Below the pieces are notes generated by a model. It was not told the DNA's origin and searched no databases. It saw nothing but the letters and a program-made list of their open reading frames with translations. 63,143 nucleotides of DNA, taken from NCBI GenBank assembly GCA_018702695.1, contig JABIYR010000101.1:1-63143 (forward strand), given 5' to 3'. The stretch's first letter is position 1. Every line of letters starts with the position of its first letter. Positions 1-63,143 of the stretch are shown piece after piece. The stretch is from Nitrospina sp. (GTDB taxonomy: Bacteria > Nitrospinota > Nitrospinia > Nitrospinales > VA-1). The position numbers and the translations under genes are program-made.

Positions 1-309
1 ACAGGATATTTGATGCAAAATAATTCTCGAGCCTGACTGACATCCCGAAAAATCATATTGTAGCTACGATCAGTATTGGTATTGGAATCAACCTCAATGA
101 ACACGAACACTCTCCATTTAAAGGCTACATCTTACTCTTATTAGATGAAGGGGGTAAAGAACAAGCGTTTAGAAGGGGCACAGAAAATATTTTGGATAAT
201 CATGTGAGCCTTATGATGCGAAAAAATCTGCAAGGACTGCGGAAAAAATCACAGAAACTGGGTGTATGAGCACACTCAGGGGGGAAACGAATTTGTTGAG
301 GAATATAAA

Positions 310-1347
310 TCAGGCGCTGGCGGTAGCCTGCTTTCCCGGCGCCCGGGTGGTGTTTGTGGTCTTGGAAGCAGAAACTTTTGCGGCGGCATCTGCAAGAATT
401 TTGATGAAATTAATCAAAATTTTCATATCAAAATGCCCTTCCATATTATTTTTCATTTCCGTCAAGGCGGCAAAAGGGGTCATGCCAGATCGATGACTGC
501 GTGGAGAGGTCATTGCCCCAAAAACATCTATGATGCTACATATTCTAGCGTAAAGAGAAATTTTATCGCCCTTCAACTCAAAAGGATAACCCGTGCCATC
601 AAATTTTTCATGATGCTCAGCCACCATTCTTAAAATATTTTCGCTATAACATTTCATGTCGTTGAGAAATTTACGACCCGCGGAAGGATGTTTGCGAATG
701 TACTGAAACTCTTCAGGCTCAAGTTTTCCTTCCTTCATGATAATTTCATAAGGAACGGATTTTTTACCAACATCGAACAACATTCCTCCCAAACCAATTT
801 CTCTCACGGCATCGGGGTTCATCTGTAGTTTTTGCGCCAAGGCCATGCAATATACGCCTGTATTGATGCAATGGGTGTAGGTATGAAAATCTTTTTTGGT
901 GACATGAAAGACATCGATAAACTCAAGATCCCCACGAGACAGACACTCTTGGATAATTTTTACCAAATCTTCAAGAGTACGTAAAATGCGCGAGGAACCG
1001 ATGTTCTCAAAATATTCTTTGATCACCTGTTCGCTGAGAAGGTAAGCATCTTTTAAAACTTTTTTCGGCGGGTCATTTTCTAAAGCTTTTTGCAGTTCGC
1101 CAATTTTAAAAACTTTGTAGTATTTGATGAGGTCGGTTTCATGGATAAAAAACTCCATGCAATCATCGGCTTCCATCATGCCTTTGATCTTTTCGTGGTT
1201 ATCAGGTGTGTAGTCAACAAATTTACGGAACAACGGCTCATCATTCTCATCGTATTCTGCCAGATAAGAAATCTCAAAACCCTGTCCGCAGTTTTTGTTT
1301 AGAAAACCACTATTTATTTCACGATAAAAGTGAGCGATAGTATCCAT
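310..1347 (-). CDS. HD-GYP domain signalling protein (cyclic-di-GMP phosphodiesterase family)
   Basis: ORF 310..1386. The C-terminal HD region contains HHEKFDGTGYP, diagnostic of HD-GYP. The ATG at 1347 (MDTIAHF) follows GGGGAGAAG, whereas the GTG at 1386 has no SD, so the start is uncertain. Confidence 0.8.
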   Translation of the reverse strand: MDTIAHFYREINSGFLNKNCGQGFEISYLAEYDENDEPLFRKFVDYTPDNHEKIKGMMEADDCMEFFIHETDLIKYYKVFKIGELQKALENDPPKKVLKDAYLLSEQVIKEYFENIGSSRILRTLEDLVKIIQECLSRGDLEFIDVFHVTKKDFHTYTHCINTGVYCMALAQKLQMNPDAVREIGLGGMLFDVGKKSVPYEIIMKEGKLEPEEFQYIRKHPSAGRKFLNDMKCYSENILRMVAEHHEKFDGTGYPFELKGDKISLYARICSIIDVFGAMTSPRSHRSGMTPFAALTEMKNNMEGHFDMKILINFIKILADAAAKVSASKTTNTTRAPGKQATASA

Positions 1348-1712
1348 ATCGCGTGCTTCTCCCCGATAAATAATCAACACATACACAAAGCATTGAAAAA
1401 AGTAACCCTTTACAGCAACTTTATGATATTAGAATTTATGTTTTTTAACAATATAATTTATAACATCAAAAAAGTCAATCATTTAACTGGTGAAAGTAAA
1501 TTCCCCTTTACGTCTGAAATTTACAGCATTCCTGTGTTTTCCGGGAAACATGGTTTTCAAATAATTTTGCGGTCACTGAAATATTGGAAATAGGATTGTT
1601 TTCATGCCTATTTATTAAAAAAGGTAGATTTTTTTCCATCTACTTTCTATTTATGGGATATTGCGGTCAAGTTTAATGTTAGCCGTATTTTGATTAGCCG
1701 GGAGTCTGGAAT

Positions 1713-2459
1713 ATGTATAAATTAGTCCTTTTAAGACATGGTCAAAGTCAATGGAATTTGGAAAATCGTTTTACAGGTTGGACTGATGTTGACCTGACCG
1801 AACAGGGAAAGCAGGAAGCCGAAGCGGCAGGGAAACTTTTTCTGCAAGAAGGCTATCATTTCGACATCGCCTATACCTCTGTTCTCAAGCGGGCAATTCG
1901 AACCTTGTGGACGGTTTTGGATAAAATGGATTTGATGTGGATTCCGGTGACTCGGGCTTGGCAACTGAATGAACGTCATTACGGGGCTTTGCAAGGGTTG
2001 GATAAAGCCGAAACCGCAGAAAAGCACGGTGCCGAGCAAGTAAAAATCTGGCGCAGAAGTTATGCCACGCCTCCGCCCCCGCTTCCTGACGATGACGATA
2101 GATTGCCTTCCAAAGATTCTCGTTATTCAGGGATTCCCGCAGACCAGTTACCAGCATGTGAAGCGTTAAAACATACTGTAGACCGTTTTCTGCCCTATTG
2201 GTTCGATCAAATCGTGCCTTCTATTAAGGCTGATAAGAAAGTTTTGGTATGTGCGCATGGCAACAGCTTAAGAGCTTTGGTCAAACATCTGGATAATGTC
2301 AGCGAAGAAGAAATTCTGGAATTGAATATTCCCACGGGTATCCCGCTGGTATACGAATTGGACGAAAATTTAAAAGCCACGAAACATTATTACCTCGGTG
2401 ATCCAGAAGCGGCAAAAAAAGCCGCCGATGCCGTCGCCAACCAAGCGACTGGCCACTAG
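1713..2459 (+). CDS. gpmA: 2,3-bisphosphoglycerate-dependent phosphoglycerate mutase
   Basis: [25 protein letters not shown] (RHG catalytic His) and [10 protein letters not shown] (second His). Length is 248 aa, with GGAG upstream of the ATG. Confidence 0.95.
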
Positions 2460-2466
2460 CCGTAGC

Positions 2467-4167
2467 CTAGCGGACGGGGCGGAGCATTTCGCGGGCGTGT
2501 TCGAGAGAGGCGTTGGAGATGGTTTCTCCGCTCGACATGCGGGCCAGTTCTTCGACGCGTTCCTCATGTTCTAGTTGGCGGATGCCAGAGCGGGTGCGTT
2601 TGCCCTTGATCTCTTTTTCGATGCGGAAATGCGAAGAACCCATGCCAGCAATTTGCGGAAGATGGGTGATGCAGAAAACTTGTTTGGTTTTTGCGACTTT
2701 TTGCAATTTAACACCCACCTTTTCGGCGATACCGCCGCCGATACCCGTATCGACTTCATCAAAAATCATGACGGGAACGGTATCTTGATCGTTGAGAATC
2801 GATTTTAAAGCCAACATCACCCGCGATAATTCACCGCCAGATGCGATTTTAGCCAGAGGGCGTAGTTCTTCACCCGGGTTGGGAGAAAACAAAAATTCCA
2901 GAGTGCCCAGACCCGTGGGGCTGGGTTTTAGGGTTTCTTTGCGGAACAGAATAAAACCATCTGCGTCTGGCGGGTAATCAAAACGCACACCAAATTGAAC
3001 ATTGTTCATGCTGAGTTCTTTAAGCTCTTTTTCAATACTGCGGGTCAATTTTTGCGAAGATGATTCTCTTTTTTCGGCCAATTTAATAGCCAGTTTGGCA
3101 ATGACCTGTTCTTTTTGTTTTAGTTCTGCTTCTAGGGCTTGGCGATTTTCTTCATTGCAATTCAATTGCTCCAGTTCTTCTGCCATTTGATTGCGACGGA
3201 CTAAAATTTCAGGAATGGTGTTTCCATATTTTCGTTTCAACCCGTTAATCTCGGCCAACCGATCTTCAATCTCTTCCAGTCGATTGGGGTTAAATTCTAA
3301 CGACCGATCATAACCGCGTAAAGACTCGACCACTTCTTCCAGCTCATAAAAAGCGGAGCGAGAGCGTTCAAAAGTGTCTTCCAAGTCAGGGTCGATGGTC
3401 ACGACAGATTCCAGTTCTTTCAAAACCTTTCCCAGGTTTTCAATGATGGAACCATTCTCATCGCTTAAAAGTGATTGGCTTTGTTGTAGGCTAGCGCGTA
3501 TTTTCTCAGCGTGTTTCAGCTTTGAGCTTTCAGCCTTTATGTCCGTTTCTTCTTCTTCTGATAGCCCAGCGTTGTCAATTTCAGAGAGTTGAAAGCTCAA
3601 AAACTCTTCTTTTTGCAAGCGTTCCTGCTCATCAAGGTTCATAGACAGTAAGGTTTTCTTTTGAGCCTGGTAGTCAGAAAAACTCTGCAAAAATTCTTCT
3701 CGCACGGCTTTAGTTTTTCCGTATAGATCAACAAGGTCAACATGCACTTCGGGGTGCAACAAGGTTTGGTGGTCGTGTTGCCCATGCAGGTCTACCAGCC
3801 GATCTCCAATTTTAGCCAAAGTCGAAACCATGACGGTGCTGTCATTGAGCAGGCATCGGTTTTTTCCGGCGTTGGATATCTGCCGTTTGATAAGTAGCTC
3901 ATTGTCCTCCATTTCAATCCCTGAATCTTTGATCAGCGCAAGGGTGATGGGGTCGGTGACTTCAAATAGGGCTTCGACAAAAGCCATACTTTCACCAGAA
4001 CGAATGGAGTCGGTGTCCGCCCTCCCGCCCAGCAAGAGATTCAGAGCATCAATGATGATCGATTTGCCTGCACCGGTTTCACCGGTCAGCACGTTCAACC
4101 CGGTTTCAAAGTTCACCGCCAGATTTTCTATGATGGCGAAATTTTTAATGCGCAATTCTTTAATCAT
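2467..4167 (-). CDS. recN: DNA repair protein RecN
   Basis: N-terminal Walker A GETGAGKS, a long central coiled coil, a C-terminal SGGELSRVMLALK signature and MIFDEVD Walker B. Length 566 aa. Confidence 0.93.
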   Translation of the reverse strand: MIKELRIKNFAIIENLAVNFETGLNVLTGETGAGKSIIIDALNLLLGGRADTDSIRSGESMAFVEALFEVTDPITLALIKDSGIEMEDNELLIKRQISNAGKNRCLLNDSTVMVSTLAKIGDRLVDLHGQHDHQTLLHPEVHVDLVDLYGKTKAVREEFLQSFSDYQAQKKTLLSMNLDEQERLQKEEFLSFQLSEIDNAGLSEEEETDIKAESSKLKHAEKIRASLQQSQSLLSDENGSIIENLGKVLKELESVVTIDPDLEDTFERSRSAFYELEEVVESLRGYDRSLEFNPNRLEEIEDRLAEINGLKRKYGNTIPEILVRRNQMAEELEQLNCNEENRQALEAELKQKEQVIAKLAIKLAEKRESSSQKLTRSIEKELKELSMNNVQFGVRFDYPPDADGFILFRKETLKPSPTGLGTLEFLFSPNPGEELRPLAKIASGGELSRVMLALKSILNDQDTVPVMIFDEVDTGIGGGIAEKVGVKLQKVAKTKQVFCITHLPQIAGMGSSHFRIEKEIKGKRTRSGIRQLEHEERVEELARMSSGETISNASLEHAREMLRPVR

Positions 4168-4976
4168 AAGGTATCAGAAACCAGAGAGGCCAGTTTTTTC
4201 ATTAATGCCTGAGCTTGAGTGCGAATATCAAATAGCCCTTCACCCTCCTCAATCTTATCAGTAAGACGCATGAGAATGAGAAGTGAATTTTTGGCTGATT
4301 TGAAATTATGTTGTGCGTAATAAGCTCTCGCAAGCCCCCAATGATTCTCGGCAAAATCTGGGGCCAGTCGAACCGCTTCTTCAAGATAATAAACGGACTG
4401 GTCGAGATTTCCACCCAGAAAAAACGGCAACTCAAGATAAAAATTGCCCAAAGCCCGAAGTGGTCCTCCATGCTGAATACCAGGGTCGAGTTGCAGGGCT
4501 TGTTTCATATCCATCTCAAAGGGTTCGATAACTTCTAGGCTGGCCCAAATGCCTTCCATTTCCCCCTGTTTGCCCCTGCATAATGCACGATAAAAATAAC
4601 CGATGGCTGAATCGGGCTGGGTGACCAGAGATCGACTACTGCGTTCAATGCATTGCGTAAAATGATGATATTTTAGGTTTTCACTATCGGTATGTTTAGC
4701 GAGGGAGTAATGCGAGCGAGCCAGTCGCCACTCCCATTCAGGCTGATTGGGTTTTGCTTGAAGAAGTGTTCGAATATTTTTTGCGACCTTTTCAAGCTCT
4801 TCATACGTTTTGGCCTGTTGGTATTGCTTGTCTGAGTCAGTCAACTCAGAAAAGGCTAGGCAGGGTTTCTGCGTACCAAGCATAGAAAATAGGGTCAGCA
4901 GAAAAATATAAGTGCTGAGATTCCGACAACCTTGCCAGTCGTCTGAGATATGTTTTAGGAAGGAACCGGATTTCAT
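4164..4976 (-). CDS. secreted helical-repeat (TPR-like) protein, function unknown
   Basis: Hydrophobic N-terminal signal-like segment, then helical repeat composition. Its stop overlaps the recN start by 4 nt, suggesting co-transcription. Confidence 0.5.
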   Translation of the reverse strand: MKSGSFLKHISDDWQGCRNLSTYIFLLTLFSMLGTQKPCLAFSELTDSDKQYQQAKTYEELEKVAKNIRTLLQAKPNQPEWEWRLARSHYSLAKHTDSENLKYHHFTQCIERSSRSLVTQPDSAIGYFYRALCRGKQGEMEGIWASLEVIEPFEMDMKQALQLDPGIQHGGPLRALGNFYLELPFFLGGNLDQSVYYLEEAVRLAPDFAENHWGLARAYYAQHNFKSAKNSLLILMRLTDKIEEGEGLFDIRTQAQALMKKLASLVSDTL

Positions 4977-5150
4977 GAGTTGTTTTAGCTATCGGGTGAT
5001 AATTTTTTAAATTAAATTGCCCGGTGGGTTTGAGTTATAATTCAAAGGCGTCCCTAGAAAACCAAGCTATTTGTTGAGAAAGCAAATTTGTTTTCTGCCG
5101 TAGGGGCTGGGTCGCACAGTCATTCAATCTAAAATATATCATAGCCGAAT

Positions 5151-5762
5151 ATGAAAAAATTCTTAAGCACCATTTCGTTAGTTGTTTTGATGGTTGTTAT
5201 AGTTGTTCCCAAACTGGTTTTTGCAGTCAGCCTAGATCGGGGGCCGCAGGGATCGGTGGAATACCTCTTGGGAGAAATTCGCCAGATCAAAGCGGATAAA
5301 AATCAAACCATCAAGGCAGAAAACCAGAAACACTCTCAATTGGCCCTGAGCCAGTTAAACGTAGCGCAGATCAGCAAAAAAGCGTTGGGAAAATATTGGT
5401 CCCAGCGCAGTGATTCTGAAAAGAAAATGTTTCAGAATCTATTGGGCGAGCTATTCATTCATGTGGCGTTTCCCAGTTCGGCTAAATTTTTTGCCGAACT
5501 GGATTTAATATATGGAAAAACCAAGGCAGAAAAACAAAGGATGGTGGTACCTTTGACTGTTGTTCATGAAAAAGAGGGGGAAGTTGGGATTGACTTTCGC
5601 CTAACCCAGACCAAAGGCCAATGGCAGGTGGTGGATGTGGTTCTAGATGGGGTGAGCATGCGGAACAATTTACGCAATCAGTTTTATAAGGTGATATCTA
5701 AAAAAGATTTTAATCAACTCACTCGCAAAATGGAAAAAAAGTTGAAAGCCGCAAAACGCTGA
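5151..5762 (+). CDS. mlaC: MlaC/Ttg2D-family periplasmic phospholipid-binding protein
   Basis: N-terminal signal peptide. Length is about 200 aa, and the C-terminal WQVVDVVLDGVSMRNNLRNQF segment is typical of the toluene-tolerance Ttg2D/MlaC family. Confidence 0.7.
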   Translation: MKKFLSTISLVVLMVVIVVPKLVFAVSLDRGPQGSVEYLLGEIRQIKADKNQTIKAENQKHSQLALSQLNVAQISKKALGKYWSQRSDSEKKMFQNLLGELFIHVAFPSSAKFFAELDLIYGKTKAEKQRMVVPLTVVHEKEGEVGIDFRLTQTKGQWQVVDVVLDGVSMRNNLRNQFYKVISKKDFNQLTRKMEKKLKAAKR

Positions 5763-5802
5763 TACTTTAACCCTGTGCTGAGATAATTTTCCGGTAAAAA
5801 GA

Positions 5803-7128
5803 ATGAAAAAAATTGGTTTAGTAAGTTTGGGGTGTCCAAAAAATACAGTGGACTCTGAGCGGGTTTTGGGCGATTTGGCCTCTTCAGGTTTCAGCCTCAC
5901 CCCAGAGGAAAAAAATGCAGAAGTCATTATTGTTAACACCTGTGGTTTTATCGAGTCAGCCAAAAAAGAATCCATTGATACGATTCTGGAAATGGCGCAA
6001 CACAAAAAAGAGGGCAATTGCCAACAATTGATTGTCACCGGTTGTCTGGCTGAGCGTTATGGTCAGGAGTTGTTGGATGAAATCCCTGAAATAGACCATT
6101 TGCTGGGGGTGGGTCAGTATCCGCAATTGAAAAATATTATCGCGGCGGAAGAAGGCTCGTTATCGAAAAATCATGTTGCGACTCCTGCTGAATATTATGA
6201 ATCGTATACAGACCGTTTATTGACCACGGCGTTTTATACCGCTTATTTGAAAATTGCCGAAGGTTGCTCTAACCGCTGTGCGTTTTGCACCATTCCGAAA
6301 ATGCGCGGTCAGTTTCGCAGTCGCTCTCCAGAGTCCATACTTGCCGAAGCCGAAAATTTAGCTAAGAAAGGGGTCAAAGAATTTAACTTGATCTCGCAAG
6401 ATACAACTATGTATGGCTTTGACCTGCGAATGAAAGATGGGCTGATACGTCTATTAAGGGAAATGTCCAAGGTTGAAGGGGTGGAATGGCTACGACTTTT
6501 ATATTGTTATCCGACTTTTTTGAGTTCGGAGCTGATCGAGTTCATTGCGTCAGAACCGAAAGTGTGCCGCTATATTGATGTGCCGCTCCAGCACACGCAT
6601 GACGAAATGCTCAAAAGCATGAAACGTCAGGAGACCGAAGGAGGGGTGCGGAAAATGCTTGAGGAAGTGCGGCTGAAAATCCCCGATGTAGCATTGAGAA
6701 CGACATTTATCACTGGCTTCCCTGGCGAAACCGAAGAACATTTTCAACATATGGTGCGCTTTCTATGTGAAGTGGAATTCGACCATGTGGGCATTTTTAC
6801 TTATTCAGATGAAGAGGGCACCACTGCCTTTGACTACCCCAACCGCGTGCCGCAGGAAGTGAAAGAGCAGCGCCGGGATACCCTGATGGAATTTCAAAGA
6901 GAAATTGCGCTACGCAAAAACCGCGAGCGGCTGGGCAAAGTGGAGCGGGTATTAGTGGAAGGTTTTGACCCGCAGGAAAACTATATAATGACCGGCAGGC
7001 TGGCAACTCAGGCACCGGATATTGACGGCCAAGTTTTGCTGGAAAAATGCGAAGCGGAGCCGGGAGAGATCATCAATGTAAAAATCAAACAGGTTGCAGA
7101 GTATGACCTAGTTGCAGAACCTGTATGA
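5803..7128 (+). CDS. rimO: ribosomal protein S12 methylthiotransferase RimO
   Basis: N-terminal SLGCPKN (UPF0004), radical-SAM CSNRCAFC (CxxxCxxC) and a C-terminal TRAM-like region. Length 441 aa. Confidence 0.9.
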   Translation: MKKIGLVSLGCPKNTVDSERVLGDLASSGFSLTPEEKNAEVIIVNTCGFIESAKKESIDTILEMAQHKKEGNCQQLIVTGCLAERYGQELLDEIPEIDHLLGVGQYPQLKNIIAAEEGSLSKNHVATPAEYYESYTDRLLTTAFYTAYLKIAEGCSNRCAFCTIPKMRGQFRSRSPESILAEAENLAKKGVKEFNLISQDTTMYGFDLRMKDGLIRLLREMSKVEGVEWLRLLYCYPTFLSSELIEFIASEPKVCRYIDVPLQHTHDEMLKSMKRQETEGGVRKMLEEVRLKIPDVALRTTFITGFPGETEEHFQHMVRFLCEVEFDHVGIFTYSDEEGTTAFDYPNRVPQEVKEQRRDTLMEFQREIALRKNRERLGKVERVLVEGFDPQENYIMTGRLATQAPDIDGQVLLEKCEAEPGEIINVKIKQVAEYDLVAEPV

Positions 7129-7141
7129 AAATCAATTTCCC

Positions 7142-8236
7142 ATGAGCCTAAAACGTGTTGGAATATTAACGGGGGGAGGCGACTGCCCAGGCCTGAATGC
7201 GGTGATCAGAGGGGTCACACGATCAGCGATCATTGGTCATGAAGCCGAGGTCATCGGTATTGAGCAAGGCTTTGAAGGGCTGATTTTTGATCGGCACCGA
7301 AAGCTCACGATTGCAGAAACCAAAGACATTCTTCCGCTGGGGGGAACCATTCTTGGTACTACCAATAAGGGAGACCCTTTTCAATACCGTCAATTCGATA
7401 AAGATGGGCAGTTGACAACGCAGGATTACTCTCAAAGAACCATTGAAAATTTAAAACGTCTAGATCTGGACTGCTTATTTGTGGTGGGTGGGGACGGAAC
7501 CTTGAGGTTGGGGTATAAATTTTTTGAAATGGGCTTTCCGGTGATAGGCATCCCCAAGACGATTGATAACGATTTAGCAGGCACCGATTACACCTTTGGT
7601 TACCAGACGGCGGTTCAGGTTGCTTGCGATGCGCTCGATCGCCTGCAAACCACTGGCGAGAGCCATCAACGCGTCATGATTCTGGAGGTGATGGGCCGCG
7701 ATGCGGGTTGGATTGCTCTGGAATCGGGAGTTTCTGGAGGCGCGCATGTGATTCTTATCCCAGAAATCCCCTATGATCTGGAAAAAGTGCTGGAAAAAAT
7801 ACGTTTGAGAAAAGAAGGTGGAAGCCCTTTCAGTGTGATCGTGGTGGCAGAGGGAGCCAAAGAAATTGGTAAAGATGTTATCACCAGCGCAACTGCATCG
7901 ACCCGGTTGCAGGGGGTGGCCCAACTAGGCGGGGTGGGAGGCTATATAGCCCAGCAATTGAGTGACCGCATTGATTTAGAAGTTCGTTGTACCGTTCTGG
8001 GGCATGTTCAGCGTGGCGGCACTCCCTTATCATTCGACCGCATACTCGGAACTCGACTGGGAACTCAGGCGGTGGAAGCCGCGGCGCAGGGAAATTTGGG
8101 CACTATGGTAGCCCTGCGATCCCAGGAGATCATCCTCATCCCATTGAAATCTTTGGCGGGCATCACCCGCAAGGTTCCCGAAGACTCACAGCTGGTTCGC
8201 ACCGCTGAATCGATAGGGCTCTGTCTAGGGCGTTAG
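7142..8236 (+). CDS. pfk: 6-phosphofructokinase (family A; phosphoryl donor ATP or PPi unresolved)
   Basis: GILTGGGDCPGLNAVIRG, VVGGDGT and IPKTIDNDL motifs. I prefer the ATG at 7142 (MSLKRVGILTGGG) to the ORF-track start at 7112, which overlaps rimO. Confidence 0.9.
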   Translation: MSLKRVGILTGGGDCPGLNAVIRGVTRSAIIGHEAEVIGIEQGFEGLIFDRHRKLTIAETKDILPLGGTILGTTNKGDPFQYRQFDKDGQLTTQDYSQRTIENLKRLDLDCLFVVGGDGTLRLGYKFFEMGFPVIGIPKTIDNDLAGTDYTFGYQTAVQVACDALDRLQTTGESHQRVMILEVMGRDAGWIALESGVSGGAHVILIPEIPYDLEKVLEKIRLRKEGGSPFSVIVVAEGAKEIGKDVITSATASTRLQGVAQLGGVGGYIAQQLSDRIDLEVRCTVLGHVQRGGTPLSFDRILGTRLGTQAVEAAAQGNLGTMVALRSQEIILIPLKSLAGITRKVPEDSQLVRTAESIGLCLGR

Positions 8237-8451
8237 GGAAATGCCCCAAATGTGAGCCAGCTATATTTTTCCCGCTTGTGTATTGTCACACAGGGTTCGA
8301 TATGTTATTCTAGTCCGCAATTTAGTTTCCCTAGGGAACTTTCCCAAAAAACAACACGCACGTTTCCGGATCAAGCCAAGGGTGGCCTGTAGGTTCTTGG
8401 CGCGAAATGATGGAGGCGAAGGTACAACCCAATCACTTTTAAGGAGTTTGC

Positions 8452-9234
8452 ATGTCTGAAATTACAATGAAACAACTGTTGGAGTCGGGTGTCCATTTTG
8501 GTCATCAGACAAATCGCTGGAATCCCAAAATGAAACCTTATATTTATGGGGCGCGAAGTGGAATTTATATCATAGACCTGCAGAAAACCCTGACCGGTTT
8601 TCAGGCGGCTGAAAAATATGTTCGAGATATGGCTAAGGCGGGTAAGAAAATTCTTTTTGTTGCCACGAAAAAACAGGCACAAGAATTGATCGCCGAGGAA
8701 GCCACTCGCTGTGGAATGTACTACATCAATCAAAGATGGCTGGGCGGAACTTTGACAAACTTCGCCACCATTCGCAAAAGTATTGCTCGGTTGCACGAAC
8801 TGGAAAAGATGGATGAGGAAAACAAGTTCGACCTAATGCATAAAAAAGAAGCTTTGAAGATGAGAAGAGAGATTGAAAAACTGAACAAGTTTTTCAGAGG
8901 CATCAAAAATATGAAAGATCTTCCAGATGCTCTTTTCATTGTTGATACACGAAAAGAAAAAATTGCGTTGGCTGAAGGTAAAAAGCTGGGCATCAAAATT
9001 ATAGCCATGGTCGATACCAACTCCAACCCCGATGACGTGGACTTTCCTATTCCGGCAAATGATGACGCGATGCGTTCTATCAAATTATTTGCTCAGAGAC
9101 TTGCGAATGTTTGTTTGGAAGGGCAAGAAATGAGCAAAGCCAGTAAAGAAAAAGAAGGCAAGGAAAATAAGGCAGAAAAAACCGCACCGACTGCTTCAGC
9201 GAAGCCAGCCCCGGTTGCCAGTGAAAAAAGTTAA
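8452..9234 (+). CDS. rpsB: 30S ribosomal protein S2
   Basis: [19 protein letters not shown] signature. AAGGAG lies 7 nt upstream of the ATG. The protein has a Lys/Ala/Pro-rich C-terminal tail. Confidence 0.97.
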
Positions 9235-9256
9235 AACCAAACACCTAAGCCGATGC

Positions 9257-9280
9257 AAACCCCTGTTATGACAGGGGTTT
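9257..9280 (+). terminator. GC-rich hairpin between rpsB and tsf (possible partial terminator/attenuator)
   Basis: AAACCCCTGT-tatg-ACAGGGGTTT is a perfect 10-bp stem located 23 nt after the rpsB stop. There is no clear U-tract beyond the TTT in the stem. Confidence 0.45.
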
Positions 9281-9415
9281 CGTGGGTTGAGAAATGAGCT
9301 ATCCTTGAGGTCAATTCAAGGCGTCTCCCCAACAAGGGTTTGAGACTATGAGCTCAAAGAGTCGGTGTTCACGTATTTAATTTTAACAAACAATTTAATT
9401 GATTAAGGGAACGGA

Positions 9416-10003
9416 ATGGAAATTACAGCAGCGATGGTTAAAGAATTGCGCTCGCAGACGGGTTCAGGAATTATGGAGTGCAAATCGGCTCTGAAAGAAA
9501 CCAATGGAAATACAGAAGACGCGATCACCTTTCTCCGCAAAAAAGGGTTGGCTAAAGCAGATAAAAAGGCAGATCGTCAGACGGCTGATGGAAGAGTTGG
9601 AACCTATATCCATCCGGGTGATAAAATTGGTGTGATGGTCGCGCTCCACTGCGAAACCGATTTTGTGGCGAATACGGATGACTTTAAAGAATTGTGCCGA
9701 GACATTTCCATGCATATTGCCGCGACCAAACCTCGATTTGCTAACCGCGAAGAAGTGACAGAAGATATTTTGGCAAAAGAGCGAGAAATCTTTTCTCACC
9801 AAGCCAAAGAATCTGGCAAGCCAGAAAATATCGTTGAAAAGATTGTGACAGGCAAAATGGAAAAATTCTATGAAGATAACTGTGTTCTGGAGCAAGCCTT
9901 CATTAAAGATACCAGTGTAACCGTAGGCGAATTGATCAAGCAGAAAATTGCTTTGTTGGGTGAAAATATCAATCTCGGTAAATTTTCAAGATTTGAGATT
10001 TAA
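9416..10003 (+). CDS. tsf: translation elongation factor Ts (short form)
   Basis: The N-terminal UBA-like segment [20 protein letters not shown] is typical of EF-Ts. Length 195 aa. Confidence 0.95.
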
Positions 10004-10728
10004 TGGATAAACTGGTTTATAAAAGGGTATTGCTGAAGCTGGGCGGAGAAAGTCTGGCCGCAGGAGAAGGCGCATTTGGCCTAGATGAAGGGGCCTTGAC
10101 AAATATTGCAGAAGAGGTGCGTGAGGCTAAAGAGCTAGGCGTAGAAATTGCCATTGTTGTCGGAGGAGGCAATATTCTAAGAGGTGCATCCTTAAGTGCG
10201 ATAGGTATTGAGCGCACAACGGGCGACTATATGGGTATGCTTGCTACGGTGATCAACGGACTGGCATTGCAACACGCTTTGGAGCGTGTTGGAATTCCGA
10301 CTCGTGTGCAATCGGCAGTCGAAATTAAGGCGGTTTCAGAAGCCTATGTGCGTCGTCGCGCAATTCGTCATCTTGAAAAAGGGCGTGTGGTTATTTTTGC
10401 AGGCGGAACGGGTAATCCTTATTTCACCACCGATACAGCGGCTTCATTGAGAGCGATGGAGATTGATGCGAATGTCATATTCAAAGCCACTAAGGTCGAT
10501 GGAGTTTATAGCTCAGACCCGAAGACGGATGAGTCGGCCATAAAGTTTAATGAACTGTCTTATCTGGATGTGTTGAATAAAGGGTTGAAGGTCATGGACT
10601 CGACTGCGATATCTCTTTGTATGGACAATAAACTGCCGTTAGTTATTTTTAACTTTCGCGATAAACATAGTATTAAACGGGTATTGCTGGGTGAGCAACT
10701 TGGCACAAAGGTGGGAGCCTCAAAATGA
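10003..10728 (+). CDS. pyrH: UMP kinase
   Basis: [21 protein letters not shown] and [13 protein letters not shown] motifs. The start overlaps the tsf stop (TAATG). Confidence 0.96.
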
Positions 10729-11282
10729 TTGCAGAATTGATGCAGGAAATGGAAAAAAAACTGGGTGCTTCGATCGACCACCTGCATGGTGAGTTGGGGA
10801 AGTTGCGCACAGGGCAAGCCTCTGTCGTCTTGCTCGATGGTCTCATGGTGGATTATTATGGCAACCCAACGCCTTTAAAGCAGGTGGCAACATTGGGCAC
10901 TCCCGATAGCCAAACCCTGACGATCACCCCTTGGGAAACATCGATACTGAAAGAGATTGAAAAATCCATTCAGTCTTCAGACTTGGGTTTGACCCCCAAT
11001 AACGATGGTAAGATGGTTCGCCTCACTATTCCGCCTTTGACCAGTGAGCGTCGGCAACAACTGGTCAAGTTGGTAAAAAAATACTCTGAGGACTGCAAGG
11101 TTGCAATCCGCAATGTGCGCCGAGACATTAACGAAAAGCTGAAAAAACTAGAAAAGAACCATGAGATTTCTGAGGATGAAAGCCGCAAAAGTGCGGACGA
11201 CACGCAAAAATTGACTGACAAATTTGTCGCAGAAGTTGATAAGATTGCCGCAGTAAAAGAAAAAGATGTCATGGATGTTTGA
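10725..11282 (+). CDS. frr: ribosome recycling factor
   Basis: 185 aa with [18 protein letters not shown] and IRNVRRD motifs. There is a 4-nt ATGA overlap with pyrH. Confidence 0.96.
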
Positions 11283-11375
11283 GCCAATTTTTTATAGTAT
11301 ATATTAAGTGTTTTTATCTTAGAGCCTCTCTTCTTCTTACCGGTGGATCTGGCCGAATAATCAGGAGCCGCCTCC

Positions 11376-12131
11376 TTGGTCAATACAACGTTACAGGAAA
11401 AAATAGACCCCAACCGTTTGCCTCGACATGTTGCCATTATTATGGATGGCAATGGGCGTTGGGCGCAGAACCATTCTCTTCCCCGAGTTGAAGGTCATTG
11501 GGAGGGTGTCAAGGTCGTAGACCGCATTGTCACTTTGAGCCGAAAGCTCAACCTCGAAGCCCTGACACTTTATTCTTTTTCAGATGAAAATTGGAACCGG
11601 CCTTCCGCAGAAATAAATACGCTCATGAAAATTCTGAGTTTTTATTTGAAGAAGGAGATAAAGCGGTTGAAAGAAGAGAACATCCGCTTCAACACTATCG
11701 GTCATATTGAAGACTTGCCCTCGGCAGTGCAAAAACTGATTCAGCATTCCATCGAAGATACCCGCGATAATACAGGAATGGTTCTTACCCTAGCCTTGAG
11801 TTATGGTGGCAGGCAAGAAATCATCGATGCGGTAAAAAAAATAGCCGAGCAGGTGCGGTCAGAAAATATCCGGCCCGATGAAATTGACTTGCCCCTGTTT
11901 GAATCGTTTCTTTCGACCCACCCTCTTCCCGACCCGGATTTGATTATTCGGACGAGCGGAGAAAGAAGAATTAGTAATTTTCTTTTATTTCAAAGTGCGT
12001 ACACCGAGCTATTTTACAGTGATGTATTGTGGCCCGATTTTTCGAACGATGACTTCCTCAATGCGATTATAGATTTCCAAGGTCGAGAGCGACGCTTTGG
12101 GATGACACAAGAGCAAATTGTAAAGACTTGA
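11376..12131 (+). CDS. uppS: di-trans,poly-cis-undecaprenyl-diphosphate synthase
   Basis: HVAIIMDGNGRWA, LTLYSFSDENWNRP and ERRFG motifs. Confidence 0.95.
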   Translation: MVNTTLQEKIDPNRLPRHVAIIMDGNGRWAQNHSLPRVEGHWEGVKVVDRIVTLSRKLNLEALTLYSFSDENWNRPSAEINTLMKILSFYLKKEIKRLKEENIRFNTIGHIEDLPSAVQKLIQHSIEDTRDNTGMVLTLALSYGGRQEIIDAVKKIAEQVRSENIRPDEIDLPLFESFLSTHPLPDPDLIIRTSGERRISNFLLFQSAYTELFYSDVLWPDFSNDDFLNAIIDFQGRERRFGMTQEQIVKT

Positions 12132-12209
12132 AATTCCTATTGTGAAAAATATTTCCAGAATCGACAGCAATACGATCCGAGCTCTTCGATCTTTAATAGG
12201 AGACAGAAT

Positions 12210-13004
12210 TTGAAAAGAGTTATCAGTGGTGCCATCGGCATCCCGCTAGTTCTTGGGTTGGTTCTATATGGTTCGCCGCTCCTGTTCTTTTGTTTTGTCG
12301 TGGCCATTGTTGCCATTGCCAGCTACGAATATTTTTCCATGATCGCAAATATGGGTGTGGAGGGTTATCAGATAGAAGGCGGGGTGTTGGGTTTCATACT
12401 GCTAGTGGGTTTCTATCTGGGCGCAAAGTTTTTGGGCATCTTTGCGGTTTTACTGCCTGTGGTTTTGTTCACCACTTGGTTTGTCCGAGGGAAAAACATA
12501 TCCGTAGCTTTAGACCCCATTGCATACACACTGTTGGGCATTATCTACACAGCAGGTTTGGGGGGTTATTTTATATTGATCCGAGATCTAGATGGAGGAA
12601 GCCAAATCATCATTTTTCTGCTCCTCTTAGTCTGGGCGGGAGACGTAGCGGCCTATTACGGAGGTAGAAACTTCGGCAAACATAAACTTCTGCCATTAGT
12701 CAGCCCCAACAAAACCGTCGAAGGCGGAATCGCCAATATACTGGGAACGCTTTTGGCCGCAGGCTTAGCCAGCCTATGGTTTTTTGAAGAATTTTCGCTA
12801 ACGCATTGTTTGATTGTGGCCTTTATATGCGGTATCATCGGTCAGTTTGGAGACTTCTCAGAATCTCTGATAAAAAGAAATTGTCAGGTGAAAGATTCTG
12901 GCACATTGATTCCGGGTCACGGCGGGTTTTTAGATCGCATTGACAGCCTTTTGTTTGCCGGTCCGGCTTTCTATTGTTATTACCAATTGTTCTTGGGGGC
13001 ATGA
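12210..13004 (+). CDS. cdsA: phosphatidate cytidylyltransferase
   Basis: Polytopic membrane protein carrying the CDS signature SLIKRNCQVKDSGTLIPGHGGFLDRIDS. It has a TTG start. Confidence 0.92.
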   Translation: MKRVISGAIGIPLVLGLVLYGSPLLFFCFVVAIVAIASYEYFSMIANMGVEGYQIEGGVLGFILLVGFYLGAKFLGIFAVLLPVVLFTTWFVRGKNISVALDPIAYTLLGIIYTAGLGGYFILIRDLDGGSQIIIFLLLLVWAGDVAAYYGGRNFGKHKLLPLVSPNKTVEGGIANILGTLLAAGLASLWFFEEFSLTHCLIVAFICGIIGQFGDFSESLIKRNCQVKDSGTLIPGHGGFLDRIDSLLFAGPAFYCYYQLFLGA

Positions 13005-13134
13005 TTAAGAAGACTTCTAGTCGTTGGACCCTTAGCATGTTTGCGATTCGCATTCCCGCTTATAAAAAGGGTGTTCATGGCAGAAAGCAATCTTTAGAGG
13101 CACTCTTAACCCCTCCCCCGTTATCAGGCACCTC

Positions 13135-14289
13135 ATGAAAAAAATATCCCTTCTCGGCTCAACCGGCTCCATCGGTGTTAACACACTCGATGTCGTCGAG
13201 CGTTATCCCGAAAAATTTAAAGTCATTGCCCTATCAGCAGGAAGCAATATAGAAGTTTTTGCCCAGCAAATTCGCAAATTCAAACCCGCTATGGCGGCAA
13301 TTTTTGACACCACAAAAGTGGATGCTCTGAAAAAGTTGGTGGGCGATTTGAAGGTCGAAATTGTTTCCGGTGCAGAAGGCGCGGTAGCAGTGGCGGCTTT
13401 GCCCGAGGTAGATATGGTGGTTTCAGGCGTGGTGGGCAGTGCTGGTTTGCTCCCTGCGATGGCGGCTTTGAAAGCCGGTAAAACCTTGGCCCTTGCCAAT
13501 AAAGAAACATTGGTCATCGCCGGTGAATTGGTTTTAAAAGAAGCCGAACGCCAAAACACTCGAATCATTCCCATCGACAGCGAACACAGCGCCATTTTTC
13601 AAGCCTTGAACGGAGAAAAACCCGAGCGCATCAGAAAAATTATTCTGACCGCATCCGGTGGTCCCTTCAGAACGTTTACTCTCAAAGAGATGGAAACCGT
13701 GACGGTGAAACAGGCGCTCAAACATCCTAATTGGAGTATGGGAGCAAAAATCACCATAGATTCATCGACCATGATGAATAAGGGTCTGGAGTATATTGAA
13801 GCCAAATGGTTGTTCGGGGTGGACACCCAGGTTGAAGTCATCGTGCATGCGCAAAGCATCATCCATTCGATGATCGAATTTGTCGATACATCCATCATGG
13901 CACAATTGGGAATCCCAGATATGCGCGTTCCCATTGCTTATGCGCTGACCTATCCCGACCGATTTGACAGTGAACTGCCTTCGCTAGATTTAGCCAGCAT
14001 GGGAGACCTGACCTTTGAGGCCCCAGACTTTGAACGCTTTCCCTGTTTGAAGTTAGCGATGGATGCGATGGACGCAGGAAAAACCCTGCCAGCCGTACTC
14101 AATGCCGCCAATGAAGTCGCGGTGCAGGCGTTCCTCGATGAACGGATCCCCTATAAAGATATTGCGGAGATCATCCGCATGGTGATGCAAAATCACAACC
14201 CAGTGGCATTGCAAGAGTTGCAAGATGTGTTAGAAGCCGACCGCTGGGCGCGAGAAGAAACAGAAAAAACGATCACCGTCGCTCATTAG
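13135..14289 (+). CDS. dxr: 1-deoxy-D-xylulose 5-phosphate reductoisomerase
   Basis: LLGSTGSIGVNTLDV NADPH site, LANKETLV, DSEHSAIFQ and NKGLEYIEA motifs. Confidence 0.96.
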   Translation: MKKISLLGSTGSIGVNTLDVVERYPEKFKVIALSAGSNIEVFAQQIRKFKPAMAAIFDTTKVDALKKLVGDLKVEIVSGAEGAVAVAALPEVDMVVSGVVGSAGLLPAMAALKAGKTLALANKETLVIAGELVLKEAERQNTRIIPIDSEHSAIFQALNGEKPERIRKIILTASGGPFRTFTLKEMETVTVKQALKHPNWSMGAKITIDSSTMMNKGLEYIEAKWLFGVDTQVEVIVHAQSIIHSMIEFVDTSIMAQLGIPDMRVPIAYALTYPDRFDSELPSLDLASMGDLTFEAPDFERFPCLKLAMDAMDAGKTLPAVLNAANEVAVQAFLDERIPYKDIAEIIRMVMQNHNPVALQELQDVLEADRWAREETEKTITVAH

Positions 14290-14295
14290 CCAAGA

Positions 14296-14787
14296 ATGAA
14301 TTTACCCAATCTTCGCATAGGCAATGGTTATGACGTACACCGTTTGGTAGAAGGGCGCAAACTCATTCTAGGCGGGGTCGAAGTTCCCCACTCGTTAGGG
14401 TTGGATGGGCACTCCGATGCCGATGCATTGGTGCACGCATTATGCGATGCCTTGCTAGGAGCATTGGGGGCAGGAGATATCGGCGCCTACTTCCCCGATA
14501 CCGATCCGCAGTGGAAGGGAATCTCAAGCCTGTTGTTGCTCAAAGAAGTGATGCGGATGTGTCGAGAAAAAGGTTTCGAGCTGGCCAATGCCGACACCAT
14601 CATGGTGGCGCAAAAACCCAAGCTGGCTCCCCACCTTCCGCAGATGATAAAAAATATGGCCGCCACAATGAATGTGGAAAGCGAGCGCATAAATATTAAA
14701 GCCACCACCACAGAAAAGCTCGGTTTTGCCGGGCGGGAAGAAGGCATTGCCGCGTATGCGGTCGCCTTATTGATAAAAAATGTCTGA
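14296..14787 (+). CDS. ispF: 2-C-methyl-D-erythritol 2,4-cyclodiphosphate synthase
   Basis: RIGNGYDVHRL and GHSDADALVHAL zinc/substrate motifs. It is monofunctional at 163 aa. Confidence 0.96.
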   Translation: MNLPNLRIGNGYDVHRLVEGRKLILGGVEVPHSLGLDGHSDADALVHALCDALLGALGAGDIGAYFPDTDPQWKGISSLLLLKEVMRMCREKGFELANADTIMVAQKPKLAPHLPQMIKNMAATMNVESERINIKATTTEKLGFAGREEGIAAYAVALLIKNV

Positions 14788-16021
14788 TTTGAACGAACGC
14801 ATTGTCATCACAGGAATCGGGTTGACCGCCCCCAACGGCAACAACCTGAAAGAATTCCGCGAAAACCTGTTGAACGGGGTTTCCGGAGTGCAACAATTCG
14901 AGACCCGTTATATGGGTTCGGTGCATGCCGGAGTCTGTGATTTTGACGAGCTAAAATATCAGAAAAAAAAAGAACGCCGTCGCGGAACCCGCGTCGGTTC
15001 CGTGTCCATCTATTGCTCGCGCGAAGCCATTGCCGATGCCGGAATTGACCTCGAAGCCATCGACCGCTCAAGAGTAGGGGTTTATCTCGGCGTGACCGAG
15101 CATGGCAATGTCGAGACCGAGAACGAAGTTTATAACATCAGTCAATACGGTTACGACACCAAGTTCTGGTCGCATCATCATAACCCGCGCACCGTGTCCA
15201 ATAACCCCGCTGGTGAAGTGACACTAAACATGAAGATCACTGGCCCGCATTACACCATCGGCGCGGCCTGTGCGGCTGGCAATATGGGCGTTATCCAAGG
15301 CTTGCAAATGTTAAGGTTGGGAGAAGTCGATCTCGCATTGGCAGGCGGGGTGTCCGAGAGCATCCATACATTTGGTATTTTTGCCAGCTTCAAAAGTGAA
15401 GGCGCGTTGGCAGAACACCAAGACCCGACTAAAGCTAGCCGACCTTTCGATAAAAACCGCAATGGCATCGTTTGTTCAGAAGGCGGTTGCGTCTATACCT
15501 TAGAGCGTTTATCCGACGCACAAAAACGCGGCGCGAAAATTTATGGTGAAATCGTTGGTTATGCTATCAACTCCGATGCGGTCGATTTTATTTTGCCCGA
15601 CCCCGGCAGGCAAGCCGAGTGCATCCGTCTGGCGTTAGACCGGGCCGGGTTGCAACCGGGCGATATCGATATTCTCAATGCCCACGCCACCGCAACGCAG
15701 ATGGGCGATATTCAAGAGACTAAAGCCATCCGAGAAGTGTTTGGCGAAACCAGTAAAACCCGCATCAACAACACCAAAAGTTTCATCGGTCATACCATGG
15801 GCGCGGCGGGCACTTTAGAATTATCGGGCAACCTGCCCGCTTTCGATGACCACATGGTACACCCCACCATCAACCTCGACGACCTCGACCCTCAATGCGC
15901 CTTGAACAATCTGGTCGCAAACAAACCCGAAAAACTCGACTCCGTCGATTACATCATGAACAACTCCTTCGGCATGTTCGGCATCAACTCTGTTCTCATT
16001 GTAAAACGCTACCAAGAATAA
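14780..16021 (+). CDS. fabF: beta-ketoacyl-ACP synthase, elongating FabF/FabB type
   Basis: Cys-His-His triad in GAACAAG, NAHATAT and IGHTMGAAG. The ATG overlaps the ispF stop by 8 nt (ATGTCTGA). Confidence 0.9.
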   Translation: MSDLNERIVITGIGLTAPNGNNLKEFRENLLNGVSGVQQFETRYMGSVHAGVCDFDELKYQKKKERRRGTRVGSVSIYCSREAIADAGIDLEAIDRSRVGVYLGVTEHGNVETENEVYNISQYGYDTKFWSHHHNPRTVSNNPAGEVTLNMKITGPHYTIGAACAAGNMGVIQGLQMLRLGEVDLALAGGVSESIHTFGIFASFKSEGALAEHQDPTKASRPFDKNRNGIVCSEGGCVYTLERLSDAQKRGAKIYGEIVGYAINSDAVDFILPDPGRQAECIRLALDRAGLQPGDIDILNAHATATQMGDIQETKAIREVFGETSKTRINNTKSFIGHTMGAAGTLELSGNLPAFDDHMVHPTINLDDLDPQCALNNLVANKPEKLDSVDYIMNNSFGMFGINSVLIVKRYQE

Positions 16022-16066
16022 GGTAAGCACCAAAGAACTACTTTTCTTCAGTCTAGCAGGTTGCTG

Positions 16067-16090
16067 AAAAACTCATCATGATGAGTTTTT
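16067..16090 (+). terminator. AU-rich perfect palindrome after the KS gene (weak terminator-like hairpin)
   Basis: AAAAACTCATCATGATGAGTTTTT is a perfect 24-nt palindrome 46 nt after the KS stop, followed by TCTTC. The stem is AT-rich, so its function is uncertain. Confidence 0.35.
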
Positions 16091-16136
16091 TCTTCGATGT
16101 CATGCTGAGGTGGTTATGTTGCACATTAGCTTTTCT

Positions 16137-16209
16137 GCCCCGAATGGGGTATCCGAAGCATACACCCTATGAAAAGGGTTTATCCCCCTTCGAGTACCCC
16201 ATTCGGGGC
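16137..16209. repeat. 73-nt long inverted repeat (nested hairpins) in the KS-ACP spacer
   Basis: GCCCCGAATGGGGTA (16137-16151) is the exact reverse complement of TACCCCATTCGGGGC (16195-16209). Each arm is itself a CCCC-nnnn-GGGG mini-hairpin, and an inner ACCCT-atgaaa-AGGGT hairpin lies between them. Confidence 0.7.
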
Positions 16210-16440
16210 ATGAAGGCTAATGGTGGAGATTCACAAACCTCAGGGTGGCAGGGAAAAGGATGGCGGGAAACGGGCTTACCATATTTTCGCTGGCAAGGAT
16301 GGCGACCTTCTGGTTTCTCTTGTTGCTCTATTTATGAGGTGAGGGTGATTTTTGTCTTCTTTGCGGGTGGATTTAGGCTTGAAATCTGCCCTATCTTCTA
16401 TTAAAATCAAGGTTAATGGAGACTTTGGAGAGAAGTAATA

Positions 16441-16704
16441 ATGACGATTGAAGAAGTACGACAGATTATTCTTAATATCCTTGCTGACATTGCTCCTGAC
16501 GAGGATATCAGTTCCATCGATGACAACACCAAATTGAGAGACCAGATTGATCTGGACTCGATGGATTTTTTGGATATTGTGATGGAGCTTAGAAAACGTT
16601 TTAATATTGAAGTGCCGGAAAAAGATTATGAACATCTGGCGACGATGGCCGGTTGTGTTTCTTACCTCACTCCTTTATTAAAAGGCCGTTCTATGGCTAG
16701 CTAA
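16441..16704 (+). CDS. acyl carrier protein (divergent, pathway-dedicated type)
   Basis: 87 aa with the phosphopantetheine Ser motif DLDSMDFLDIVMEL. GGAGA lies upstream of the ATG. Confidence 0.85.
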   Translation: MTIEEVRQIILNILADIAPDEDISSIDDNTKLRDQIDLDSMDFLDIVMELRKRFNIEVPEKDYEHLATMAGCVSYLTPLLKGRSMAS

Positions 16705-16768
16705 TTCCCCCCCTGCTAATTTTCCTTTTTATCGAATTTCAAACTGAAAAACCTGTATTTCTGAGCCA

Positions 16769-18163
16769 ATGACCTATAATCAGGGTATGGATACCATAAT
16801 TATAGGTGCAGGCTTATCGGGTTTGGCGGCGGGCATTCGCTTGGCGATGTTCGACAAAAAGGTCTGCATTGTCGAAAAACACACGGTGGTCGGTGGTTTG
16901 AACTCGTTTTATTCGAGAAAAAACCGTCTGTTCGATGTGGGCTTGCACGCCATGACCAATTTCACCCCTAAAGGGGTGCGTTCTTCTCCGCTCGGTAAAC
17001 TTCTTAAACAACTTCGTTTCAGTCATGATGACTTCCGCTTATGTCAGCAGGAGATGTCTGAGATCCGCTTTCCTGATAGTTCGCTTTGTTTCACCAATGA
17101 GTTTGAGTTTTTTCGGCAGGAGGTGGCTGAAAAATTTCCCGCACAGATTGACGGCTTCAACAAGCTGGTAGAAAAAATCCGCAATTATGATGAGTTGAGT
17201 TTAGAAGGTGCCGATGGCCTTTCTTCGCGCCCAGTGCTGGAGTCTTTTATCAATGACCCGGTGTTGATCGACATGCTGTTTTGTCCGCTGATGTATTACG
17301 GCAATGCGCGTGAAGGGGATATGGATTTTTATCAGTTTGTCATCATGTTCAAGAGCATTTTTATTGAAGGTTTTTCTAAGCCGCAAGGGGGGATGAATTA
17401 TATCCTCAACCTCATGGTTCAGCGCTACAAAGATTTGGGCGGTGAAATGCGCTTGGGCAACGGGGTTAAAGCCATCAACACCCGGCAGGGTTCTGTCTCG
17501 TCCGTAACGCTCGAAGATGGGGAGGAGCTTGCCACGCAGGCGGTGCTTTCGTCTATGGGTTATATCGAAACGATGCGCTGTTGTGAGCCGGAAATTCCTG
17601 CCATCGAGATTTGCGAGACGGGTCAGGTTTCGTTCATGGAGTCTTTGTTTGTGGTGGATAAAATGCCACGCGACTTGGGCTATGATAAGAGCATTGTGTT
17701 TTTTTCGACTCAGCCACGTTTTGATTATAAGGTTCCTGCTGATTTGATTGAAACGTCGACCGGAGTGTTGTGTTGCAGTAATAATTTTAAATACCCGGAA
17801 CCGCTTGAGGAGGGGTTGATTCGCTTGACCAATCTGGCCAATTTTGGGAAATGGGACGGTTTGCCGAGAAAAGATTATATCGCGGCAAAAAAAGAGTGTC
17901 GGGCTCGCGCTTTGGACGCTTTATTTACATTTTTCCCCGATTTTAGCGAGAATATGGTATTTTTAGACTCGTTTACGCCTAAAACTATTAAAAAATATAC
18001 GGGCCATATTAACGGGGCCGTGTATGGTGCGCCAGAAAAAATAAAAAATGGCAAAACACCGGTAAAAAACCTATATATTTGCGGGACAGATCAAGGTTTT
18101 TTAGGTATTATTGGGGCCACATTGAGTGGTATTTCCATGGCAAACTTGCATGTTTTGCAATAG
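16769..18163 (+). CDS. FAD-dependent oxidoreductase, phytoene desaturase (CrtI/CrtISO/RetSat) family
   Basis: N-terminal dinucleotide fold IIIGAGLSGLAAG...EKHTVVGGL and a C-terminal CrtI-type motif LYICGTDQGFLGIIGATLSG. Length 464 aa. Confidence 0.8.
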   Translation: MTYNQGMDTIIIGAGLSGLAAGIRLAMFDKKVCIVEKHTVVGGLNSFYSRKNRLFDVGLHAMTNFTPKGVRSSPLGKLLKQLRFSHDDFRLCQQEMSEIRFPDSSLCFTNEFEFFRQEVAEKFPAQIDGFNKLVEKIRNYDELSLEGADGLSSRPVLESFINDPVLIDMLFCPLMYYGNAREGDMDFYQFVIMFKSIFIEGFSKPQGGMNYILNLMVQRYKDLGGEMRLGNGVKAINTRQGSVSSVTLEDGEELATQAVLSSMGYIETMRCCEPEIPAIEICETGQVSFMESLFVVDKMPRDLGYDKSIVFFSTQPRFDYKVPADLIETSTGVLCCSNNFKYPEPLEEGLIRLTNLANFGKWDGLPRKDYIAAKKECRARALDALFTFFPDFSENMVFLDSFTPKTIKKYTGHINGAVYGAPEKIKNGKTPVKNLYICGTDQGFLGIIGATLSGISMANLHVLQ

Positions 18164-18198
18164 CGGGTCTATCAAAATAATCAACGGTTTCAGAATTG

Positions 18199-19647
18199 AT
18201 GAATAAACCATCGAAAGACTGGTTGAAGGGTGCTTTATCTGCTTACGATACGGTGGTTATCGGGAGTGGTCTGGCGGGGATGACTTCAGCCAATCTCCTG
18301 GCTAAGCTGGGTCATAAGGTTTTGCTGGCAGAGCACCATTATAATATGGGGGGCATGGCAACCTGGTTCAAACGCAAGGGCGGGCATATCATGGATATCT
18401 CGTTGCATGGGTTTCCCTGCGGAATGATAAAAACTCTGCGCAAATACTGGAGTCAGGATATCTCGAGCCGGGTTATCCAGCTCAAAAATGTACGCTTCGA
18501 AAACCCTCAATTTTCCCTCACTACTTCATTTGATAAAACAGATTTTACGCGAATTCTGCGTGAGCATTTCGGCATTTTAAAAGAAGTGGTCGATGAGTTT
18601 TTTGTGACAGCTCGGGGCATGAATTTTTATGACGACATGGTCATGACCACTCGAGATCTGTTTGAAAAATATTTCCCCGGTCGCACCGATGTTTGGCGAT
18701 TTCTCATGGAACCGATCACCTACGCCAACGGCTCCACTTTGGATGACCCGGCGTTGACCTATGGCATCGTATTTTCTAACTTCATGGATAAGGGTGTTTT
18801 CACTTATCAGGGTGGAACGGATCATCTGATTAAAGAAATGAAGCGGGAGTTGATCAAAAACGGTGTGGACATTCGCACGCATTGCATGGTCGAAAAAATT
18901 TACGTAGAAGATAAATCGGTGCGCGGAGTTCGCATCAACGGTCAGGATATTCAGTGCCGCTCGGTGCTTTCCAATTCAAATTTATTGACCACCATTGAGC
19001 AGTTGACGGGCGAAGAACATTTTCAACCTGAATTTATTAAAGAGGTCAAAAAGGTTCGCCTGAATAATTCGAGCTGTCAGGTATATATGGGCATTAAAAA
19101 GGGCGAAACGGTGCCGAATGTGGGAGACCTTCTGTTCACCTCGAGTGCCGATGAATATTGTACGGAAAAAATATTGAGCAAGGATATCACCAGCCGCACA
19201 TTTTCATTTTATTATCCGGAAATTCGTCCGGGCAGTAATCGTTATTCAATTGTTTCATCGACCAATGCTCGCTATCAGGACTGGGCGAGTTTGAGCGAAT
19301 CGCAATATAAAAAAGATAAACATGATTTAGAACAAAATACGCTTGATGCTCTGGATAAATATGTTCCTGGCATTCGTGATAAAGTAGACCATGTGGAAGC
19401 GTCAACACCAAAAACTTTTAAACGCTACACCCTGCACCCATCGGGCACTTCGTTTGGAACCAAGTTTGAAGGGCTAAAAATAAGTAGAGACCTGCCCAAG
19501 CAAATTGACGGTTTGTTCCATGCTGGATCGGTGGGGATTATCATGTCCGGTTGGCTGGGTGCGGCAAATTATGGGGTCATTGTCGCGAACGAAACCGACA
19601 AGTTTCTGCGTCAGGTGAGCCCAACTCTGGTGACTGCGTCAGCATAA
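18199..19647 (+). CDS. FAD-dependent oxidoreductase, phytoene desaturase (CrtI/CrtISO/RetSat) family, paralogue 2
   Basis: [34 protein letters not shown] and a C-terminal [22 protein letters not shown] prefer the ATG at 18199, one codon inside the TTG at 18196. Confidence 0.8.
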
Positions 19648-19742
19648 AGCGGTAGGGGTCTGCTTAAATAATGTTTCTCTCTTTTTTCTGATTCCAGAAT
19701 TTTTTTTATTCCCAATATTTGCAAACTCGATAATTGATAAAT

Positions 19743-20486
19743 ATGAAATTTGATTTTACAGGCCAGACGGCTCTGATTACGGGTGGTACGCGCGGCATAG
19801 GCAGAGCTATCTCTGAAGCTTTTTTAAAAGCTGGAGCCAAAGTCGTTGCTACCTATCGCGGTAATGATATGGAAGCGGAGAATTTTAAGAATGCCAACGC
19901 CGACTACGCCGATTTTCTTGATATCCACAAATTTGATGTCACTGACTATGAGGCCGTCGAAAATTTTTATAAGGAAGTAGAAAAAAAGCATGACAACTTC
20001 CAAATTCTCGTGGTGAGTTCAGGAATTCGTGCTGATTCGATTGTTGGAATGATGAAGGCCGAAGATTGGAATCGAGTCATCAATACGAACCTGACAGGAA
20101 CTTTCAACTTAAGTAAATTGGCAGTGCAGTCTATGATGCGCCAGCGATACGGCAGAATCATCACGTTGACTTCGCCTATTGGCAAATTTGGTTTTGCCGG
20201 ACAAGCTAATTATGCGGCCTCGAAAGCGGGTCAAGTGGCGTTCACCCGATCTTTGTCGAAAGAGGTTGCAAGCCGAAAGATCACCGTCAATTGTGTTTCA
20301 CCCGGCTTCATCGATACCGATTTTATCAGTGACTTGCCAGACGAGCAGAAAAAAGCATATAAAGATCAAATTCCACTAAAACGATTTGGAACACCGGAAG
20401 ATGTCACCTACCCCGTCCTATTTCTGGCAGCAAAGCAGTCTGCCTATATCACCGGTTCGGTGTTAGAAGTGACTGGCGGGCTGTAA
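19743..20486 (+). CDS. fabG: 3-oxoacyl-ACP reductase (SDR, FabG-like)
   Basis: ALITGGTRGIGRAI cofactor motif and YAASKAG catalytic Y-x3-K. I prefer the ATG at 19743 (MKFDFTGQTALITGG) to the TTG at 19734. Confidence 0.88.
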   Translation: MKFDFTGQTALITGGTRGIGRAISEAFLKAGAKVVATYRGNDMEAENFKNANADYADFLDIHKFDVTDYEAVENFYKEVEKKHDNFQILVVSSGIRADSIVGMMKAEDWNRVINTNLTGTFNLSKLAVQSMMRQRYGRIITLTSPIGKFGFAGQANYAASKAGQVAFTRSLSKEVASRKITVNCVSPGFIDTDFISDLPDEQKKAYKDQIPLKRFGTPEDVTYPVLFLAAKQSAYITGSVLEVTGGL

Positions 20487-20547
20487 TCGTTGTAATAGAA
20501 GAATTAACCCCCCGGCAAGTTTTTTTCCGCTAATGGAGTGACCCCCT

Positions 20548-20970
20548 ATGCAGGATTTTCTTCAATACATTCCCCATCGTCCTCCTTTCTTATTTGTTGA
20601 CCGCGTGTTGGAAGAAACGGATACAACCCTCAAAGCAGAAAAAACGATCGACCCGAAGGAACCTTTTTTTGAAGGCCATTACCCAGGCCAGCCGATCATG
20701 CCGGGAGTCTTGATCTGTGAATCTATTTTTCAAACGGGTGCAATCATGATGGGAAAACGCATCGCTAATGAAGGTCGCATCCCCGTTCTCACCCGTGTCA
20801 ATAATATTAAGTTTAAACATGCAGTGCACCCCGGAGACACGATGCAGATCGAAGTGACACTCAAAGATATCGTTAGCTCTGCCGCTTATATGACGGGCAA
20901 AGCGATGGTTGGCGGTAAAACCGCAGTTAGCTTAGAGTTCACCGCCATGTTGGTTGAGGAGACAAAATGA
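20548..20970 (+). CDS. fabZ: 3-hydroxyacyl-ACP dehydratase, FabZ/FabA hotdog family
   Basis: HRPPFLFVD, the catalytic His in [14 protein letters not shown] and Glu in ICESIFQ. Length 140 aa. Confidence 0.88.
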
Positions 20971-21755
20971 GTTTTCTAAATTTGGAAGATAAGAATTTCC
21001 TCGTGACGGGGGTCGCCAATAAAAAAAGCATCGCGTGGCATATCGCAAAAACATTGGAAGAAGAAGGGGCGCATGTCATTTACAGTGTTCGTTCTGAAGA
21101 CCGCAAAAAATCGTTAGAAAAACTTTTAGCGGGTAAAACCGTGTTGGTCTGTGACGTGGAAAAGCAGGAAGACATAGAAAGTTTAAAAACCGAGGTGGCA
21201 CAACATTGTGAGGTATTGCATGGAATGATTCATTCCATCGCTTTCGCAAACTATTCCGAAGGTTGGAAACCCTTTCACGAAACACTGAAAAAAGATTTCC
21301 TCCAATCTCTAGATATCAGTTGTTATTCGCTGATCAACCTTGCCAATGCTTTTAAAGAAATATTAGATCGACAGGCATCCATCGTTACAGTGTCCATCTC
21401 AACCACTCGCATGGCGGCGGAGAATTATGGTTATATGGCACCCATGAAAGCGGCGCTGGACTCGACACTCTGTTTTCTGGCCAAATCGTTCAGCGCATTT
21501 TCGCAAATCCGCTTCAACTCTATCAATCCGGGTCTGCTTAAAACATCTGCTTCAGCAGGCATCCCGGGCTATATCGATTCCTATTTGCATGCTGAAAAAG
21601 CCACGCTCAGAAAAAAAGGCCTGACTACTCAAGAAGCGGCTAATGCGGCTATATTCTTACTGAGCGAACGGGCCAGCGGTATCAATGCCCAAAGCCTCGT
21701 TCTCGATGCCGGAATGTCGATTAATTATTTTGATCAGGCACTGATCAAAGGGTAA
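20967..21755 (+). CDS. fabI: enoyl-ACP reductase, FabI type
   Basis: [18 protein letters not shown] and a Y-x6-K arrangement in [12 protein letters not shown]. There is a 4-nt overlap with the dehydratase gene. Confidence 0.85.
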
Positions 21756-21806
21756 GCAAAATACTGAAAATTCGGTATCCAATTAGAATAGATTGCATAG
21801 GTTGCG

Positions 21807-23102
21807 TTATAGGCTAAATTTATTTTTAAGAAGCGTAGCGCAGGCATGGTGGTTGTTGGCCCGAAGATCTCCCATTAATTCAGATAGGCTTTTGCGGGTG
21901 GTTGTTTCTTGAATATCCATGTTATAGGTTTTAACGATTTCGTCAATGCTTCCGATATAATATGAGATCAGTTTGTTGTCTCCGCGTTGAATAAATTCAA
22001 GGGTTTTGTTTTGTGCCAAAAGAAGACCCTTTCCCTGACTGATTTTCTTGACGGGTCGAATAACTTTTGCGATGGGGGTAGGTTTAATATCATCTCCCTT
22101 CATTGCAATAGACTGTTTTCGCTCGGTTTGTTCTACTAAAGTCAACTCTTTGGCTTTTTTTAGCGGAGCCAGGGCTTTTTGATAACATTCAATGGCTTTT
22201 TGCTTTTCATGAAGAACAAGATAAATATCGCCCATCTGTGTAAGAAGCAGCCCTTCATATTTTGTATCGCGGTATTGCTCTGCCAACTCGAGGCCCTCAC
22301 CAACCCGTTTTAAAGCTTGCTCGGGTTCTTCTGACAACACATAAATTTCTCCAAGTTGCAAAATAATTTCTAGTTCATCACTTCTGTTATTCAACCCACG
22401 AGCAAGCGTGAGGCTGGCCTCCAAATATTTTTCGGAACGAGATAAATTTTTGAGTCGTCCCTGGCAATACCCAATATGTTTTAGTAGCGTGGCAATACAG
22501 AGCCCATTATTGGCATCTTTGGCTTTTCTTACTCCTTCTTTCATTTTAGGGACGGCTTTATCGAACTCGCCAGTTTGTTCATAAGCCAAACCCAATCTCA
22601 TTAAGCTGATATCCTCATCCACCTCGAATTGATGCTTTAGGCACAGTTCCTTTTTTTGTAACAATATATCTATGGCGTCCTCATTTTTATTCTGAGCGAG
22701 ATTCAGATTGGCTATTTCATTATAAATTTTAGCCTGGGTGGGGTAATCTTCTAGAGTGGCAGTCAATTGATTTGCTCTCTCCAAGTATTCCTTTGCGGCG
22801 ATATATTTCTTTTTAGTAACGTTAAATGCACCCAGATTTAGAAGGTGCGTGGCTTCGCTAGTTTTCATCTGCAATCGCTGAGAAACTTTAAGTCCGGTTT
22901 CCATGAATTTTAACCAGTCTCTGGGGAAATAGCGATGTGGAAACAAATTAACCCCGGAAAGAATATAGGAATTAAATATCTCGGCTGCCTTTTTTCCTTC
23001 CACGCTATTTTTATGCATGCGATTAAAACCAGCATTAATATTAGGCCATTCTCGATGAAATACCTGATATCCTAGCCGGGCTTTTTCACCCCCCTTTATC
23101 AC
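21807..23102 (-). CDS. TPR-repeat protein, partner of the upstream NB-ARC NTPase
   Basis: About 6-8 TPR-like units (for example AKIYNEIANLNLAQNKNEDAIDIL, LMRLGLAYEQTGEFDKAV and LLTQMGDIYLVLHEKQKAIECYQKAL) plus a non-TPR tail of about 100 aa. The GTG start overlaps the NB-ARC stop (GTGA). Confidence 0.8.
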   Translation of the reverse strand: MIKGGEKARLGYQVFHREWPNINAGFNRMHKNSVEGKKAAEIFNSYILSGVNLFPHRYFPRDWLKFMETGLKVSQRLQMKTSEATHLLNLGAFNVTKKKYIAAKEYLERANQLTATLEDYPTQAKIYNEIANLNLAQNKNEDAIDILLQKKELCLKHQFEVDEDISLMRLGLAYEQTGEFDKAVPKMKEGVRKAKDANNGLCIATLLKHIGYCQGRLKNLSRSEKYLEASLTLARGLNNRSDELEIILQLGEIYVLSEEPEQALKRVGEGLELAEQYRDTKYEGLLLTQMGDIYLVLHEKQKAIECYQKALAPLKKAKELTLVEQTERKQSIAMKGDDIKPTPIAKVIRPVKKISQGKGLLLAQNKTLEFIQRGDNKLISYYIGSIDEIVKTYNMDIQETTTRKSLSELMGDLRANNHHACATLLKNKFSL

Positions 23103-24331
23103 ATTTTCATGCGCCGATTTTGAATGGGCAAATAATAATTTGCATGCCGCAGCCGGGCTTCTCTCGCAAGGGTATCTGGGAGATAATTTTTGAGTTGGTT
23201 TTTTATCCAGGGATCAAGCGTATAGCGTTTGGAGACAGAGTTAATTATAACAAGCCCAAATTGAGCCAGGGATTTGAGGCAATTGCCATTTTCCTCACAG
23301 ACATAAGCCGAAGCCTTTGCATCAAAAGATGAGGGGAACACCTCCAGTTGATTAAAAACCAGCTTTTCTTTATCGCCTAAGGAATTATAAATCGCCTTGA
23401 AGGCGGCTGTTAAAGATTCTTCGTGCATATCATTTTCTTCTAGTAACGAATTTTTCTGATATTTCCGAAACAGTTGGATAAAGTCCTCAGGATGAACTTT
23501 CATGTTAGAAGAAAGAAAATTTCCAACCATCTGTATGGTTAAAGGGAGACTGCGACATAGTTTGGCGATTTCTCTGGCCCGAGGTTTTAATCTGAGAGAA
23601 CAATCAATCAAAAATTCCTGCGCTGGTTCGATTTCTAAAGGTTCCATATTAAAGGAAACCGCATTCGTTAAGCGAAGTGTTTTTAACCCAGTCACAATGA
23701 CCAGCCAAGACCCAGAAGGTTTCATATCTTTAACCTGCTTGGCTGAAGCAATATTATCCAGAATAAAAATGCCTTGTCGTGAGGCCATCATGTTCTGGTA
23801 AAGTTTTTTAAGTTGCGTCAGGTTATCTGGAATGCGTGTTGTGGGTCGAAAAGATAAGACAACCTGAATCATAGCATCCCTGATAGACAGGGCACCTTCT
23901 GTCTCCCCGCCAAGATCCAGGTAGAGTTTAATGTTTTGGTGGTTGTATTGATGCCTTTTGGCTATATTTAGTGCTAATGCGGTTTTTCCTATGCCTGACC
24001 TGCCACACAATTCAATGACCGACTTCTCTTTGTTAATGACATTAAAAATCTGCATGAGAAGATCTTCCTGGCCAAATAAAACCTTTGAATGAGAAGACTC
24101 TGGCAGTGAGCAGAGTTTCTCTTTCAGTTCAGTTTTTGCTTTTTCCAAATTCAGGGTCCACTGAACGAGGTTATCGGGAGAAGTCTCACTGATATTGCTG
24201 GCTGCAGGTTTATTTTCTCTTACAGGTTGAATCTCCTCCCCACTGCTCGGAATCTTATTTTTACCTCGCATCAGTTTAGATACTAAAAAAATGACCAACC
24301 CGAGCACAAAAGTGAACACTCCATAGGTCAT
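23099..24331 (-). CDS. membrane-anchored NB-ARC (STAND) P-loop NTPase
   Basis: N-terminal TM helix (GVFTFVLGLVIFLVSKLM), Walker A GRSGIGKTALAL, Walker B GIFILDN, LVIVTG, a GxP-type motif CRSLPLTIQMVG and a winged-helix-like LVFNQLEVFPSSF. Confidence 0.8.
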   Translation of the reverse strand: MTYGVFTFVLGLVIFLVSKLMRGKNKIPSSGEEIQPVRENKPAASNISETSPDNLVQWTLNLEKAKTELKEKLCSLPESSHSKVLFGQEDLLMQIFNVINKEKSVIELCGRSGIGKTALALNIAKRHQYNHQNIKLYLDLGGETEGALSIRDAMIQVVLSFRPTTRIPDNLTQLKKLYQNMMASRQGIFILDNIASAKQVKDMKPSGSWLVIVTGLKTLRLTNAVSFNMEPLEIEPAQEFLIDCSLRLKPRAREIAKLCRSLPLTIQMVGNFLSSNMKVHPEDFIQLFRKYQKNSLLEENDMHEESLTAAFKAIYNSLGDKEKLVFNQLEVFPSSFDAKASAYVCEENGNCLKSLAQFGLVIINSVSKRYTLDPWIKNQLKNYLPDTLAREARLRHANYYLPIQNRRMKM

Positions 24332-24400
24332 AATGAAATACCCCGATTTAACAAAACGTTTACACGCATAGAAATGGAAATCGCAGAAATTAACAAAACT

Positions 24401-24670
24401 CTAATAAATAGAGGGATTTGACTGGAATAGTTTTGTGTAGATGTCAGAAAGTTCATGATAAATCAAGTCTAAGGTGAAAAAATTTGCATCTATGTCCTTA
24501 GAAATAGCAATCATTATGCCAAAATCAACTGTATTTAATACTTGGAGGTTAAAGAGGTCTGTGTTGTTTGAAAGTTTCAGCGGTTGAAATTCAGGTTCAT
24601 TCAAGAAACAAGAAGGACAAAGGTGAATATCGCGGGAGCTGGCTTGAATGGATATTCGGTGCAGGCTCAC
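24401..24670 (-). CDS. hypothetical small protein (89 aa), coding status uncertain
   Basis: This is the only ORF filling the 364-nt gap between the trihaem cytochrome and the NB-ARC gene, on the same strand. It has no recognisable motif and is AT-rich. Confidence 0.25.
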   Translation of the reverse strand: MSLHRISIQASSRDIHLCPSCFLNEPEFQPLKLSNNTDLFNLQVLNTVDFGIMIAISKDIDANFFTLDLIYHELSDIYTKLFQSNPSIY

Positions 24671-24695
24671 CGAGGTGTGCCTGCACCTACATATA

Positions 24696-25541
24696 TTATT
24701 CTTTTTCCCAGGTTTCCTGAATAAAAGAAGCGGTTCGATGAGTCAGGTGGCAATGTTTGCACCCTGTTTTCCCGAGCAATCCAACATTTTTCCAGAACTG
24801 TCCTGGGTTGGGTTTTTCGGCGTTGAGCTCTTTTGCTAGGTTGTCAAAAGCGGACTCCGCAATTTTACCAACATAGAACAGTTTGACATCATCCGTGGTG
24901 TGGCATTTAGAGCAGGTTGACTTCATTTCCATAAAGCGAGATTTAAAAATTTTTAAAGCCTTGGCGGAACGGCCATATTGTCCCTCGCCAAAATTTACTG
25001 TCACCCCCTTGAAGGAAGACGAAATTGTACTCATATAATCATCGAAGCCCATTTCTTTTTCGGTGATGGGGTCGGTGACTTTAATTTTATGGAATCGGGG
25101 CCAATGGAATTGAGCCCATACAGAAACTTCTTGTTCGGCGTGGCATTTGCCGCAAGTTTTACCCAACCCTCCTGAGGCTTTTCCTGCTTTGGCGATATCA
25201 TGTGTTTTAGCGGCCTGAGTGAAAGCTTCTGCGGCTTTAATATCGAAATAGTCCTTCCATTCCGGAACCATTTTAGAAGTTTTTTTATATTCCTCTAACA
25301 GCTGGTCAGCATGTTTGTCGACGTTGGCAAAATCTTTTTCTTTTAGATTGATAAACACTCCACCAAAATGTGTGCTCAATTTGTGCATCTGTTGAATCCA
25401 TTTCGGTTCTTTACTTTCAGGGGGATAGAATTGCGATAAAGATTTGGGCGGCTCTTTCACAACCATATCTTTCGCGTGGGTTGGCAGTACCACTGCGAAG
25501 GTGAAAATAATAAAACATGAAAGAATTCTGAAAAATTTCAT
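24696..25541 (-). CDS. periplasmic trihaem c-type cytochrome with class-II-like helical modules
   Basis: Three CxxCH motifs (CGKCH, CSKCH, CKHCH) and a signal peptide MKFFRILSCFIIFTFAVVLPTHA. The ATG at 25541 lies 6 nt after AAGGAG, and the upstream part of ORF 24696..25604 is probably not translated. Confidence 0.8.
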   Translation of the reverse strand: MKFFRILSCFIIFTFAVVLPTHAKDMVVKEPPKSLSQFYPPESKEPKWIQQMHKLSTHFGGVFINLKEKDFANVDKHADQLLEEYKKTSKMVPEWKDYFDIKAAEAFTQAAKTHDIAKAGKASGGLGKTCGKCHAEQEVSVWAQFHWPRFHKIKVTDPITEKEMGFDDYMSTISSSFKGVTVNFGEGQYGRSAKALKIFKSRFMEMKSTCSKCHTTDDVKLFYVGKIAESAFDNLAKELNAEKPNPGQFWKNVGLLGKTGCKHCHLTHRTASFIQETWEKE

Positions 25542-25616
25542 GAGCATCTCCTTGTAGAAAATTAAAAGAAATCGATTTGAAAGTATCACGAAACGCACTG
25601 ACAAAAATGACTTTGA

Positions 25617-26603
25617 TCAGGGCCGTATGAGTTTTTCCCAGATTGTTTGTTTTTCTTTGGACCAAGCCGGTTGATATTTTAAAATAACGTTCGCATGATC
25701 TACGGGATCAAAAAGGCGGTAACGAAAATTCACCGCTTTATTGAAAGCCAAAGCGGTTTCCTGCTGAGGTGCTAAAATTTCTTTAGCTTGGTCTACTTGT
25801 TCGCCAGCCGCATTGAAAAAGGTGATATAGAGATAAAGCCGGGGGTCGCCATTGTCAGCAGTCGGTACTGCGTGTGGAACTGTTTTGTTGAGTAGCCTGA
25901 GAGTGAAATAATTATTTCTAAATTCGGCTTCCATGAGTATATTTTTTTCCGTTAAATCACCATGCAAAAATTTATGGTTGCCGACCCATTTTTTCTTGTG
26001 TAACAAGCTGAATGGAAATTTTTGCGTCAGTCGACTTTTGATGCGAGGCATGTGACAGTCCTGACACGTATCGTCTATCCCAGTATTTTTCCATTCTTTA
26101 AAAGTCTTCTGGTGACAAGAACCACAAAACTCAGATCGAACAAATTCCGGGTTGCGGAAAGTGGGGTGCGCCGGCGCAACCAGATCGTAAGGCCCGTTCA
26201 TTTTATTGTCACGGAAGTGACAGGAAACACAATAAATTCCTTCATCACGCCGATCTAATCTGGGGCTAGGTTTTTCTCCCGTGACGGATTCGGGTATATG
26301 ACAGGCTAGGCATTTTTCTTTGGTGCGGTTTTCGGAAGCTTCAATAAAAGTTTTGCTGGTCCAAGAAATGGCGTGTCGGCTGGCTTTCCAAGAATCGTAT
26401 ATAGCTTGATGGCAGTCGGAACAACGTTTTGCATCGGGCCGCTTTAAAAGATCAGGTTCTCGTGCCAGCTCAAGAACCGTTTGAGGAATCCACTCAAATT
26501 TTTCGTTGATAAAAAAATAGGCGGTAGCAATTCCGGCAACTGCGAAACATGCCAGCGCGGTAAATAGATTTAAGAGTCGAGTTGATAATTTCAATGCTTT
26601 CAC
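25617..26603 (-). CDS. membrane-anchored pentahaem c-type cytochrome
   Basis: Five CxxCH motifs (CSDCH, CLACH, CVSCH, CGSCH, CQDCH) and an N-terminal TM anchor LFTALACFAVAGIATAYFF. The first haem context, CSDCHQAIYDSWKASRHA, is typical of multihaem families. GTG start. Confidence 0.85.
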   Translation of the reverse strand: MKALKLSTRLLNLFTALACFAVAGIATAYFFINEKFEWIPQTVLELAREPDLLKRPDAKRCSDCHQAIYDSWKASRHAISWTSKTFIEASENRTKEKCLACHIPESVTGEKPSPRLDRRDEGIYCVSCHFRDNKMNGPYDLVAPAHPTFRNPEFVRSEFCGSCHQKTFKEWKNTGIDDTCQDCHMPRIKSRLTQKFPFSLLHKKKWVGNHKFLHGDLTEKNILMEAEFRNNYFTLRLLNKTVPHAVPTADNGDPRLYLYITFFNAAGEQVDQAKEILAPQQETALAFNKAVNFRYRLFDPVDHANVILKYQPAWSKEKQTIWEKLIRP

Positions 26604-26708
26604 CAGAGGAGTGAAGGAAGAGAATCAGACTGGGGGAAGTTCGCTGAGCTGAGATAATTTATATCAACCATAAATAGCGATGTCTTTTGGGTCGCAAGGT
26701 TTTCGCTG

Positions 26709-27734
26709 TTAGAATTGTTTGAGGAAACGCAGGTCGTTTTCAAAAAACAGACGAATGTCGTTGATACCATATTTCAACATGGAGATGCGTTCGATGCCAA
26801 GCCCGAAAGCAAATCCAGTCCATTTTTCTGCGTCATAATCAACGCAATTGAAAACAGCAGGGTCCACCATACCCGCACCGAGAATTTCGACCCATCCTGT
26901 TTGCGAGCAAACCCGGCATCCACTGCCACTGCAAATAACGCATTGAATATCTACTTCTGCACTGGGGCAGGTGAAAGGAAAGAAACTAGGGCGAAAACGC
27001 ACTTTAGTCTTTTTGCCAAATACCTCTTGCAGAAAGATGTTCATGATTCCCTTGAGATGGCTGAAAGAAAGATTTTCCTCGACCATGAGCCCTTCAATTT
27101 GATGGAACATGGGAGTATGAGAAACATCGGAATCGCAACGATAGACCTTTCCCGGTGCGATGATGCGTAGAGGCGGTTCGCGGTTTTCCATGACATGAAT
27201 CTGCACCGGGGAAGTATGGGTCCGCAGGACGGCATCTCCCTCGACATAAAAAGTGTCTTGCATATCGCGTGCAGGGTGATCTTTAGGAATATTTAAAGCT
27301 TCAAAATTATAATAGTCGGTCTCAATTTCAGGGCCTTCTTCAACCTGAAAACCTAAGCCTAGAAAAATGGTTTTGATTTCTTCCATCACCTGCGTGATAG
27401 GGTGAAGCGTTCCCGTTGTTTCCCTTCTTCCTGGTAACGTGGTATCGAAGGTTTCATTTTTAGATGCGGGTTGTTTGGCGGTTTTGCCCAGCTCGTCCTC
27501 TTTAACTTTGAGCAAATTATCAACATATTGCTTGAAGTCATTAATGAGTTTTCCCTGTTCGCGTTTTTCTTCAGGGGTGGCTTGACGCAGTTCTTTCATG
27601 AGAGCCTGAATACAGCCCTTTTTGCCGAGAAAATCGATGCGAATTTGCTTAAGAGGTTCTGAGGTGGAAATAGAATGGATGCGTGAGTCGAAGTCTTGCT
27701 GATGCTTTTCTATGGTTGCGATCATTTTCAACAT
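26709..27734 (-). CDS. pheS: phenylalanine--tRNA ligase alpha subunit
   Basis: HPITQVMEEI, KDHPARDMQDTFY, the class II core FRPSFFPFTCPSAEVD and the GFAFGLGIERISMLKYGI tail. Confidence 0.96.
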   Translation of the reverse strand: MLKMIATIEKHQQDFDSRIHSISTSEPLKQIRIDFLGKKGCIQALMKELRQATPEEKREQGKLINDFKQYVDNLLKVKEDELGKTAKQPASKNETFDTTLPGRRETTGTLHPITQVMEEIKTIFLGLGFQVEEGPEIETDYYNFEALNIPKDHPARDMQDTFYVEGDAVLRTHTSPVQIHVMENREPPLRIIAPGKVYRCDSDVSHTPMFHQIEGLMVEENLSFSHLKGIMNIFLQEVFGKKTKVRFRPSFFPFTCPSAEVDIQCVICSGSGCRVCSQTGWVEILGAGMVDPAVFNCVDYDAEKWTGFAFGLGIERISMLKYGINDIRLFFENDLRFLKQF

Positions 27735-27820
27735 TGGGACGAGCCGCCACTTGGCGTGGGGGCTGTGATGTCCCCTTCGATAATTTTAGGCCCTGAAGGG
27801 GAAGGTTGGTTTCTGAAAAC

Positions 27821-27844
27821 ACCAAGGGGAAAAGTCCCCTTGGT
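27821..27844 (-). terminator. hairpin between rplT and pheS (attenuator/terminator-like)
   Basis: The minus strand reads ACCAAGGGGA-cttt-TCCCCTTGGT followed by GTTTTCAG, starting 10 nt after the rplT stop. Confidence 0.5.
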
Positions 27845-27853
27845 CACAGATCA

Positions 27854-28210
27854 TTAACCCAGTTGGGCGCGTGCGGTTTCGGTCAGAGTCTTGAAGGATT
27901 CCTGATTGTGGATCGCCATATCAGAGAGAACCTTGCGGTCTAGCTCAATATCGGCTTTTTTCAGGCCATACATAAACTGACTGTAGTTCATGCCTTCAGC
28001 TCTCACAGCGGCGTTAATTCTGGCAATCCAGAGCCGACGAAATTCGCGCTTGCGGTTTTTTCGGTCGCGATAGGCGTAGCATAAACCATGCTCAACAGCT
28101 TCACGAGCTTTGCGGAAACAGGTGCTTCTTACACTGCGATAGCCTTTGGCTAACTTTAATATCTTTTTGCGTCGATTGCGGGCAACTGACCCGTTTACTG
28201 CTCGTGGCAT
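27854..28210 (-). CDS. rplT: 50S ribosomal protein L20
   Basis: [24 protein letters not shown] with canonical L20 N-terminus and length (118 aa). Confidence 0.97.
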
Positions 28211-28338
28211 TTTAAAATTCTCCTTCTAGCCCACTTAAACTGTGGGAGGCAAATTACGATCTGCTAGATTCGCCTGATTGAAATATTAAAAAAAACACCT
28301 TCTCAGGTGACCTGCTTTACTTCAGGGTCAAAACAAGG

Positions 28339-28530
28339 TTACGGAATTAAAGCCCGCATACGTTTTGCATCACCCGGTGCCATAATGCTGGCCTTGCGCA
28401 GGTTTCGTTTTCTCTTGGTCGATTTCGAGGTCAGAATATGGCTGGTGAAAGCACTGTTCCGACGAATTTTACCGGTACCTGTTCTGCGAAACCTTTTCGC
28501 GGCACCTGAATTTGATTTCATTTTTGGCAT
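28339..28530 (-). CDS. rpmI: 50S ribosomal protein L35
   Basis: [24 protein letters not shown], a canonical L35 of 63 aa. Confidence 0.96.
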
Positions 28531-28549
28531 GGTCTACTCCGTATTCTAT

Positions 28550-29206
28550 TTATACTACCTTAGGTTCCACAGCGGGAACTTCTTGTTTACTCTCGGGAAT
28601 GGCAGGCACCACAGCTGGAACCTCTTTTTTGCTTTCAGGAACGGCCGCCGGTTTAACTACCGGTTGCGCTTTAATCGTTCCCCCTTTTTTGGTTTTAGAG
28701 TTTTTCGGTGCCAGAATCATGACTAACGTGCGTCCTTCTTGTTTCGCCTGTTGTTCAATGACAGCCGTCTCTTCAGTTGCTTCTGCAACGCGCTGTAAAA
28801 CTCTCATTCCAAATTCACGATGAACAATCTCTCGTCCTTTAAAGAAAATCACGACTTTGGCCTTATCGCCATTTTCCAAAAACCGTTGCACATTTCTCAA
28901 TTTGAAATCGAAATCGTGCTGGTCGGTATTAGGTCGAAACTTGACTTCTTTAAGGTGAATGATCTTTTGCTTCTTCTTAGCTTCGTGTGCTTTTTTGCTA
29001 GCCTTATACTTATGTTTGCCGTAATCCATAATTCGGCAAACTGGCGGGTTCGCAGTCGGGGCAACCTCAACAAGGTCAAGACCTTGGTCGCGAGCAACAC
29101 TCAGAGCTTCTTCTGTAAGCAACGTGCCTAATGGTTCCCCATCATCACCAATCACGGATACTTCACGTACCCGAATCATCTTATTTATGCGCTGTTTCTT
29201 ATTAAT
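28550..29206 (-). CDS. infC: translation initiation factor IF-3 (probable ATT start, C-terminal low-complexity extension)
   Basis: The ORF-track ATG at 29179 lies inside the conserved N-terminus. The in-frame upstream codons read I-L-I-N-K-K-Q-R-I-N-K-M-I-R-V-R-E-V, with ATT at 29206 and 29212 and AAGGT 9 nt before 29206. The in-frame stop is at 29225-29227. Confidence 0.9.
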   Translation of the reverse strand: MNKKQRINKMIRVREVSVIGDDGEPLGTLLTEEALSVARDQGLDLVEVAPTANPPVCRIMDYGKHKYKASKKAHEAKKKQKIIHLKEVKFRPNTDQHDFDFKLRNVQRFLENGDKAKVVIFFKGREIVHREFGMRVLQRVAEATEETAVIEQQAKQEGRTLVMILAPKNSKTKKGGTIKAQPVVKPAAVPESKKEVPAVVPAIPESKQEVPAVEPKVV

Positions 29207-29235
29207 TAAAATCGAACCTTTATATTAAGCATATA

Positions 29236-30990
29236 TTAATTTTCAGAATCAATCAGTCGAGAATCTATACCGGATTTTAGTTCTTCAAGGAAGGACTCAA
29301 AATCGAGGGTCCGCGTCTCTTTGGCACGCCGTCTGCGCACACCCAGAGTTTGGGATTCAACTTCTTTATCCCCTAAAACAATCATATAAGGGATCTTCTG
29401 TAATTGGGCCTCACGTATCTTGAACCCAATCTTCTCATTTCGCAAGTCTTTTTCTACTCGAATATCATATTTTTCAAACTTTTGAGCCAATTCTTCGGCA
29501 TATTCGGCATGTTTATCGGTTATCGGTAACAAAATAACCTGAACCGGAGCTAGCCATAACGGAAAAGCCCCCGCATAATGCTCGACCAAACAACCAAAAA
29601 ATCGCTCCAGCGAACCCATTAAAGCGCGGTGAAGCATAATCGGTCGATGGCGTTGACCATCTTCCTCAATATAGCTTATATCAAACCTTTCTGGAAGGTT
29701 AAAATCTACTTGTACCGTAGAAACTTGCCAATAGCGGTTCAGACTGTCTTTGATTTTAATGTCGATTTTAGGGCCATAAAAAACGCCTTCACCTGGATCG
29801 ACTTCAAAATCCAGGTTTTTGTTGTTCAGAGCATTTTCTAACGCTTTGGTGGCGGTTTCCCACCCCTCTTCCGAGCCGACGTATTTATCTGGCCGCGTGC
29901 TTAAATAAATTTTGTATTCGCAGAACCCAAATGACTGCAATATAAAAATGATCAACTCAAGAACTTTGGTGATTTCCGCTTCAATCTGAGAAGGGCGGCA
30001 AAACAAATGCGCATCGTCCTGAGTGAAACCTCGCACGCGCAGAAGGCCGTGCAAAACGCCAGAACGTTCGTAACGATAAACCGTGCCCAACTCGGCAAAC
30101 CGAACGGGCAGATCACGATAGCTTCTCAACTTGGTTTTATAAATCTGAATATGGAAAGGGCAATTCATCGGCTTCATGACATATTCTTTGCCTTCAATAT
30201 CCATGTTGGAGAACATATTATCTTTATAGAACTCCGTGTGACCGCTGGTTTTCCATAGATCTACTTTTGCCGCATGCGGGCTGATGACCATCTCGTAGCC
30301 ATTTTTAAAATGCTCCTTTTTCCAGAACTCTTCCATCAAGTGACGGATGCGCGCTCCCTTAGGATGCCAGAGAATCAGCCCCGGCCCGATTTCATCCGAA
30401 ACCGAAAACAAGTCTAACTCTTTGCCCAGCTTGCGATGGTCGCGCTTTTTGGCTTCTTCTAACCTTTTAAGATGGACGCGCAACTCCTTCTCTGTGTTCC
30501 AAGCCGTTCCGTAAATACGTTGTAGAACCGGGTTGCGCTCATCACCTCGCCAATAGGCCGATGAAGTGTGTAAGAGCTTGAAAGCCTTGATTTGCTTGGT
30601 GCTCTCAACATGCGGACCACGGCAAAGGTCGGCCCAGTCACCTTGAGAGTAAACCGATAGCGGTTCGCTGGAATCGATGGAGTCGATGATTTCGACTTTA
30701 AACTTCTCGCCCATGTCGCTGAATTTTTTTATCGCTTCATCACGAGGCAGTTCCGTGCGCGCAATTTTAATATCCTGTGCGGCGAGTTCCTTCATGCGTT
30801 TTTCGATTTTTTCTAAATCGTCGGGAACAAAAGCCTTATCGCGTGAGAAGTCATAATAGAAACCGTCTTCAATAACCGGGCCGATGGTGACCTGTGTTCC
30901 GGGGAACAGCTCCTGAACAGCTTGCGCCATTAAATGGGCGCAACTATGACGAAGCGTTTCTAAATCTATTTGATTGGGGTTGTTCGACAT
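29236..30990 (-). CDS. thrS: threonine--tRNA ligase (lacks N-terminal TGS domain)
   Basis: It starts in the editing domain (LRHSCAHLMAQAV), followed by the class II core (FRYERSGVLHGLLRVRGFTQDDAHLF) and a C-terminal anticodon-binding domain. Length 584 aa. Confidence 0.95.
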   Translation of the reverse strand: MSNNPNQIDLETLRHSCAHLMAQAVQELFPGTQVTIGPVIEDGFYYDFSRDKAFVPDDLEKIEKRMKELAAQDIKIARTELPRDEAIKKFSDMGEKFKVEIIDSIDSSEPLSVYSQGDWADLCRGPHVESTKQIKAFKLLHTSSAYWRGDERNPVLQRIYGTAWNTEKELRVHLKRLEEAKKRDHRKLGKELDLFSVSDEIGPGLILWHPKGARIRHLMEEFWKKEHFKNGYEMVISPHAAKVDLWKTSGHTEFYKDNMFSNMDIEGKEYVMKPMNCPFHIQIYKTKLRSYRDLPVRFAELGTVYRYERSGVLHGLLRVRGFTQDDAHLFCRPSQIEAEITKVLELIIFILQSFGFCEYKIYLSTRPDKYVGSEEGWETATKALENALNNKNLDFEVDPGEGVFYGPKIDIKIKDSLNRYWQVSTVQVDFNLPERFDISYIEEDGQRHRPIMLHRALMGSLERFFGCLVEHYAGAFPLWLAPVQVILLPITDKHAEYAEELAQKFEKYDIRVEKDLRNEKIGFKIREAQLQKIPYMIVLGDKEVESQTLGVRRRRAKETRTLDFESFLEELKSGIDSRLIDSEN

Positions 30991-31019
30991 CGAGTGAATC
31001 TCTTTAAAGCAAACGAAAA

Positions 31020-31045
31020 GGCATCATCCACACCGGCATGATGCC
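31020..31045 (-). terminator. rho-independent terminator downstream of tRNA-Val / upstream of thrS
   Basis: The minus strand reads GGCATCAT-gccggtgtgg-ATGATGCC followed by TTTTCGTTTGC. Confidence 0.6.
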
Positions 31046-31077
31046 AACAAAAACAGACCCTTAACAGGTCAAAAAAA

Positions 31078-31149
31078 TAGGCACGGGCGGTTTCGAACCG
31101 CCGACTCCTTGCATGTCAAGCAAGTACTCTACCCCTGAGCTACGCGCCT
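31078..31149 (-). tRNA. tRNA-Val (anticodon GAC)
   Basis: Manual cloverleaf: acceptor AGGCGCG/CGTGCCT, D arm GCTC-AGGGGTA-GAGT, anticodon arm CTTGC-TTGACAT-GCAAG, T arm GGCGG-TTCGAAA-CCGCC, discriminator A. CCA is not encoded. Confidence 0.9.
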
Positions 31150-31227
31150 GAAAAATCAGATGATGGCTATTGTAAGCATTATCAACCGTCTGGTCAAGCC
31201 CCACTCGGCGTGGGGCCAATAAAAATT

Positions 31228-31252
31228 CTTCCCTCCTCATTAGGGAGGGAAG
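31228..31252 (-). terminator. rho-independent terminator of the thi operon
   Basis: The minus strand reads CTTCCCTCC-ctaatga-GGAGGGAAG followed by AATTTTTATT, starting 30 nt after the thiC stop. Confidence 0.8.
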
Positions 31253-31282
31253 AAGAATGTTGCCGTATTGGTGATTTGAGGG

Positions 31283-33843
<2,561 letters not shown>

Positions 33844-33848
33844 GGTTA

Positions 33849-34631
33849 TTATAGCTCGATCAAGCCGTCCATCGGACTGCTGGCTGAAGCATAAAGTTTT
33901 TTCGGGATGCGTCCGGCTTCATAGGCTAAGCGCCCGCATTCCACTGCCATTTTCATGGCCAGAGACATTTTTAAAGGATCTTTGGCCCCGGCTATAGCTG
34001 TATTCATCAAAATACCTGACACGCCCAATTCCATGGCGCGGCTGGCATCTGAGGCTGTGCCGACCCCGGCATCTACAATGACGGGAATTTTAACCGCTTC
34101 GAGAATCAGCTTAATATTGTAGGGATTGCGAATGCCAAGCCCAGAGCCAATAGGGGCCGCAAGTGGCATGACGGCTGAACAGCCAATGGCTTCTAGTTTT
34201 TTGCAGAGCACGACATCATCGGTGCAATAGGGCAGAACATGAAACCCATCTTTAATGAGCAGTTCAGAGGCTTCCAGCGTCGCTTCGTTATCGGGGAACA
34301 GGGTTTTTTCGTCTCCGATGACCTCAACCTTGACGATGTTTCCCAGCCCGGCTTCGCGCGCCAACTCACAGGTCATCACGGCATCTTTCACCGTGTAGCA
34401 TCCCGCTGTGTTGGGCAGAAACGTATATTTTTTTGGGTCGAGGTGATTGAGAATGGAGTCTTTGTTTTTGTCCAACTCAATTCGGCGAACCGCAACCGTT
34501 ACCATTTCGGCTCCTGAAATTTCAATGGCCTGTCGAGTTTCATCGAAGGATTGATATTTTCCAGTTCCAACAATCAGTCGAGATTTGAAGGTTTTATCAC
34601 CGATTTTCATGAATTCTTTGCTTGTGTCCAT
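33849..34631 (-). CDS. thiG: thiazole synthase
   Basis: [33 protein letters not shown] and [13 protein letters not shown] motifs. Confidence 0.96.
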
Positions 34632-34725
34632 AATTAGGTTGCCTTAAAAATTAAATAGAATGAGCCATATATATAAATTAATGTTTGCCACGGGCCATTG
34701 ATGAGGCTAGGCGAGTGGGGGGGGG

Positions 34726-34929
34726 TTAAATGCCGCCACCGACAGCATGTACAATTTCAACTTGGTCATTTTCCTGAATCGGGGTGGTGGCGTATTTAGA
34801 CCTAGGAACAACTTGCTGATTCAGGGCCATTGCAATATTGGGGGCCTGAATATCCAGCTCACTGATAAGGTCTTCCAGGTTCTGGCTTTTTAGTATTTCC
34901 CGGCTTTCGCCATTAATTGTCAATTTCAA
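34726..34929 (-). CDS. thiS: sulfur carrier protein ThiS
   Basis: A beta-grasp-sized protein ending HAVGGGI. The TTG at 34929 (LKLTINGE) lies 6 nt after GGAGAG, and the upstream ATG at 34968 has no SD. Confidence 0.8.
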   Translation of the reverse strand: MKLTINGESREILKSQNLEDLISELDIQAPNIAMALNQQVVPRSKYATTPIQENDQVEIVHAVGGGI

Positions 34930-35086
34930 GAGAATCTCTCCAAAAAAGGGGCAAGATTTAGCTGGCAATGGCCGTTAAATCAATGAGGCGGAACAAAAAT
35001 CGAAGATCAAGCGAGGTTCGGGGGCTATGGGCAAACAGCCACCCCTTAACTATTAAGGAAATACGGAAGACCTTTACAGAGGGTCT

Positions 35087-35168
35087 CACTTCCCTTCGCT
35101 GGCATGATCCAGATCAGGTTCAAAGGGTCGTCCTTATCAGGACTCTCAGTTCAAAAACGCCCCCAGTG
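35087..35168 (-). promoter_or_regulatory. TPP (THI-box) riboswitch upstream of thiS-thiG-thiE-thiC
   Basis: The minus strand reads CACTGGGGCG...CTGAGAGTCCTGATAAGGACGACCCTTTGAACCTGATCTGGATCATGCCAGCGAAGGGAAGTG. The CTGAGA and ACCTGATCTGGATnATGCCAGCG cores and the closing P1 helix CACT/AGTG are all present. Confidence 0.92.
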
Positions 35169-35251
35169 ATCGTGTTCAACCTAGACTATTTCAAATTTCC
35201 TACAAGTCAAGAATTATTGACGTGAAAATAAAAAAGAGTACTATTCACATT

Positions 35252-36454
35252 ATGAATTATAAATCAATATTACATATTATTTTAATGATTTTGATGGTCG
35301 GGGTCGGTGGTTGTGCCACAGGTTCAGGGTCCATGAACCCCTATTTTGAAATACCGCCTGACCGCCTCCTCAAAACCGAGCAGGAGTTATACAATAGCGC
35401 TCTGGATAAGCTCAAGAACAACTATCCGGAAGAATCGGTGGCTCTCTGGAAGCGTTTTTTGGAGCACAACCCGAGGTCGTTTAGAGGATACAATAATCTG
35501 GGCATGGCTCTCTATTCAAACGACCAGCTGGAACCATCTATCGATGCTTTTGAAACGGCTCTGTCTTTAGAACCCTTTGACCTTAAAATCAAAGATAACC
35601 TAAAAAGAGCATTACGGTTCCAAGTCACGATTCTGCGTGAAAATAAAAAATATGAAACAGCCATCGAGCATCTGGAAAGAGTGAAAAAACTCACGGACGA
35701 GCCGAAAAAAGAAGCGGTGGCGTTAGAGATAGAAACTTTGCAAGACCTCATTTATGAGCAAGTCAAACGGGTGAACACGCTGGAAGATTATGAAGCCTTT
35801 TTGGTGAAATACCCCGATAACCCTAAAAATTCCGATGAAGCCCGGCGCAAAATTGCGGCAATGAAACCGCAAGAAGCCCCGATGGGAACCTTCCCGGAGA
35901 TGCAGGGAGAGATGCAATCTGCTCCCGGTCAAAGGCCGACGCAATCTCAGCAGGAATCTTTTGTTGCCGAATCATTTGTTGTCGAGCCGGTGGAGGCAAT
36001 GCCCACCCCATCACAGCCTGTTCGCAAAGAAACAATTGAAATTGTGGCAGAGACGAAAGTACCTGAAAAAGTAGAAGACATGCCCGCTGAAACGGTGGAG
36101 GAGAAGCAAGAACCTGAGGTAAAAGAAACCGTTCCTACAGCCATGAAGCGACCTAAACTGGCAGAACCGGTGCGAGACCGGGTTCCCGACCCGAGTGCAG
36201 AAATGAAGCGCGAAAAACCGACTCCGTCTGTTCCGGCGGTTAAGCCTGCGCCGCAAAAGCGTGTGCGCATTGTGACCCGCAAAACCCCACTTAGAGTGCG
36301 AGAGAGCCCCAATAATAAGTCCAAGGTGGTGTCGGCACTTTCCAAAGATACCGTGGTGCCCGTCTTGCAGGAAACCAAAGACTGGTTTCAGGTTGAGTAC
36401 GAAAAAGGCAAAAAGGGTTGGATCGTTAAAAAATACTCTAAACAACTTCCCTAA
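35252..36454 (+). CDS. lipoprotein with N-terminal TPR repeats, Pro/Glu-rich linker and C-terminal bacterial SH3 domain
   Basis: Lipobox MVGVGGC, TPR units (YNNLGMALYSNDQLEPSIDAFETAL) and a C-terminal SH3b-like segment LRVRESPNNKSKVVSALSKDTVVPVLQETKDWFQVEYEKGKKGWI. An alternative GTG start lies at 35222. Confidence 0.7.
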   Translation: MNYKSILHIILMILMVGVGGCATGSGSMNPYFEIPPDRLLKTEQELYNSALDKLKNNYPEESVALWKRFLEHNPRSFRGYNNLGMALYSNDQLEPSIDAFETALSLEPFDLKIKDNLKRALRFQVTILRENKKYETAIEHLERVKKLTDEPKKEAVALEIETLQDLIYEQVKRVNTLEDYEAFLVKYPDNPKNSDEARRKIAAMKPQEAPMGTFPEMQGEMQSAPGQRPTQSQQESFVAESFVVEPVEAMPTPSQPVRKETIEIVAETKVPEKVEDMPAETVEEKQEPEVKETVPTAMKRPKLAEPVRDRVPDPSAEMKREKPTPSVPAVKPAPQKRVRIVTRKTPLRVRESPNNKSKVVSALSKDTVVPVLQETKDWFQVEYEKGKKGWIVKKYSKQLP

Positions 36455-36461
36455 AAGCTGT

Positions 36462-37916
36462 TCAAGGCTTCCGATTGGGAAGGTGAGCGACGACTGCTAA
36501 CGGTTGTTGCGCAGGAAGAGTGATGGTAAAGGTGGTGCCTTCGCCCGGTTTACTGGTGACGGACAGGGTTCCTTTATGATGGTCAACGATCTTTTTGCAA
36601 ATAGAAAGACCGATGCCCGAGCCTTCATATTTACTTTTGCCATGCAGTCGTTGAAAAGGCTGAAATATCAGCTCTGTGTATTTTTCATCAAAACCAATGC
36701 CATTGTCCTCAACGTTTATTTCCCAATACCCATCCTCTTTTTTTCTGCCCAAAATATTGATGACTGGGGCTTTGCCCGCCTGGCTATATTTCAAAGAATT
36801 GCCAATGAGGTTGGTGAATAATTGTTGCAGTTGACTTTTGTTGCCTTCGATTAATGGCAGATTTTCAGTGTGGATGACTGCCTGCGTGGTGAGAATTACC
36901 TGTTCAAACTCTTCGCAAGCCGAGGCTACTTTTTTTTCTAAATCGACCAACTCATAGGGTGCTTGTTCGGTGTTGATTTGTGAATAATGGAGCAGGTCTT
37001 CAATAAGATTTTTCATGCGAAGAGTCGCTTTTCTCATCTTCGTGAGGTAGTTGCGGTTTTGCTCGTCTAAACCGGCTTCTTGCTCTTGTATAAGGTCGCC
37101 AAAAGTAATTATCTTACGCAAAGGCTCCTGTAAATCGTGAGACGCTATGAAGGCAAAATCTTCTAACTCTTTATTGCTTCTCTTCAACTCCTCGGCATAG
37201 TCCGATAACCGTTGCTCATCCTTTTTGCGTTTCGCAATATCTTGAATGATGGCAACAAAAATGGGAGGCGACTCTTCTTTCATCCATTGCAAGCGTATCT
37301 CTACGGGGTAACACGTTCCATCTTTTCGTTGATGCATGGTTTCAAAAACCACTAAAGGTTTTTGTCCGCTTTTCAGAGGAGCGATTAATTCTTCAAAATC
37401 ATCTTGGGTATACCCCGGTTTCAAATCGAGTGGAGTGAGGTGGGTCAATTCTTCCATTGAATAGTTAAGGTTATTGCGGGCGCCTGAATTGACCTGAGTG
37501 AACTTTAAGGTTTCACCGTCAAAAATATAAATCTCATTGAAAGAATTATCTAAAATACGTCCAAACCGAGCTAGCAGAAGTTCTGTTTTTTGGCGTTCTT
37601 CCTCAGCTGAGTTAATTTGCTGGAAATAATTATGAATTTGGTAGACACCCACCATCATTAGACCCGATATCAAAAGCGCGACCCCTTCTGCCACAGAGTC
37701 GGGGGGCTGACTGGTCTCTCCAGTCAGGAATCGAAATAAGGTGATGCATCGCCGTACACCCATCAATATGATTGCTGAAGAAATCAGAATCCAGGACCAG
37801 CGGTTGCAAGTGATTTTTATCAGTCGCAGAGCCAAAATTGCGGTGATGAACTGAAAACAAATGGAGGTGCTTAAAATAAATAAAGCGATCATTGCGAAGT
37901 GGTTTTTAGAGGGCAA
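36462..37916 (-). CDS. PAS-domain sensor histidine kinase
   Basis: N-terminal TM segments, a PAS region, the H-box FIASHDLQEPLRKI, the N-box NLIGNSLKY, and G-boxes EDNGIGF and GSGIGLSICKKI. Confidence 0.88.
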   Translation of the reverse strand: MPSKNHFAMIALFILSTSICFQFITAILALRLIKITCNRWSWILISSAIILMGVRRCITLFRFLTGETSQPPDSVAEGVALLISGLMMVGVYQIHNYFQQINSAEEERQKTELLLARFGRILDNSFNEIYIFDGETLKFTQVNSGARNNLNYSMEELTHLTPLDLKPGYTQDDFEELIAPLKSGQKPLVVFETMHQRKDGTCYPVEIRLQWMKEESPPIFVAIIQDIAKRKKDEQRLSDYAEELKRSNKELEDFAFIASHDLQEPLRKIITFGDLIQEQEAGLDEQNRNYLTKMRKATLRMKNLIEDLLHYSQINTEQAPYELVDLEKKVASACEEFEQVILTTQAVIHTENLPLIEGNKSQLQQLFTNLIGNSLKYSQAGKAPVINILGRKKEDGYWEINVEDNGIGFDEKYTELIFQPFQRLHGKSKYEGSGIGLSICKKIVDHHKGTLSVTSKPGEGTTFTITLPAQQPLAVVAHLPNRKP

Positions 37917-38172
37917 AAACCTTGACTGGCTGAGATCAAGGTTTCAATGACCCAAGTTTGGTCATTCGATAAAATGATACCACGCTAAAAGTCAGATAAG
38001 GGGAAACTTTGGCAAAAAATGAGAGCTTGATATCTATCTTTGCTCAAAAGCACAGGATAAATTAATGAATGATTGCTATTTGCCTCCACAGCAAGCGGGT
38101 GATATCATTGAATAAATGTGAGTTTTAGAGTAATTGTTTTGTTGTCACCTATTAAAATCAATCTTTGATACT

Positions 38173-38616
38173 ATGGTTGCACCGATTAAATTATCTGTTC
38201 CCAGCGACCCAAAATATTTGGGTCTGGTCCGTAAAGTGTTGCAGGAGCTTTTGGACAAACATCGTGTTCCCGATGATACGGCTCGTCGCCTGATACTTTG
38301 TGTCGATGAGGCTTGTGCGAATATTATCAAGCACAGTTATGAGGGCCCCTGCGATGAACCCATCGAGGCGACCTTCACAATAGAGGACGATGATTTCAAG
38401 GTTCAGATTCGCGATTACGGCAAACAATGTGACACCAGCAAGATAAAACCGAGAGAGTTGGATTGCATCAGGCCGGGTGGGCTCGGTACGCACTTCATGA
38501 ATGAAGTTATGGATGAGGTCAGTTATTGCACTGACCGAGCAAAGGGTACGTTGTTGACCATGATCAAACATTTAAAATCAGAATTCACTTCAGCGCGAGA
38601 TAAGGACAAAGGCTAA
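38173..38616 (+). CDS. RsbW/SpoIIAB-type anti-sigma factor-like serine kinase (HATPase_c)
   Basis: MVAPIKLSVPSDPKYLGLVRKVL N-terminus, N-box DEACANIIKHSY, IRDYG and RPGGLGTHFM. I prefer the ATG at 38173 to the TTG at 38134. Confidence 0.8.
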   Translation: MVAPIKLSVPSDPKYLGLVRKVLQELLDKHRVPDDTARRLILCVDEACANIIKHSYEGPCDEPIEATFTIEDDDFKVQIRDYGKQCDTSKIKPRELDCIRPGGLGTHFMNEVMDEVSYCTDRAKGTLLTMIKHLKSEFTSARDKDKG

Positions 38617-38618
38617 TC

Positions 38619-38954
38619 ATGGGTATAGATTTAAAATTAGAAAAGGGTGAAGGTGCGGTGACCGTTGCGGTCTGCGGTGAGATTGACATGAGTTCTTCGA
38701 CCCAAATGCGGGATGCTTTGTCTCCCCTCTTTCAAAATAATAATAAAGTTATCGTGGTGGATTTGTCGGGAGTTTCCTATATAGACAGTTCGGGCATTGC
38801 GACTCTCGTTGAGGGGTTGCAGTGGAGCCACAGTAGCAAGAACAAGTTTCGTCTTGCGGCATTGACCCCTGGCGTGAAGGATGTGTTTGAGATTGCACGC
38901 CTGCTGACAGTTTTTGAAGTTTTCGATACGAAAGAACAAGCCCTGACCCCATAG
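38619..38954 (+). CDS. STAS-domain protein (anti-sigma-factor antagonist RsbV/SpoIIAA type)
   Basis: 111 aa with VVDLSGVSYIDSSGIATLV carrying the conserved phospho-acceptor Ser context. It starts 2 nt after the kinase stop. Confidence 0.85.
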   Translation: MGIDLKLEKGEGAVTVAVCGEIDMSSSTQMRDALSPLFQNNNKVIVVDLSGVSYIDSSGIATLVEGLQWSHSSKNKFRLAALTPGVKDVFEIARLLTVFEVFDTKEQALTP

Positions 38955-39117
38955 GGCCTCATGCGGGGTATGAGACAAATGAAGGGGACAGTACCGAGGC
39001 ACGAAGGTAGGGGCGAGCAAAATCACTCAGAGGGGACAAACCTTTTGAGAGAGGATTTTGCGCGATGAGTCAGACTCAAGCTATTGTTCCTCTATTATTT
39101 AGGGTATTTACGAATTC

Positions 39118-39936
39118 ATGGTCAGATCATTTTTCGGGTTTATTGGAAGACGGGGGTTCGAGTTCACCGGAGTCTTTGAGAATTTCTTCAAAGAGATCAG
39201 TGGATTGTATTACCTGACCCGGGCCACTTTATATTGCACATTTTTAGAACCTCTACGCGGCAAACCGAATAAGTGGAAGCCGGTATGGACGCAGATGGAG
39301 GAAGTCGGAGTCAAATCGACCACCATTGTATTTCTGGTGTCATTTCTGATTGGGGTTATTCTTGCATTTCAATCGGCGCATCAGTTGAGCCGTTTGGGAG
39401 CGTTAGACTTTGTAGGGGCTTTGGTCGGCGTTGCCATTTTGCGCGAGTTGGGGCCTTTGATGACAGCGCTAGTTATGTCTGGGCGGGTCGGGGCGGCATT
39501 CACTGCTGAATTGGGAACAATGAAGGTTTCCGACGAAGTGCTAGCATTAGAGATCATGGCATTGAACCCGGTCAAGTTTTTGATCACGCCTCGATTTTTG
39601 GCATTGTTAATCATGCTCCCGTGCTTGACCATCATGGCAGATTTGATGGGAATTTTAGGCGGGTTTCTAATTGGCACCACCACGCTGGGCATTGACCCGG
39701 TGACCTATATCAATAATTCGCTCGATGCGATGGTGATTAAGGACGTGGTAACCGGCTTGATCAAAAGTGTGGTGTTCGCGGTTATCATTGTCATGGTGGG
39801 TAGCTATATGGCTTTCATCATAGAAGGTGGCGCCGAAATGGTCGGGCAGAACACCCGCACCGCAGTTGTGGTATCGATGATTTTGGTGATCATCGCTGAC
39901 TTGGTATTTACATCCTTATTTTTCTTTGTGACCTGA
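39118..39936 (+). CDS. mlaE: MlaE-family ABC transporter permease
   Basis: About 270 aa and polytopic, with GALVGVAILRELGPLMTALVMSGRVGAAFTAELGTMKVSDEVLALEIM, characteristic of MlaE/Ttg2B. Confidence 0.9.
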   Translation: MVRSFFGFIGRRGFEFTGVFENFFKEISGLYYLTRATLYCTFLEPLRGKPNKWKPVWTQMEEVGVKSTTIVFLVSFLIGVILAFQSAHQLSRLGALDFVGALVGVAILRELGPLMTALVMSGRVGAAFTAELGTMKVSDEVLALEIMALNPVKFLITPRFLALLIMLPCLTIMADLMGILGGFLIGTTTLGIDPVTYINNSLDAMVIKDVVTGLIKSVVFAVIIVMVGSYMAFIIEGGAEMVGQNTRTAVVVSMILVIIADLVFTSLFFFVT

Positions 39937-40742
39937 TGATAGAAGTTAAGAACCTGAAAAAAACGTTTGGCGAAGGCGATAAGCGCATCACCGTGCTGGA
40001 AGATTTTAATGCGCATATGGAAAAAGGCCAGATCACTTCCATCATTGGCGGCAGTGGCAGTGGCAAGAGCACGGTGCTCAAACATTTGATCGGGGCTTAT
40101 CGTCCTGATTTTGGAGAAATCTGGATTGATGGGGAAGAGGTCACTCAGCTTAAAGGGGAGGCGATCAGTTCTGTACGAAAAAAATTTGGCATCATGTTCC
40201 AGAGCGGGGCTTTATTCAACTCGTTGACGGTGGAAGATAATGTAGCATTGCCCATGCGCGAACATACCAGCCTCAATGAGGGCACCATTTTGATCATGGT
40301 CAAAATGAAACTGGAGATGGTGGGGTTAAGAGGGGCCGAACACCTCAAGCCGGCGCAACTTTCTGGCGGCATGGTTAAACGTATTGCCTTGGCCCGGGCC
40401 ATTGCTCTGGACCCTAAGATAGTTTTTTATGACGAGCCATCAGCGGGGTTGGACCCGATTTCTATTGGCGTGATTGATAAATTAATCATCGATCTCAGCA
40501 AAAAAATGGGTATCACATCGGTGGTGGTCACTCATGAAATTCCCAGTGCTATGCGAATTTCGGATAAAATTATTATGTTGTTTAAAGGCAAGATCATCGC
40601 TGAGGGAACGCCAGAAGAAATTCGCAACAGTGCTGACCCAAGAGTGATTCAGTTTATTGAAGGCAGTCCTGATGGACCCATTCCGTTCAGCAAAAGTCAG
40701 ACGGATTATGGAGAAGAACTTAAAGAGATGAGTCGAGTCTAA
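39936..40742 (+). CDS. mlaF: MlaF-family ABC transporter ATP-binding protein
   Basis: Walker A GGSGSGKS, signature LSGGMVKRIALARA and Walker B IVFYDEPSAGLDP. The start overlaps the mlaE stop (ATGA). Confidence 0.92.
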   Translation: MIEVKNLKKTFGEGDKRITVLEDFNAHMEKGQITSIIGGSGSGKSTVLKHLIGAYRPDFGEIWIDGEEVTQLKGEAISSVRKKFGIMFQSGALFNSLTVEDNVALPMREHTSLNEGTILIMVKMKLEMVGLRGAEHLKPAQLSGGMVKRIALARAIALDPKIVFYDEPSAGLDPISIGVIDKLIIDLSKKMGITSVVVTHEIPSAMRISDKIIMLFKGKIIAEGTPEEIRNSADPRVIQFIEGSPDGPIPFSKSQTDYGEELKEMSRV

Positions 40743-40745
40743 ATT

Positions 40746-41861
40746 ATGGAATACCGTTCCTCAGAAGTGAAAGCCGGGCTTTTTATTTTTGTCAGCATGA
40801 TTGGGTTGATCGTGATGATCTTCATGCTGGGCAATGTTCAAGACTATTTTAAGCCCCAACGAATATTACGCATTGTCTTTAATGTTACCGGCGGAGTGGA
40901 AGTCGGTGCGCCGGTTCGTTATGCCGGGTTAGATATCGGGTCGGTTCGAGGCATTGAACTGCTAGGCGATGAAAAAAAACGTGATCGCGTGGTGGTGGTG
41001 GCAGAGGTCAACCCTAAGATCAGTATCAAAAAGAATTCGATTGCCATGATTAAAACCTCGGGATTGATGGGTGGTCTTTATATTGATGTGCGACCCGGCA
41101 CTCAAGAGTCGCCCCTTTTAGGAGAGAAAGAGGAGTTGACCGGTCACGATACGTTTGAAATCGCCAAGATCGGTGATATGGCGACAGAGGTAATTTTAGA
41201 GATCCGACGTTTCACTCAATTAACAGGAGAGCTTGTCACCGATGCCCGTTCGACCTTGAAAGATGTGCGAACCTCGCTTGCTGGTGTAGACTCGATATTG
41301 TCTGAAAACCGAAAATATGTTCACGCAAACATGAAAAACGCTTTACAGATTTCGAAGAAAGTGTCAGACATGCTGGATAAAAATAGTGGCAAACTGCAAA
41401 CCACTCTAGACAATGTGGCGTCGGTTTCGCAAAAAACCAATGACCTATTTGCAGATAAAGATACAGAGATCCGCGAGACCGTGAGCCAGATGCATAAGTT
41501 GACAAGGGAGATGGAAATTCTCATGGCAGATACGCGACCGGGAGTGACTAGCTTGATTAATAGTATGGAGGCGAATGCTCAGGAAATCACCTCAGATATA
41601 GATCGCACTGCAACCAGTGTCGAGCAAACCTTGGGGCAGGGTAATTCGATCATGTTAGAGAACCGCAGAAACCTGCTTCTGGTTCTCCAGAATATGAATG
41701 AAACATCGCGAAATCTGAAAACGCTAACGCAAGACTTGAAACGGAACCCTTGGAAACTGGTACGTAAAAGCGATGAGGTGAAACCCGCTCTTGCTGAGAA
41801 TGCCACCCCTGGAAAACAAGAGCTTCATATGAAGCGTTTGGATAAGGTTTCGGGCAATTAG
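40746..41861 (+). CDS. mlaD: MlaD/MCE-family substrate-binding protein with long C-terminal coiled coil
   Basis: N-terminal TM anchor, an MCE domain (GGVEVGAPVRYAGLDIGSVRGIEL) and a helical extension of about 200 aa. Confidence 0.85.
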   Translation: MEYRSSEVKAGLFIFVSMIGLIVMIFMLGNVQDYFKPQRILRIVFNVTGGVEVGAPVRYAGLDIGSVRGIELLGDEKKRDRVVVVAEVNPKISIKKNSIAMIKTSGLMGGLYIDVRPGTQESPLLGEKEELTGHDTFEIAKIGDMATEVILEIRRFTQLTGELVTDARSTLKDVRTSLAGVDSILSENRKYVHANMKNALQISKKVSDMLDKNSGKLQTTLDNVASVSQKTNDLFADKDTEIRETVSQMHKLTREMEILMADTRPGVTSLINSMEANAQEITSDIDRTATSVEQTLGQGNSIMLENRRNLLLVLQNMNETSRNLKTLTQDLKRNPWKLVRKSDEVKPALAENATPGKQELHMKRLDKVSGN

Positions 41862-41867
41862 ACAACG

Positions 41868-42767
41868 ATGATTAAAATAAATTTATCGAATATTTGTGGT
41901 GTTCTGGCGGCAATGTTCTTTTTCGGTTGCGCCAATAACCCAGCCCCGATTGAAAGCCATTTCAATAAGGGTGTGGAGCATTACGATGAACAGGATTATG
42001 CGGCGGCGATTGAGGAATACCAGTGGGCGCTCAGAAATAAACCCGACAATACGTTTGCGATGTACAATCTCGCAGTTGTATATCAGGACCTAGGCAAAAC
42101 CGAGTCTGCTGAAAAGCTGTATCAAGATGTTCTGAAAATCACAGAAGATACTTTCAGCCGTATTAATTTAGCTGGGATTTTTTATAGCAGAGGGGATCAG
42201 GATGAGGCCTACCAGCAACTTGAAACGGCAACCAATAAAAACCCGGACTCCGCTCATCCGTTGAGTATTTTGGGCGAGTTCAAGGAGCGTGAAGGCAAGC
42301 TAGCCGAAGCAGAACAAAAATATCTCAAGGCCTTGAGCGTTGATAGTCGGCATGCGCTCACGCATCATAGACTGGGGCGGTTGTACATGAAGCGAGAAAA
42401 ATATGCTCAAGGCATTGAGCATCTAAAACAAGCCAGTATTTTGGAAGAAGAAAATCCAGTTTACCTGCAAACTCTGGCGGCGGAATATGAGCGAACGGGC
42501 GACTATATCGAGGCGATAAATTATTTTGAAAGAGCTTCAGTTCTTCAACCAGATCAGTTGGAAACTTATGTCAAGTTAGGAGACTTGTATAAGAAAAAAA
42601 CAATGTTCCAACAAGCCCTTTCGCGTTACTGGTCGGCGTTATCTCTGAAAAACGATGATCCTTATACCCACCGGAGTGTTCTGGAGATTTATAAGATTCT
42701 TGCGGAGCGAGAAAAAGAACAATTGGAAACTCTGGAGGGTCAGAGTTCTTTTGCTCACAACCCTTAG
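41868..42767 (+). CDS. TPR-repeat lipoprotein
   Basis: Lipobox MFFFGCAN and six or more TPR units (YNLAVVYQDLGKTESAEKLYQDVL, HHRLGRLYMKREKYAQGIEHLKQA). It starts 6 nt after mlaD. Confidence 0.8.
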   Translation: MIKINLSNICGVLAAMFFFGCANNPAPIESHFNKGVEHYDEQDYAAAIEEYQWALRNKPDNTFAMYNLAVVYQDLGKTESAEKLYQDVLKITEDTFSRINLAGIFYSRGDQDEAYQQLETATNKNPDSAHPLSILGEFKEREGKLAEAEQKYLKALSVDSRHALTHHRLGRLYMKREKYAQGIEHLKQASILEEENPVYLQTLAAEYERTGDYIEAINYFERASVLQPDQLETYVKLGDLYKKKTMFQQALSRYWSALSLKNDDPYTHRSVLEIYKILAEREKEQLETLEGQSSFAHNP

Positions 42768-42773
42768 GCCATA

Positions 42774-44285
42774 ATGCGTTCGCGTTTACCGATTTTGTTG
42801 ACGGGGCTAGCGAGCCTCCTGCTCTATCTGTCCCTGACCCGACTTTCTAATCAATTTAGTTGGGGAGAAGGGTATTCTGAAAGACCCATTCTTGTTTATC
42901 TCGCACTCTATTTTACTCTGATTGTTCTTTATATCCTGACTTGGTTATTTGTGCGTAAGCACCCTGGAGACCGAGGAATTTTTTGGATGATCATTGTGTT
43001 CGGGTTATTGTTCCGCGTCGCTATTCTGCCGTCGCAACAAATTCAAGAAGATGATGTCTACCGCTATTTATGGGATGGAAAAGTGTTCGCGAATGGAATC
43101 AACCCCTTTGAATACGCTCCTTCTGAGGTGCATGACTTTAAGTCCTTACGCATACAGAACCCAGAAAACTATTACGAAACTTATATAGAGCGAAACGAAC
43201 GCGAGCTAGAAATACTAGACGCATTGAAATGGAAGACCCCCCAATCTGTTCAATATCTAGAACGGGTGAACCATCCAGATGTGTCAACCATCTATCCGCC
43301 GATGGCGCAGTTCGTATTTCGTTGGGTGCATGAAATCAAACCCGATAACATTGTTGCCATGCGGGTTGGATTTTTAATTTTTGATGTCATGGCATTGGTT
43401 TTCATCGTTGGAATTCTTTCACGATTGGGGCTGGATAAATCTGGATGCCTGATATATTTCTGGAGTCCGCTGATAATAAAAGAAACCTTCAATTCGACGC
43501 ATTTGGATATCATCGGGATATCATTGTTATGCGGTTCGATCTATTTTTTGGTCAGCCAACGCCATAGCCTAGCTACATTATTTTTGGCTTTCAGCTTTCT
43601 CGGTAAACTCTATCCCGTGATTTTGTTTCCTCTATACCTTCAGGCCTGTTACGAAAAAACAGCGCAAGAAGGAAAAAATATCGGGTTGGCTCTTTTGGGC
43701 AACAGTTTTTTATTTTTGGCGGTGATCGTTTTAGGGTTCATGCCTTTTATGGGAATTGGGTTGCAGATCTTCGATGGCCTCAAAGCCTTCACTCTTTATT
43801 GGCAAAGCAACGACAGTATTTTTGCGATTTTGGTTTTCATCTTTAAAAATATTTCGGGCGGGTTTGCGAATCAAACAGTATTATCCAATCCGTTGCCAAT
43901 CTTCCTGAGCAAAGTCACTGTGGCAATGACATTGACCGGAGTTTTGATTGTGTTGATGTGCAAGAGAACTTCTCTTCTGCGACAGCCGATTGAATTTGTG
44001 CGTGGATTTTTCTGGCTCATGGCATTAGTTTTTCTCCTCAGTCCTGTGCAGAACCCTTGGTATCTATGTTGGGTGGTGCCATTTCTATGTCTATTCCCTT
44101 CCAGAGCTTGGATTGTTTTGACGGGGCTGGTGGGCTTTTATTATCTTGATTTTTATTTCGACTATCAGGAGATTCAAGCCCTTAGCGCATGGATTCCTTG
44201 GGTTGAATATCTCCCATTTTATTTTTTATTGGCTCTCCAATGTAGGGAAATAAAAAACCAAAAACCACTCCCAGAAGCTGTCTAG
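42774..44285 (+). CDS. polytopic GT-C-fold glycosyltransferase-like membrane protein (DUF2029/GT87-like)
   Basis: 503 aa with at least 10 predicted TM helices and an acidic first-loop motif QEDDVYRYLWDGKV, as in GT-C mannosyl/arabinosyl transferases. The family assignment rests on resemblance only. Confidence 0.55.
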   Translation: MRSRLPILLTGLASLLLYLSLTRLSNQFSWGEGYSERPILVYLALYFTLIVLYILTWLFVRKHPGDRGIFWMIIVFGLLFRVAILPSQQIQEDDVYRYLWDGKVFANGINPFEYAPSEVHDFKSLRIQNPENYYETYIERNERELEILDALKWKTPQSVQYLERVNHPDVSTIYPPMAQFVFRWVHEIKPDNIVAMRVGFLIFDVMALVFIVGILSRLGLDKSGCLIYFWSPLIIKETFNSTHLDIIGISLLCGSIYFLVSQRHSLATLFLAFSFLGKLYPVILFPLYLQACYEKTAQEGKNIGLALLGNSFLFLAVIVLGFMPFMGIGLQIFDGLKAFTLYWQSNDSIFAILVFIFKNISGGFANQTVLSNPLPIFLSKVTVAMTLTGVLIVLMCKRTSLLRQPIEFVRGFFWLMALVFLLSPVQNPWYLCWVVPFLCLFPSRAWIVLTGLVGFYYLDFYFDYQEIQALSAWIPWVEYLPFYFLLALQCREIKNQKPLPEAV

Positions 44286-44400
44286 ATTTGTGGTTGATGC
44301 TAGAATTATGATATTTTGAATAAAAAATTATTTCTTGTTAAGACCGTAACAACCAGTTATATTTAAATAAAAGTAAATTGAAAATAATTGAGGGGACTCA

Positions 44401-44907
44401 ATGGCAAATACCACGGTACCAAAAATTAAAGCTATGCTTAAAGATGAAAAACAATCTCACTTTACGGGCATGGATTTTTCCGGGCTGGATCTTTCTGGCT
44501 TTGATTTTAGTGAGAAGACCATTGCGGCTACCAATTTTAGCAATTGTTCGCTGAGGAAAGCCAAATTCAGTCAGGCATTCTTAGCCAAATGTAACTTCAG
44601 AAGCTCCGACTTGGCGCATGCAGACTTCAGCAACGCCAATTTAAAAGATGCCGATTTATGTCTCACAAATTTGGAAAATGCATCGTTCAGTCGAGCTAAG
44701 ATGGATGGAGCCAAGTTACTCAGAGCTAAATGTAAAAAAGCCAGCATGAGTTTTGCGTCGATGGTGGGTTGTGATTTTAGACAGGCAAAACTTGATGCCG
44801 TTTCTTTTCATGGGGCTGACCTTTCAAAAACGGATTTCACAGATGCCGAAACCGAAGGTGCTAGTTTTAAAAATGCCAAGCTCGATGGTGCAAAAGGCTA
44901 TAAATAA
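44401..44907 (+). CDS. pentapeptide-repeat protein
   Basis: Tandem A(D/N)LxX pentapeptides throughout (ANLKDADLCLTNLENASFSRAKMDGAKL...). Confidence 0.9.
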   Translation: MANTTVPKIKAMLKDEKQSHFTGMDFSGLDLSGFDFSEKTIAATNFSNCSLRKAKFSQAFLAKCNFRSSDLAHADFSNANLKDADLCLTNLENASFSRAKMDGAKLLRAKCKKASMSFASMVGCDFRQAKLDAVSFHGADLSKTDFTDAETEGASFKNAKLDGAKGYK

Positions 44908-44966
44908 AACTTCCCGCTTTCTGTCGAAATACTTATAGATAAGATTTGCTGGGCTCATCCAAAAAA

Positions 44967-45662
44967 CTAAACCAGCTCTAGGAATGAAGTGATTCTGTTT
45001 GGCTCGCCGTTGTCAAAGCGATTGTCTCGATCAATCAGGATAGAGTGAATGCCAGCGCGGTTAGCCCCCTCTATATCAGTACGAATTTCATCGCCGATAT
45101 GGCAGGTCTCATGCGGGGCGACCCCAGACCGTCTCAAAGCTTCCTGAAATATTTTTTGATCTGGTTTTGCTGAGCCGATCACGGCAGAGGAAAGAATAAA
45201 ATCAAAATATTGCGCCAGCCCAATATTTTCTAATGTTGAAAGCAAGCGGGAATCCCAGTTAGAGATAACCCCCAGTATCACGCCTTGTTTTTGCAGAGTT
45301 TCAAGAATTTTTGATTGTGTGACATCTTCAAAAACTTGCCAGTTGGCTTTTTCTCGAAACACTTCAAAAATAATATCAAAATACTCTTCAAACCGGTCGA
45401 GTCCGCCTAGTGGCTCAAACACCTCATAAACCAGTTTATACCAAAATTCTCTTTCCGCTTTGGCTCCACTTTGATGTCCTAAAGATTCAATGCCGCCCAT
45501 TTTCTTCCATTGGGTACGGAAACCATCGTTTAAAGTTTGTGCGTTGCCAGAATAGCCAAAGGGCCGAGCGTAGCGGGCATAGACATCTCCTACTGAAGGG
45601 TGAACACGAATCAAAGTTCCCCCTACATCAAAAAAAACTGCTTTGAAAGCAGATAAAGGCAT
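44967..45662 (-). CDS. HAD-superfamily hydrolase (subfamily IA)
   Basis: Motif I VFFDVGGTLI, motif II ISNWD and motif III/IV KPDQKIF...HIGDEIRTDIEGA. Confidence 0.85.
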   Translation of the reverse strand: MPLSAFKAVFFDVGGTLIRVHPSVGDVYARYARPFGYSGNAQTLNDGFRTQWKKMGGIESLGHQSGAKAEREFWYKLVYEVFEPLGGLDRFEEYFDIIFEVFREKANWQVFEDVTQSKILETLQKQGVILGVISNWDSRLLSTLENIGLAQYFDFILSSAVIGSAKPDQKIFQEALRRSGVAPHETCHIGDEIRTDIEGANRAGIHSILIDRDNRFDNGEPNRITSFLELV

Positions 45663-45935
45663 GTGCGCTCTCTTAAGTGAATTAATATTAAAATGAGCGC
45701 GTGTCGATTGTTGCAGGCGAACATTTTATCATCACCCTATAAGATGAAATGGCTCTTGGCAAAGGTTTAAATAAATTTTTCCAATAGTCGGATGAGTGTG
45801 AAGCAGTAAAAATTGCCATTGCAGAAATTTTTGCGGCTCGTGAACGCAGGCATTGCCATTGCGCACAACAGCCCTCGTGAAAGGGTGAGCCGCTGATATC
45901 GGAGGAAAGTGTTGGCCATATGCGCTTCTTTTTGT

Positions 45936-46229
45936 TTAGCGATGGTCGGGCTGAAAAAAGCTGATGACCCCCATTAAAGCAATGGTGGTGGCACAGAAAA
46001 AGTACATCATGAGCCCTATTCCTGAATCCCCAAATAACTCTAACCAGTAAACGCGGTTGGAGACAAAACCCCAATAAAAAATAAAGAAATAGGATGCCAA
46101 TAACCCGGTTTTATATTTTCCGTAGAGCAGGCACAGAAAACAGGTGAGAAACATAAATACAATTTGCCCAAAGGAAATAAAAAATACTTTGTTTGCGAAA
46201 AAATCAACGGTTTCATTCATGCTATTCAC
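45936..46229 (-). CDS. small integral membrane protein (3 TM), function unknown
   Basis: 97 aa with three hydrophobic helices and coherent composition. The overlapping 128-aa ORF 45688..46074 looks spurious. Confidence 0.55.
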   Translation of the reverse strand: MNSMNETVDFFANKVFFISFGQIVFMFLTCFLCLLYGKYKTGLLASYFFIFYWGFVSNRVYWLELFGDSGIGLMMYFFCATTIALMGVISFFQPDHR

Positions 46230-46535
46230 CCTGTTTAATCCCTAAAAATTGAGGCCTTTAAATAGGTTCCCTCAAAGCCCTCGCAATAGGGAAGATGCTG
46301 ACTGTCCTATTTTGGGGAACCCGAACTAAAGAGCAAAAAAGATACCAATGCGGAGATCGTCTGGCAGGGTTTTACTTAAGGTGAGCTTAACTTATTATAT
46401 TTAAAGGGTGTTTTATTTTCAAAAATATGTGATAAAAATTAATCACTATTGTGTTTTGAATGAAAATAGTGTGATATTTTCCAATAAATACCATTAATTG
46501 ATAAAAATTAATACGCTTTTATGTTGGAGGTTGTT

Positions 46536-47297
46536 TTATTTTATGGGGAGCTGATATTGAGCGGGGTGGTTTTGGAAGCAGTCGAAAGCGGCGCAATAAT
46601 CTTCCTGAGTGTCTATTTCAAAGCAACCTTCCTGAGCAATATTCCAAGGGTGTAGAGGGGTGGTGCGAGCGAACTCAGTGAAGGGGATCTCCCAAAGAAC
46701 GGGTTCATATGCCGATTCATTGTTTTCATACAACGTGACAAATAGGGGGACATCTTCTTGACGAAGCATAAAAAAACCGATTGCCTCGCCGCCAAACCCA
46801 AAACCGGATTTTTCTTCAGCGGTCAATTCGCGTTTGGTGATGAAGGCATGGATGGTTCCTGATGGACTCAGTAATACCTTTGCGCATTCCTCATTGTCTA
46901 TGTCGGCGGGAACCAATGCAAAAGAAGAGCGTGGTGCTTTTTGCACATAATCGAGCAAGGCCTGTGGGGGATATAAGACATCACCATCAAGAATCAATGT
47001 TTCACTTTGGCAATGTTTAAGCCCCATCACCATAGACAAGGTGTTGCCCGTTGTGCGGTAAACCGGGTTGTCGATGAAATGAATCGGCAGGTCGAGATTG
47101 AGACTCTCGACGTAACTTTTCAGTGCAGGGGCATTGTGGCCCAGGACAAGATGGGTTTTTTGGATGTTCAAAGCTTGCAGACATTTCAGGTGACGAGAAA
47201 GAAGTGTCTCTTCACCAAAAGGTAACAAAGCTTTGTGAGGTAGATCTTGACGGGCCAGTCGAGAACCGTAACCGGCGAGTAAAATAATGGCTTCCAT
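46536..47297 (-). CDS. nucleotidyltransferase (sugar-phosphate/phosphocholine NTP-transferase family)
   Basis: N-terminal ILLAGYGSRL (GxGxR nucleotide-binding loop), KALLPF and GNTLSM motifs. Length 253 aa. Confidence 0.75.
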   Translation of the reverse strand: MEAIILLAGYGSRLARQDLPHKALLPFGEETLLSRHLKCLQALNIQKTHLVLGHNAPALKSYVESLNLDLPIHFIDNPVYRTTGNTLSMVMGLKHCQSETLILDGDVLYPPQALLDYVQKAPRSSFALVPADIDNEECAKVLLSPSGTIHAFITKRELTAEEKSGFGFGGEAIGFFMLRQEDVPLFVTLYENNESAYEPVLWEIPFTEFARTTPLHPWNIAQEGCFEIDTQEDYCAAFDCFQNHPAQYQLPIK

Positions 47298-47444
47298 AAA
47301 AAAACCTTTCCGAGCCTGAGCCGGAGGAAACGAGCGCGAACTTTTAAAATTGCTCGGTTTGTTTGCGGATCAAAATAGTTGATACTCTCACATGAAGCCA
47401 AAGGCAGGATGGTACGTGTTCATTGGCTTCATGCTGAATGAGAG

Positions 47445-48413
47445 TTATTTACTGAAAGCCCAAAAAGCCGACATGGGTTTATTGGCGACATAACGCTTAA
47501 ACTTGAGCAAGGTGTCTAAGCCATCTGCGGTGCGCTCCACGTTGCTGGGTTCTTGCGGAAAATCACCCCAGCCTTGTTGATTTTTGATGTCGATCAACCA
47601 GCGTACCCCTTTTTCGATAGCGGGAGCGTATTTTTCCTTGGATTTGAAGGTATCGGAAACCAGCATCAAATTGCGGCAGGCATCCATCGTGTGATCGGTA
47701 TTTTCATTGTCCCAACTGCCATTTTCAGCTTGTTCCGCGATCATCGAGTCTGCCGCTTGCAGGCACATGCTTCCCGCATAATCGATTTTATCCATGAAAT
47801 AGGCGGGAACCAAGGTGTACTGCATTAAATGGGCGGTGGTTTCGATGCCAGCTGGATGAAAGGTTTCATCCTTCCAAAGCCCCGAATCTCTTTGCCATTT
47901 GGTAATAAATTCAAAGCCGCGGATGCGAGCCTTGTTAATTCGTTCCTCATCTTTTTTATCTTGCGTGACCTGATAAATGGTCAAAAAACAAGTGACTGAA
48001 CAGGTGGTATCGAGGTGAGACCATTCTGGGTCTGCCCAATGCCCATCTTCTTCCTGCATGGATAAAACGTATTCCAGCGTTTTATCAACAGCCGCCTGAA
48101 TATCAGGATCTTTCAGTACCAAGTTCCCTCGGCAAAGCTTCAGCCCGACAAAGGTGGTGATCCACATCGAAGTTTTATCGGTGTGGGACTGTTTAGACCA
48201 GCCACCATCCGGGTTTTGAACCTTGACGCATTCCTTAAACTCTTGCGGTTTATCCGGAGTCAAATCAAGGTGCAAGATGCAACGCAAGACATGCTCCAGC
48301 ACTTCCATATCCTGCTCGCCGTTAAGAAGGCTCCATTCGCCTTTTTTGGAATCTAAATAATCCCACTCACTATCGATTAATGAATTCAGCTCTTCTTTTG
48401 CAATCGTTGTCAT
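47445..48413 (-). CDS. prenyltransferase/squalene-oxidase-repeat (alpha/alpha-toroid, terpene-cyclase fold) protein
   Basis: Repeated aromatic-Gly motifs spaced about 45-50 aa apart (NPDGGWS, EEDGHWAD, RDSGLWKD, AENGSWDN, NQQGWGDF). It has no signal peptide and no DxDD motif. Confidence 0.6.
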   Translation of the reverse strand: MTTIAKEELNSLIDSEWDYLDSKKGEWSLLNGEQDMEVLEHVLRCILHLDLTPDKPQEFKECVKVQNPDGGWSKQSHTDKTSMWITTFVGLKLCRGNLVLKDPDIQAAVDKTLEYVLSMQEEDGHWADPEWSHLDTTCSVTCFLTIYQVTQDKKDEERINKARIRGFEFITKWQRDSGLWKDETFHPAGIETTAHLMQYTLVPAYFMDKIDYAGSMCLQAADSMIAEQAENGSWDNENTDHTMDACRNLMLVSDTFKSKEKYAPAIEKGVRWLIDIKNQQGWGDFPQEPSNVERTADGLDTLLKFKRYVANKPMSAFWAFSK

Positions 48414-48518
48414 AATTTTCCAATGGTTCGAGATTTAAAATTTCACACCCTCGTTTTGGGGATTATATTCATGTATCTGGAAACGGTCAAGCCCCTCGAA
48501 GAAGATACATCTTGTAGC

Positions 48519-49823
48519 TCAGAGTGCTCTAAACGCCAGAGAAGTCAGATCGTCAAACTGAGGCGCATCGCCAATGAATCCCTTGATGGAATTTTCAAGA
48601 TTGGGCAAAAACTCTTCCGGAGATCCGGTGTGCTTGACAAACATGTCTTTCAACCGATCTATTCCGAATTCTTCCTGCTGTTTATTTTTAGGTTCGGTCA
48701 CGCCATCGGTGACAATTAGAATTTGGTCGCCACTTTTAAGGGTGTGCTCTTCCTGACTGTATTGCATATTTGGGAGAATTCCAAGAGGCGTTCCGCTGGC
48801 AGAGCCGATCTCTTGAATGGAATTATTTCTCTTCAAGATAAGCGAGAGATGCCCGCCGTTAGCGATACAGAGCTTTTTATTTTTCATGTCTAAAAGGCAG
48901 AACACGGCGGTGGTGAACATGCCTCGGTAAGACCGCTCGCATAGTGTGTTATTCACCTGTGTCAGTACTTTCGCCGGTTCTGAATCGACTTGTGAGATAT
49001 AGCGGAAATCACTCATCAACCTTGCCATTTGTAGGGCGGCAGGAACACCTTTGCCGGAAACATCGCCCAGCACGATACCCAGCATTTCGTTTTCGAAGGG
49101 AATGAAATCATAATAATCACCCCCAACAACTTGAGCGGCGTGGGTCAGGGCGGCAAAAGTAAAATTGGCATGTTGTGGCGTGGAGGTGGGCAGAAAACTT
49201 TCCTGAACCGACTGTGCAAACTCCATGTCTTTTTCCATACGCTGATTTTCCATCAGCACCATATGCATGCGTGCGTTATGGATGGCGAGGGCGGCACTGT
49301 CGCAGAGCAGGAGAAAAAGTTGCAAGTCGCTAGATTGAAAAACCCGTCCTTGACTTTTTCCGTGAATCACCTGACAGACACCAATGGTTTTGCCTTTCGC
49401 CTTTAGTGGTGAGCATAAAATCGATCCGGTTTGAAAACCGGTTTTTTTGTCGTAACCCGGATTAAATTTGGGATGTTGGTAAGCATCTTCAATGAGGAGA
49501 GACTCGCCGGTTTCGGCAACGGTGCCAGCAATGCCTTCTCCCATTTTTAGCCGAGTCATGCTTTTAATTTCTTCACCCACCTTACTCAAGGCGATTTGAA
49601 ATACCAGCTCATCCGTTTCATCATCGATTAACAATAAACTGCAAGCATCGGCATTCATGACTTTTTTAGCAACATTCATGATCGTGTCGAGAAGATTGGC
49701 GAGGTTCAGCTCAGAGTTGATGAGGGAGGTGATCTTGTAGCAGGTTTCCAGTTGCTCAATTCTTTGTTCCAACTGGGCGAGTCTAGGGCCTGAGGAGTCC
49801 AATGCGTTTTTATGTGTGCTCAT
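48519..49823 (-). CDS. GAF-domain PP2C (SpoIIE/RsbU-type) serine phosphatase
   Basis: N-terminal coiled coil plus a GAF domain (ADACSLLLIDDETDELVF), then PP2C motifs VGGDYYDF, LGDVSGKGVPAAL, LIVTDGVTE and DDLTSLAFR. Confidence 0.88.
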   Translation of the reverse strand: MSTHKNALDSSGPRLAQLEQRIEQLETCYKITSLINSELNLANLLDTIMNVAKKVMNADACSLLLIDDETDELVFQIALSKVGEEIKSMTRLKMGEGIAGTVAETGESLLIEDAYQHPKFNPGYDKKTGFQTGSILCSPLKAKGKTIGVCQVIHGKSQGRVFQSSDLQLFLLLCDSAALAIHNARMHMVLMENQRMEKDMEFAQSVQESFLPTSTPQHANFTFAALTHAAQVVGGDYYDFIPFENEMLGIVLGDVSGKGVPAALQMARLMSDFRYISQVDSEPAKVLTQVNNTLCERSYRGMFTTAVFCLLDMKNKKLCIANGGHLSLILKRNNSIQEIGSASGTPLGILPNMQYSQEEHTLKSGDQILIVTDGVTEPKNKQQEEFGIDRLKDMFVKHTGSPEEFLPNLENSIKGFIGDAPQFDDLTSLAFRAL

Positions 49824-49985
49824 AGTTGGTACCCATTAACCTTCATGCCCTGAAAGGGTAAAGTCGGCGGAAAAATACCACGCACACCGGCCCCACGTCG
49901 AGCGGGGGAGAAATAACTTTAACTTAACCGCTAAGATAGCTAAAATAAAATAGCGGGTCAAACCATTTCCCTGTTATCGTGACCT

Positions 49986-50303
49986 ATGAATAAAAAACAA
50001 GGTTTGAGCAGAAACTGGTCTGAAATAAGATCGGTTCTTTTTGAATCCCTTCCCGATGAAATATTTTCTAAGGGAAATCAAAATGAATGGTTGGTCTATC
50101 ATTGGAACTTAGTGGTAGGAAAGCAAATAGCAGGCGTTTCGACTCTTGGCACGATGACTCAAGGGGTGCTTCATGTGCAGGTTAAAGGTAAAGAGTGGGT
50201 GCCAGTTTTAGATTCTTTAAAAAATAAAATCTTAAAAGAAATAAACAGCAGAGCGGGAGAACCGTTATTAAGCGATATTGTGTTTAAGACGGTTGCCAGA
50301 TAG
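49986..50303 (+). CDS. DUF721-family protein
   Basis: 105 aa with the pattern WNLVVGKQIAGVSTLGTMTQGVLHVQVKGKEWVPVLDSLKNKILKEIN, typical of DUF721. Confidence 0.65.
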   Translation: MNKKQGLSRNWSEIRSVLFESLPDEIFSKGNQNEWLVYHWNLVVGKQIAGVSTLGTMTQGVLHVQVKGKEWVPVLDSLKNKILKEINSRAGEPLLSDIVFKTVAR

Positions 50304-50316
50304 GCTCTGAAAATCC

Positions 50317-52194
50317 ATGCAAAGGACAATTAATAAGATGACTGATACGGCTTTCGAAATAAGTTTCATAGACAAGGTCTGCAAAAAGCTTATCAAGCCG
50401 AATGCAGGGTGTTCCGTTTTATTGTTACTCATCGCTCCCCTTTTCTTGGCAAATTGCGCCACCACAGTGGGCAATCAAGGCTCAACAAGCGCTGACTTGT
50501 CTTCGTCTTATGCAGTGCGCTCTTTTGAAAATAAAAAGAAACTTTCCCAAAGTCTGGATACGCAAGATCCTCGCTCTTATTACCATTACTTGAGAGCGTT
50601 GGAAGCGGAAAAGCAGAACGATATGGAACAAGCCGCTTTGCATTACGAAGAAGTGGTTCAATATGACCCACAAGCAGAACGGTTTCATGAAAGGTGGGTT
50701 CGCTTGCTCCTGCGCACCGGTCAATTAGAAAAAGCGGTTCTTGCTGGTAACGATGCATTGGCGCGCTTTCCTGATAATGAAGATATTGAGATGATATTGG
50801 CAGATATCTTGTCGAGCCAAGGCAAGGCCAATGAGGCCATAAAACATTATGAGCATATCATTCGGATTTTCCCAGAAAATGCCAGAGCCCCTTTATTGAA
50901 AGGTTCTCTGTTGGAGGGTTTGGGCAAGTATGGCCCCGCTTTAAAAGATTATAAGGCCGCTTCAGAGGCCGAACCCAACAATCCACTAGTGCGGTTTTAT
51001 CTGGGGCGTGCTTATTTACGCGCGGGCCAGTTTAAGGAAGCCGAAGCAAGTTTAGACAGGGCCGTGTCGTTGAAACCCAATTTGCTTCAGGCCCGACACC
51101 ATTTAGCCTGGGTGCTTGAGAAACAGGGCAGAACGGTTGAAGCATTGAAAGAGTATGGTTTGTTGCTAAAGCTGAAGCCAGATAATGAATATATTAAGGG
51201 TCGGGTTTCACAGCTTCATGGCTCGGGAGCTTTGAGTCCAAGGATTCCTCAAGGAACTCAAGGCATTCCCCCTGAATTGGAAAAACAACCCAATATTCAT
51301 ATGCGCATTGCCACGATTTATTTTGAGCAAACCCTGTATATGAGAGCGTTGGAAGAGTTTCAGCTGGTTATTGCCGAGCATGACCATAAAGACCCGCATG
51401 TTCTAATGGCACGGATTTATGAAATTCATGGTCGTCTGGACAACGCAGTGAAAGAGTTTGAAAAGCTCCGCAAGATGGAGCCACAATCGATGGATATTCT
51501 TCTCTACACTGCTAGGCTTTATAGTTTGATGAAAAACACACAGAGAGCCGTGGATCTGCTCAATAAGGCGGTTGTCATAGAGCCAGATAAAGACCGGCTT
51601 TATCACTCTCTAGCGTTAGCCTATATGGCGCAAAATGATAATGCCAAAGCGATTGAGAGCATGGGCAAAGCTTTGACCTTGAACCCTAAAAAAGATTCCT
51701 ATTATTTTGAGCTGGGCGCCTTGATGGAAAAAGAAGGCGATTACAAAGGTGCCATTGAAAATATGAGGCAGGCGATAGAACTGAACCCTTTGCACTCCAA
51801 TGCGCATAATTTTTTAGGATATATGTACGCTCTGGAAGGGCGTGATTTGGATATGGCTCTTGATCATTTGAAAAAGGCTCTGACAACTCAACCCAAAAAT
51901 GGCTATTTTTTAGACAGTCTGGGGTGGATCTATTTTAAGAAAGGGGAGTCTGAGAAAGCTCTAACGCAGATTCAAAAAGCTCTGATTTATACCGACCCCG
52001 ACCCGATTCTTTATGATCATCTTGGAGATATTTTGTTCTCCTTAAAAAATTATGATGAGGCTCGCGGGGCATGGAAGAATAGCCTGTTTCTCACGGTGAA
52101 CCAAAAAGAGGAGCTGGGTGGAGAAGTGCCTGACCCGCAAGCGCTGAAAGATAAAATTGAGAAAGCGCGAGGTCTTATACACCATCATTATTAA
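50317..52194 (+). CDS. large TPR-repeat lipoprotein
   Basis: Lipobox-like PLFLANCATT and at least 12 TPR units (for example RFYLGRAYLRAGQFKEAEASLDRAV and HNFLGYMYALEGRDLDMALDHLKKAL). The exact start is uncertain. Confidence 0.8.
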   Translation: MQRTINKMTDTAFEISFIDKVCKKLIKPNAGCSVLLLLIAPLFLANCATTVGNQGSTSADLSSSYAVRSFENKKKLSQSLDTQDPRSYYHYLRALEAEKQNDMEQAALHYEEVVQYDPQAERFHERWVRLLLRTGQLEKAVLAGNDALARFPDNEDIEMILADILSSQGKANEAIKHYEHIIRIFPENARAPLLKGSLLEGLGKYGPALKDYKAASEAEPNNPLVRFYLGRAYLRAGQFKEAEASLDRAVSLKPNLLQARHHLAWVLEKQGRTVEALKEYGLLLKLKPDNEYIKGRVSQLHGSGALSPRIPQGTQGIPPELEKQPNIHMRIATIYFEQTLYMRALEEFQLVIAEHDHKDPHVLMARIYEIHGRLDNAVKEFEKLRKMEPQSMDILLYTARLYSLMKNTQRAVDLLNKAVVIEPDKDRLYHSLALAYMAQNDNAKAIESMGKALTLNPKKDSYYFELGALMEKEGDYKGAIENMRQAIELNPLHSNAHNFLGYMYALEGRDLDMALDHLKKALTTQPKNGYFLDSLGWIYFKKGESEKALTQIQKALIYTDPDPILYDHLGDILFSLKNYDEARGAWKNSLFLTVNQKEELGGEVPDPQALKDKIEKARGLIHHHY

Positions 52195-52337
52195 GCAAGC
52201 CTGTTGAATTTCTATCTACTATCGAGACCTTGGTCAAAACCGAGCCTGGTCATTGCGAAATATTCTGGCTATTACCTCGAGCCAGTGAACCTCGATTTAT
52301 ATCGAAGGGTGATGCAAAACCCTTCTGGTCGCCTAGC

Positions 52338-53132
52338 ATGAAAAACTACCCGTCACTTTTGAAATTGCTTCTTATTATTTTTGTGCTCATCGGGTGCCAG
52401 CCACGAGTGGAGCCTCTAGCCCCGCATTATTTAAAAGATGCGATCTCCACTGATTATATTTTAGAAAGGTTGCAAGACCGAGCTGAAAAAATTAAAAACC
52501 TCAAATCTTTTACCCGCACGACCTTTTTAGGCCCAAAGCTGAAGCAATCTTTTCGCCAAACTTTGTTGGTTCAAAATGCCAAGTCTATCCGAGTTGACAC
52601 CTATGGGTTGTTCGGTCAGGCCATGGGGGTTTTTACTTTTCATGAAGGGCGGACGGTATTTTTAGATCCGAAAAAAGGTAAGTATTACTCTGGAGCAGAA
52701 GTCGAATCGATCATGGAGAGAATGCTGGGAACGCGTTTGGATTTTAGTGAGCATCTGCGAATTTTTATCGGTTCGATTCCCCGGCTAGAGTTTCTCAGTG
52801 CTGTGGATGCGCGCTTGAATTCTGACAGCACGCAATACATCCTGCGATTGATGGATAGACAGCGTGGCGGTGAGGTGACGATTTGGTTTTCAGCGCAGAC
52901 CTTGCTCCCCCTTGAAATGAAGCGAAAACTGGGCGGGCGTTCTATTTATTCGGTTGCATGGCAAGACTATGCAAAGATTGGGGATCATGATTTTCCGCAT
53001 TTGGTGACGTTATCGTTTCCGGAAAAACAAGAAATCATTCGAGTGAAATATAAAAACCCTGTTATCAATCAGGGGTTGCCTGCTGAGACATTTCAATTCA
53101 GGGAGCCTGTTTCCTTTTTGCAAAATAAATGA
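52338..53132 (+). CDS. LolB-like/DUF4292 outer-membrane lipoprotein
   Basis: The ATG at 52338 gives MKNYPSLLKLLLIIFVLIGCQP (lipobox LIGC). It lies directly upstream of ispE and overlaps it by 4 nt, mirroring the conserved lolB-ispE-prs order. Confidence 0.55.
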   Translation: MKNYPSLLKLLLIIFVLIGCQPRVEPLAPHYLKDAISTDYILERLQDRAEKIKNLKSFTRTTFLGPKLKQSFRQTLLVQNAKSIRVDTYGLFGQAMGVFTFHEGRTVFLDPKKGKYYSGAEVESIMERMLGTRLDFSEHLRIFIGSIPRLEFLSAVDARLNSDSTQYILRLMDRQRGGEVTIWFSAQTLLPLEMKRKLGGRSIYSVAWQDYAKIGDHDFPHLVTLSFPEKQEIIRVKYKNPVINQGLPAETFQFREPVSFLQNK

Positions 53133-54031
53133 CCACAATTGTTTTTAAAACCCCCGCCAAAGTAAATTTGGGTCTCAATATGCTAGGCAAGCGTGAAGAT
53201 GGTTTTCATGAACTTGAGACCTTGTTTCAAATGGTGAACTGGTGTGACGAGATTGAAATAGAGGGACTCATCACTGAGGGGTTGAGCCTGACTTGTAACC
53301 AGTCGGATATTCCTACAGATGAGAGAAATCTGATCATCAAAGCCGCCCGTTTGTTGAAAACCCGTTATCCAGGCCGGTGTCAGGGGGCTAGAATTCATCT
53401 AAATAAAAATATTCCGCATGGAGCCGGGTTGGGGGGTGGCAGTGGCAATGCCGCTGGGGCCTTATTGGCACTCAATTATTTATGGGGGCTAAATTTGAAG
53501 CGCGAAGAGCTGATTGCATTGGCAACGACGCTGGGTTCGGATGTGCCTTTTTTTCTTCTTTCTCCCTGTGCCATCGGTCGCGGAAGAGGAGAAATTTTGC
53601 AAGCGGTTGAAACTTCGGTTAAGTTTTATATTTTAATGGTTTACCCAGAAATGGTTCTGTCTACTGCTTGGGTGTATGGAAATCTAAAATTGAAGTTGAC
53701 AAAGCATGAAAATAATATTAGCATTTTGAAAAATTTACTCTTGCAGTCGGAGTTTGCCCAAATTGGGGAAACTTGGATCAATGATCTGGAACCTGTTGTA
53801 TTTCAAGAGTATCCAGAGATTCTTGAAATAAAAAACGAGTTGCTTGTTTTGGGCGCAAAGGGAGCACTGCTTTCAGGAAGTGGTTCTACGGTCTTTGGCA
53901 TGTTCGATGACCTTGAAACGGCGAAAACCGCTTATACCCGTTTAGGGAGTGGGTGGGGCAGGCTATTTTTGGCTGAAAACATTGTCAGCTTATCCGAAAT
54001 CTATCCAGAGGAAATGTTAGCGACCTTGTAG
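53129..54031 (+). CDS. ispE: 4-diphosphocytidyl-2-C-methyl-D-erythritol kinase
   Basis: PAKVNLGLNMLGKREDGFHEL and the GHMP kinase loop PHGAGLGGGSGNAAG. Confidence 0.95.
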   Translation: MTTIVFKTPAKVNLGLNMLGKREDGFHELETLFQMVNWCDEIEIEGLITEGLSLTCNQSDIPTDERNLIIKAARLLKTRYPGRCQGARIHLNKNIPHGAGLGGGSGNAAGALLALNYLWGLNLKREELIALATTLGSDVPFFLLSPCAIGRGRGEILQAVETSVKFYILMVYPEMVLSTAWVYGNLKLKLTKHENNISILKNLLLQSEFAQIGETWINDLEPVVFQEYPEILEIKNELLVLGAKGALLSGSGSTVFGMFDDLETAKTAYTRLGSGWGRLFLAENIVSLSEIYPEEMLATL

Positions 54032-54276
54032 TCATAAAGGATCAATGCTTCGGGATGCGATTATTTCGGGTTGAGAGCGATAACTTGAAATAAACAGTGA
54101 AACAGTCAGGATCTTTTTAAAACCACCTATTGTAAAATATTAACTCACAACCCGATGCTTTTTGACGAGGCTGGGTGGCTGAAGCTACCTTCATGCTTTA
54201 GTATGTTTCCCAGCGCTTGAAAAGTTGAGGATGGTGAAAATATTTATAATAGGGGTGGGAAGATCATTAATATATT

Positions 54277-54352
54277 TGGGGCGTCGTCAAGTGGCTAAGA
54301 CACAGGATTTTGATTCCTGCATTCGGAGGTTCGAGTCCTCCCGCCCCAGCCA
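54277..54352 (+). tRNA. tRNA-Gln (anticodon UUG), CCA encoded
   Basis: TGGGGCG-TC-GTC-AAGTGGCTAA-GAC-A-CAGGA-TTTTGAT-TCCTG-CATTC-GGAGG-TTCGAGT-CCTCC-CGCCCCA-G-CCA. As far as I recall the E. coli tRNA-Gln sequence, it aligns arm for arm. Confidence 0.92.
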
Positions 54353-54380
54353 GTTTTTTTACTAAGGAAATAATTAGAGA

Positions 54381-55346
54381 ATGTATTCCAGCGATAATGG
54401 ACGGATGCTTGTTTTTTCAGGTAGGGCAAACACGCCTTTGGCAGAAGAAATTGTAAAGTATCTCGGTATTCCATTGGGAAAAACGGTGATTCGCGATTTC
54501 TCAGACCAAGAAATTTATGTGCGCATCGAAGAGAATGTGCGCGGTAGAGATGTTTTTGTTGTGCAACCGACTTGCTTTCCCGGTAATACCAATATAATGG
54601 AATTGCTGATTATGATCGATGCCCTGCGTCGAGCTTCGGCAAAAAGAATCACCGCCGTGATTCCCTATTATGGTTACGCACGCCAAGATCGTAAATGCGA
54701 GCCGAGAGTGCCGATCACCTCTAAACTGGTGGCAGACTTGTTGGAAACAGCGGGAACGGAGCGGGTGTTAACCGTCGATCTGCATGCAGGGCAGATTCAG
54801 GGTTTTTTTAATATCCCAGTAGACCATTTGTTCGCCATGAATGTTTTGGTGGATTACATCCGTAACCAGAACCTGTCTAATATGATAGTGATTTCACCCG
54901 ATGCAGGAGGGGTGGAACGAGCCAGAGCTTATGCCAAAAGGTTGGATAGTTCTTTGGCAATTATTGATAAGCGCAGAGATGCTCCCAACGAAGCCAAGGC
55001 GATGAATATCATTGGTGACGTTAAGGGCAAGGTGGCGTTTATTGTGGACGACATGATTGATACGGCTGGTACTCTGATGGAGGCAACCGAAGCGTTGCTG
55101 GGAGCTGGGGCCAAGGAAGTTCATGCTTGTTGTTCACATCCGGTTCTTTCAGGCCCTGCGGCAGAAAGAATCAGTGCCTCTGCGATTAAATCAGTGGTGA
55201 CGACAAACACCATTCCCCTTAGTGAGGGGCTGAGCCAAAACCCGAAAGTAAAGGTGCTTTCGGTCGCTCCGTTGCTGGGAGAAGCAATTTTAAGGATTCA
55301 CGAAGAAACCTCGGTCAGTTCGTTATTCGACTCAACCCGAGAATAA
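54381..55346 (+). CDS. prs: ribose-phosphate pyrophosphokinase
   Basis: [19 protein letters not shown] and the PRPP loop [12 protein letters not shown]. Confidence 0.96.
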
Positions 55347-55418
55347 AAATCAGGCTTGCGCATTATGAATTCTCATAACATGCGCTCATAGCTTTCAACA
55401 CAAGGATGGGAGTACAGA

Positions 55419-56039
55419 ATGTCTGCTCTAGCGGGAAAAATAAGAGAAGTTGGTAAATCGGCAACACGTAAACTGAGAAGCGATGAGGCAATGCCTGCCG
55501 TGATATATGGGTTGAAAGACAGTGTCAACGTGGTCGTCAACCCTAAGGAGTTGCAAAAACTGCTTTTGGAAAAAGGCCGCAATGCTTTGATTGAACTTGA
55601 TATTGAAGGCGATGCTAATCGTAGCGTTGTATTGAAAGAGTATCAAAGCCATCCCTTAAAGGCCGGTTGGTTGCATGCCGACTTTCTGGAAGTTGATGTT
55701 ACCAAAAAAATTAAAGTCAAAGTTCCGGTTTACCTTGTGGGAGTGGCCCCTGGTGAAAAACAGGGCGGCATAGTCAACCATATCTTACGCAAATTAGAAG
55801 TGGAGAGCATTCCTCAGAATATTCCCGAAAAAATTGAAGTGCCCATGGGTGAGATTCAGCTCAATCAGGTGCTTCATGTTTCGGACCTTACTGTAGGAGA
55901 AAATATTACTGTTATCAGTCTTCCCACAGAGATGGTAGTGACGGTTTATGCTGAAAAAGTGAAAGAACAAGCTGTCAGTGAAGAAGAAGATGACGCTGCG
56001 GCACCGGCTGAAGACGCTGGTAAAAAAGAAGACAGTTAA
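55419..56039 (+). CDS. rplY: 50S ribosomal protein L25 / general stress protein Ctc
   Basis: The N-terminal domain carries MPAVIYG, and the C-terminal Ctc domain ends in an acidic tail. It sits in the prs-rplY-pth order. Confidence 0.9.
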   Translation: MSALAGKIREVGKSATRKLRSDEAMPAVIYGLKDSVNVVVNPKELQKLLLEKGRNALIELDIEGDANRSVVLKEYQSHPLKAGWLHADFLEVDVTKKIKVKVPVYLVGVAPGEKQGGIVNHILRKLEVESIPQNIPEKIEVPMGEIQLNQVLHVSDLTVGENITVISLPTEMVVTVYAEKVKEQAVSEEEDDAAAPAEDAGKKEDS

Positions 56040-56045
56040 TAACTT

Positions 56046-56585
56046 GTGTTTTTAATATTGGGTCTGGGCAATCCTGGGCCGCGTTATGAGCTGACTCGGC
56101 ATAATGCGGGTTTTTGGGTGGCAGACAATCTAGCTGAAAAATACAATATTCGGCTTGATAAGCATAAGCATTTCTCCTTATATGGCCAAGGAGAAATAGC
56201 AGGCCAAGAAGTTGTTATCGCAAAGCCGATGACTTACATGAACGAAAGCGGAAAAGCAGTCAAGACCTTGCTTTCCGCTTTTGGTCTTTTACCAGATAAA
56301 ATGCTGGTAGTTCATGACGATATCGACCTTCCCCTCGGAAAAATCAAAAAAAAAATCAAAGGAGGCGATGGTGGCCAACGAGGAATTCGATCGACGATCC
56401 AATCTTTGCGGACGGGTGAATTTTATCGAGTTCGTGTAGGCATTGGTCGTCCCGATGATAAAGAAGATATCGTTGATTATGTGTTGTCTCCATTTGATGC
56501 CGAAGATTCAGGCTTGCTAAATGATGTCATCGAGCAAGCGGTGCAAACGGTTGAAGAGGCACTCAAAGAACTCGATAGAAGTTAA
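56046..56585 (+). CDS. pth: peptidyl-tRNA hydrolase
   Basis: [20 protein letters not shown] and [12 protein letters not shown] motifs. GTG start. Confidence 0.93.
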
Positions 56586-56605
56586 TTCAATGGAGGGTTG
56601 AACAA

Positions 56606-58681
56606 ATGCTGACAGAACGCAGAGGAGAAATAGCCTTCGTTGGCTTTGCCATGTCTTTGTATTTGGTGATGGCCGCTTTTGATGTGTCGCAGAAATTTGT
56701 CTATATGGCAGTGATATTTGGATTGTTTGGACTTGTTACCGCGTGGAAAATTTTTGAAGCGGTTGACGATGAACCGGCCGGGAATGAAAAAATGACCGAA
56801 ATTGCCGAGGCAATCCACGAAGGCGCGATGATTTTTCTGTCGCGAGAATATAAAATCCTGAGTTATTTTGTTTGTTGTATTTTCCTCCTGTTATTGGTTT
56901 TGGTATCAATACAAAAAGGTTTGTGGATCGGTATATGGACCGCTATTGCCTATATCGCGGGGGCGGGGTGTTCGATGCTGGCAGGTTATTTTGGCATCAA
57001 TGCGGCGACCACAGCTGGAGTTAGAACCTCTCAAGCGGCTATGAACGGGGGGCAGGAAAAAGCTCTTCATGTCGCTTTTAATGGCGGTGCCGTTATGGGG
57101 CTTTGTGTGGCGAGTCTGGGTTTGATCGGGATAGGTGGGTTATTCACCCTGCTTGGACGAGGAGATACGATCACAGCCCTCATTGGGTTTGCGGTGGGGG
57201 CAAGTACGATTGCATTATTTGCGCGTGTTGGCGGCGGTATCTACACCAAAACAGCAGATATCGGTGCTGATTTAGTGGGTAAGTTAGAAGAAGGTATCTC
57301 AGAAGATGATCCAAGAAACCCAGGCGTTATCGCAGATAATGTCGGCGACTGTGTCGGTGATACCGCAGGTTTGGGGGCAGATATTTTTGAGTCTTATTGT
57401 GGTGCTTTGATCGCTAGCATCTTGATCGGTGGGAGCATGGCAACCCTGCAGTTTGAATACATGGCTCTTCCTGTTCTGGTAGCCATGATTGGTTTGCTAG
57501 CCTCTGTTTTGGGAATTCGAGCTATGGGTGCCTTAGAAGGCATAGAGCCTTCTGCCATGTTGCGTAATTGTACTTTCATCAGCGCAGGGGCGATGTTATT
57601 CGTCACATTTTTCCTGATTAAAGTAATGGGTCTGCCGTCCGGTGTTTTCATGGCTCTTCTATTCGGTTGTTTGGCGGGCATTGGCATCGGTCTGGTTACC
57701 GAGCGCTACACAGCGGGCGAGCGGGTTATCCGTATCGCAGAATCCAGCAAGACCGGTGTCGCAACCGTTATCATCTCAGGCCTAGCGTTGGCAATGGAGA
57801 GTTGTGTTGTGCCAGTGGTGCTTATTATGCTGACCGTATTTTTGAGCGCAGAATCTGCCGGTCTTTACGGCGTGGCTCTGGCGGCAGTGGGAATGCTAGC
57901 AACAGTAGGCATCACCTTATCGGTCGATGTTTATGGGGCGATTGCTGATAATGCAGGAGGTATCGCGGAAATGGCAGGGTTGGGAGAAGAGACTCGTAAT
58001 ATTACAGATAACCTGGATCAGGTGGGCAATACCACAGCCGCTATCGGTCGGGGTTTTGCAATCGGTTCTGCGGCTCTCACAGCTCTGGCTTTGTTCGCGG
58101 CCTTCACGCAAGCCGCTCAAATTGGTTCCATAGATATTACCGAAACAACGGTTATCATCGGAGTCTTTCTTGGTGGGGTCATCCCCTTTTATGTAGCGTC
58201 TCTCACTCTAACTTCGGTGAGGGAAGCGGCAACAAAAATGGTCGAAGAAATCCGCCGTCAATTTCGAGAAATTCCGGGTTTACTGGAAGGCACTGAAAAA
58301 CCAGATAGCGCACGCTGTATTGAAATCAGCACTCAGGCGGCATTGGAAAAAATGATCGCTCCCGGTATCGTGGCTTTCATGGCACCGATTATTATTGGGT
58401 CTTTGTTGGGAGCAGAAGCCCTGGGCGGTATGTTGCTGGGCGCGACGCTTGCGGGAGTTTTATTGGCTCTGTTTATGTCCAATGGGGGCGGTGCTTGGGA
58501 TAATGCTAAAAAATATGTAGAAGCCGGTAATCTTGGCGGTAAAGGTTCAGATGCCCATCGTGCTACCGTGATCGGAGACACGGTGGGAGATTCGCTAAAA
58601 GATACAGCCGGGCCAGCCATGAATATTTTAATCAAATTGATGTCTATCGTTTCTCTGGTTATGGCACCCTTTTTTCTGTAA
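56606..58681 (+). CDS. hppA: membrane-integral pyrophosphate-energised cation pump (K+-dependent type by the GNTTAA motif)
   Basis: [45 protein letters not shown] and [14 protein letters not shown] motifs. It has about 16 TM segments and is 691 aa long. Confidence 0.95.
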
Positions 58682-58698
58682 CCCATATAAGCTCAGTT

Positions 58699-58734
58699 AA
58701 AGGGATGGGGGTTTGTTTCCCCATCCCTTTTTTT
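58699..58734 (+). terminator. rho-independent terminator after hppA
   Basis: AAAGGGATGGGG-gtttgttt-CCCCATCCCTTT followed by TTTT, starting 17 nt after the stop. Confidence 0.85.
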
Positions 58735-58753
58735 ATAGAAAGGAAATTGTATC

Positions 58754-59542
58754 TTGCTGTTGGGAATTCATAATTTTATAAATTCACAGCCCATTTTGGA
58801 GCCGTTGACCAAGCAGGCTTCCAAGGCAGGAATAGAAATCCGGATAGATTCTCCGGCCCAACTGGCGGACCAGTTGTCGGCTGGCAAGCTGGATATCGCC
58901 ATGATTCCCGCCGTTGAATATTTGAAGCAGGCAGATCGTTTGCGGCTTCTCCCGAATATTTCGATTTCCTCTAGAAACAAAGTGGGGACGGTCTTATTGG
59001 TTTCCAAGGTTCCTCTCAATGCTATTCGTACTTTGGCGTTAGATGAACGGTCGAGAACTTCGGTTGCCCTGCTTCGTGTTCTGTATGCAAAAGAATTTCC
59101 GTCCGGTCTTAAGTTGGCACGGCATGAACCTGATCTGGATAAAATGCTCAACCAATATGATGCGGCCTTGATCATCGGTGATCAGGCTTTGGGTGTCGCC
59201 AAAGAAGGCGTGTCGATTTACGATCTCAGTGAAGAATGGTTCAGCCGGACGGAAAAAACGTTTGTTCATGCTGTGATAGTGGCCCGAGAAGGTGTCAAGG
59301 TCGAAGCCGGGATCATTCAGACCTTGCAGAATGCCAAATTAGAAGGGCTAAAAAATTTAGAAACGATTGTGCAGACGCAGGCGAACAAAACCGGCCATGC
59401 GGTCTTTTTATTGCGCGATTATCTGAAGAATAAAATCCACTACGATTTCGGAGAAGAAGAGATGGAAGGCCTCATGCATTTTCAGACTCTCTGCCATCAG
59501 GTGGGTCTAGTTTCACAACGGTTTCCATTGCGATTTGTGTGA
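58754..59542 (+). CDS. mqnA: chorismate dehydratase MqnA (futalosine pathway of menaquinone biosynthesis)
   Basis: Family pattern NFINSQPILEPL, DIAMIPAVEYL, LDERSRTSVALLRVL, AALIIGDQAL and DLSEEW...FVHAVIVAR. TTG start. Confidence 0.8.
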   Translation: MLLGIHNFINSQPILEPLTKQASKAGIEIRIDSPAQLADQLSAGKLDIAMIPAVEYLKQADRLRLLPNISISSRNKVGTVLLVSKVPLNAIRTLALDERSRTSVALLRVLYAKEFPSGLKLARHEPDLDKMLNQYDAALIIGDQALGVAKEGVSIYDLSEEWFSRTEKTFVHAVIVAREGVKVEAGIIQTLQNAKLEGLKNLETIVQTQANKTGHAVFLLRDYLKNKIHYDFGEEEMEGLMHFQTLCHQVGLVSQRFPLRFV

Positions 59543-59828
59543 ACAAAGGTTCTTACGCCTTCATTTTCTAACCTCCAAGCCCTGTCAAGCAGAGCGCTTC
59601 AATGGGTCAGCCCCACTCATCCCTATTCATAAATGCCATCCATTCTAAGCGAGCTTGAGTGACACCGAGGTGTTTAGCCGATATAGTATGCTCGTGCTAC
59701 AATCGGGGGTACGAAGATTTTTTCTTTCTGGGAAATAATATTCCACGGTTTCATTTTAAGAGTCGCGTCCTGCAAATAAAATAGCCATCTATACAAGTCT
59801 TGAGAAGGCAGAAGGAAGGGATGATGTG

Positions 59829-60329
59829 ATGAACAGGCAACGCAAATCAGCACAGATTCTACTCGTGGGAGTATTTATCTCCGCACTTCTATTGTCTATG
59901 ATCGCTGGTTGTTCGCATCAAGTCGATAATAAAACTCTGCCGCAACTCGAATGGACTGGTAAGTCGGCATTGCATAAGACACGTAGTGCAATCCTGCGTG
60001 AGAAAATGAGTTCACTGCGAGTGCTTATGTTTGAGTATGTGTATGATGAGTTGCAGTTTGATATGGAGCGCGCCAGACAGGCGGCATCGATTGCAAATAT
60101 CGCCAAGGACATGGCCACGACGGCGATGGAAGTTGCGATTGCACAACGGGAACTCAATCTGAATGCCGATCAAATCCCAGTTTTTCAAGACTATGCACAG
60201 ACCCTGAAAAATCAGGCACTGGCTCTGGAGGAGTTGGCTCGCCAGGAAAAAAGTGATGCTTATCCACCCATGATTCGCACTATCGTCGAGACCTGCAATG
60301 GTTGCCACGAAAAATTTCTAGATATGTAG
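59829..60329 (+). CDS. lipoprotein class-II (cytochrome c-prime-like) monohaem cytochrome
   Basis: Lipobox MIAGCSHQ, a helical body of about 130 aa, and a single CxxCH (CNGCH) eight residues from the C-terminus, the class II arrangement. Confidence 0.65.
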   Translation: MNRQRKSAQILLVGVFISALLLSMIAGCSHQVDNKTLPQLEWTGKSALHKTRSAILREKMSSLRVLMFEYVYDELQFDMERARQAASIANIAKDMATTAMEVAIAQRELNLNADQIPVFQDYAQTLKNQALALEELARQEKSDAYPPMIRTIVETCNGCHEKFLDM

Positions 60330-60361
60330 CGGACGATATTGTTCAAGACTTTTGGAATATT

Positions 60362-61756
60362 ATGCACCGAATAGCCCCAGCCTCAGGAATTGGTAATTAT
60401 TTCAGATCACCGATTTTGACGGCTTTTATTTTGACTTTAGTGGTTGTCTTGCCGATATCCGGCGTATGGGCTGAGGAGCGAAAGGCCGAAAACGAAGAAG
60501 CTCGGGAGTTGCGTCAGTTGGTAGAGCGACTGAAACAACGAGTCGAAGTTTTAGAACGACAGCAATCGCAACAGCAGGGTTCCAGCCAGAACACCCGTAA
60601 TCCTGCCATAAGCAATACCTCTTCAAAAGAGTCGAAAGCCCCCATAAATCCGTTTTCCTCTAAAAAGGCTTTGCCAGAGCCAGCCAAAGGGAAGATCAAA
60701 TTTTCCTTCGGCGGGCAGATTGTGGTCGAGGCCGTGAGCAACTGGCCGAGCAACTCGACCAGTTCTGAATTCGATCTGTTACCCACTGGGGTGCCCACCG
60801 GTTCTGGAGGTGAAAACGGGCAATTTCTTTTCAGCGCCCGAGAAACACGACTCTGGTTTAAAAGCTCGGCAATGACCCGATACGGTATTTTCAAGACTCT
60901 ATTGGAAATGGACTTTAAGGGCAGTTCCGGGACCGAGCGCGTCAATAACTCAAACAATCCCCGTATGCGGCACGGCTATGCGCAACTGGGGAGCTTTACC
61001 ATGGGTCAGACAGAATCCACCTTTGCTAATTTACTGGCCTGGCCCGATACGATCCCGGATGCGATTGCATATATTTCCAATCGTCAGGCACAGATTCGTT
61101 GGAGTCAGAAGCTGGATGAAGATTTTAGCTTACAAGTTTCATTGGAGAACCCTGAAACGACTCTGACCGATGCAACAGGCGCTCGCATTACGCCAGCCGA
61201 TGACCGGGCTCCAGATATGGTGATGAAGGGCCTGTGGTACGGTGACCGTGGGTCTCTGGCTCTCTCAGGCCTGTTGCGTGAAATTCGCAGTGACGGAGCG
61301 GTGGTCGGGGGTGTCGAGGACAGTGAGGTCGGGGGGGCCTTGTATATCTCTGGAAAACTGAAGACTTCCGGAAGCGACAATATACGTTTCGGTTTAGCAG
61401 GAGGCAATGCCCTAGGTCGTTACGCCAGTAACAACTCTTTCAACGATGGGAGCATTGATGCCAACGGACAGATTGAACTTCATATGCTGTATCTCGGCAT
61501 CCTTTCTTATCAGTACTGGCTGAATGATCATTGGCGCATCGCCACAACCGCCACCCATATTCAGGCCGATAACGACTTGAGCCGGGTGCCAGCAAGCACT
61601 GTGGAGCAGGCTCAGTCCTTCCACCTGCGGGTTTCTTGGTTGCCATTGTTGCGCACAAATTTCAGTCTGGAATATGTGCATGCCCGCAGTAAGCTGGAGA
61701 GCGGCGTGGAGGGTGAACTCAACCATCTGCATTTTAGTGCTTTGTATCGGTTCTGA
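60362..61756 (+). CDS. outer-membrane porin with N-terminal coiled coil (DcaP-like)
   Basis: The ATG at 60362 gives a signal peptide ending VWAEE. A coiled coil (ELRQLVERLKQRVEVLERQQ) is followed by alternating beta-strand composition and a terminal aromatic residue (YRF). Confidence 0.7.
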   Translation: MHRIAPASGIGNYFRSPILTAFILTLVVVLPISGVWAEERKAENEEARELRQLVERLKQRVEVLERQQSQQQGSSQNTRNPAISNTSSKESKAPINPFSSKKALPEPAKGKIKFSFGGQIVVEAVSNWPSNSTSSEFDLLPTGVPTGSGGENGQFLFSARETRLWFKSSAMTRYGIFKTLLEMDFKGSSGTERVNNSNNPRMRHGYAQLGSFTMGQTESTFANLLAWPDTIPDAIAYISNRQAQIRWSQKLDEDFSLQVSLENPETTLTDATGARITPADDRAPDMVMKGLWYGDRGSLALSGLLREIRSDGAVVGGVEDSEVGGALYISGKLKTSGSDNIRFGLAGGNALGRYASNNSFNDGSIDANGQIELHMLYLGILSYQYWLNDHWRIATTATHIQADNDLSRVPASTVEQAQSFHLRVSWLPLLRTNFSLEYVHARSKLESGVEGELNHLHFSALYRF

Positions 61757-61808
61757 CCGGTCAAGGTCATTCTTTGGCCGTAGCAACGGACAGGTAAAGT
61801 CTGCTGGT

Positions 61809-62678
61809 TCAAAGAGTCTTTTCTAAATACTCCCAGCCCCAATTAAAACCTTGTTTGATCCATCCGCCTAATTTAAGAAAAGAATTTTCTATAAAGTCGA
61901 GATAGGCCTGCGTGGACTTGTCACGTTCAATAATGGGTTCGGCAGACTCAACGGGTTTGAGAACAGAAGGTTCGGAAGGTGTAACAGATACCTCAGGAGT
62001 GGATTCTTCAGGCTCCACCACAGGTTCTAAGTGTTCAATAGGCTCTATGATGGTGATAGGTTCAATCTGCGGCTGAGGAGTCACTGCAAGACTTTGAGTG
62101 TCACTTGGTTTATGAACGGGTTCTGCGGTATCTGTTGTGCCTGAGAAACCTTCGGTTTCTTCATACCATTCGGACTCAGAAATGGGGTTGGGTGGAATGA
62201 AGATCTCAGGTCTGCCGCTAAGATGACTTTTTACAGGGGCAGGCACAACTTCTGGCTCGACCGGGTCAAGTGGCAGAGGCGTTGGCGGTATTTGAGTGAT
62301 TAAAGCCGGAGAACGGGGTGACACGGGTTTTGGGAACACCAGTTCGATAATTTCAGGCGGGATGAGGTTGTTGACATATAAATATCCGCCAGAGCCTGCC
62401 AGAATAAAAATCAGCAATAAAAAAAACTTTCCCGCGCCCGATTTCTTTTTTTCTGCAAGAGGAAGAACCTCCCCTTCTTGCTCCTCAAATTCAGCTTTGC
62501 ATGGATCGGTTAGGGTTTCCTCAGAAGAGGGGGAAAGCGACTCTTGAGAATCGTCCGACTGAGGGGTTTCGTTTTGTTCATCCGGTGAATCGGAATTCTC
62601 TAAATCTGCATTGGGGTTTTTCATAAGGTAAGCGTTGTAAAATTTCCTAATGAGAATCAGGAACCAAGAGGAACCCAT
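61809..62678 (-). CDS. bitopic membrane protein with acidic N-terminus and Pro/Glu-rich periplasmic region, function unknown
   Basis: A single TM helix (FFLLLIFILAGSGGYLYV) with EP/PV-rich low-complexity sequence after it. The start could be 62678 or 62624. Confidence 0.5.
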   Translation of the reverse strand: MGSSWFLILIRKFYNAYLMKNPNADLENSDSPDEQNETPQSDDSQESLSPSSEETLTDPCKAEFEEQEGEVLPLAEKKKSGAGKFFLLLIFILAGSGGYLYVNNLIPPEIIELVFPKPVSPRSPALITQIPPTPLPLDPVEPEVVPAPVKSHLSGRPEIFIPPNPISESEWYEETEGFSGTTDTAEPVHKPSDTQSLAVTPQPQIEPITIIEPIEHLEPVVEPEESTPEVSVTPSEPSVLKPVESAEPIIERDKSTQAYLDFIENSFLKLGGWIKQGFNWGWEYLEKTL

Positions 62679-62831
62679 TTTGGTTCATGCCAAAAAAACC
62701 GGCTCGAATCTCGGTCGATTCTTTCTCATATAGTTTGCTGTCGCTTCATGGGTTGGGTTAAAGACGAATGAAAAACATGATCAATGCTCCCTAGGAAGCA
62801 TTGATGTTATGCCCGCAAAGCGACTGGACAA

Positions 62832-63143
62832 TCAGTGAATGATTTTATTCAAGGGGTACTCAACAATATCTTCTGCCCCACAATCTTTTAGATCGGGAAC
62901 AATATCACGCACCAATTTTTCTTCAAGAATTACATTCAGGGCCACCCAGTCGGTATCGCTGAGTGCAGAGATGGTTGGTTTTTTCCCGTCAGGAAAAACA
63001 TTAATGATCTCTTTAAGATTTTTTTGTGGCGCATTGAGCATCAACCCTACCCTGCCGTTTGCGGCCATGGCCCCCTGTAACATCAAAACAAGGCGGTCCA
63101 CCTTGGTTTTTTTCCATTTGTCCTGACAAGCATCTTTGTTCAT
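62832..63143 (-). CDS. hisG: ATP phosphoribosyltransferase, C-terminal (HisG_C regulatory domain) fragment; 5' part lies outside the window
   Basis: The ORF runs off the right edge. GRVGLMLNAPQKNLKEIINVFPDGKKPTISAL...CGAEDIVEYPLNKII matches the long-form HisG C-terminal domain pattern. Confidence 0.75.
   Translation of the reverse strand: MNKDACQDKWKKTKVDRLVLMLQGAMAANGRVGLMLNAPQKNLKEIINVFPDGKKPTISALSDTDWVALNVILEEKLVRDIVPDLKDCGAEDIVEYPLNKIIH

What the first reader, a model, noticed from the sequence alone, without database searches (positions are those of the whole stretch)
14780..21755. Self-contained type-II-FAS-like cassette with a divergent ACP and two CrtI/RetSat-family flavoenzymes, translationally coupled to ispF
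Seen: seven co-directional genes. They are an elongating KS (Cys in GAACAAG, His in NAHATAT and IGHTMGAAG) and an 87-aa ACP whose Ser motif is DLDSMDFLDIV rather than the housekeeping DLGADSLD type. Next come two paralogous flavoproteins of about 470 aa, with GxGxxG N-termini ([26 protein letters not shown]) and CrtI-type C-terminal FAD motifs. Last are a FabG-like KR, a FabZ/FabA hotdog dehydratase and a FabI-type enoyl reductase. The KS ATG overlaps the ispF stop by 8 nt (ATGTCTGA). The cassette is therefore appended to rpsB-tsf-pyrH-frr-uppS-cdsA-dxr-ispF, where many diderms instead carry rseP-bamA-skp-lpxD-fabZ-lpxA. The window contains no FabD, FabH, thioesterase or acyltransferase. Established: CrtI/CrtISO/RetSat-family enzymes desaturate, cis-trans isomerise or saturate C=C bonds in long lipophilic chains, and they are not part of canonical FAS. 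From memory, unverified here, candidate ladderane clusters of anammox bacteria also combine FAS paralogues with a phytoene-desaturase homologue. Inference: this is an ACP-tethered pathway making a tailored acyl chain (polyunsaturated, isomerised, or an alternative anaerobic unsaturated-fatty-acid route). It may be co-regulated with isoprenoid and phospholipid precursor genes.
Basis: partly seen in the sequence, partly recalled or inferred. Interest (0 to 1): 0.78.

Follow-up and report, generated by a model that had tools for sequence, protein, structure and literature searches.

The report
Flavoenzyme-bearing fatty-acid synthase cassette, olefin-linked
A marine nitrite-oxidiser (Nitrospinaceae) carries a second, dedicated fatty-acid-synthase gene set with two carotenoid-desaturase-like flavoenzymes; the same set sits next to the olefin (oleABCD) hydrocarbon genes in five other bacterial phyla, so it probably builds an unusual unsaturated lipid chain by an uncharacterised route.

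Summary
Seven co-directional genes lie at 14780-21755: KS, ACP, two CrtI-superfamily flavoproteins (FpA, FpB), KR, FabZ-type DH and FabI-type ER. The KS start overlaps the ispF stop by 8 nt.

The window is Nitrospinaceae, not anammox. KS, ACP and ER score below NCBI's housekeeping cut-offs. Both flavoproteins score far below every carotenoid-enzyme cut-off.

The order KS-ACP-FpA-FpB-(KR)-DH-ER recurs in Nitrospinota, Verrucomicrobiota, Planctomycetota, Desulfobacterota, Bdellovibrionota and Dehalococcoidia. The KS is 63-73% identical across phyla.

In 25 of 80 related loci, in three different arrangements, the cassette is fused to oleABCD, the head-to-head olefin genes. In Shewanella and Geobacter a Pfa polyunsaturated-fatty-acid synthase holds that position.

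Best reading (about 0.5): a dissociated, ACP-dependent synthase for a (poly)unsaturated acyl chain, with the flavoproteins acting as isomerases or desaturases on ACP-bound intermediates.

The ispF coupling is specific to this lineage, and a hairpin-rich 419-nt spacer separates KS from ACP. No ole gene lies in the window. I could not check for a housekeeping FAS elsewhere in the genome. The anammox candidate desaturases are not orthologues.

The parts
14296..14787 (+). ispF (MEcPP synthase). It is the upstream neighbour, and its stop overlaps the KS start.
   Evidence: TIGR00151 scores 216 bits against a cut-off of 116. Sequence shown.
14780..16021 (+). Elongating ketoacyl-ACP synthase with a Cys-His-His triad. 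It belongs to a cassette-specific orthologous group.
   Evidence: It scores 332 bits on TIGR03150 fabF, below the 494 cut-off. It scores about 240 bits against FabF structures, yet is 63-80% identical to the KS of the same cassette in other phyla.
16022..16440 (.). Spacer of 419 nt between KS and ACP. It holds a 24-nt perfect palindrome plus T run (16067-16090), a roughly 100-nt imperfect palindrome (16124-16222) and a promoter-like TTGAAA-17-TAAAAT (16379-16407).
   Evidence: The same gap is 57-62 nt in L084 and L085. The only Rfam match is a chance miRNA-hairpin hit below threshold.
16441..16704 (+). Dedicated acyl carrier protein with its Ser in DLDSMDFLD.
   Evidence: PF00550 scores 36 bits. 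All NCBIfam ACP models score below their cut-offs; the best is 45 against 66. It is 52-77% identical to the cassette ACPs elsewhere.
16769..18163 (+). Flavoprotein A (FpA), a CrtI/amine-oxidase-superfamily FAD enzyme. It always follows the ACP.
   Evidence: PF01593 scores 61 bits. crtI_fam scores 63 bits against a 238 cut-off. The family is discrete, with 264 clusters at E <= 1e-30. The best structural matches are CrtI-type folds, but the model is low-confidence (pLDDT 70).
18196..19647 (+). Flavoprotein B (FpB), a distant paralogue of FpA. The start is TTG at 18196 or ATG at 18199.
   Evidence: It is 22% identical to FpA. crtI_fam scores 78.5 bits against 238, and CrtD scores 95 against 550. 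It is 55-75% identical to FpB in other phyla.
19734..20486 (+). FabG-type 3-ketoacyl-ACP reductase; the likely start is ATG at 19743. This component is optional and is absent from most PVC (Planctomycetota and Verrucomicrobiota) loci.
   Evidence: TIGR01830 scores 283 bits against a 298 cut-off. NF009466 scores 249.5 against 222. Distribution.
20548..20970 (+). FabZ-type 3-hydroxyacyl-ACP dehydratase with a His/Glu active site. It is not FabA-type.
   Evidence: NF000582 scores 130.5 bits against a 113 cut-off; fabA scores only 38-40 bits. PDB matches are FabZ.
20967..21755 (+). FabI-type enoyl-ACP reductase with the Y-x6-K motif. Its start overlaps the DH stop by 4 nt.
   Evidence: The best FabI model scores 177 bits against a 391 cut-off. 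It is 55-73% identical to the cassette ER elsewhere.

Best explanation
The cassette is a dissociated (type II), ACP-dependent 'secondary lipid' synthase that runs alongside ordinary fatty-acid synthesis.

Proposed mechanism:
- The dedicated KS extends a chain on the dedicated ACP.
- KR and the FabZ-type DH produce trans-2-enoyl-ACP.
- The ER fully reduces the chain in some cycles.
- In other cycles the two CrtI-superfamily flavoproteins act on the ACP-bound enoyl or acyl intermediate, so that double bonds are kept and repositioned. This would be flavin-dependent geometric and/or allylic isomerisation, or oxygen-independent dehydrogenation.
- The result is a (poly)unsaturated medium-chain acyl product.

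In many lineages OleABCD takes this product directly and condenses it head-to-head into a long polyene hydrocarbon of the C31:9 type. The cassette is therefore a type II counterpart of the Pfa synthase.

In this Nitrospinaceae genome the cassette sits after ispF. Its product would go to ole genes elsewhere in the genome or into membrane lipids.

Shown here: the gene content, the separate orthologous groups, the cross-phylum conservation and the ole linkage. Inferred: the chemistry of FpA and FpB, the nature of the product and its fate in Nitrospina.
For: 1. Dedicated system. KS, ACP and ER score below the NCBIfam equivalog cut-offs, yet are 52-80% identical to their counterparts in the same cassette in other phyla.
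2. Conserved order in six phyla. KS-ACP-FpA occurs in 56 of 80 related loci, and FpB-(KR)-DH-ER lies within reach in 37.
3. Ole linkage in three independent arrangements:
   - KS-ACP-FpA-oleABCD-FpB-KR-DH-ER in Smithella and Bdellovibrionales
   - ...DH-ER-oleA-oleB in 11 Opitutaceae loci
   - oleC-oleD-KS... in 8 Planctomycetota loci (oleD alone in 6), with an oleA on the opposite strand after the ER in 3
   - oleA copies inside the cassette in Dehalococcoidia

4. Ole identity. OleC scores 500 bits on olefin beta-lactone synthetase, OleD 395 bits on 2-alkyl-3-oxoalkanoate reductase, and OleA 394-433 bits on PRK09258, above its cut-off. JGI names some homologues acyl-CoA:acyl-CoA alkyltransferase.
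5. The Dehalococcoidia locus adds its own PPTase and FabD.
6. Literature:
   - D. psychrophila has phytoene-dehydrogenase-like genes in its FAS clusters, no Pfa-type PKS, and makes C31:8/C31:9 hydrocarbons (PMC2649909).
   - n-C31:9 is 'often present in planctomycetes' (PMC6995999).
   - Geobacter bemidjiensis has pfa and ole in tandem (PMC4882568).
   - oleC was reported in a Nitrospinaceae MAG (PMC10176705).
7. The DH is FabZ-type, so any isomerase function must lie elsewhere.
Against: - No ole gene lies in the 63 kb window or within 10 kb of the cassette in any Nitrospinota locus.
- No lipid data exist for polyenes in Nitrospina.
- No member of the FpA or FpB families has been assayed.
- The anammox homologues that were tested are not orthologues, and the test only showed absence of CrtI activity.
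- CrtI-type chemistry normally gives conjugated double bonds, not methylene-interrupted ones.
- Several genomes carry KS-ACP-FpA without FpB-DH-ER nearby, and some carry FpA alone.
- Many loci come from MAGs, whose taxon labels may be wrong.
Confidence: 0.5

Rival explanations
1. The cassette is an alternative, oxygen-independent route to ordinary monounsaturated membrane fatty acids, analogous to FabX or FabA/FabB. A flavoprotein would make cis-3-enoyl-ACP and the KS would play the FabB role.
For: Kuenenia is reported to lack FabA (PMC2649909), and a MAG labelled Ca. Kuenenia carries KS-ACP-FpA (L076). A flavoenzyme route (FabX) exists in Helicobacter pylori (own knowledge). The DH is FabZ-type. 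Nitrospinota and some PVC loci show no ole linkage.
Against: A bulk-lipid route would not need its own ACP, KR, DH and ER. The repeated fusion with oleABCD and the dedicated PPTase and FabD in L061 point to an insulated specialised product. Two distinct flavoproteins are conserved, not one.
Confidence: 0.15
2. The FAS-like genes supply ordinary acyl chains. FpA and FpB act later, desaturating or isomerising the Ole-derived long hydrocarbon (or its beta-lactone or keto-acid precursor), much as CrtI acts on phytoene.
For: CrtI-family enzymes act on long free lipophilic chains (established knowledge). The best fold and sequence matches are CrtI, CrtD and PDS. In Smithella and Bdellovibrionales, FpA and FpB flank oleABCD.
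Against: FpA immediately follows the ACP in 63 of the 83 related loci compared, including loci and phyla with no ole gene nearby, Nitrospinota among them. The published C31:9 structure is methylene-interrupted and derives from a polyunsaturated C16 precursor (PMC4882568). That does not fit stepwise CrtI-type desaturation.
Confidence: 0.1
3. The cassette makes some other specialised acyl chain, unrelated to polyenes. In this reading the ole neighbourhood only reflects shared lipid regulation. Examples would be a chain for lipid A, an ornithine or hydroxy lipid, or a cofactor precursor.
For: The ACP motif DSxDFLD resembles that of specialised ACPs such as AcpXL (own knowledge). The weak NCBIfam hits include OlsHI-type and other special ACPs.
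Against: No acyltransferase or lipid A gene accompanies the cassette in any locus examined. The ole linkage recurs in three different gene orders across five phyla, which is hard to explain without a functional coupling.
Confidence: 0.15
4. It is simply the housekeeping fatty-acid synthase of Nitrospina, with two unrelated flavoprotein genes inserted.
For: FabZ passes its equivalog cut-off and FabG passes a subfamily cut-off. I could not inventory the rest of the genome.
Against: KS, ACP and ER fall well below their cut-offs. FabD and FabH are absent from the window, so other fab genes must lie elsewhere. A groundwater Nitrospinae lineage has the cassette without a KS and in a different neighbourhood. 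The same orthologous set occurs patchily in phyla where a standard FASII is documented, for example Kustd1386.
Confidence: 0.05
5. The two flavoproteins are carotenoid or other isoprenoid enzymes. In this reading they would be tied to the upstream dxr-ispF genes, and their adjacency to the FAS genes would be accidental.
For: They lie directly downstream of MEP-pathway genes. The best named HMM hits are carotenoid isomerase, CrtD and the crtI family.
Against: Their scores are 63-95 bits against cut-offs of 238-587. No crtB or crtE lies in the window. The ispF neighbourhood is restricted to Nitrospinaceae, whereas the ACP/KS neighbourhood is found in all six phyla.
Confidence: 0.03

Closest known systems
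Pfa (pfaABCDE) polyunsaturated fatty-acid synthase coupled to OleABCD (Shewanella, Geobacter bemidjiensis)
   Same: It occupies the same genomic position beside oleABCD. It uses the same set of activities (KS, ACP, KR, DH, ER) and needs no oxygen. It has the same presumed role, supplying the acyl precursor of a C31 polyene hydrocarbon.
   Different: Pfa is a type I multidomain megasynthase with tandem ACPs, KS-CLF and FabA-like DH/isomerase domains. The cassette consists of discrete proteins, has a FabZ-type DH and carries two CrtI-superfamily flavoproteins that Pfa lacks. The KS scores only 82 bits on the PfaA model.
Extended FASII clusters with 'phytoene dehydrogenase' genes in Kuenenia stuttgartiensis and Desulfotalea psychrophila (Rattray et al. 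2009; Javidpour et al. 2016)
   Same: FAS paralogues, an extra ACP and CrtI-like flavoproteins occur together. Those authors proposed a novel anaerobic PUFA or polyene-hydrocarbon route. D. psychrophila makes C31:8 and C31:9 and lacks a Pfa PKS.
   Different: Those clusters also hold radical-SAM and SAM-methylase genes, non-canonical KS genes and a CoA ligase, none of which is present here. The first 128 residues of kuste3336 and kuste3607 are only 25-32% identical to FpA. I could not test whether DP2405 and DP2406 are orthologues of FpA and FpB.
CrtI / CrtD / CrtISO carotenoid desaturases and isomerases
   Same: They share the FAD-binding fold, an N-terminal GxGxxG motif and a C-terminal FAD motif. 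They give the best sequence and fold matches.
   Different: Scores are far below the family cut-offs. FpA forms a discrete family of about 264 clusters. The genomic partners are an ACP and FAS enzymes, not crtB or crtE.
Flavin-dependent fatty-acid double-bond enzymes: H. pylori FabX, P. acnes polyenoic fatty-acid isomerase, R. sphaeroides UfaD (own knowledge, not tested here)
   Same: They set a precedent for flavoenzymes that create or move C=C bonds in acyl chains, including on acyl-ACP (FabX). UfaD and the isomerase are, as I recall (not checked here), related to the amine-oxidase/CrtI fold.
   Different: FabX belongs to another fold family. No PDB chain named as that isomerase appeared among the sequence or fold hits listed (the Foldseek table shows only the best 50). 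None of these enzymes sits in a KS-ACP-KR-DH-ER cassette.

Membership tests
Housekeeping type II FAS (NCBIfam equivalogs) | KS reaches the FabF equivalog score (TIGR03150, 493.75 bits) | tested here: not met
   332 bits. The Cys-His-His triad is present.
Housekeeping type II FAS (NCBIfam equivalogs) | ACP reaches the AcpP equivalog score (TIGR00517, 70.45 bits) and has the DSLD motif | tested here: not met
   36.8 bits, and the best ACP model scores 45 against 66. The motif is DSMD.
Housekeeping type II FAS (NCBIfam equivalogs) | ER reaches a FabI equivalog score | tested here: not met
   The best score is 177 bits against a 391 cut-off. The Y-x6-K motif is present.
Housekeeping type II FAS (NCBIfam equivalogs) | DH reaches the FabZ equivalog score; KR reaches a FabG score | tested here: met
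   FabZ NF000582 scores 130.5 against 113. FabG subfamily NF009466 scores 249.5 against 222, but TIGR01830 scores 282.7 against 297.75.
Housekeeping type II FAS (NCBIfam equivalogs) | It is the only fabF/acpP/fabI set in the genome | not testable with these tools
   Only 63 kb of the genome is available, and no tool inventories a chosen genome.
CrtI / phytoene desaturase family | Reaches the family score (TIGR02734, 238.1 bits) or a CrtD or CrtISO equivalog score | tested here: not met
   On TIGR02734, FpA scores 62.8 bits and FpB 78.5. The best equivalog score is 95 against 550.
CrtI / phytoene desaturase family | Carotenoid-pathway partners (crtB, crtE) lie nearby | tested here: not met
   No such gene among the ORFs scanned in the window or among the genes called in the related loci whose Pfam labels were listed.
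Pfa-type PUFA synthase | Type I multidomain proteins with tandem ACPs, KS-CLF and FabA-like DH | tested here: not met
   The proteins are discrete. The DH is FabZ-type. The KS scores 82 bits on PfaA against a cut-off of 1010.
OleABCD-associated precursor synthase (proposed here) | Cassette adjacent to ole genes | tested here: not met
   Met in 25 of 80 related loci across five phyla. Not met in this window or in any Nitrospinota locus.
Anammox candidate ladderane clusters | Flavoprotein orthologous to kuste3336 or kuste3607, with adjacent radical-SAM or SAM-methylase genes | tested here: not met
   The N-terminal 128 residues are 25-32% identical to FpA (only partial sequences were available). 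There are no radical-SAM genes in the cassette.
Aryl-polyene (APE) clusters | ApeI/ApeP-type DH, a KS/CLF pair and export genes | tested here: not met
   The DH scores 16.6 bits on ApeI-like against 28.5. There is a single KS with a full triad.

The most novel reading that the evidence does not exclude
FpA and FpB are flavin-dependent acyl-ACP isomerases. One would carry out the trans-2 to cis-3 shift and the other the trans-2 to cis-2 geometric isomerisation. Together with a plain FabZ, FabI and a dedicated KS and ACP, they would form a third, oxygen-independent, fully dissociated route to methylene-interrupted polyunsaturated acyl chains. This route would be distinct from both desaturase/elongase systems and Pfa megasynthases. 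It would be the unrecognised source of C31:9 hydrocarbons in Planctomycetota, Opitutales, Desulfobacterota, marine Dehalococcoidia and possibly Nitrospina.
Probability: 0.3. Interest if true: 0.88.

Novelty: new variant of a known kind. Interest (0 to 1): 0.72.

Why it matters
If the reading is right, it names the genes for a long-suspected pathway that has never been demonstrated. The first hint came in 2009 from Desulfotalea and Kuenenia.

It would explain how bacteria without a Pfa synthase make polyunsaturated chains and the widespread C31:9 hydrocarbon.

It would extend that capacity to globally abundant groups, including marine Nitrospina and Dehalococcoidia. That bears on marine hydrocarbon budgets and on how this biomarker is interpreted.

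It would show new chemistry for CrtI-family flavoenzymes acting on carrier-protein-bound substrates.

It would also provide small, separable enzymes for engineering polyunsaturated lipids or olefins.

Tried and rejected
- **Anammox origin of the window.** Rejected: every homologue of FpA at 68% identity or more that carries a source name is from Nitrospinota.
- **Orthology with the structurally solved anammox proteins.** The ACP and DH match ordinary ACP and FabZ structures. The beta-hydroxyacyl-ACP dehydratase entries 7qv0 and 8ay*, which I take from memory to be the anammox FabZ, score only about 84 bits.
- **RNA element in the KS-ACP spacer.** Only a sub-threshold miRNA-hairpin match, which is the palindrome.
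- **AlphaFold model of FpA.** The shallow alignment gave pLDDT 70 and pTM 0.43. Foldseek confirmed the CrtI/PDS/GDI fold class, but TM-scores of about 0.3 allow nothing finer.
- **First attempt at the genome scan.** A 49-sequence alignment was too diverse and failed. It worked with 19 sequences.
- **Looking for Nitrospinota oleA.** I searched with the OleA of the most Nitrospinota-like locus (L061). The named hits among the 120 listed were all Dehalococcoidia.
- **Canonical AcpP in the fetched loci.** None found.
- **Fab genes in the N. gracilis genome paper.** Neither the text nor the supplement lists them.
- **Literature linking ole genes with phytoene-desaturase-like genes, or Nitrospina with such genes.** Nothing found. 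Sukovich et al. 2010 is not held.
- **The divergent SDR upstream of the KS in Verrucomicrobiota.** I considered it as a missing KR or OleD, but it is GalE.

Full report
**1. Observation**

Pfam and NCBIfam assign them to the following families:
- ketoacyl synthase
- PP-binding carrier protein
- two amine-oxidase/CrtI-superfamily flavoproteins
- FabG-like SDR
- FabZ-type hotdog dehydratase
- FabI-type SDR

FpA and FpB are distant paralogues, at 22% identity and E = 2e-24. The KS ATG overlaps the ispF stop within ATGTCTGA, and DH and ER overlap by 4 nt.

None of the ORFs I scanned in the rest of the 63 kb window (those of about 200 aa and more) is a FabD, FabH, thioesterase, acyltransferase, crtB, crtE or ole gene, and tblastn with the FabD and Ole queries found nothing there either.

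**2. Corrections to the anatomy**

KS and ACP are separated by 419 nt. This spacer contains three features:
- a perfect 24-nt palindrome followed by a T run (16067-16090)
- an imperfect palindrome of about 100 nt (16124-16222)
- a promoter-like TTGAAA-17-TAAAAT just before the ACP (16379-16407)

In two Nitrospinaceae relatives whose flavoprotein A is 70% identical to the window's, the same gap is about 60 nt, and ispF and KS are 180-460 nt apart. In L082 the gap is about 500 nt. The start/stop overlap with ispF is therefore a feature of this lineage only.

In this genome, ACP through ER may be transcribed separately from ispF-KS. In a groundwater Nitrospinae lineage the unit is ACP-FpA-FpB-KR-DH-ER. 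There it lies after flagellar genes, with no KS or ispF nearby.

**3. Organism, and what the proteins are not**

Homologues of FpA at 68% identity or more that carry a name are all from Nitrospina, Nitromaritima or Nitrospinaceae. The window is therefore from a marine-type nitrite oxidiser, not an anammox bacterium.

| Protein | Model | Score (bits) | Cut-off (bits) |
|---|---|---|---|
| KS | FabF equivalog | 332 | 494 |
| ACP | best ACP model | 45 | 66 |
| ER | best FabI model | 177 | 391 |
| DH | FabZ (NF000582) | 130.5 | 113 |
| FpA | crtI family | 63 | 238 |
| FpB | crtI family | 78.5 | 238 |

Only FabZ and a FabG subfamily model pass their cut-offs. Neither flavoprotein exceeds 95 bits on any CrtD or carotenoid-isomerase model, whose cut-offs are 550-587. 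The best solved structure, CrtI 4dgk, gives 45 bits.

A search of 1.84 billion representative proteins shows that FpA belongs to a discrete family. It has 264 clusters at E <= 1e-30, against 4,599 at E <= 1e-3.

An AlphaFold model (pLDDT 70) matches CrtI, CrtD and PDS first, but is too poor for detail.

**4. Distribution and conservation**

A scan of one genome per GTDB species, using a 19-sequence FpA alignment, returned 80 loci. By the organism names in their records they come from:
- Verrucomicrobiota (Opitutales, Puniceicoccales; isolates include Horticoccus and Pelagicoccus)
- Planctomycetota (Pirellulales, Planctomycetales, Gimesia, Fuerstiella, Thermoguttaceae, and a MAG labelled Ca. 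Kuenenia)
- Nitrospinota
- Smithella (Desulfobacterota)
- Bdellovibrionales
- a Dehalococcoidia MAG

I ran tblastn with the seven window proteins against these loci. KS-ACP-FpA occurs in 56 of 80 loci, and FpB-(KR)-DH-ER lies within reach in 37.

Identity to the window proteins in phyla other than Nitrospinota:

| Protein | Identity (%) |
|---|---|
| KS | 63-73 |
| ACP | 52-64 |
| FpA | 42-56 |
| FpB | 55-67 |
| ER | 53-63 |

By contrast, the KS scores only about 240 bits against solved FabF structures. The cassette proteins therefore form their own orthologous groups.

The KR is present in Nitrospinota, Smithella, Bdellovibrionales and Dehalococcoidia, but absent from most loci of the PVC phyla (Planctomycetota and Verrucomicrobiota). 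The Dehalococcoidia locus also carries a PPTase and a FabD. That is what one expects of an insulated, parallel synthase.

**5. The key new finding: linkage to oleABCD**

In Smithella and Bdellovibrionales four genes sit between FpA and FpB:
- a thiolase-fold KSIII-like protein
- an alpha/beta hydrolase
- an AMP-binding enzyme
- a 3-beta-HSD-type reductase

NCBIfam identifies them as follows:
- PRK09258, the family that I take to be OleA's: 394 bits against a 285 cut-off
- a haloalkane-dehalogenase-like hydrolase, which is OleB-like
- olefin beta-lactone synthetase: 500 bits
- 2-alkyl-3-oxoalkanoate reductase: 395 bits

JGI names some OleA homologues acyl-CoA:acyl-CoA alkyltransferase.

Using these four as queries, ole genes appear beside the cassette in 25 of the 80 loci, in different arrangements:
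- KS-ACP-FpA-oleABCD-FpB-KR-DH-ER (Smithella, Bdellovibrionales)
- KS-ACP-FpA-FpB-DH-ER-oleA-oleB (11 Opitutaceae loci, including the Horticoccus isolate)
- oleC-oleD-KS-ACP-FpA-FpB-DH-ER (8 Planctomycetota loci, 6 of them with oleD alone; 3 loci have an oleA on the opposite strand after the ER)
- oleA-KS-ACP-oleA-KS-FpA-FpB-KR-DH-ER-PPTase-FabD (Dehalococcoidia)

Neighbourhood that survives this much rearrangement in five phyla is strong evidence of functional coupling.

**6. What the literature adds**

- In Shewanella, OleABCD makes C31:9 from a 16:4 chain supplied by the Pfa synthase. Geobacter bemidjiensis has pfa and ole genes in tandem (PMC6463001, PMC4882568). The cassette occupies the place of pfa.
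- Rattray et al. (PMC2649909) noted FAS clusters with phytoene-dehydrogenase-like genes in Kuenenia, Desulfotalea, Geobacter and Pelobacter. They found no Pfa-type PKS in D. psychrophila, yet detected C31:8 and C31:9 there, and they proposed a novel anaerobic PUFA route. That proposal has never been tested successfully.
- Javidpour et al. (PMC4790861) showed only that kuste3336 and kuste3607 lack CrtI activity.
- n-C31:9 is 'often present in planctomycetes' (PMC6995999).
- ole genes are known in Planctomycetes and Verrucomicrobia (PMC7158056).
- oleC was reported in a Nitrospinaceae MAG (PMC10176705).
- From memory only, since the paper is not held: Sukovich et al. 2010 reported C31:9 in Opitutaceae TAV2 and Planctomyces (Gimesia) maris.
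- I found no paper that links ole genes to these flavoproteins.

**7. Relation to the anammox clusters**

The first 128 residues of kuste3336 and kuste3607, translated from the published synthetic genes, are 25-32% identical to FpA. They resemble FpB only over the Rossmann motif. They are superfamily relatives, not orthologues.

The KS-ACP-FpA trio in the MAG labelled Kuenenia (L076) does not match the published gene order of kuste3603-3608 or kuste3335-3341. It is either a further locus or a labelling problem.

**8. Mechanism (inferred)**

The DH is FabZ-type, with a Glu in the active site, so it offers no FabA-like isomerase. Making a methylene-interrupted polyene during elongation requires two double-bond manipulations of trans-2-enoyl intermediates: a shift to cis-3 and a change to cis-2.

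The CrtI/amine-oxidase superfamily contains flavoenzymes that carry out redox-neutral cis-trans isomerisation (CrtISO) and allylic double-bond migration (P. acnes isomerase). This is my own knowledge, not tested here. Two conserved, distinct flavoproteins, the first always next to the ACP, fit such roles. Oxygen-independent dehydrogenation is the alternative. Strict anaerobes (Smithella, Desulfotalea) carry the system, so the chemistry cannot need oxygen.

**9. What remains open for this genome**

- No ole gene lies within reach in any Nitrospinota locus.
- I could not inventory the genome for ole, pfa or a housekeeping fab set.
- No lipid data for Nitrospina bear on this question.

The rival readings are listed with their weights: a monounsaturated-fatty-acid route, flavoproteins acting on the Ole product, another special lipid, housekeeping FAS, and carotenoid enzymes.

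**10. Verdict**

It is a conserved, uncharacterised secondary lipid synthase found in six phyla, most likely the type II counterpart of the Pfa synthase in olefin and PUFA biosynthesis. The proposed co-regulation with isoprenoid genes is a local accident of gene order.

Noticed in passing
window 16022-16440: The KS-ACP spacer is 419 nt here but about 60 nt in relatives. The extra sequence holds a perfect 24-nt palindrome with a T run and an imperfect palindrome of about 100 nt. It looks like an inserted hairpin element. No second copy occurs in the window or in the fetched loci.
   Followed up: partly
window 21807-24331 (- strand): An NB-ARC NTPase gene (23099-24331) and a TPR protein gene (21807-23102) overlap by 4 nt. 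They lie between the cassette and two cytochrome genes. In relative L084 the cytochromes follow the ER directly, so this STAND-type pair looks like an insertion.
   Followed up: partly
window 24696-26603 (- strand): Two adjacent c-type cytochrome genes with several CxxCH motifs. Cytochrome genes (weak or faint Pfam labels apart from Cytochrome_C554) lie at the same position in L084, and this pair sits next to pheS in the window.
   Followed up: no
L007, L022, L023, L034, L038, L041, L045, L051, L060, L063, L069, L071, L072, L080: These FpA-family members (42-52% identity) stand alone, with no cassette KS or ACP detected in the flanks available (10 kb on both sides in only some of them, such as L023, L069 and L071). 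This happens mostly in gut or freshwater Verrucomicrobiota and in some Planctomycetota. The family is therefore not confined to the cassette.
   Followed up: no
L006, L009, L014, L021, L025, L027, L036, L055, L065, L077: KS-ACP-FpA is present with 10 kb of downstream flank but no FpB-DH-ER. The cassette thus behaves as two sub-modules, KS-ACP-FpA and FpB-(KR)-DH-ER, that can lie apart.
   Followed up: no
L048 17030-19499: A Pirellulaceae locus carries a second FAS/PKS-like group about 5 kb downstream of the cassette. It has two hotdog DH genes, an ACP with a more AcpP-like motif (DLGAESIDFLD) and a KS only 30% identical to the window's.
   Followed up: no
L061 1-11609: A marine Dehalococcoidia MAG has the fullest version of the system: two OleA-like genes, two cassette KS genes, ACP, FpA, FpB, KR, DH, ER, a PPTase and a FabD, all on one strand. 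Its OleA family is abundant in metagenomes, with 120 clusters at 67% identity or more.
   Followed up: partly
L076 6914-9829: A lake MAG labelled Ca. Kuenenia stuttgartiensis carries KS-ACP-FpA (68%, 52% and 53% identity to the window). This does not match the published kuste3335-3341 or kuste3603-3608 gene orders. It is either a third locus or a wrong taxon label.
   Followed up: partly
window 5151-5762 and 39118-41861: Lipid-trafficking Mla genes are split: mlaC lies near the start of the window, and mlaE, an ABC ATPase gene and mlaD lie 33 kb away.
   Followed up: no
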